DNA from: the human T2T-CHM13v2.0 reference genome, Homo sapiens
Direction: 5' to 3'
Assembly: GCA_009914755.4 (NCBI GenBank)
Contig: CP068257.2
Location: 11,456,001 to 11,520,000, forward strand
Length of the DNA: 64,000 nt
The stretch's first letter is position 1. The number at the start of each line of letters is the position of its first letter. A program made the position numbers and the translations under genes. Of the stretch, positions 1 through 64,000 are shown one piece after another. The notes under the pieces were generated by a model. The model did no database searches, had not been told where the DNA came from, and worked only from the letters and a program-made list of their open reading frames with translations.

Positions 1-607
1 AAATAAGTAACTTGAAGACATATCTGTACCACCATATTTGTTGCAGCATTATTCACAATTGCCAAGATATAAAAAACCTAAATGTTAGTGGATGCTGAAT
101 AAAGAAAAGCTGGTATAAATAAACAATAGAATATTATTTAGCCTGAAAAATAACTAAATCTTGCCATTTCAACAACATGGGTAAAACTGGAAGACATTAT
201 GCCAAGGGAAATAAGCCAGACATAGAAAGAGAAATACTGTTCATTCTCACTTATATGGGGAATCTAAGAAAGCTGAACTCACAGAAGCAGAGACTACAAT
301 GGAAGTTGTCAGGGACTAGATATGGGAGAAAATGAAAAGATATTGAAAAGACAAATTTTCTGTTATGAGTAAGTTTTTCAAATGTAATGTATAGCTTCAT
401 GATACAGTTAACACTAAATTTTTGTATGCTTAAAATTTGGTGTCAGCAGACCTTAGATGTTTTCATTACAAAAAAGGTACCTATGTGAGGAAAGGTGATA
501 AAAATGCTCAGAAACATAATTGTGCTAATCATTTTACAATATACACATGCAGTAAGTCATTACATTGTACACAATAAATATATATACAATTTTTATTTAT
601 AAAAAAA
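1..607 (+). mobile_element. Old L1 (LINE-1) 3'-end fragment cut by the window edge, ending in an A-rich tail
   Basis: Diverged but recognisable L1 ORF2 C-terminus/3'UTR motifs (tatttgttgcagcattattcacaattgccaagat; ctcacttatatggggaatctaag; gaaagctgaactcacagaagcagagac). Ends at tttatttataaaaaaa near 600. Confidence 0.55.
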
Positions 608-1425
608 TCCACAATACACACCTACATATATATACACACATATAAATTACAGTTCTGGTAAACTTTATCCTGAACAAGATAAAATTAAAAAATAGTAATT
701 TAAAAAACAAGGAAAGAAGTGGGAGCTTAACATATGCTCAGTAATGTTCTAAGTTCCCTGACATAGTGAATTGTAGAAATGTAGGAAATATCTACGTTAT
801 ATTACAGTTGAGAAATTAAGACAGAATTGAAATTACCAACCTCAGTTAGTACTAAAAGAATAAAAATTTCAATTCAAATAACATTAGATATTCTTAAAGA
901 GATACTTAATATTCTGATTAAATTACCGAGTATGAATTTCTGTAGAAACACATTTGAAACCTCCATAAAATAAGAAACTATAAAGCAGAAAACATACAAC
1001 ATATGTGGGTTGTATTTCTGGGATTTCTGAACCAAATCTCAATATCACTACTTTTACATATTTCAGACACAATGCAGAAAGAGAACTTAAAAATGGGTAA
1101 ACACAGGGTTTCTAAAAAATATGCAGCTATTTGTATATCCCTAAAAGCAATAAAAGTAGTCAGATTGTGCACTGTTTTATAAGCCATAAAGAGAACTTTG
1201 GCTCTCACTGCAAATCTGAAGAAAAATTATTGAAGAAAATGTAGAGTCACTAGAGAGCATGGGACAGAGGATGCCCCTATGTGAGAACAAGTGAAAAAAC
1301 CCAGGCTTCTCAGAAAGGATTTCCACTGGAGCACAGCTTCCCAAATCACATGTAAAAGTCCGGGTTCCTCTCGGCCTTTGGATGCCTCATCTATGTCATC
1401 CTCTTCTTCATTCGCTTTCACCTAC

Positions 1426-1500
1426 CTGGGTGCTTCATACTCCATGGCTTTTTCCTTTGCTCCAGACAGGTGACCAGGTCTGGCTTAGAGAAGACAATAC
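1426..1500 (-). CDS. KRAB-B-containing exon (75 nt) of a ZNF91-family-like KRAB zinc-finger gene or pseudogene
   Basis: Minus strand reads aaacag|GTATTGTCTTCTCTAAGCCAGACCTGGTCACCTGTCTGGAGCAAAGGAAAAAGCCATGGAGTATGAAGCACCCAG|gtaggt. With the G carried from the upstream exon this encodes GIVFSKPDLVTCLEQRKKPWSMKHP (KRAB-B consensus [21 protein letters not shown]). AG acceptor and GT donor are present. The exon is 21 nt shorter than the 96-nt exon I recall for ZNF91-type genes; the deletion is in frame. Confidence 0.6.
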
Positions 1501-1923
1501 CTGTTTTATTTTAAAAAGCATCATGAGCATGACTTTTCCTGGGATTCTCCATTTACCAACCTAATACTGTGCTAAGTAGAGAAAAGAGGACATAATAGAA
1601 GATTCTAGAAAATTAATCCCAAAATACTTTTTACTGACAGAACCTTTAGCGTATTCAGAAAGTATATTAAATATGAGTGTCCTCTGTTTCACTCCCCAGT
1701 ATTACTGAATCAAAAATTGGTGGTGGCAATTGAATTTTAAGGTGTGGACAACATTATTTTATGTCACTAAGTTTCTGAAATTACCACTTATCTAGAGTGA
1801 ATAACATAGATAAACTCAGGAAAGGGGAAAATTCAGGTCAAAATGAAACAACCTGAAGAATTCATTTTCCACACCAAAAAATCCGCAAGATTGTCTTAAA
1901 AACAGGGATCTGAAATTTACTCA

Positions 1924-2421
<498 letters not shown>

Positions 2422-3339
2422 TTAATCATACAGTATAAGTTCTGCATATTTCTCAGATTAAAAAGTCAGGCTTAGTTATAAAGTACCTCTCAAATTTTAA
2501 TGTGTACAACAATAAACTGGAGATCTTTTTATGCAGATTTTGTTTCAAGAAACCTGAGGTAAAACCTGAGTTTCTGAATTTCTAACAAGCTCACAAGTGA
2601 CACCAATCTTTCTGGCCCAAGATAAATATTTTGTCAAACATTCATTAAGTGACAGAGCCTGGGTTTTTATGACCAGTAAACAAAGATGAGAGACTTCACT
2701 TTTTAAAGAAAGACATATGCAAAGACAATCTAAGAAGAAAAGAGAACTTCCAGATTACATGGGATGCTTTATTCACATCAGCTGGTAAATGTCCCCAAGG
2801 TACTCAATAATAAAGAGAAAAATAACTCTACAGTGGAAAAAAATTCTCAGAGAACTATTTAACTCAACGAATCAAATTAACACCAATTATAACAGAACAA
2901 ATTTTCATCATGCGCTGATGCTCACAGAACGACACAATATCACTGCTGTGATACTGGCCCCCGCCAAAGAAGTAAATTATAATTCAAATCTAATCATAAA
3001 GAAACAAGTTTTATGCAAAATGCAAACTACAGTAATCGCTCATGTTGTGTAATCTCTATTAAAGTATTTACGCAGACTTTCTTCAGCATTCTAGAAAGCG
3101 AGTATCTTCTAATTATTTTTTTCAAAACTTTCTGAATTATTCTGGGTAACAAATACCATCCTGTTCAAATGTGCATATTTTAATCCTGTTCCACATGGAG
3201 TTGATGGAGCACACAGACAGAACTTCAACATTACATATTCCCCTTTTTCATGAATATCTAAGAACCCCACCTCTTCCCCAGTAGGAATCTTGGGTATCCA
3301 TACCTTTCCATGTGCACCAGCACCAGCAACAAAGGGTAT

Positions 3340-3653
3340 TTTTCTTTTTTTTTTTTTCTTTGGAGATGGAGTCTCCCTCTGTTGCCCAGGCTGGAGTGCA
3401 GTGGCACGATGTAGGCTCACTGCAACCTCCAGAACCTCCACCTCCTGGGTTCAAGTGATTCTCTTGCCTCAGCCTCCCAAGTAGCTGGGATTACAGGCAC
3501 CCGCCACCATGCCCAGCTATTTTTTGTATTTTTAGTAGTGACAGGGTTTCACCATGTTGGCCAGGCTGGTCTTGAACTCCTGACCTCAGGTCATCCACCC
3601 ACATCGGCCTCTCAAAGTGCTGGGATAATAGGCATGAGCCACCGCGCCCAGCC
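3340..3653 (-). mobile_element. Alu element (full length, reverse orientation)
   Basis: Poly-T at 3340-3360, then gagatggagtctccctctgttgcccaggctggagtgcagtgg ... gcatgagccaccgcgcccagcc. Confidence 0.9.
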
Positions 3654-5062
3654 AAAGGGAATATTTTTAATATTACGAGTCATAATTAATGATGAGAATT
3701 CCGCATGGCAGAGAAGAAGCCAAGATGAAGAGAATGTCGAGAAGACTCTAGTATATAGAAAATAATATATTTCAGAGTTGCTTGACTATCATGAGAAGAA
3801 AAAATGTTTAAACAAACTTATAGGGAGAAACAGCATAAAGTCAAGAAGTACAGGTTTGTAAGTTCTAAACATATGGCATTCCAGGAGGCAGAGTGAACAC
3901 TGCTCCTAATCTGAGACACAGTCACCTGAGAAAAAGCCATTTTTCTCTTCATCATCCTTCTCTAGCATTTCTTCTCAGGTGATATTCTCTGGACAAGTCA
4001 CACCTGCATCTTTGGAATATGCCTTTAAAGGAATCAGCACAATCTCTTCACCTGCTACCACCACAAACACAGGTAGAAAGATCCAGGCATGCAGAACATG
4101 TCCACCCATTTATGTTCTTTATAACAGGTGAGATTCAAGGACAGTGAGCTGCTCCACAAAGATCAAAATTTATCTTTCTCTTTTCCTGCCACAGACGCCA
4201 CAATTTCTGCTACAGCAATGGGGATATGGGCCACATTAACTTGTACCTACCAAATCCAACCATAGTAGACCCTGTGACCTCCCTTTGGAATAAAGTTTGA
4301 ACTCAACTCTCATGAATGTATTTTGAATTCCTCGTGTTTGACCCTGGCCTCAACCTGGAGTCACATGAGGCACTTAATTATATCAACAAGGATGCTTCCA
4401 CCCAGAACAATATACAGAGCCTGCGGGAAGGGCACAAGTGAAAAGATTTCTGCAACCTGGCCATGGAATCTTAATTAGAAGCCTGGGCCAAGAACCACTT
4501 AGCTAAGCATTGCCTCTCAAACTTCAATGTGCATATAAATCATTTGGTAACCCTGGCCCCACACTATGTAATGTGATTCTGCAGGTTTTAAAAGCATCCA
4601 TGAAAGTGCATTTTAAACACATCTCCTGTCAATGCTGATGTAGCTTCCACAGACCCATCATTAGTAGCATTTAGCTAGAAAAAGCAGGCATAGAACAGAC
4701 TCTCACACTCATCATTCATCACAACACAAATACTTCTGATCAAATAAACAATCAATCTCTATCCTGAAAAAACACATTCTTTGCTAGCTCTTTAAAGTTT
4801 ACAGAGACAGGAGAAGGCAACAATGTCTGAGTAAGTCTGCACTGAAAAACAACATGTACACATATACTTATGCAATGCTTATTAAGCAGGTACTATGTGC
4901 TCAGGAGTGTGTTACAGAGCACTGTGCTGGGAACATCACATTATGTGATTTAATCTTCAAAACAACTTGAGAGTTGGGTACTAAGTGTTCAATAATACTC
5001 AGAATTTAGATGAAGGGACCAGCATTGTTTTCTTCCCTGTTTATCTCTTAATGATTATTTTC

Positions 5063-5350
5063 GGGGGGGGACAGAGTTTCACTCATGTTGCCCAGGCTGG
5101 AAGTGCAATGGCACGATCTCAGCTCACCACAACCTCCGCTTCCTGGGTTCAAACCATTCTCCTGCCTCAGCCTCCCGAGTAGTTGGGATTACAGGCATGC
5201 ACCACGACACTGAGCTAAGTTTGTATTTTTAGTAGAGATGGGGTTTCTCCATATTGGTCAGGCTGGTCTTGAACTCCCGATCTCAAGTGATCCACGCACC
5301 TCGACCTCCCAAATTGCTAGTATTACAGGCATGAGCCACAGAGCCCGGCC
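5063..5350 (-). mobile_element. Alu element (reverse orientation) with an atypical G-run where the poly-T should be
   Basis: ttttcggggggggacagagtttcactcatgttgcccaggctggaagtgcaatggcacgatctcagctcac ... ggcatgagccacagagcccggcc. Confidence 0.85.
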
Positions 5351-8300
5351 TCTCACTGATTTTTTTAAAAAAATGTATGGCATAAGAGATAAATATAGAC
5401 AGATGGGAGGGATACAGAAAGGAAAGGGTTAAGTGTAGTTTAGAGGGATTTTTTAGTGTGTTTCTATTTACTTTCTTGTGACTTGTGGAGTAACTACTGG
5501 GATGGAATGTCTCTACAAGCACTGGTTTTAATTAGAAAGAAAGAAGTTAAGACCTCAAAATATATAGTTTATTGCTCTAATTTATCTGCTTTTGGGTTTC
5601 AGAATATTGTGAGCATAAGCTCTGGAGAGGCAGCAGGAGCCACCTCCCAAATCTCTGGTCTCCTCTAATGAGTTCTGTGAGGAGAGACTCCAGGGTGGGA
5701 CCAGACCTGAATGAGTCTCAGAAAATGGTGAATCTGGACAGAGCTGGGGTGGAGAAACTGTCCTATGTTGAATTATGATCTCTATACTGCTGGAGTACTT
5801 CTTGTTCTGTCTTTCCTAAGCCTGTCCAAGAGAAACTTAAGAGTTTGTATAATTTTAATCCATTTAGCCACTACTCTATTTTATAACGTATAATAATAAG
5901 CAATTTAACCAAAATTTTTAGGGCTTTCTAGGATAATTTTATTAGAAAATATGTATTCTTAGCAAGGTAAAAGCAATAGAAATACAAATAACTCTCCTGT
6001 TTGAGAATAGCTCTTCTGGTGGTGACATCAGAAGTCACAACAACATCAGAGCCATTGCCCAAGTCCCCTTAACACTCCCACTTTATTGTATTGACTATAT
6101 GATGCTTAATTAAACTATTTATCCAGTTGTTCTAGACTGAGAGTTTTTGAATGACAGGGACCATGACTGCTTCATCTATTTTTCTAAAGGCCATATGAAA
6201 TGGAGGCAATTTGTTTATCAGTCTGAGTCTCCAGAACTCCTGAATTTTTTGCCAAGGAAACTGGAGAAACTCTCGTCCAGGTACCAACCAAGGAGATTAT
6301 TTCTACAAAAGAAGGAACAGACACTGAATGACTCATTTCCCTTCCTCTCACATGGAAGCAGAATTAGACACTCCTGCCAGCCTGACCCAAGTCTGTACAG
6401 GACATCCTGAAATGTCTTAAAGATTCCCGGGTGATTGTGAGAGGATTCCTAGTGACCATGGACTGATGACCGTATGTTGATCCAGGTAGGAAAGACTCAA
6501 GCTGATTATAAATAGAAAATGGAACTGCCCTGGTACAGCTCCAGAACCTGGATCTATGTGTGATATCACCTGTTCTGATTAGCTAGGTCTTAGGTAAGAG
6601 AAAGGACAAGAATACTCTACTCCAGTATCACATTTTACAAATAGGTAAACTTATGTCATTGCTCTGGGTATTTTGTGGCTTTGATCTCTCCCTGCTGACA
6701 TGCATGTTTACACTTACAGATTGTGCAACCAGATTCTATTTACACCAGCAGCCTCTCACATAAACATAGCAGGTCACTGGAAAAGATCTGGAAAGCTCAA
6801 AGGGATACACTCTGAAAGGAGGGCTTTAAGATTTCTATGCTGACATCTCACAGATCAGAAAATGTCTCCTATGGGTTTTCTGTACATTCTCAATCCAAAA
6901 TCTGGCTCTCTCCTGTGATTCCCAGGGAGAGCTCAGCTCTTATGTACAGATTACAGGTAAGATCAACCTGACTCTTCATTCTTTGGTGTTACAGCAAGGA
7001 GAGTAAAAAAAAAAAAAAGTTTCCATCATAAAGTCTGCTCTAGGACATGATATGTCAGCCTAAAAAGAAAAGGTTAAGGCAACACTCATTTAAGTAGAGA
7101 ATTTATTTGGGCCAAGCCTGAGGATTGAAATCTGGGAGCATAGATTCAAGTTACCTTGAATGTACACTTTACTTAGCAGCAGTTACAAGTGGATTTACAA
7201 AGGCAAAAGAGAGGGACAGGGAGTGGACTGAAACAAAGTTGTTTGTCAGAAATTCTTCTCGATCTACAAAAATACATTGATGACTAATTGGCTATATATT
7301 TTTAAGCTGTGAGGTATTGCTTATAACATCTAGTGTGGCATTATTAGGTTAATTTATATCTACTTGTAGGGATAGCAAACAGTTTCAAGAGGCAAACATG
7401 TAGCTCAAAGGAGGCAGTAGAACATAATTATGTTCTCATTTTTATGTCTCTCCGAGCCTGATAAAACCAAAAGGACTTGCAATCCTCAGATCAAAGTTAT
7501 TCTTTTTCCTCTAATCTCAAGACCGAGATTCAGAATTTGGTATTGTAGATTTAGGTCCTGGATGGATGGAGAAATGGCAGGTGTTAACTGCACATTTATG
7601 GGAATTTGGGGAGGAGGAGAAAGAGGAACTTTGAGATACTCACATTTACTCAATGCACACATGTCACCCTAATTGTTCTTCTGGGCCTAATAGTCTCCAA
7701 CTCAGTTTCAGGTCTGAAGACACTATGGTCACTGAAAGAGGTGAAATGGCTGATTACTGTCCTGTGAATTTTGTCAACCACTTGTAGAAAGGCTTAACCT
7801 CTCTACGAGTGGTTGTAGAGGACTATAGATGTGAAACAGGCAGAGACACAAGTCTGCCTGCATACTCTGGGGGCAGTGTGCACTTTGAAGCACAACTGAC
7901 TGAGTTGACTGGAAGCCTGAGGGGGAAAGCCTTCTCTAAAATGAAGCTTGGGGGGCAATTTATACATATATACAATGTCTGGTAATTGTGAACAGGGTTT
8001 GAGAAATATAATTAAAAGGAAAATTATCTCCAGTCCTAGAAAAACCCCACAATAACAGACCAGAAAGAAAAGTGTTTTATTGCACAACAAAACCAGAATG
8101 TGATGTGACAAGAATCACAGACAATCTGCTCAAGAGATTGCAAAGACAGAAAGGTCTCTATAATTAGTCCTCAAGTAGAAGACTTGACAGCACCATTTGT
8201 CATACACAGTTTATCCTGAATTCACCTGGTAATTGGGGAGGCCATCTGTGTATGTTAATTGGTTATATTGAAAGGAAAAATAAACTTCTGACATCTTCAT

Positions 8301-9330
8301 GATACGAGATAGTTTTGCAACTTACAGCCAGGTGCCTGCTGAATGTAGGCTCTGGTTCTTTTACAGACACTGTGAAATAGGATACTATTCTTTTGGCTAT
8401 TTACATTTCAAAGCAAAGGGTCCCTACTCCCTAGGCCACGGGCTGCAGTAATCCTGCTTGCCCTGTCCTGGTGGCCTGTGTCCCATCTCTTCCCCTACCA
8501 TCTACCACTGAGGCACAGCTCACAGCACACAGCTGGCAGCCCACATTCCACATGGACTCCAACCACCACAGCTGCACTCCAGAGTCACATTATGGAGCAG
8601 GGTCCCTGAACTGCAGGAGGAGAACCTGCAGGACTCCTGGGTAGCATTGCACTTTTGCAATAATGGAAATGGGAGCAATGTTTCAGCTACGTTTCTATTT
8701 ATAATGGTGACAAAAAAATACTGCTGGATTCCCAGCATGGGTCTGGATAGAGTGCCAAAGAGTTCTCATTGTGACAGCCCAACTCACTCAGAAACACCAT
8801 GAGACACTTTTGGGTGTCCCTTCTGAAGACAGACACCGAAAGCATTGAAGAGAAAAACAGCTCTCAGTCTGAATAAAATTGTATTAAGAGGTTAAAGGTA
8901 TCTGAAAGAAAAATTCAGATTACATATAATATTAGCCAAGTCGACCAGAAAATACTCCCCTGAGACAGTTTCTCTCTAAACACCCAAAATGCACAGCTGC
9001 TCTCAACACAAGAAACACAGTGTTATGAAGAAAGGGGGCATATTCTCAGCAGAATTTCTTAAGATTTTTCTTCCATCTCTGCTGCTCTCTCATCTGCTGG
9101 CCATTGGATTGAGGATCTACACTGGAACACATCAGGCAACCTTCGCCAGCACTTTTTGATAAAGAATTGGAATTTGACTCTGTTTACATAGTAGAACTAT
9201 ATCTGAGATTGCAACATATCTAACTGAAGACTATTATGATTCATGATTTTTGGGTAGTCACATCACTTGCATTGATTTGTTCTGTAAGAGTGGCATTCCA
9301 AATATAGTAAAACATAAGAATAGACTGTGA

Positions 9331-9657
<327 letters not shown>

Positions 9658-9662
9658 CTATC

Positions 9663-9970
<308 letters not shown>

Positions 9971-10309
9971 ACCTATTATTATATCTATGGGATGAATTAA
10001 TAAGCATGTCAGATTAATATCTACTGTAACAATTAGATAGTAAATTTTCTTTGGATATTAGATATAAATATCTAAGTATAAATAATCTTAATATACTAGT
10101 AATGGCATACATTTTTAAAATTATCTGTAACCTTAACTCAGTTGTAATTATATTTCAAAAGAATAAATACTGATATTAAAATTACTATTTAAGGGATTTA
10201 TTCATAGTAAATAGTGTGGCCTTATATTCACATGATTGTAGAAAATACTGTTTAATTTACATGGATGAATGTTGTCTACTGAAGACTACATAAAACTATG
10301 TTAATTCTT

Positions 10310-10495
10310 TTTTAAATTTTTTTATTTAATTTTTTAAATTTATTATTACACTTTAAGTTTTAGGGTACATGTGCAAAATGTGCAGGTTTGTTACATATGT
10401 ATACATGTGCCATGTTGGTGTGCTGCACCCATTAACTCATCATTTAGCATTTGGTATATCTCCTAATGCTATCCCTCACCCATCCCCCCACACTG
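10310..10495 (-). mobile_element. L1 3'UTR/3'-end fragment, reverse orientation, 5'-truncated exactly at the satellite boundary
   Basis: Reverse complement of the L1PA 3' end: cactttaagttttagggtacatgtgcaaaatgtgcaggtttgttacatatgtatacatgtgccatgttggtgtgctgcacccattaactcatcatttagcatttggtatatctcctaatgctatccctcacccatcccccc. The A-tail appears as a T/A-rich run at about 10310-10345. Confidence 0.85.
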
Positions 10496-10496
10496 A

Positions 10497-13400
10497 CCTC
10501 ACATAGGATTCCAGAACACTGCTGGGTTCTGAGTGTTTGTCCCTCACATAGGATTCCAGAACTGTTCTGTAATCCTTTGTAAGGGATAAACATTCAGACC
10601 CTCGTAGCAGTGTTCCGGAATCCTATGTGAGGGACAAAAACTCAGAACCCAGCAGCAGTGTTCTGGAATTCTGTGTGAGCGACAAACATTCAGAACTTCG
10701 TAGCAGTGTTCTGGAATTCTATGTGAGGGACAAACACTCAAAACCCAGCAGCAGTGTTCTGGAATCCAATGTGAGGTACAAACACTCAGAACCCAGCAGC
10801 AGTGTTCTGGAATCCTATGTGAGGGAAAAACAGTCTGAACTCAGCAGCAGGTTTCCGGAATCCCATGAGAGGGACAAATACTCAAAACCCAGCAGCAGTG
10901 TTCTGGGATCCTATGTGAGGGACAAACACTCAGAAGCAGTGTTCTGGAACCTTATGTGAGGGACAAACACTCAGAACCCAGCAGCAGTGTTCTGGAATCC
11001 TATGTGATGGACAAACACCCAGAACCCATCCACTGTCTTCTGGAATCCTATCTGAGGGACAAACATTCAGACACTCGTAGAAGTGTTCTGGAATCCTATG
11101 TGAGGAACAAACACTCAGCAACCAGGAGCAGTGCTCTGAAATCCTTTGTAAGGGACAAACAAACAGAATCCAGTAGCAGGGTTCCAGAATCCTTTCTGAG
11201 GGAAAAACATTCAGACCCTCTTAGCAGTGTTCTGGAATCCTATGTGTGGGACATTCAGACCCTCATAGCAGTGTTCTGGAAACCAATGTGAGTGCCAAAC
11301 ACTCAGAACCCAGCAGCAGTGTTCTGGAATACTTGGTAAGGAACAAACATTCAGACAATCGTAGCATTGTTCTGGAATCCTAAGTGAGGGACAAACACTC
11401 AGAAATGAGCTACAGTGTTCTAGAATTCTATGTAAGGAACAAACCCTCAGTACCGAGCGGCAGTGTTCTGGAATCCTATGTGAGGGACAAACACTCAGAA
11501 CAAAGCAGCAGTGTTCTGGAATCCTCTGTGAAAGACAAACACTCAGATCCCAGCAGCAGTGTTCTGATACCCTATGTGAGGGACAAACACTCAGAACCCA
11601 GCCACTGTGCTCTGAAATCCTATCTGAAGGACAAACATTCGGAGCCTCGTAGAATTGTTCTGGAATCCTATGTGAGGGACAAACACTCAGAAACTTATAG
11701 CAGTGTTCTGGGATCCTTTGTGATGGACAAACAAACAGAGCCCAGCAGCAGTGTTCTGGAATCCTATTTGACAGACAAACACTCAGAACTCAGAAGCAGT
11801 GTTCTGGAATCCTTTGTGAGGGACAAACATTCAGAACCTAGTAGCAGTGTTCTGGAATTGTATGTGAGGGACAAACACTCAGAACCCAGCAGCAGTGTTC
11901 TGGAATCCTATGTGAGTGACAAACACTAAGAAACCAGCAGCAGTGTTCTAGACTCCTTTGTGAGGGACAAACATTCAGACCATCGAAGCAGTGTTCTGGA
12001 ATCCTGTGTGAGGGACAAACACTCAGATCCAGCAGCAGTGTTCTAAAATCCTTTGTGATGGACAAAAATTCAGACCGTCGTAGCCGTTTTCTGGAATCCA
12101 AAGTGAGGGACAAACACTCAGAACCCAGCAGCAGTGTTCTGGAATCCTATGTGAGGGACAAACATTCAGAACCCAGCAGCAGTGTTCTGGAATACTCTGT
12201 GAGGGAAAAACATTCAGACCCTCGTAGCAATGTTCTGGAATCCTATATGAGGGGCACACACTCAGAACCCCGCAACAGTGTTCTGGAGTCCTTTGTGAGG
12301 GAAAAACATTCAGACCCTCGAAGCAGTGTTCTGGAATCCTATGTGAGGGACAAACACTCAGAACCCAGCAGCAGTGTTCTGGAATCCTGTGTGAGTGTCA
12401 AACATTCAGAACCCAGCAGCATTGTTCTGGAATCCTATTTGAGCGACAAACATTCAGAACTTCGTACCTGTGTTCTGGAATGCTATGTGAGAGACAAACA
12501 CAGAACCGAGCAGCAGTGTTCTGGAATCCTATGTGAGGGAGAAACACTCGGAACCCAGCAGCAGTGTTCTGGAATCCTATGTGAGGGTCAAACACTAAGA
12601 ACCCAGCAGCAGTGTTCTGGAATCCTTTGTGAGGGACAAACATTCAGAACCTTGTAGTAGTGTTCTGGAATTTTATGTGAGGGAAAACACTCTGAACCCA
12701 ACAGGAGTGTTTTGGAATCCCATGTGAGGGACAAACACACAGATCCCCGCAGCAGTGCTCTGGAATACTTTGTGAGGGACAAACATTGAGACTCTCAAAG
12801 CAGTTTTCTGGAATCCATTGTGAGGGACAAACAGTCAGAACCCACCGCAGTGTTATGAATCCTTTGTGACGGACAAACATTCAGACCATCGTAGCAGTGT
12901 TCTGGTATCCTGAGTGAGGGACAAACACTCAGAAACCAGCAGCAGTGCTCTGGATTCCTTTGTGAGGGGTAAACAAACAGAACCCAGCAGGAGAGTTCTG
13001 GAATCCTATGTGAGGGACAAACACTCAGAACCCAGCAGCAGTTTTCTGGAATCCTTTGTGAGGGACAAGCATTCAGAAACTCGTAGAAGTGTTCTGGAAA
13101 CGTATGTGCGTGACAAACACTAAGAAACCAGCAGAAGTGCTCCCGAATCCTTTGACAGGGACAAACAAATAGAAACCAGCCACAGTGTTCTGGAAGCCTT
13201 TGTGGGGGAAAAACATTGAGACCCCCGTAGCAGTGTTCTGGAATCCTATATGAGGGACAAACACTCAGAACCCAGCAGCAGTGCTCTGGAATCCTTTGTG
13301 AGGGACAAACATTCAGACACTCAGCAGTGTTCTGGAATCCTATGTGAGGGGAAAACATTCAGATCGTCGTAGCATTGTTGTGGAATTCTATATATGGGAC

Positions 13401-16400
13401 AAACACTCAGAACCCAGCAGCAGTGCTCTGGAATCCTATGTGAGGGAAAAACACCCAGAACCCAGCAGGATTGTTCTGGAATGCTATGTGTGGGACAAAC
13501 ACTCAGAACCCAGCAGCAGAGGTCTGGAATCCTATGTGAGCTACACTCAGAACACAGCAGCTGTGTTCTGGAATCCTTAGTGACGTACAAAGTTTCAGAA
13601 CCTCACAGCAGTGTTCTGGAATCGTATGTGAGGGACACTCAGAACCCAGCAGCAGTGTTCTAGAATCCTTTGAGAGGGAAAAACATTCAGACCCTTGGAG
13701 CAGTGTTCTGGAATACTATGTGATGGACAAACACTCAGAACCCAGCAGCAATGTTCTGGAGTCCTTTGTGATGGACAAACATTCTGACCCTAGTAGCAGT
13801 GTTCTGCAATCCTATGTGGGGGACAAACACTCAGAACCCAGCAGCTGTGTTCTGGAATCCCATGTGAGGGATAAACTCTCAGAACCCAGCAGCAGTGTTC
13901 TGTAATCCTATATGAGTGAGAAACACTCAGAACCCTGCAGCAGTTTTGTAGATTCCACTGTGAGATACAAACATTCAGACCCTCGTAGAAGTGTTCTGGA
14001 ATCCTATGTGAGGGAAAAACTCTCAGAAACCTGCAGCAGTGCACTGGAGTCCCTTGTGAGGGACAAACAAACACAACTGAGCAGCAGTGTTCTGGAATCC
14101 TTTGAGAGGCAAAAATATTCAGACCCTCGTAGCAGTGTTCTGGAATCCTATGTGAGGGACAAACACTCAGAACCCAGCAGCAGTATTCTGGAATCCTATG
14201 TGGGGGACAAACACAACCCAGCCGCAGAGTTCTAGAATCCTCTGTGAGCGACAAACATTCAGAAATTCATAGCAGTATTCTGAAATCCTATATGAGGGAC
14301 AAACACTCAGAACCCAGCCACTGTGTTCTGGAATCCTATGTGTGGGACAATCATTCAGACCCTCGTAGCTGTGTTCTGTAATCCTATCTGAGGGACAAAC
14401 ATTCAGACCTTCGTATCAGTGTTCTGGAATCCTATGTGAGGGACAAACTCTCAGAACCCAGCAGCACTGTTCTGGAATCCTATGTGAGGGACAAACACTC
14501 AGTACCCAGCAGCAGTACTCTGGAATAATTTGTGAGGGACAAACATTCAGATCCTCGTAGCAGTGTTCTGGAATCTTATGTGAGGGACAAACACTCAGTA
14601 CCCAGCAGCAGTACTCTGGAATAATTTGTGAGGGACAAACATTCAGATCCTCGTAGCAGTGTTCTGGAATCTTATGTGAGGGACAAACACTTAGAACCCA
14701 GCAGCACTGTTCTGGAATCCTATGTGAAGGACAAACACTCTTAACCCAGCAGGAGTGCTCTGGACTACTTTGTGAGGGACAAACATTCAGACAATCATAG
14801 CAGTGTTCTGGAATCGTATGTGAGGGACAAACACTCAGAACCCAGCAACAGTGTTTTGGAATCCTATGTGAGGGACAAACCCTCAAACCTAGCAGCAGTG
14901 TTCTGTAATCCAATGTGAGGGGCAAACAGAGAGAACCCAGCAGCAGTGCTCTGTAATACTTTGTGACGGACAACATTCAGATAATCGTAGCAGTGTTCTG
15001 CAATCCTATGTGAGAGACAAACCCAAAGAAACCAGCAGCAGTGTTCTGGAATCCTATGTGAGGGACAAACCCTCAGAACCTAGCGGCAGTGTTCTGGAAT
15101 CCAATGAGAGGGACAAACACTCAGAACTCAGCAGCAGTGTTCTCTAATCCTTTGTGAGGGACAACATTCAGATCCTCGTAGCAGTGTTCTGGAATCCTAT
15201 GTGAGAGACAAACACTAAGAAACTAGCAGCAGTGTTCTGGAATCCTATGTGTGGGACAAACACTCAGAACCCAGCAGCAGTGTTCTGGAATCCTTTGTGA
15301 GGGTCAAACACTCAGACTCTCAGAGCAGTGTTCTGGAATCCTATGTGAGGGACAAGCATTCAGACCCTCATAGCACCATTCTGGAATGCTCTGTGAGGAA
15401 CAAATATTCAGACCCTCATAGCAGTGTTCTGGAATCATATGTGAGGTACAAAATCTCAGAACTCAGAAGCAGTATTCTTTAATTCTATGTGAGAGACAAA
15501 CCCTCAGAACCCAGCAGCAGTACTCTGGAATAATTTGTGAGGGACAAACATTCAGACAATCACAGCAGTGTTCTGGAAACCAATGTGAGGACCAAACACT
15601 CAGAACCCAGCAGCAGTGTTCTGGAATATTTGGTAAGGGACGAACATTCAGACAATCTTAGCAGTGTTCTGGAATCCAAAGTGACGGAGAAACACTCAGA
15701 AACGAGCTGCAGTGTTCTAGAATTCTATGTGAGGGACAAACACTCAGAACCCAGCAGCAGTGTTCTGGAATCCTTAGTGAATGACAAACGCTCAGAACCC
15801 AGAAGTAGTGTTTTAGACTGGTTTGTGAGATACAAACATTCAGACCCTCAAAGCAGTGTTGTGGAATCCTATTTGAGGGACAAACACTCATCACACAGCC
15901 ACTGTGTTCTGGAATCCTATCTAAAGGACAAATATTCGGAGCCTCTTAGAAGTGTTCTGGAATCCTATGTCAGGGACAAACATTCAGAAACCAGCAGCAG
16001 TGCTCTGGAATCCTTTGTGAGGGACAAACAAACAGAGCCCAGCAGCTGTGTTCTGGAATCCGATTTGATGGACAAACACTCAGAACCCAGCAGCAGTGTT
16101 CTGGAATCCTTTGTGAGGGACAAACATTAAGATCCTCAGAGAAGTGTTCTGGAATCCTATGTGAGAGACAAACACTCAGAACCCAGCAGCAGTGTTCTAG
16201 AATCCTATGTGAAGGACAAACACTCAGAGCCCAGCAGCAGTGTTCTGCAATCCTTTGTAAGGGTCAAACACTCAGACGCTCAGAACAGTGCTCTGTAATC
16301 CTATGTGAGGGATAAACACTCTGAACCCTGCAGCAGTGTTCTGGATTCATATGTGAGGGACAAGCATTCAGATCCCGATAGCCCTGTTCTGCAATGCTCT

Positions 16401-19400
16401 GTGAGGGTCAAACATTCAGAACCTCATAGCAGTGTTCTGAAATACTATGTGAGGTACAAAGCCTCAGAACTCAGCAGTAGTGTTCTGGAATCCTATGTGA
16501 GTGACAAACACTCAGAAACCAGCAGCAATGTTCTAGAATCCTTTGTGAGGGACAAACATTTAGACTCTCGAAGCAGTGTTCTGTTATCCTATGTGAGGGA
16601 CACTCAGATCCAGCAGCATTGTTCTAGAATCTTTTGTGATGGACAAACATTAAGGTCCTCGTAGCAGTTTTCTGGAATCCTATGTGACGGGGCAAACACT
16701 CAGAACCCAGCAGCAGTGTTCTGGAATCCAGTGTGTGGTACAAACACTCAGAACCGAGCCAGTGTGTACTGGAATCCTATCTCAGGGCTAAACATTCAGA
16801 CCTTCACAGAAGTGATCTGGAATCCTATGTGTGCAACAAACACTAAATAACCAGCAGCAGTGCTCTGGAATCCTTTGTGAGGGACAAACAAACAGAAACC
16901 AGCAGCAGTGTTCTGGAAGTCTTTGTGAGGGAAGAACATTCAGACCCTCGTAGCAGTGTTCTGGAATCCTACGTGCGGGACAATCACTCAGAAGCCAGCA
17001 GCACTGTTCTGGAATCCTATGTGAAGGACAAATATTCAGAACCCAGAATCAATGGATTCCTAAGTGAAGGATAAACTCTCAGAACTCAGCAGCAGTTGTC
17101 TGCAATCTTTTGTGAGGGACAAATATTGAGACTCTCAAACCAGTGTTCTGGAATCCTATGTAAGGGACAAGCATTCAGAGTCTCATAGCAGTACTCTGGA
17201 ATCCTATATGAGGTACAAACACGAAAAACCCAGCAGCAGTGTTCTGGAATCCTATGTGAGGGACAAACACTCAGAACCTAGCAACAGTGATCTGGAATCC
17301 TATATGAGGGACAAACATTCAGACCCTCGTAGCAGTGTTTTGGAATCCTTTGTGAGGGACAAACAATCAGGAACCAGCAGCTTTGTTCTGGAATCCTATG
17401 GGATAGATGAACACTCAGAACCCAGCATCAGTGTTCTGGAATCCTTTGTGAGGGACAAGCAATCAGGACACAGCAGCTCTGTTCTGGAATCCTATGTGAG
17501 GGACAAACGTTCAGACCCTCGTATTAGTGTTCTGGAATCCTATGGGAGGGACTTACAAACAGAACCCAGTGACAGTGTTCTACAATCCTTTGTTAGGGAA
17601 AAACATTCAGACCCTCGTAACAGTCTTTTGAATCCTATGTGAGGGAAAAACATTCAGACCCTCATAGTAGTGTTCTGGAATCTTATTTGAGGGGCAAACA
17701 CTCAGAACCCAGCAGCAGTGTTCTGGAATCCTTTGGGAGGGATAAACATTCAGACCCCCTTAGCAGTGTTCTGGAATCCTATGTGAGGGACAAACACTCA
17801 GAACCCAGCAGCAGTGTTCTGGAATCCTATCTGAAGGAAAACATTCGGAACCTCTTAGAAGTTTTCTGGAATCCTATGTGAGGGACAAACACTCTGAAGC
17901 CAATAGCAGTGTTCTGGTATCCTATATGAGGGACAAACACTCAGAACCCAGCAGAAGTGTTCTGGAATCCCATATGAGGGACAAACACAAACCAGCAGCA
18001 AATGTTCTGGAATCCTATGTGAGGGACAAACATTCAGACCCTAGGAGCAGTGTTCTGGAATCCTATGTGAAGGACCAACAGTAAGAACCCAGTAGCAGTG
18101 TTCTGGAATCCTATGTGAGGGACAAGAATTCAGACACTCGTAGCAGTGATACAGAATGCTTTCTGAGGGGAAAAACATGCAGACCCTCATAGCAGTGTTC
18201 TGAAATCCTATGTGAGGGACAAACACTCAGAAGCCAGCAGCAGTGTTCTGGAATCCTTTGTGTCGGACAAACACTCAGAACTCAAAAGCAGTGTTCTGGA
18301 ATCCCTTTGAGGGACAAACACTCAGACCCTCATAGCAGTGTTCCGGAATCGTATGTGAGGGACAAACTTTCAGAACCCAGCAGCAGTGTTCTGGAATCCT
18401 TGGTGAGGAAGAAACTTTCAGACCCTCTGAGCAGTGTTTTGGAATCCTATGTTTGGGACAAACACTCAGAACCTAGCAGCTGTGTTCTGCAATCCTATGT
18501 GAGGGACAAACACTCAGAACCCACAAGCGGTGCTCTGGACTCTTTGTGAGGGACAAACATTCCTACATTTTAGCAGTGTTCCAGAATCTCATGTGATAGA
18601 GAAACGCTCAGAACCCAGCAGCAGAGTTCTAGAATTCTACGTGAGGGACAAACCCTCATAACCTAGCAGCAGTATTCTGCAATTCTAATTGAAGGACAAA
18701 CCTTCAGAACCCAGCAGCAGTGTTCTCGTACTCAATGACAGGGACAATCCCTCAGATCCCAGCAGCAGTTTTCTGGAAACCTATGTGAGGAACAAACACT
18801 CAGAACCCAGCAGCAGTGTTCTGGAATCCAATGTGAGGGACAAACACTCAGAAACCAGCAGCAGTGTTCTGGAATCCTATGTGAGGGACAAACACTCAGA
18901 ACCCAGCAGCATTTTTCTGAAATCCTTTGTGAGAGACAAACTTTCATAGCCTTGTAGCTGTGTTCTGGAATCCTATATGTGGAACAAACACTCAGAGCCC
19001 AGAAGCAGTGGTCTGGAATCCTGTGTGAGGGACAAACACTCAGACCCTCGAAGCAGTGTTCTGGAATCCTGTGTGAGGGACAAACATTCAGATCCAGCAG
19101 CATTGTTCTGGAATCCTTTGTTATGGACAAACCTTCAGATGCTCATAGCAGTTTTCTGGAATCCCTTGTGAGGGACAAACACTCAGAACCCAGCAGCAGT
19201 GTTCTGGAATCCTCTGTGAGTGACAAACACTCAGAAACCAGCAGCAGTGTTCCAGCATCCTTTGTGAGGGACAAACACTCAGACCCTCGAAGCAGTGTTC
19301 TGGAATCCTATGTGAGGGACCAACACTCAGAACCCAGCCACTGTGTACTGGAATCCTATCTGAGGGACAAATATTCAAACCACCGCAGAAGTGTTCTGGA

Positions 19401-20108
19401 ATCCTATGTGCAGAACAAACACTAAGAAACCAGCAGCAGTGCTCTGGAATCCTTTGTGGGGGACAAACAAACAGAACCCAGCAGCGTTCTGGAATCCTTT
19501 GTGAGGGAAAAACTTTCAGACCCTCATAGCAGTGTTCTGGAATCCTATATCAGGGACAAACACTCAGAACCCAGCAGCAGAGTTCTGCAATCCTTTGTGA
19601 GGGAAAAACATTGAGACCCTCTTAGCAGTGTTCTTGAATCCTACATGAGGGAAAAACATTCAGACCCTCATAACATTGTTCTGGAATCCAATATAAGGGA
19701 CAAGCACTCAGAACCCAGCAGCATTGTTCCAGAATCCTATGTGAGGGACAAACACTCAGAACCCAGCAGCAGTGTTCTGGAATCCTATGTGAGCCACAAA
19801 CATTCAGAACTTCATAGCAGAGTTCTGGAATCTTATGTGAGGGACAAACACTCAGAACCCAGCAGCAGTGTTCTGGAATCCTATGTGAGGGACAAACACT
19901 CAGAACCCAGCAGCAGTGTTCTGGAATCCTTTGTGAGGGACAAACATTCAGAACCTCATAGCAGTGTTCTGGAATCGTATGTGAGGGATAACACTCTGAA
20001 CCCAGCAGGAGTGTTTTTGAATCCCATGTGAGCAACAATCACTCAGAACCCTGAAGCAGTGTTCTGGAATCCTATGTTAGTGACAAACTCTCAGAACCCA
20101 GAAGCAGA
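10497..20108. repeat. Tandem satellite array, 48-bp unit, ~200 copies, ~9.6 kb
   Basis: Consensus unit gtgagggacaaacactcagaacccagcagcagtgttctggaatcctat, repeated head-to-tail throughout. Two frequent subtypes: ...cactcagaacccagcagcagtg... and the CpG-bearing ...cattcagaccctcgtagcagtg.... A minor subtype reads ...aaacaaacagaacccagcag.... The first ~1.4 units (10497-10562) are in inverted orientation. Confidence 0.95.
14491..14682. repeat. Exact 96-bp (two-unit) tandem duplication inside the satellite array
   Basis: acaaacactcagtacccagcagcagtactctggaataatttgtgagggacaaacattcagatcctcgtagcagtgttctggaatcttatgtgaggg occurs twice back to back with no mismatch. Typical neighbouring units differ at several positions. 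Confidence 0.9.
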
Positions 20109-21157
20109 GGGAAAAGAAACTACCAAGTGTAGCCAAGATGGCCGAATAGGAACAGCTCCGGTCTACAGCTCCCAGTGTCAGCAATGCAGAAGATGGGTGA
20201 TTTCTGCATTTCCATCTGAGGTACCAGGTTCATCTCACTAGGGAGTGCCAGACAGCAGATGCAGGACAGTGGGTGCAGTGCACAGTTCATGAGCCGAAGC
20301 AGGGTGAGGCACTGCCCCACTCGGCAAGTGCAAGGGGTCAGGGAGTTCCCTTTCCTAGTCAAAGAAAGGGGTGACAGACAGCACCTGGAAAATCGGGTAA
20401 CTCCCACCATAATACTGCGCTTTTCTGATGGTCTTAACAAATGGCGCACCAGGAGATTATATCCTGCACCTGGCTCAGAGGGTGATACGCCCACGGAGTC
20501 TCGCTGATTGCTAGCACAGCAGTCTGAGATTAAACTGCAAGGCAGCAGCAAGGCTTGGGGAGGGTCGCTCACAATTGCCCAGGCTTGCATAGGTAAACAA
20601 AGTAGCCAGGAACTCGAACTGGGTGGAGCCCACCACAGCTCAAGGAGGCCTGCCTGCCTCTTTAGGCTCCACCTCTGGGGGCAGGGCGCAGACAAACAAA
20701 AAGACAGCAGTAACCTCTGCAGACTTAAATGTCCCTGTCTGACAGCTTTGAAGAGAGCAGTGGTTCTCCCAGCACACAGCTGGAGATCTGAGAACAGGCA
20801 GACTCCCTCCTCAAGTGGGTCCCTGACCCCTGACCTCCAAGCAGCCTGACTGGGAGGCACCCCCCAGTACAGGCAGACTGACACCTCACACGGCCGGGTA
20901 CTCCTCTAAGACAAAACTTCCAGAGGAACGATCAGACAGCAGCATTCGCGGTTCATGAAAATCTGCTGTTCTGCAGCCACCACTGCTAATACCCAGGCAA
21001 ACAGGGTCTGGAGTGGACCTCTAGAAAACTCCAACAGACCTGCAGCTGAGGGTCCTGTCTGTTAGAAGGAAAACTAACAAACAGAAAGGACATCCACACC
21101 AAAAACCCATCTGTACATCACCATCATCAAAGACCAAAAGTAGATACAACCACAAAG

Positions 21158-22170
21158 ATGGGGAAAAAACAGAGCAGAAAAATTGGAAATTCTAAAAAGC
21201 GAGCACCTCTCCTCCTCCAAAGGAATGCAGTTCCTCACCAGCAATGGAAAAAAGCTGGGCGGAGAATGACTTTGACGAGTTGAGAGAAGGCTTCAGACGA
21301 TCAAACTACTCTGAGCTACAGGAGGAAATTCAAACCAAAGGCAAAGAAGTTAAAAACTTTGAAAAAAATTTAGACGAATGTATATCTAGAATAACCAATA
21401 CAGAGAAGTGCTTAAAGGAGCTGATGGAGCTGAAAGCCAAGGCTCGAGAACTACGTGAAGAATGCAGAAGATTCAGGAGCCGATGTGATCAACTGGAAGA
21501 AAGGGTATAAGTGATGGAAGAAGAAATGAATGAAATGAAGCGAGAAGGGAAGTTTAGAGAAAAAAGAATAAAAAGAAATGAGCAAAGCCTCCAAGAAATA
21601 TGGGACTATGTGAAAAGACCAAATCTACGTCTGATTGGTGTACCTGAAACTGACGGGGAGAATGGAACCAAGTTGGAAAACACTCTGCAGGATATTATCC
21701 AGGAGAACTCCCCCAATATAGCAAGGCAGGCCAACATTCAGATTCAGGAAATACAGAGAATGCCACAAAGATACTCCTTGAAAAGAGCGATTCCAAGACA
21801 CATAATTGTCAGATTCACCATAGCTGAAATGAAGGAAAAAATGTTAAGGGCAGCCAGAGAGAAAGGTCGGGTTACCCACAAAGGGAAGCCCATCAGACTA
21901 ACAGTGGATCTCTTGGCAGAAACTCTAGAAGCCAGAAGAGAGTGGGGGCCAATATTAAACATTCTTAAAGAAAAGAATTTTCAATGCAGAATTTCATATC
22001 CAGCCAAACTAAGCTTCATAAGTGAAGGAGAAATAAAATACTTTACAGACAAGCAAATGCTGAGAGATTTTGTCACCACCAGGCCTGCCCTAAAAGAGCT
22101 CCTGAAGGAAGCACTAAACATGAAAAGGAACAACCAGTACCAGCCGCTGCAAAATCATGCCAAAATGTAA
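21158..22170 (+). pseudogene. L1 ORF1 (RNA-binding protein p40), disrupted
   Basis: Track ORFs 21244-21510 and 21511-22170 together read the ORF1p sequence (…LDECISRITNTEKCLKELMELKAKARELREECRRFRSRCDQLEERV* then MMEEEMNEMKREGKFREKRIKRNEQSLQEIWDYVKRPNLRLIGVPE…). There is a 1-nt deletion soon after the ATG (aaaaagcgagcacctctcc versus the expected aaaacgcagagcgcctctcc) and a TAA at 21508-21510. Confidence 0.85.
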
Positions 22171-22233
22171 AGATCATCGAGACAAGGAAGAAACTGCATC
22201 AACTAACGAGCAAAATAACCAGCTAGCATCATA

Positions 22234-26055
<3,822 letters not shown>

Positions 26056-28519
26056 ACAATGAGAACACACAGACACCGGAAGGGGAACATCACACTTCAG
26101 GGACTGTTGTGTGGTGGGGGGAGGGGGGAGGGATAGCATTAGGAGATATTCCTAATGCTAAATGACGAGTTAATGGGTGCAGCACACCAACATGGCACAT
26201 GAATACTTATGTTGCAATCCTGCACATTGTGCACATGTATCCTAAAACTTAAAGTATAATAATAAAATAAAATAAAATAAAAAAGCAAAATATACACTAA
26301 TACAGATTAACCAACTAAAAAAAGTAGAGAAAGGTTATTTAAAAAATATAAAGCATACAGTAATAATCTAACACGTTGAAATCTAAGAAGGAGAAAACAG
26401 CTGGTCTGAACAGCATTTTAAGTGGCAATGTTAGAGGTTTTATCAAAATTGACCAATAATATTAATCCACAGGTTCAGGAGGCTTTGCAAACCAAATGAA
26501 AACACACAGAGAGGACACACCTAGGAACATAATGGGACAATTTCTGAAAAGTAAAAGAAAAATGTCAAAAGCACTTGATAAAAAAATTGGGCTAACTATA
26601 AACAGAAAGAGTTGACTGATGACAACCTTCTCAAATGAAACTATGAAAGCCAACAAGTGAGGTATTGATACCTTTCAAGTCCTGAAATAAAATAAGTGCC
26701 GACCTAGAACTGTCTACTTGGTGGATATATCCATCAAAAGCAAAGATACAATAAAGAATTTATCCCAAGCAGACCCACAGGAAAAGAAATACTAAAGATT
26801 ATTCTTCAGGTAGAAGAGCTATGATCCCTGATGAAAGTTTGCAGTTAGAAGAACGCTTTTTTTAATGAAAGAAATAAACATAGAGAGAAATTTAATTGGA
26901 TATCGACTGTATAACAGAATACTATCTCATAAAGTTTAAAATGCATCTTCCATACAACAGCAGAAGCATATAAGTTGTGAGTTGGATAAATTAATTTTAA
27001 AATATTGTCAAGTTTTTTTGCAAATAGACAAATGTACCAATTATATTAGACCCTGAATGCACGTTGTAATAAACCAGTTAAAACATAATCAGACCAGATT
27101 TTTTAAATGGACTCTCTTAAAGTTTTTAAAATTTATATTTATATTTCACATATGTTGAAATTAAATAATGGAAAAGCATGCAATGCAAATATTAAACAAA
27201 ATATAGCTTTAGTTGTACTTATATTCACATTTAAAAAGTTGGACACAGTTAAGTCTCAGTGATTTTTTTACACAACGGAGGCAAGCTGTGCAGTTATAAC
27301 TAGTATTATGTTATGCTCTTGGCCTGATTACAGAAGGGAAAGGGGCACTCATACCAGATAATGGCAGAATGAAGCAACAAGGAGTAGAGTTACAGAACAT
27401 GATGCTGTAACTGGGACTGGAGTTACTCTTTTAGAGTTAAAGAATAGTAAACTGGACAAAATATATGAAACTTTTTTTGAAATACTGAACATCAGGCAGC
27501 ACAGGACTGTGCTCCGCAAGAGAAAAGAAGGAGCCAGAATGACTCCTGCTTTATTCCCAGGTTCTCCGTGACAGCAGTAGAGAGGAATCCCAGAGAGAGC
27601 AGACATTGTCATTGCACTGAGGAACCAGATAAAAACCAAAATGTTAAGCAGCTGGAATATGTAGTAGAAGAGAACGTTTACAGAAAAAGGAACCAATAAT
27701 CAGCCTAAGGTTTCTCCCAAGTCCCTAAGCCAAATGTACATAGGATGAAATTCTAAGGAGCTCAGCAAAGGACTACCAGGGAGTTGGAAGAACACTTCCC
27801 TGGCATCACATGACAGGAAGACATGTTAGCTCTGACCAGCCAGAGAAGGGAATCCCCTCTGTACTTCCAGGATATTCAGTAAAGACCACTGGAGGTTCAT
27901 GCCCTAGTGACAGTGCTCATTTAGCTCCAAATTACAGATGGCTCTAGACTAACTCAACAAAGTCTAAAGAGAAGATTTAAAACAACAACAGAAAAATAGT
28001 CATCCTGAAGTTACTGAACTGCCTGCCACAACATTGTTCAAATGTAGCCAATAAAATCTAGATATTCAATAGCATAACATCAAAATACCCCCCCCCCAAA
28101 AAAAACTCTGACATGCAAAGAAGCCGGAAGATATATATTATTAAGATATACATTAAGAGGAAAAAATAAGTCATTTATCAATGACAGAAGAAGGAATTTT
28201 CAAGGTCCTTAATGTAATTATATTTTATAAATACATATAGATAAATACATATATATGTCAAAGTACTTAAATGAAAATTGAACATAGGAGAAAAATGGAA
28301 GTTATAAAATGAAAAATGTGACACGTATAGATGAAAAATAAATATTTGAAATAAAAATTCCATGAGATAGAATAAGTCATGGATTTTACCCTAACATCAG
28401 AAAATATATAGAAAAATTAGAAGCTTTACAAACTAAAGGACAAAGGGTAAACTAAAATAAGAAATCCAGAAACTCACTGATACGTGAGACAATATGCAGC
28501 AGTGTAACATACATTTAAT

Positions 28520-28740
28520 TAATATCTCAAAAGGGATGGGTGGGGGAATTATAGTTGAATAAAGAATGGTACATTCATTCCTGAGGGCACCGAGGAGGGA
28601 GGATAGCTTGAGATTCCTAAGGGAGGGCATTATCCATTCATGAAGGTTCATCCCCATGACCAAACACCTCCCAGTAAGCCCCACCTGCAACATTGGGGAT
28701 CAAATTTTAACAGGAGATTTGGAAGGGGCAAGCATTCAAA
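28520..28740 (-). repeat. Possible MaLR/ERVL-type LTR fragment (low confidence)
   Basis: ccccacctgcaacattggggatcaaattttaacaggagatttggaaggggcaagcattcaaaccataaca resembles the reverse complement of the 5' end of THE1/MST-type LTRs (tgatatggtttgg…). Confidence 0.3.
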
Positions 28741-30225
28741 CCATAACAAGAGTTAAATTTCCCTTTAAAAAAATCACTGATATGATTCCATTTCGCCATA
28801 GATAAAAACTATCATTTCAGCCTACCATTGAGTGTACTTATAGCTAACGGAAAGGGCACTTTGTCTCGGGAATACAGATTTGCCTAGAGGTATCCTATTG
28901 CAGTCAAAGAAAGAACAATGAGGGATAGAAAATGTTAGTGATGGAGACACCAACGCTGCATTTTACAACAAACAATGTAAAAACTTTACGGATTGCTTCT
29001 GCTAACTTACTAAAGTTTACGTTCCTCTCAGGTGGGAGAATTGTTGAGTTTTTTCTTAAGATAGAAAAGCAATTCAGATAATCTGAAATCTCCACAAGAA
29101 GGATAAGAAGCACAGCAGAAACTATTCTAGGCAGGAAGTCAATCCATTCAACTGTCTGTGCTCCATAGAAACAACTGTCTGCACTGGGAGTCATACGAGG
29201 TACAGACAACAGCCAGACCTCTGATCCTCTCATTAGTGATTTCAGAAGAAATTAACAGTCAGCTGAGTAATTCACTGAGTAAAGTAAACATTTGGCACTG
29301 ACAGAGGTTAGACGGATAACTATTTGTATCACCATATTCATGAAGCTGGAATATTTTCCATTACTGGTATCACATCCGAATGGAAGATGTTAAAAGGTCT
29401 CTCATCTTGTAAGATGGATATGAAAGAACATTTTCTGAGAAATGAAATTATTCACACACCAGCGAGGTGGATGGAAGAGAAAAAAAAAGAATAATCAGCT
29501 TGAGTTCTTCTCCTTGATAAGACAACTCACTAAAAACATAAAGAGAAAAATACAAGTTAAAATAATTAACCAGAAGAAGACTACTCTAGACTTTTTAAAT
29601 TGCTGATAAGATTTTAATTTGCTCCAAGTTGAAAATAACTATATCGCTTGTGTTTTAAGGCACATAATGAGCAATTATATCACACATGATAGATTCAGCA
29701 GTAAAATATTATCCGTTAACAGCTGGAACTCATAAAAGCATAGCACAATGTGAAGATGGAATTTGCTAAAATAAACCATCTGCTGAAAAATACTATTCTG
29801 CAAATTTAAAAATAAAGTTTAAATGTTATTTGTCTTATTTAATAGGTCTGTGAAAAAATGCGATATTTGAAAAGTAGGTGCTAACTTAATTAGTTCTTTA
29901 TATTTCCCTTGAAGCTTTAATTATTTGAGTCTATCAAACAATAGACTCAATTAACAGGAAAAAAGGTTTACGGATATAATTATGTGCACAACTATGCACT
30001 TGGAGTTTACATAATATATATAAATATGTATATACAAATATTTGTATATTATAAATCGATATACAAATATATACTATATATGTATAAAAACTCCAGGAAA
30101 GGCAAGGTAGTCAACACGCCTATGCTGTCTTGAGGTTACAGAAAACACAGAGCTGTACTTTGCTAAATCAGGCTTTGCAGAAGGCAGGTGACGACAAGGA
30201 AGAAAGAGGAGCCTGGCAGCAGAAG

Positions 30226-30440
30226 TTGTCTTGTTACATGGATGAAACCTCACAGGGAGCAGCCCTCCTCTTGGGAAGTAAAGATAGGAAATGGTTTTTT
30301 GAAATGTAAACGTGCCAGACTCAGTTAATCTTTCCTAAACCCAGACAAGGGAGTATCTCAGGGAAAGCCTGTCTATATCAATGCAGATTTTCTCTACAAA
30401 TGCAAATCTCCCCAACAAACACAGCTTTTCAGCTATTTTT
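30226..30440 (+). repeat. Copy 1 of an unclassified dispersed repeat of ~215 bp (paired with 32995-33215)
   Basis: ttgttacatggatgaaacctcacagggagcagccctcctcttgggaagtaaagataggaaatggtttt…ctcagttaatctttcctaaacccagacaagggagtatctcagggaaagcctgtctatatcaatgcagattttctctacaaatgcaaatctccccaacaaacacagcttttcagc aligns colinearly at ~75-80% identity with 32995-33215. Confidence 0.5.
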
Positions 30441-30497
30441 GTAGAAGAAGCTATTTCCAGTCTTCCGAGTAGCTATCTTGAAATATGTCAAAAAGTT

Positions 30498-30781
<284 letters not shown>

Positions 30782-32994
30782 GTATTTTAGGGTAATATTT
30801 TGAGTATCTTTACCTCCATATGTACAATAAATATTATTGTGATTTTTAATCTTTACTTTTCTGTGGAGAAAACATAGGTGTGATTTCTAGTGTAGCTGAA
30901 CATCACGTTTATTGACAATATTGCACTTGTGTGTGGGTGTGTGTGTGTAGCTACTCTTTACCTTTGTTCTCACGTAATGATTAGATATTAACAATTAATT
31001 CAGTAAAATGTATGTTTTGCAATATTTCTCCATGTTATTATGCTTTAAATTAGTTTAATCATGCCACTATAATGTGTACATTTTAACCTTTGACTATAGG
31101 TCTCAATCTTATTTTGGTTCCTGTATTTGAATTTATGCTAATAAAGTTCCACAGCTAAAAAGGATTATATAAACTTATCTACATTTTTGCTAGTATTCTG
31201 GTGTCATTTTAAATTATGTAATTAAATCAAATTTTAATTTGGATTATTGTTATCTGAGTTAAGGATCTAAATTTTTAATTTTCTTATAAATATTACATAA
31301 TTATTTCTGAACCATATATTGACTAATCTGCCCTTTATATGATGTGCATTATAAGAGCTTGGGATTGATTCCTTTGCAAAGATGAATGCTTGAGAAGTAG
31401 ATATTTAATCATAACATTTCAAAATCTACTGGATAACCTTGAATTGAAAAATAGCCTATAGGTTGAAAAACTCCTGTAGTGAAGAAAGAAATAACTAGTA
31501 TACAGTGACAATATAAACATTATAAGTATTTATTTTATTATCGCCCTGAAATTTGATAATACAAACATGTAATATCTACCTATCATCCATATATCAGGTC
31601 ATAAAAAATCAATACATTCTTCAAAAATTTAGCATAACAAGAAATGCACTCTCTCTCCTTGATGGAATTAAGTTACAAATAAAAGTAAAAATAAGTAGAT
31701 AAGTGATGGAAGTAGACGTTTAAAAACAAAGAAAAATATTTGTTTTGGATAACATAAAAACTCAATTGACGATTCCAATATTTCAAGAACTTTGGCTGTC
31801 AACTGGTGGAGTTTTCCCCAGGAGACATTTGTCAATGTCTAGGGTTATTGTGGGGATGTCAAGACTGGTGGAGGTGTGAAATTTAGAGGTCAAATGAATC
31901 AACTAGCATTGCTAGGGCAGCCTCCCACAACGAAGAATCCTCTGGTCCTAAAGGTAAGTAGCACCAAGGTTGAGAAACCATAATCTAGAAAGTAAACACT
32001 ATGTAGCTATTCCAAGTGCTCAGGAAAACACATCAATGCCCTCGAGGGGAAAAGTGTAAACATTTTAATTGCTGTACATGGTGACACAAATCCATGTTGT
32101 TAATCTAAGTGGAAGAGGCTGAGGCACAAAATGTAATTCAGAGTTTACTTGAGCCAAAATGAGGACAGCCGCCTGGAAGAAACAGACCCAAGTATCCTTG
32201 GATATGAACTCCCTTCGGAGCTTTGCAACAAGCAGTTTCTTAAAGGCAAAAAAGGGTCCAGAAGTGGGATGATGCAAAGAGGTTTGTCACAAATTCTCAT
32301 TGGCTTATGGAAATAACATTTATTATTGACTGGCTATACACTGTTACACTATTATTGGGTGTGGATTATAGTGTCTGGTGTGGCGTTATTGGTTAATTTA
32401 TAGCTACTGTGGCAACAGCAAGCAGCCTAGATGAACACACAGCTCAAAGAGGAGCAGGACAGAACTGCTGTCTCCTTTGAATATCTCTCTGGGCCTGATT
32501 ATTTAAAAGGACTTGCATTTCTCACATGAAAGTTATTTTCTTTTCTCAATGTCAATAAATGAGAATAAATAGACATAAAATAGGTCTTTTCGAGGATGAA
32601 GTAAATGGAATAAAAAACAAAACACAAGCTGAACAGAAATCATAGAGGGAAGAAAAGGTTATAAATATATGGAGTTTTCAAAGTGATTTTAAGCTATTAG
32701 GAATCAGTTAAATGTTGGGGGATTTTGTCTGAGTATGGGCTAAAGGAGAATGTCCCTTTTGCCTTCTGAAGTTTCCCTGATAATCACTAATAGGAGGCAG
32801 ATAAATAGTAGAAAAGGCAAACAGGTTTCTGCAATGTGTGTACACTGGAGCCCTTACAATGAAGACCCAGACACACGATGGGTGCAGAAGCTTATCTACC
32901 ACATGAAGTTTACAGAAAGAATGGGGTCTTGGATCACAGGGAAAAAAAAAAAAAAAAGGTTATGTGAGAAAAGTACCCTGCCTAGAAACAGTGG

Positions 32995-33215
32995 ACTTAT
33001 TACGTAAGTGAAACCTCACTGGGAGCAGTCCTCAGATAGAATAGACAGAAAATGTTTCTTTCAGACCTTTGGAGACCTCCGACACTCAGTTAACCTTTCC
33101 TAGATCCAGACAAGGGGGCAGACCTCAGAGAAAGCCTGGCTGCATCAAGGCAGATTCTCTACCGATGCGAATCTCCCCAAGATAGCTTTGCAGCTAAGTT
33201 TGCATTTCCAGCCCT
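32995..33215 (+). repeat. Copy 2 of the unclassified dispersed repeat of ~215 bp
   Basis: ttattacgtaagtgaaacctcactgggagcagtcctcagatagaatagacagaaaatgtttctttcagacctttggagacctccgacactcagttaacctttcctagatccagacaagggggcagacctcagagaaagcctggctgcatcaaggcagattctctaccgatgcgaatctccccaagatagctttgcagc. Confidence 0.5.
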
Positions 33216-34414
33216 TCTCAATAGCCATTTTGAAATATTTCAAGGAAATATATTTTGGGGTAAAATATATTAGTTTCCTTCATACAGCTATAAAACATGC
33301 AGGAATAATTTTTCTCAATATCTACTACAAATCCAATATAGCAGTAATTATAAAACCCACCAGATATTGAAGAAAAAATATGTAGAGTACATCACTCACA
33401 AATATTGATACTAAAATGCCAAATAAAATAAAAATAATATCCAACAATATTTGAAACAGTAAGACAAGAAATTGGCAAAAAAAATAAAACAAATATCCAC
33501 CTTGGGGATGAAAGTGTGATTCCAAATTTGGTAATCCAATAATATTAATGATATATTGGTTAGCCCAAATAAAAAATAAATAGGGGATTCTCAGTACACG
33601 CTAAAATATATTTGTTAAAAGGTCATATTCATGTCTTTAAAGATTTTAAATGCTATAAAGAGTCTGATATTCTATACGCAAACATGTGTATGTCCATTAG
33701 AAGAACAGAGGCCTGATTTTCATATGTTACTACATAGAGGTAGAGAAGTGGATAGATTAATTTGCATATGCATAGAGAAAGCATAAAATATAAATTTACT
33801 ATCATACTTAAAGGAATATAAATTCAACATAAAATAATTCAAAGGTACAATTTTAAATATTTTTAAGTTACATTATTAATATTAGATAATATTTATAATT
33901 GTGAAAATATTCAATGCTAAAATAAGATAGAATGTCTAAACGTCAGTATTAAAACTAGTATAAATATTTGCTGGTTTTTACAAGGAAAATTCAAGCTCAA
34001 CCTAAAATTATATAGGAAATAAAAGAAAAATTTTAAGGGAGCTCTTTAATAACACAAACATATATATATATACACACACACATATAACATGCATATATGT
34101 TATATGGGATAGATATAGATTTAACATGTTATATCTATATTTGTATCTATCTATAACTACAGCTGTATGTATCTACCTTTCTATATATTTACTCAGTGAT
34201 ATAAATATAGACTGGAATAAATATAAAGGCACATATGATTCTTGGATAAAAAGGATTTAGTATCATAAAGACAAATTCTTTCCAAATTCACCTATGAATC
34301 CACAACAATATACAGTTTCATTAGTATAATTTAAAATTTTTAAATAAATTCCAAGATTTATTTAAAGGAATATACATGTATACCAGCAGTAAAGAAAGAA
34401 GTAAGAGTGCACTA

Positions 34415-38180
<3,766 letters not shown>

Positions 38181-38260
38181 TGTTACAGAATGTTTAGTGA
38201 CTAGAAATACAATGATAATGTCCAATAAATAAATATATTTTACAAAAAATAAAATAAAAT
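38181..38260 (+). other. Probable short 3' transduction plus a second A-rich tail belonging to the L1 insertion at 34443-38260
   Basis: Non-L1 sequence gatgttacagaatgtttagtgactagaaatacaatgataatgtccaataaataaatatattttac, followed by aaaaaataaaataaaataaa, lies between the L1 A-tail and the right-hand copy of the 13-bp target-site duplication aaaatacattttt (34430-34442 and 38261-38273). Confidence 0.5.
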
Positions 38261-39424
38261 AAAATACATTTTTAAACTTAGTAACTAAAACTGAGCAGTA
38301 CTGATTTGGAGTAATGGAATTTAGGTATATGAGATCTCAAAAGCATAGAGCTCAAAGGAGACCCCTGTATGCATGAGAGCTTAGGATGTGCTTTAGAAGG
38401 CATTACCAAACCACGGGCAAAGTTACTTTGGTTTCTTAGTCTTACTAGGTTTGAAAAGCCAGAGAAAAGACTCAAGGCCACCATATAAGAGCAAAACAAA
38501 AGGACAGGGAGAGAATGTGAAGATACTGAAACATTTTACATAAAGTTGTATAAAACATACTTTAAAGAAAATGTAAAGTTTAGGATATACATCAAAATCA
38601 GCAGAACCACTAAATAAATAAATAGGAATTGTAAAAAAGCAAGAGAAAATTTAAATGGATTTCTAAAAAATATTGACACCTATGATTTTTAAAATATGTT
38701 TAAGATATCCCATATTTCACAGGGCAGCCTTTCACAACATATATTAGGACATAAAGGTCCTTCTGTTTTTAATTTACTAGTGTTTATAGGGTTACAAATG
38801 TCTTCTACCCTTGTCTTTTGTCTGATGGTGCAAAAAAATTTTCATAAGCATGTACTTTTGAATGCCTGATGGATTGACATATATAATATGCTGCTAGTAT
38901 TAAAATATATGACGGAAAACGCATGCAATCTTCTCACTGTTTACATAAATTCTAGGTTTCTCCTATTTACCTCAAGCACGTATGGAGCGAATTCTTACCT
39001 TTTAATATTGCCATGGCATTCACATTGAACGTAAGTTGAACTCTCTTATATGGTAGCTGGGTTCAGATTCCCTTGACAATTTCCAGTTCTAACCCTCACA
39101 GTTCCTCAGTGTGGCTGGCCCAGATATTGATCCTACACAGCTGCCTCCTCCTGGTGACTAGCCACTGTGGAACCATTGGATACAACCTACCTGACTCACC
39201 CCACAGACCTCACAGCCCACTTGGACAGCCCCCACAAGCCAGAGTGACCTGCTCAGTTGCAGCTGCAGCCAAGAAATGTGCCTGCTGGCACTCACCCCAC
39301 TGACCAGAGCCCCGTGGAAAACTTATTTGGGTAATGTTCTGGGCCCAATAAAGGCTGGAGTCCCACAGACCCCTTTTCTGTCTCTTGCTCCCCACTCATC
39401 TTCCCCATTTTCTTCAGCCCTACG

Positions 39425-39790
39425 AGTTGTGCTACTGTATTAGTCCATTTTCACACTGCCAGTAAAGACATGCCCAAGACTGGGTAATTTCCAGAACAAA
39501 GAGGTTTAATAGACGCACAGTTCTACATGGCTGGGTAGGCCTCACAATCATGGTGGAAGGTGAAAGGTACATCTCACGTGGCAGCAGACAAGACAAGAGA
39601 GCTTGTGCAGGGAAACTCCCCTTTATAAAACCATCAGATCTTGTGAGACTTATTCACTATCAAAAGAACAGCATGGGAAAGACCTGCCCCCATGATTCAA
39701 TTTCCTCCCACCTGTTCCCTCCCACAACATGTGGGAATTCAAGATGAGATTTGGCTGGGGACACAGCTAAACCCTCTTCTCAGCTACCCT
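39425..39790 (-). mobile_element. Solo MaLR LTR (THE1/MST-like), reverse orientation
   Basis: gtattagtccattttcacactgccagtaaagacatgcccaagactgggtaatttccagaacaaagaggtttaatagacgcacagttctacatggctgggtaggcctcacaatcatggtggaaggtgaaag … catgattcaatttcctcccacctgttccctcccacaacatgtgggaattcaagatgagatttggctggggacacagctaaacc is the reverse complement of a THE1/MST-type LTR as I recall it. Confidence 0.6.
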
Positions 39791-41350
39791 CTTCTCTCTG
39801 GATCTGTGAGTAATAAAACTACTTCTGTGATTTCCCATGTTTTGTCCTGTGGCCTGCATGTGTCTGATCTGACCTACACTGGAACCTAACTCTCCTCCTG
39901 GCCAGGGTATCTAGGAGTGGCTCTTGTCAGAAATACACAGGACACAGGTCAGGCAATAGCCACCAGGCATCTCCTAGTCTCAACAGATGTTCTGTGAGAG
40001 GGAGGCCTGGTTGTGGGATGCACACCTGGCCACTGCTGGGGTAAGGAAGTGCCCTGTGAAAGGCACATGTTAAGCATCCACAACCCCCTGCTCAGAACCC
40101 AAGAAAGGCAGGGCTCCAATTGACAGTCACTCTCCAGAGACAAACCTCAAGCCCTAACTGGAGGAAAATAAAACAATGTAAAAATTTGAATTTATCTTAC
40201 TATTTCAATGATCCAGTAAAGACATTCTATGCCTGTACACCACATATTTTCTTCGATTGTGGATATATTTTAGGTAGAATTTTATGTCTGGCTTTCACTT
40301 TAGCCTGGTCCCTACCTCAAGCATAAGGTAAAGATTTTCCATAGTTTCTTTTCTGGTACTACTGCCTGCCAGTGTGGGGTCATGTCCTAGTCTATCTTGA
40401 GGGAACCCCCTTATTCATTATTGTCAGAGTGAGACTGTTAAGTCTTGATTTCCCTGGACAACTTCATTGCATGACTTTTAATATGATTTTTAAATATACC
40501 CTTTACTGGACAATAAATTATATAGTTATCTGAGTAAGAGATATGATCAGAAAGAGGCATTGCCTCATTCAGCTTTTCTGTTTGGTGAACTCGCATATGT
40601 TCTCCTCACCCACCAGTCACCTCTAAACTGTATTGTTCCAAGACAACAAACAGAACTCGAGTGTGTATCTTTCACCACTGGATTTGTCTTTGCTCCATAA
40701 AGCTTAATGCTTAATAGGGTTTCTGTTAGCATTTTCTCTATTTATTTTCCCATAAAATATCACAGGCCTTCTTCATATGGAATTATGGGTGATTTCCTTC
40801 AATCTGCATCATATCAAGTTGAGGTTCATGTTGATGGAAAGTAAAACATACGTTTAAAATATCAGTAATGATGTTTTCCCCTCCTTTTTAGCACATGTGC
40901 TTGTGAGAGTCATCGTAATACAATTCTAGTCTCATGCTTTGATCATTCCTAAGATGAAAATAATATTTTTAGATAAAATATCTGAGTTTTATGAGGCCTT
41001 TAGTATATGATGTAATAGAATATCAGAAAACCATACTTTTTTCTAGTTTTCCATGTAATTCTTTCATTGTTTCACCTTTACTCCTACGACAGTAATTTTC
41101 CAAAACAGGTATCTTGTCATTCCTCCTGTTGTTATCAGTAAATAAGTGAAATGAAGAGCTAGATTATGTAATTTATCTAGAACAAGAAAGTAGAATTGAA
41201 TCTATATTCATTAATGAGACTAACCAGTCAATTACACAGATAGGCTTTTTACATTTTGAAGATCATATGGACCCATTGTCAGATATATTATTATTTATGT
41301 CTATATGGACATCACCTGTGCCTATTTATGTAGAACTCAATGACAGCTGA

Positions 41351-41660
<310 letters not shown>

Positions 41661-42793
41661 TGGAAGCTGATTTTTAAAATACTGACATCATATAGATAAC
41701 AGCACCTGAAAAATAGACAACACCTAGCTTTATGTTAAAAAGTGTGAGGGTATCAATATTGTTGTGGCTATTGGGGAGGAAAACATTAGTAAAACCAGTG
41801 AGTTAAAGCTGTTGCTTTAAACTTTGGCTTTAGTTTAACAAATGTTCTCTGGGGTGACAGTATGTACGTAACCATGCTATGCCCATTCACAGATGCAGTA
41901 GACGGAAGAATTTCTCAAAGACAACTGTTCTAAGATTGAAATTAAACCGCACTGGGTATGAAAAGAGAAAGTCCAGGAATTAGCAAATATTTTAGATATC
42001 AGATAAAAGAGAATGCCAGGTATGCGATGATAATCAGCAATGGTTGTTCACAGAATACATCAAATCAGTATTTGAATTAGCTTTTGAATTATAAGGACAA
42101 ATGGATCAAGTCTTGACTCTTTAGTAGATAAATCTTATTAGGCTGAGATGTGTTTTCCCCTGTTTTTCCACAAGGAGATTACAAATTTGCAAACCTCAGC
42201 TGCTCTCATTTTATGCTGTCACCAAGCCAAAAGCTGAAGCTCATAAATCAGTGTGTCTAAGTGTTCACTAGTTATATACCTTTTTGTAGTTTAAGCTATC
42301 TTTCCAACTTCCTAAATCATCACCTTCATTTGACCTTGTTTTTTTCCACTATCACTTCTTTATTGACTACATAAAGAATATAAGTTCTTATTTTGTTATT
42401 GTTCATTTTAGTCTAATTTCATCAAAATATCATAATCCTTTAATTTCCTTTTAATTTCAAAGATTAAATGAAACCTACATAGAAATGAGTGTAAGATTTG
42501 CATTTGCGTTATTTTGGTATTAATTTGCTATCCTCCCTCATACACATAGTGATCACTTCCATGTACGTGATTTCAAACATCCAAGTGCAGTATTAAAAGC
42601 AGTTGTAAATTATGGTTCTGATTTTCATGATACAATTACTATATAAATTTCCTCTTGCTGCTGTAACCAGTTACCACAAACTTCATATCTTACAATAAAG
42701 TGACTGGTAATCCTACAGTACTGGAGCTCAGAAGCCTTAAATGAGACTCACAGGGCTAACATCAAGTTTTGGGCAGGGCTGCAGTCTTTCTGA

Positions 42794-43173
<380 letters not shown>

Positions 43174-43535
43174 CCTCATTCTTGTATCTTAAAAGTCAGT
43201 GATGTTGAGTAATTTCTCATGCCACCACCTCCATGGTTGCCTTTCTTCTGCCTTCTTCTTTCACTTATAAGGAATCTTGTGATTTCATTGATCCCACCCA
43301 ATTAAGATAATCTCTCCATCATTTTATTGCAACCTTAATTTCACTTGAAATCTAATTTCCCACTGCCATGCAACCTAACATATTTGTATGTTAGACTCTG
43401 GGAATTAGGACATGAACATTTTTGGGAGGCCATTCTTTTGTCTACACCAGACATAATCTATTTACCTGCAGATTAAAGTGTTCTTTATTTTTCTGCCTCC
43501 CTCTCTTAATTTTTTAAAGTAATATGAATTGTAGT

Positions 43536-43688
43536 AAAGAGAAAGAAAGAAAAGAAAAGAAAGAAAAAAGAAGCAAGGAAAGAAGGAAGGAAGGAAAGAA
43601 AGAAAGAAGAAAGAAAAGAAGGAGGAAATGAGAAAAGGAAGGGAGGGAGGAAGGGACAAAGGCAGGAAGGGAGAAAAAAGAAAGCAAG
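43536..43688. repeat. Purine-rich simple repeat, (GAAA)n/(GGAA)n-like, ~150 bp
   Basis: aaagagaaagaaagaaaagaaaagaaagaaaaaagaagcaaggaaagaaggaaggaaggaaagaaagaaagaagaaagaaaagaaggaggaaatgagaaaaggaagggagggaggaagggacaaaggcaggaagggagaaaaaag. Confidence 0.9.
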
Positions 43689-46600
43689 ACATGGCTTTCC
43701 AAAACCTTGTGCATTCCAAAGGTCTTCAGGACTGGCCCTCGACAAGCTCCTGGGAGATGATAACCTATGAGCCCTTGGTATATGCTGCCTGATGAGAGTC
43801 TTTGTATACCTGAAAACGTAGGTCCTACCAAATAGCTGATGCTAACAACGTGATTTCTTGTGAGCACCTGTTTCTGTATGCCTATGACTTTGTGTAATGC
43901 CATACTAATATGACCTCTCTTAGGGCATAGGGAGGTTGGGAACTAAGTAGCTAAGTTCAGTCACAGGACGCTCGATGCATATGTGGTGGAATCCTAATGA
44001 AAACCCTGGACTCAAGACTGACTGAGCTTCCCTAGTTGGCAACAAGTTCACACATGTTGTCTCACACCATTGTAAAGAAAATTAGTCAGTGTGAAGTCCC
44101 CACTATGAAAGGACACCTGTAAGCTCACATCTGGTTTGTCCTGGACTCAACTTTATGTGCTTTTATGCTTCTGATTATTTTAATCTGGTTTCTTTCACTG
44201 TTAGAAACTATAACCACAAAAAAAATCAGCTTTCTTGAGTTATGTGAATCATTAAACCAAAGGGGGACTTGGGGACCCCCAGTAAAAAGTATATACATTC
44301 TTAAAAAGAAACAGAAAACTGGCCACAGCAGATATTGTTGATGACTTGTCTTCTATCTCCTGGACTCAATGTGTTCACCTGAAATTCACCTGTTTCCAAC
44401 TAACTGAGAGCTCCCCACATCATGCCTGTCTTTCTGATTTTTGGGCCTGCCTGCAAGCTTCTTGAGGCTAACCAGTGCTTCTCAACCACACATAGGAACA
44501 AAGAAGGAGTTAGGGGTGGAGAGTTAATGATTCTAAGGCAATCCTTAAGCAATAAGAGATGGGGATTCCAGCATCCCCATCTCTTTGTAAAGTTATTTTG
44601 AGACAATCTCCATACCTCCATCATTACTGAGCACAATAGCAGTAACTACTCATTCACACTGGCTTCGTGTTCTGTTTCATTTTCTCCACTTCTGTGCTTT
44701 CTCACTCAATTTCTGATTAAAGTATCTGACCCAAGATATTTGTTTCATCATCTATTTTTGAGGGAATCCAGAGCCAAGACAATAACAATGGGAGCTTTGC
44801 AATGAGGGAGGCTGAGTATAATCATCAGAAGAGTACCTACCTCACTGGGAACATGAAGGCCTGGAGAGCTTGCTGTTTCAATGAGAGAAAAATGTTGAAT
44901 CTCAGTTGAATACCTATATATATATGGGCAATAAGTCGTGCTCTTTACTTATATCAAAGGAAAATGCTCTTTACCTCTCTTTGTTGTTGTGTTTTTATCA
45001 CTATTGCCTACACAAGCAGAATATCATACCCAGGATTTAAAGCCCTGTCTGCAGGATTTTCAAGCTCATGTTTTTATCATAAGTCACTGTGCTTCCATGT
45101 GTTTTAAATCTAATCCTCATTCCTCTGCTTTTACACCAGAGAATTCATCACTGACTTATTTTTGACTGACCTTATAGAGCTGTCAAGTACACAATTTCTG
45201 CTGTGACCTTTCTCTTAGAGTTCAGTCATATAGCCTCTCCCTAGATATCATCTCCTCTTATCTTTCATAATAATGAATTGTCAGTTAAAACTCAACATTT
45301 TTAAGATTGAGCTTACCATCTACACACACCATTATTGGTGTATTCTCATAGCCTTGAAACACTAATGTCACGTTGATGTCTGCCTTTTCTTTCTCTGCTA
45401 CCTCATCCCTCATCCTTAGATTATTCTAAAAGATTCAATTAGATCAAGTTGGCTAATTATATTTTTAAGATCCTCTCTACCCTTACCAATTTTTTGTTTA
45501 ACAAATTTTAAAAATTTCTGGCAGGAGACTGTGGAAATCCCCATGGATGACTGTGGTTTTACTATTTTACCTTTCAGTTTTAATAGGTTTTATATTATGT
45601 ATTTTGAAGTAATGCTATTGTATGCATACATATTTATTATTTACATGTCTTCTTGGAGTATTTTCCCCTTTGTCATTATGAAATGTTATTCTTCATCCCC
45701 AGTGATATTTCCTGTTCTGATGTCTACTTTGCTCATCACAGTTTTAGTGGGTTTTGGTTTGTTTGTTTTTCTTTTTTTTTTTCGGTTCAAATAAGTTTCT
45801 TATAAAGAGCATATAGTTGAGTCAGTGTTTTTAATCCTGTCTTATGATCTCTGCCTTTTAATAAGAATATTTTGTCAATTTATATTTAATGTAATTATCA
45901 ATATGATTGGGTGTGTAACTACTCTCTTGCTATATGTTTTCTAAATATCTCATCATTTCTGTTCATTTTCCCCCTTTTTCTGCCTTCTTTTGAATTGAGA
46001 ATTTAGTTTTTAAGATCCGCTTTTATCTCCACTATTAACTTTTAACCGTTCCATTTTGTTTTAATTTTAATGATTGATATAGGGCTCATAAAATAGACAG
46101 TTCTTGTTTTCCTTAGTTTTGATATGCAAAGGCTTTAGTTATCATGCTTTAGTTACATAGCACAAGCCCCAAAACAAAACAGTTTAGGTACAGCAGTGTA
46201 TTAATTGGGACTAACAGATTGAAGTATAATTTTTTTCTGTTAACTCTTCAGTCCATAAAACTATTAAGTAAATATCAGATTTGCATCAAGATCCATGATC
46301 AGTCATGTCACTTTTCTCAATATCTATCAATAATCAATTACTATGTATCTGTTTTGTATTCATACAGAGACAGGAAAGCATCCAGTAGTGTTGCTTCTTT
46401 GTCTTTCAGTGATAAAGGCATGACATTATACAAAAATTGATAAACGACAGAAAATCAGCCAACAAAAATGAAAGTGTGGCAAATAAATGAAAGTGTCAAC
46501 ACCGAAAGTGAAATTCAGATTGGATCTTGATGGATTTATAGAAGAAATAGTTAATTGCGAGAATGCTGACACAACTACCATCCAAAAGATTTCATATGTG

Positions 46601-47044
46601 CAGTCAGGGGAACTTACAGAAGACATATTTACAACTTAAATGAAGAAGCTGATTGCAGGGAAAAGACAAAAGTTTTCCCAGAAGATGTGATGCTGAGAAA
46701 AAAAATTACATTGAAGAAATTCTCCAAGATGTTTAAAGACAATGAACGCACAAACAATAAAATGTTGGACAAATAATCGAATTTATAAAGAAGTATGGCA
46801 ATTCACCAAAGCATAAAAAATATTGAGAGTCACATGATGAGAAGTTGTGCAAATACTGTACAAACTACTCTGAATACATTTCAAAGAAATATATAAAACA
46901 TGTATTTTAATTATCAATGTTTTAAATTATAGTGTACTATATAAATACTAGTTTTAGGGTTGTTTTTTGGTTTTTACTTTTCTATGCATATATAACCAAC
47001 AGTAAGACATTTTTAATATTTTGACAAATGTGTTTATTTATTTA

Positions 47045-47336
<292 letters not shown>

Positions 47337-47605
47337 CTGACAAGTGTTTTTAATGATTGCAGGAACAAGTTTATGTTTTTCCATTAATTATTAAGATAAC
47401 TTTGCCCAGTTTCAACTTGCACAGTGGTTACTAAGGCCCCCCACTGATGTGCATAAAGAGTACCATCTGTACATTTTTTTAACTTAAAACACTCAACCTT
47501 CAAATAATATTTATAATACCTGCTATATAGTTTTAAAATATTGCAATTCTGAAGCCAGCATTACCATGATACTAAAACCCAGCAACCTATAATCCTGAAA
47601 TGTAA

Positions 47606-63122: not shown

Positions 63123-64000
63123 TTAGAAAAGAATTGAAGGAAATACAAAAATAAGTTACCACGACCACCTCTTGATGGTGAGTATGGGTAATTTTTGTTG
63201 GTTTATATTGACCCCCTATTTAGCAAAATTCCTGAAATGATCACATTAATGGGAAAATATAGTTTTCAGTTCCTAGAAAGGTTTGCTTGGTTTATGTTTA
63301 AAAACAAATGATTCAACGGCTCTTTTCACAGACTTGATGGTGATTTGGGAGAAAATCCAGAAATTGGTGACCTATTATGAGTTCATAATTAGGCCCATTA
63401 TTTCTGATAAAATATTTCAGTAGCATTAAAATGCTAAGCTGAACTAAGATGTTCATGAAATGTATTCAAATAAACAAACCCAATTTAAAGATGATTGTAT
63501 AAAAATATCTTACTTGATAATATAAATGCAAAATTTGTGAATGTTTATTTATAGTTCCTGTAATTTGGGGAAATTAAAGTCACTTGGGAACAATATTTAC
63601 TTCACTAGCAACCAAAGGAGTACAATTGAAAAATAATGACTTGAAAATAAAATAAAAGTAAAAAAGGACTTCATTTCTTTTCACACAGTCTGAAAGAGTG
63701 AGTGCACAAGCTTTTCTCTGCCCAACTCCTCTTTGTCCACAAGGAATTTTCAGAATTCCTCCGTGTCTGTCTTATAATTTCATTCCTTGCTCATATAAGC
63801 AAGTTGGTTCAGAAACCCTAAGACTGTTATACCGTCAGTTGGGTTAGTTTAAAATAACCCCTATGAGCAGTTCAACACTGAATTGGCAATGCTTTGGAAA
63901 GCAGAGACCCTGTCAGCTAACCAGCCATCCTTTAAAATCAATTCATATTTTCACAGTCCCTGGGGATTGTTTCACAGGGCTAAAATTTCCCTGTTGGAAC

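What the first reader, a model, noticed from the sequence alone, without database searches (positions are those of the whole stretch)
10488..10570. Array begins with ~1.4 inverted units, creating a palindromic junction next to a truncated L1
Positions 10497-10562 read cctcacataggattccagaacactgctgggttctgagtgtttgtccctcacataggattccagaac. This is the reverse complement of the unit. The rest of the array is in direct orientation starting tgttctgtaatcctttgtaag. The switch creates a near-perfect palindrome (ggattccagaac | tgttctg-aatcc) centred near 10562. It lies a few nucleotides from the 5'-truncated end of an inverted L1 3' fragment at 10495. Fold-back junctions of this kind are signatures of breakage and repair or template switching.
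Basis: seen in the sequence. Interest (0 to 1): 0.55.

Follow-up and report, generated by a model that had tools for sequence, protein, structure and literature searches.

The report
Inverted satellite stub at L1 junction
A 9.5-kb block of the known human 48-bp CER satellite starts with 66 bases of the same repeat in the opposite direction, joined directly to the cut-off end of an L1 retrotransposon; this is a real, old rearrangement scar of a familiar kind, most likely left by an untidy L1 insertion.

Summary
Positions 10497-10562 are the reverse complement of 1.4 units of the 48-bp satellite that fills 10563-20107. They match the array consensus at 66/66 bases apart from one CAG deletion. 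This creates a head-to-head junction centred on T10563 and a 66+69-nt imperfect palindrome (ssDNA hairpin -51.9 kcal/mol, z -12). The repeat fits the known CER (D22Z3) satellite.

It is not a literal fold-back of the neighbouring units. All 10 substitutions separating the arms lie on the direct arm, and none of about 200 direct units carries the CAG deletion.

The stub has the same orientation as the adjoining 5'-truncated L1 3' fragment (10340-~10495, A-rich tail 10308-10339). No target-site duplication flanks either the L1 alone or the L1 plus stub.

The array's other edge lies 23 nt from the 5' end of a full-length L1 that also lacks a duplication. The array itself contains no L1 endonuclease motifs.

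Three metagenome contigs, probably human DNA, carry the identical junction, two of them from a copy about 5% diverged. The structure is therefore old and not an assembly artefact.

Best reading (about 0.45): a non-canonical L1 integration at the array edge added templated CER sequence at its 5' junction. Interest is low to moderate.

The parts
10308..10339 (-). A-rich tail of the L1 fragment, read as T-rich on the + strand. The run TTTTTT at 10308-10313 could be the target-derived primer of target-primed reverse transcription.
   Evidence: Sequence read. Alignment to other L1 3' ends and tails. The tail is conserved, with indels, in contig L003.
10340..10493 (-). 5'-truncated L1 (L1PA-type) 3'-end fragment of about 155 nt.
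   Evidence: BLAST to three other L1 3' ends in the window gives 86-94% identity, with homology detectable to 10489-10491. MAFFT alignment A1.
10494..10496 (.). Three bases (TGA on the + strand, TCA in L1 sense) of ambiguous origin at the L1/CER joint. They are either the last L1 bases or filler.
   Evidence: Alignment A1. CER identity starts at 10497.
10497..10562 (-). Inverted CER stub: 21 nt plus one 45-nt unit. It matches the consensus at 66/66 bases with one CAG deletion and has the same orientation as the L1 fragment.
   Evidence: Identical in contigs L001, L002 and L003.
10557..10569 (.). Perfect 6+1+6 palindromic core CAGAAC-T-GTTCTG at the head-to-head junction, centred on T10563. There is no microhomology in the direct sense.
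10497..10632 (.). Imperfect palindrome with arms of 66 and 69 nt, 59/66 identical. It can form a hairpin or cruciform.
   Evidence: -51.9 kcal/mol, z -12.1. Control. Arm comparison.
10563..20107 (+). Direct CER (48-bp) satellite array of 200 units. It has no higher-order repeat and a mean of 86% identity to consensus. It starts at unit position 1, ends at unit position 48, and has no TTTTAA or TTAAAA motif.
20108..20130 (.). 23-nt non-CER spacer between the array end and the L1 5' end.
   Evidence: No CER similarity above chance.
20131..26290 (+). Near full-length L1 whose 5' end faces the right edge of the array. No target-site duplication was detectable.

Best explanation
The 66-nt stub is a by-product of a non-canonical L1 integration at the left edge of a pre-existing CER array.

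Shown directly:
- A 5'-truncated L1 3' fragment with an A-rich tail ends at a T-run in AT-rich flank.
- Its 5' end is joined directly to 66 nt of CER in the same orientation as the L1.
- That stub is joined, blunt and head-to-head, to the array.
- No target-site duplication is present.

Inferred sequence of events:
1. Target-primed reverse transcription started at the T-run (10308-10313) outside the array. It had to start there because the array offers no endonuclease sites.
2. Reverse transcription of L1 RNA stopped about 155-190 nt in.
3. The 3' end of the cDNA was extended by a template switch onto a consensus-like CER template of 'direct' polarity. This was either CER RNA or single-stranded CER DNA from another unit or another copy. 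A CAG slipped out during copying.
4. The extended end was ligated by end joining to a broken end of the array, and the intervening target DNA was lost, which accounts for the missing duplication.

The outcome is a 66+69-nt imperfect palindrome. It has since been inherited, and duplicated, unchanged.
For: 1. The stub has the same orientation as the L1 and abuts its truncation point with at most 3 ambiguous bases.

2. No target-site duplication flanks the L1 or the L1 plus stub. The best match, TAATTCTTT/TAATCCTTT, is equalled by 30% of shuffles. Two other L1s in the same window show duplications: 14 nt with one mismatch and a 9-nt exact repeat correctly placed, though the scored alignment for that control was not itself significant (27% of shuffles as good).

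3. The array's other edge lies 23 nt from the intact 5' end of a full-length L1 that also lacks a duplication. A random breakpoint would rarely fall at an L1's 5' terminus. L1 5' junctions and array edges therefore appear linked.

4. The array has 0 TTTTAA/TTAAAA motifs in 9.5 kb, against 3.4 per kb elsewhere. This explains why both L1s point their 5' ends at the array.

5. The stub is not a copy of the adjacent units, so it needs a separate template.

6. There is experimental precedent in PMC11702581. 5'-truncated L1 insertions show a broad range of target-site outcomes, including deletions. Three insertions carried inverted genomic DNA at the reciprocal end, three carried templated genomic insertions, and ORF2p can copy DNA templates.

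7. Sense-oriented partners fused 5' of truncated L1s are the rule for L1 chimeras (bioRxiv 10.1101/2025.02.02.635956).
Against: - There is no proof that the L1 and the stub arrived together. No empty-site or L1-only copy could be retrieved.
- The missing target-site duplication is equally expected if a later breakpoint cut an older L1.
- The stub ends within 1 nt of the unit phase at which the array starts. The model gives no specific reason for this.
- The stub's perfect match to the consensus is unusual: 0 of 197 array stretches are perfect and the median is 59/66. No model tested explains it.
- The palindrome region is much less diverged between the two copy lineages than the L1 and flank (0-2 differences in about 300 nt against about 5%). 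That could mean the stub has a different, younger history than the L1.
- No satellite/L1 chimera is listed in the preprint read.
Confidence: 0.45

Rival explanations
1. The event was independent of L1. An older, longer minus-strand L1 lay near the array. A later double-strand break, or a duplicative-transposition breakpoint, cut the L1 about 190 nt from its 3' end and was repaired to the array. The 66 inverted bases are then either a templated inverted insertion (replication-based template switching of the MMBIR/FoSTeS type, or polymerase-theta-like synthesis) or the remnant of a once larger inverted CER block.
For: - The missing target-site duplication is then expected.
- The region belongs to a satellite family found in heavily rearranged acrocentric and pericentromeric DNA (PMC3847771 and PMC6942050).
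- The head-to-head joint is blunt and without microhomology, which suits end joining.
- The palindrome region has a different divergence history from the L1 and flank.
Against: - The shared orientation of the stub and the L1 would be coincidence (probability 0.5).
- A second, full-length L1 without a duplication has its 5' terminus 23 nt from the other array edge. Random breakpoints do not explain this.
- A remnant of an old inverted array should be about as diverged from the consensus as the other units (86%), not 100%.
Confidence: 0.3
2. A literal fold-back. The broken left end of the array folded back on itself or fused with its sister, copying the first 1.4 units in reverse. The L1 is only a neighbour.
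For: - The orientation is head-to-head with only a 1-nt spacer, and both arms start at the same phase of the unit.
- The hairpin potential is strong.
- Foldbacks associated with L1 are documented (PMC11702581).
Against: - The arms should have been identical at birth and should have diverged symmetrically. Instead all 10 substitutions and the 3-nt difference are on the direct arm, and the inverted arm is pure consensus.
- The CAG-deleted boundary occurs in no direct unit.
- The reading can be rescued only by assuming a later in-register replacement of the first direct units.
Confidence: 0.06
3. One complex event. A free CER block, for example a linearised circular multimer (hence exactly 200 units with both ends at the same phase), was stitched into this site between two L1 cDNAs primed on opposite ends of a break.
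For: - Both flanking L1s have their 5' ends facing inward and their poly-A ends outward, and both lack target-site duplications.
- The array is an integral 200.0 units, starting at unit position 1 and ending at position 48.
- Insertions built from two oppositely oriented reverse-transcribed pieces are documented (PMC11702581).
Against: - No duplication or other relation exists between the outer flanks of the two L1s.
- The two L1 copies are only about 90% identical over the 174 nt they share, and their subfamilies and ages were not compared.
- The 23-nt spacer and the 66-nt stub are left unexplained.
- The phase coincidence was noticed after the fact.
Confidence: 0.08
4. The feature is an artefact: a misassembly, or a diverged direct unit misread as inverted.
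For: None found.
Against: - The reverse-complement alignment scores 123 against 13 for direct orientation.
- The identical junction appears in three independent contigs made by different assemblers from different samples.
Confidence: 0.01

Closest known systems
CER (D22Z3) 48-bp satellite of human acrocentric short arms and the chr14/chr22 pericentromeres (Metzdorf 1988; Floutsakou 2013, PMC3847771; van Sluis 2019, PMC6942050)
   Same: A 48-bp tandem unit in a kilobase-scale block embedded among L1 and Alu elements. Units include the GAATTC-containing variant described as the K111 integration site in CER:D22Z3 (PMC3759726).
   Different: Those papers describe blocks, their orientation and HERV-K insertions. 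None of the passages read mentions an inverted stub or an L1 at a block edge. Identity to the Repbase CER consensus rests on my memory and could not be tested here.
Non-canonical L1 insertions with target-site rearrangement: target deletion, inverted or templated genomic DNA at the 5' junction (PMC11702581; L1 insertion-mediated deletions, Gilbert 2002, Symer 2002, Han 2005, the last three from my own knowledge)
   Same: A 5'-truncated L1 with a poly-A tail at a T-run, no target-site duplication, and a short piece of local-type genomic sequence in inverted orientation between the L1 5' end and the target.
   Different: Here the inverted piece is not a copy of the adjacent target bases. Contemporaneity with the L1 is inferred, not shown.
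L1 chimeric retrocopies (U6/L1, Alu/L1 and others; template switching or RNA ligation; bioRxiv 10.1101/2025.02.02.635956)
   Same: A non-L1 partner sits directly 5' of a short 5'-truncated L1, in sense orientation, and shares one poly-A tail.
   Different: The defining target-site duplication around the chimera is absent. The partner would be a satellite RNA, which is not among the reported partners. The partner is only 66 nt and starts and ends within repeat units.
Fold-back inversion junctions (hairpin-capped ends, breakage-fusion-bridge, replication template switching)
   Same: Head-to-head orientation with a spacer of 0-1 nt, producing a palindrome.
   Different: The inverted arm is only 66 nt long and is not a copy of the adjacent arm. 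There is no large inverted duplication.
L1 twin priming (5' inversion)
   Same: An orientation switch at the 5' side of an L1 insertion. A textbook example lies in the same window at 34439-36183(-)/36183-38156(+).
   Different: In twin priming the inverted piece is upstream L1 sequence and a target-site duplication is kept. Here the L1 itself is not inverted, the switch lies within satellite DNA, and there is no duplication.

Membership tests
CER / D22Z3 satellite | Tandem repeat with a 48-bp period | tested here: met
   TRF: period 48, 200.0 copies, 10563-20107. 174 of 199 parsed units are exactly 48 nt.
CER / D22Z3 satellite | Sequence identity to the curated CER consensus (Repbase/Dfam) | not testable with these tools
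   No repeat library is available. The assignment rests on my recollection, the 48-bp period, and GAATTC-bearing units like those reported as the K111 target in CER:D22Z3.
CER / D22Z3 satellite | Location on acrocentric short arms or the chr14/22 pericentromeres | not testable with these tools
   No human reference genome was searchable, so the window's origin is unknown.
Fold-back (hairpin-derived) inverted duplication | Two arms head-to-head with little or no spacer | tested here: met
   1-nt centre (T10563), with both arms starting at unit positions 1-2.
Fold-back (hairpin-derived) inverted duplication | The inverted arm is a copy of the adjacent arm: identical at birth, with symmetric later divergence | tested here: not met
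   59/66 identity. All 10 substitutions relative to consensus are on the direct arm and 0 on the inverted arm, and the CAG deletion is unique to the inverted arm.
Canonical L1 insertion by target-primed reverse transcription | L1 3' end with a poly-A tail at a T-rich endonuclease-type site | tested here: met
   A-rich tail at 10308-10339, ending in TTTTTT/AAA on the + strand. The endonuclease motif itself cannot be verified without the empty site.
Canonical L1 insertion by target-primed reverse transcription | Target-site duplication of roughly 7-20 bp flanking the insertion | tested here: not met
   No repeat better than chance flanks the L1 alone or the L1 plus stub. Two other L1s in the window show candidate duplications by eye or exact match.
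L1 chimeric retrocopy (U6/L1 type) | Non-L1 partner immediately 5' of a 5'-truncated L1, in sense orientation | tested here: met
   The CER stub and the L1 are both on the minus strand, joined with at most 3 nt of filler.
L1 chimeric retrocopy (U6/L1 type) | Target-site duplication flanking the whole chimera | tested here: not met
L1 chimeric retrocopy (U6/L1 type) | The partner is an expressed RNA of the matching strand | not tested
   No expression data were available, and no CER transcript literature was examined.
L1 twin priming (5' inversion) | The inverted segment is L1 sequence from upstream of the direct segment, and the target-site duplication is retained | tested here: not met
   The segment of opposite orientation is satellite, not L1, and there is no duplication. 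Contrast the genuine case at 34439-38156.
Non-canonical L1 integration with target rearrangement | 5'-truncated L1 without a target-site duplication, plus inverted or templated genomic DNA at the 5' junction | tested here: met
   Anatomy. The category is described in PMC11702581.
Non-canonical L1 integration with target rearrangement | The L1 and the extra DNA arrived in one event | not testable with these tools
   This needs an empty site or intermediate state in another haplotype, paralogue or species. All three retrieved contigs already carry the full structure.

The most novel reading that the evidence does not exclude
L1 machinery physically joins or disperses satellite DNA. On this reading the stub is reverse-transcribed CER RNA fused to L1, which would be a satellite/L1 chimera, a partner class not reported in the chimera survey I read. 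Alternatively or additionally, the whole 200-unit block, whose two ends sit at the same unit phase, was stitched into this site by two L1 cDNAs that left no target-site duplications. A related reading is that the palindrome is a recurrent break site. Repair from the paralogue would then explain the roughly 300-nt island of identity between copies that are otherwise about 5% diverged.
Probability: 0.12. Interest if true: 0.6.

Novelty: new member of a known kind. Interest (0 to 1): 0.3.

Why it matters
The junction shows at base resolution how one edge of a CER satellite block was formed. Both edges of the block are L1 5' junctions without target-site duplications, and the block itself has no L1 endonuclease sites. 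If comparison with complete human and ape genomes confirms that the L1 and the stub arrived together, this locus would be a natural, germline-fixed example of the untidy L1 integrations so far documented mainly in cell culture and tumours. It would also suggest that L1 helps shape or trim satellite-block boundaries in acrocentric and pericentromeric DNA. If they did not arrive together, it is an ordinary end-joining scar. In either case the 136-nt palindrome is a candidate fragile or gene-conversion site.

Tried and rejected
1. 'Diverged direct unit' is rejected: alignment score 13 in direct orientation against 123 in reverse.

2. A literal fold-back of the adjacent units is rejected by the arm asymmetry and the unique CAG deletion.

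3. Target-site duplications were sought in three configurations: around the L1, around the L1 plus stub, and between the outer flanks of the two L1s. None was found.

4. Degenerate CER in the left flank. A permissive pairwise alignment of the minus strand of 10228-10298 gave z about 4.6. A profile HMM built from the array found nothing there at E <= 10, so I treat this as unsupported.

5. A template switch through the unit's own CAGAAC...GTTCTG inverted repeat. By hand derivation this predicts a 10-nt CCAGCAGCAG spacer, which is absent. The consensus hairpin is also weak (-3.5 kcal/mol, z -0.7).

6. A duplicate of the left flank elsewhere in the window: none.

7. External searches. Genome contigs found nothing for the junction or the CAG-deleted boundary. 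Viral contigs found nothing for the CER consensus. Three exact-protein look-ups of junction-spanning ORFs found nothing. The accession numbers of the contigs appear in no paper. No supplementary text was held for the CER probe sequence.

8. A higher-order repeat structure that might point to a source unit: none, with flat identity of about 0.76-0.77 at all lags.
Full report
**What is there**

Tandem Repeats Finder reports a single 48-bp array from 10563 to 20107. It has 200.0 copies at 76% matches, with consensus TGTTCTGGAATCCTATGTGAGGGACAAACACTCAGAACCCAGCAGCAG. A both-strand scan finds direct-oriented units from 10556 to 20111. Reverse-oriented units occur only at 10492-10571, apart from three 24-27-nt chance or quasi-palindromic hits.

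The array has no higher-order periodicity. Unit-to-unit identity is about 0.76-0.77 at every lag, mean identity to consensus is 86%, and 4 of 199 parsed units equal the consensus.

A 48-bp satellite of this kind is known as CER (D22Z3). [quoted passage not shown] I could not test sequence identity to the curated consensus.

**Checking the observation**

The reverse complement of 10497-10562 matches the consensus at 66 of 66 aligned bases with one 3-nt CAG gap, score 123. In direct orientation the best score is 13.

The switch to direct orientation is at 10562/10563.
- CAGAAC-T-GTTCTG (10557-10569) is a perfect palindrome.
- 11 of 12 positions pair out to 10551-10575.
- The two arms (10497-10562 and 10564-10632) agree at 59 of 66 positions.

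As single-stranded DNA, 10490-10635 folds into one long hairpin of -51.9 kcal/mol, z = -12.1. An interior piece of the array of the same length gives -13.1 kcal/mol, z = +0.7.

To the left, a minus-strand L1 3' end is confirmed against three other L1 3' ends in the window. Its body spans 10340 to about 10493-10495 and its A-rich tail spans 10308-10339. Three bases at the joint are of ambiguous origin.

**Not an artefact, and old**

An exact-pattern scan of public metagenome contigs for the L1/CER joint returned two contigs. A search with a junction-spanning ORF returned a third. These are presumably human DNA in the samples, but that is an inference because the sample origins could not be looked up.

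All three contigs carry the L1 truncation point, the 66-nt stub and the head-to-head joint base for base.
- L001 is about 99.5% identical to the window over 1.5 kb, with one 48-nt unit indel.
- L002 and L003 share derived bases with each other and represent a second lineage.
- Against the window, L003 differs at 11/238 positions in the left flank and 10/157 in the L1 body. It differs at 0/66 in the stub and 3/167 in the first direct units.
- L002 differs at 6/114 in the L1, 0/66 in the stub and 2/240 in direct units 1-5. Further into the array it differs at 8-19% per unit, with unit-scale indels.

The whole configuration of left flank, L1, stub and array therefore predates a split of about 5%.

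**Why it is not a simple fold-back**

If the array end had been copied back on itself, the arms would have started identical and drifted symmetrically. Instead the inverted arm has no substitution relative to the consensus, and the adjacent direct arm has ten plus the extra CAG (one-sided p about 0.001).

The CAG-deleted boundary AACCCAGCAGTGTTC occurs in none of the direct units. None of 197 in-phase 66-nt stretches of the array matches the stub perfectly. The best is 65/66 and the median is 59/66. The stub was therefore templated by a consensus-like unit other than its neighbours.

The joint itself has no microhomology in the direct sense (read).

**Links to L1**

1. The stub has the L1's orientation, not the array's.

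2. No target-site duplication flanks the L1 or the L1 plus stub. The best candidate, TAATTCTTT/TAATCCTTT, is matched or beaten by 30% of shuffles and by 10% of phase-matched array positions. Two other L1s in the window do show duplications. One is AAAAA[T/A]GTAAATT around the 49.3-49.75-kb fragment. The other is ATTAAAATA around the twin-primed element at 34.4-38.2 kb; this is an exact 9-mer in the right places, although the scored alignment for that control was not significant.

3. The right edge of the array (20107) lies 23 nt from the 5' terminus of a near full-length plus-strand L1 (20131-26290). That L1 also has no detectable duplication, not even a shared 6-mer between its flanks. A random breakpoint would seldom land at an L1's 5' terminus.

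4. The array has no TTTTAA or TTAAAA motif in 9.5 kb, against 3.4 per kb in the rest of the window. Target-primed reverse transcription must therefore start outside the array. This fits both L1s having poly-A ends outward and 5' ends toward the array.

5. There is experimental precedent in PMC11702581. 5'-truncated L1 insertions show a wide range of target-site outcomes, including deletions. A few insertions carry inverted genomic DNA at the reciprocal end or extra templated genomic DNA. ORF2p can copy DNA templates, and L1-associated foldbacks occur.

6. Sense-oriented partners fused 5' of truncated L1s are typical of template-switch or RNA-ligation chimeras. Those, however, are flanked by target-site duplications (bioRxiv 10.1101/2025.02.02.635956).

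**Most likely mechanism (confidence about 0.45)**

An L1 of an older L1PA type began reverse transcription at the T-run at 10308-10313 in AT-rich flank. The subfamily statement is my own reading of diagnostic bases and was not tested. Reverse transcription stopped after roughly 155-190 nt. The nascent strand then switched to a CER template of direct polarity, either RNA or single-stranded DNA, and copied 66 nt while losing one CAG by slippage. It was ligated blunt to a broken end of the array, with loss of the intervening target DNA.

The anatomy, the orientation, the lack of a duplication and the lack of endonuclease sites are shown directly. The order of events, the nature of the template and the contemporaneity of the L1 and the stub are inferred.

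**Rivals**

- An L1-independent break that cut an older L1 and was repaired with a templated inverted insertion, or that left a remnant of a larger inverted block (about 0.3). This explains the missing duplication equally well. It explains neither the shared orientation nor the second L1 at the other edge.
- A literal fold-back (about 0.06). It survives only if the first direct units were later replaced in register.
- A single complex event in which a free, possibly circle-derived, CER block was stitched in by two L1 cDNAs (about 0.08). The integral 200 units and the two inward-facing L1s lacking duplications hint at it. No relation between the outer flanks supports it.
- Artefact (about 0.01).

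**Unexplained**

1. Three CER breakpoints fall within 1 nt of the same unit phase, CAG^T^GTTCTG: the array start, the array end and the stub end. This was noticed after the fact, and the nominal chance is about 10^-3. The consensus unit-boundary hairpin is weak (-3.5 kcal/mol, z -0.7), so structure-directed cleavage is not well supported.

2. The stub is a perfect consensus copy.

3. An island of near-identity of about 300 nt (10479-10802) separates the two copy lineages, flanked by about 5% divergence on the left and at least 8% on the right. Gene conversion centred on the palindrome is an attractive explanation. Mosaic short-read assembly is the dull one.

**Verdict**

This is a real, old and well-defined junction of a known class, in a known satellite. 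It is a neat natural example of a probably L1-coupled satellite-edge rearrangement, but it is not a new kind of element. Interest is 0.3, and the novelty class is a new member of a known kind.

Noticed in passing
window 10479-10802, compared with L002 and L003: There is an island of near-identity (0-2 differences in about 300 nt) centred on the palindrome, between two copy lineages. The same lineages differ by about 5% in the L1 and left flank and by 8-19% per unit deeper in the array. Possible causes are palindrome-centred gene conversion or mosaic short-read assembly.
   Followed up: partly
window 20108-26290: A near full-length plus-strand L1 has its 5' end 23 nt from the right edge of the CER array and shows no detectable target-site duplication. 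Both L1s that face the array therefore lack one, while two other L1s in the window have one.
   Followed up: partly
window 10563 and 20107: The array is an integral number of units (TRF 200.0 copies). It starts at unit position 1 and ends at position 48, and the inverted stub ends at position 2. Three breakpoints thus fall within 1 nt of the same phase.
   Followed up: partly
window 10563-20107: The 9.5-kb CER array has no TTTTAA or TTAAAA (L1 endonuclease-type) motif, against 3.4 per kb in the rest of the window. GC content is 46% against 37%.
   Followed up: yes
window 10300-10336 (minus strand) versus 38160-38197: The A-rich tail and the first ~12 flanking bases of the L1 fragment are 36/38 identical to the tail and flank of the unrelated, younger-type L1 at 38 kb (…AAATAAAAAAATTTAAAAAAGAATTAA[C/A]ATA). 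The L1 bodies are only 86% alike and the flanks beyond do not match. This is unexplained and may be low-complexity coincidence.
   Followed up: partly
window 34439-36183 (-) and 36183-38156 (+): This is a textbook twin-primed (5'-inverted) L1: positions about 2438-4187 are inverted next to 4192-6160, with a candidate 9-nt target-site duplication ATTAAAATA at 34427 and 38169.
   Followed up: partly
window 13546-13572 and 13831-13855: Variant unit boundaries (CAGAACACAGC-A-GCTGTGTTCTG) turn the natural 23-nt quasi-palindrome of the CER unit junction into a perfect or near-perfect 11-bp stem (-9.6 kcal/mol, z -4.6, against -3.5 for the consensus). This resembles quasi-palindrome correction.
   Followed up: partly
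window 10228-10298, minus strand: A permissive pairwise alignment finds weak CER-like similarity in the AT-rich left flank (z about 4.6 against shuffles). A profile HMM built from the array does not detect it (E > 10).
   Followed up: yes
window 9326-9632 and 9659-9990: Two Alu elements lie in inverted orientation, about 30 nt apart (75% self-complementary over 630 nt), just left of the AT-rich flank.
   Followed up: no
window 24575-24601 and 36441-36467 (antisense to L1): An L1 ORF2-region segment read antisense (AGCAGTGTTTTGTAGTTCTCTATGAAG) weakly resembles the CER unit start (AGCAGTGTTCTGGAATCCTATGTGAGG). The nhmmer E-values are 1.1 and 3.2, so this is probably chance.
   Followed up: no
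window 57992-58217, 58674-58939, 43540-43616: There are two short tandem duplications (117 bp x1.9 at 83% matches, and 131 bp x2.0 at 96% matches) and an (AGAA)n microsatellite.
   Followed up: no
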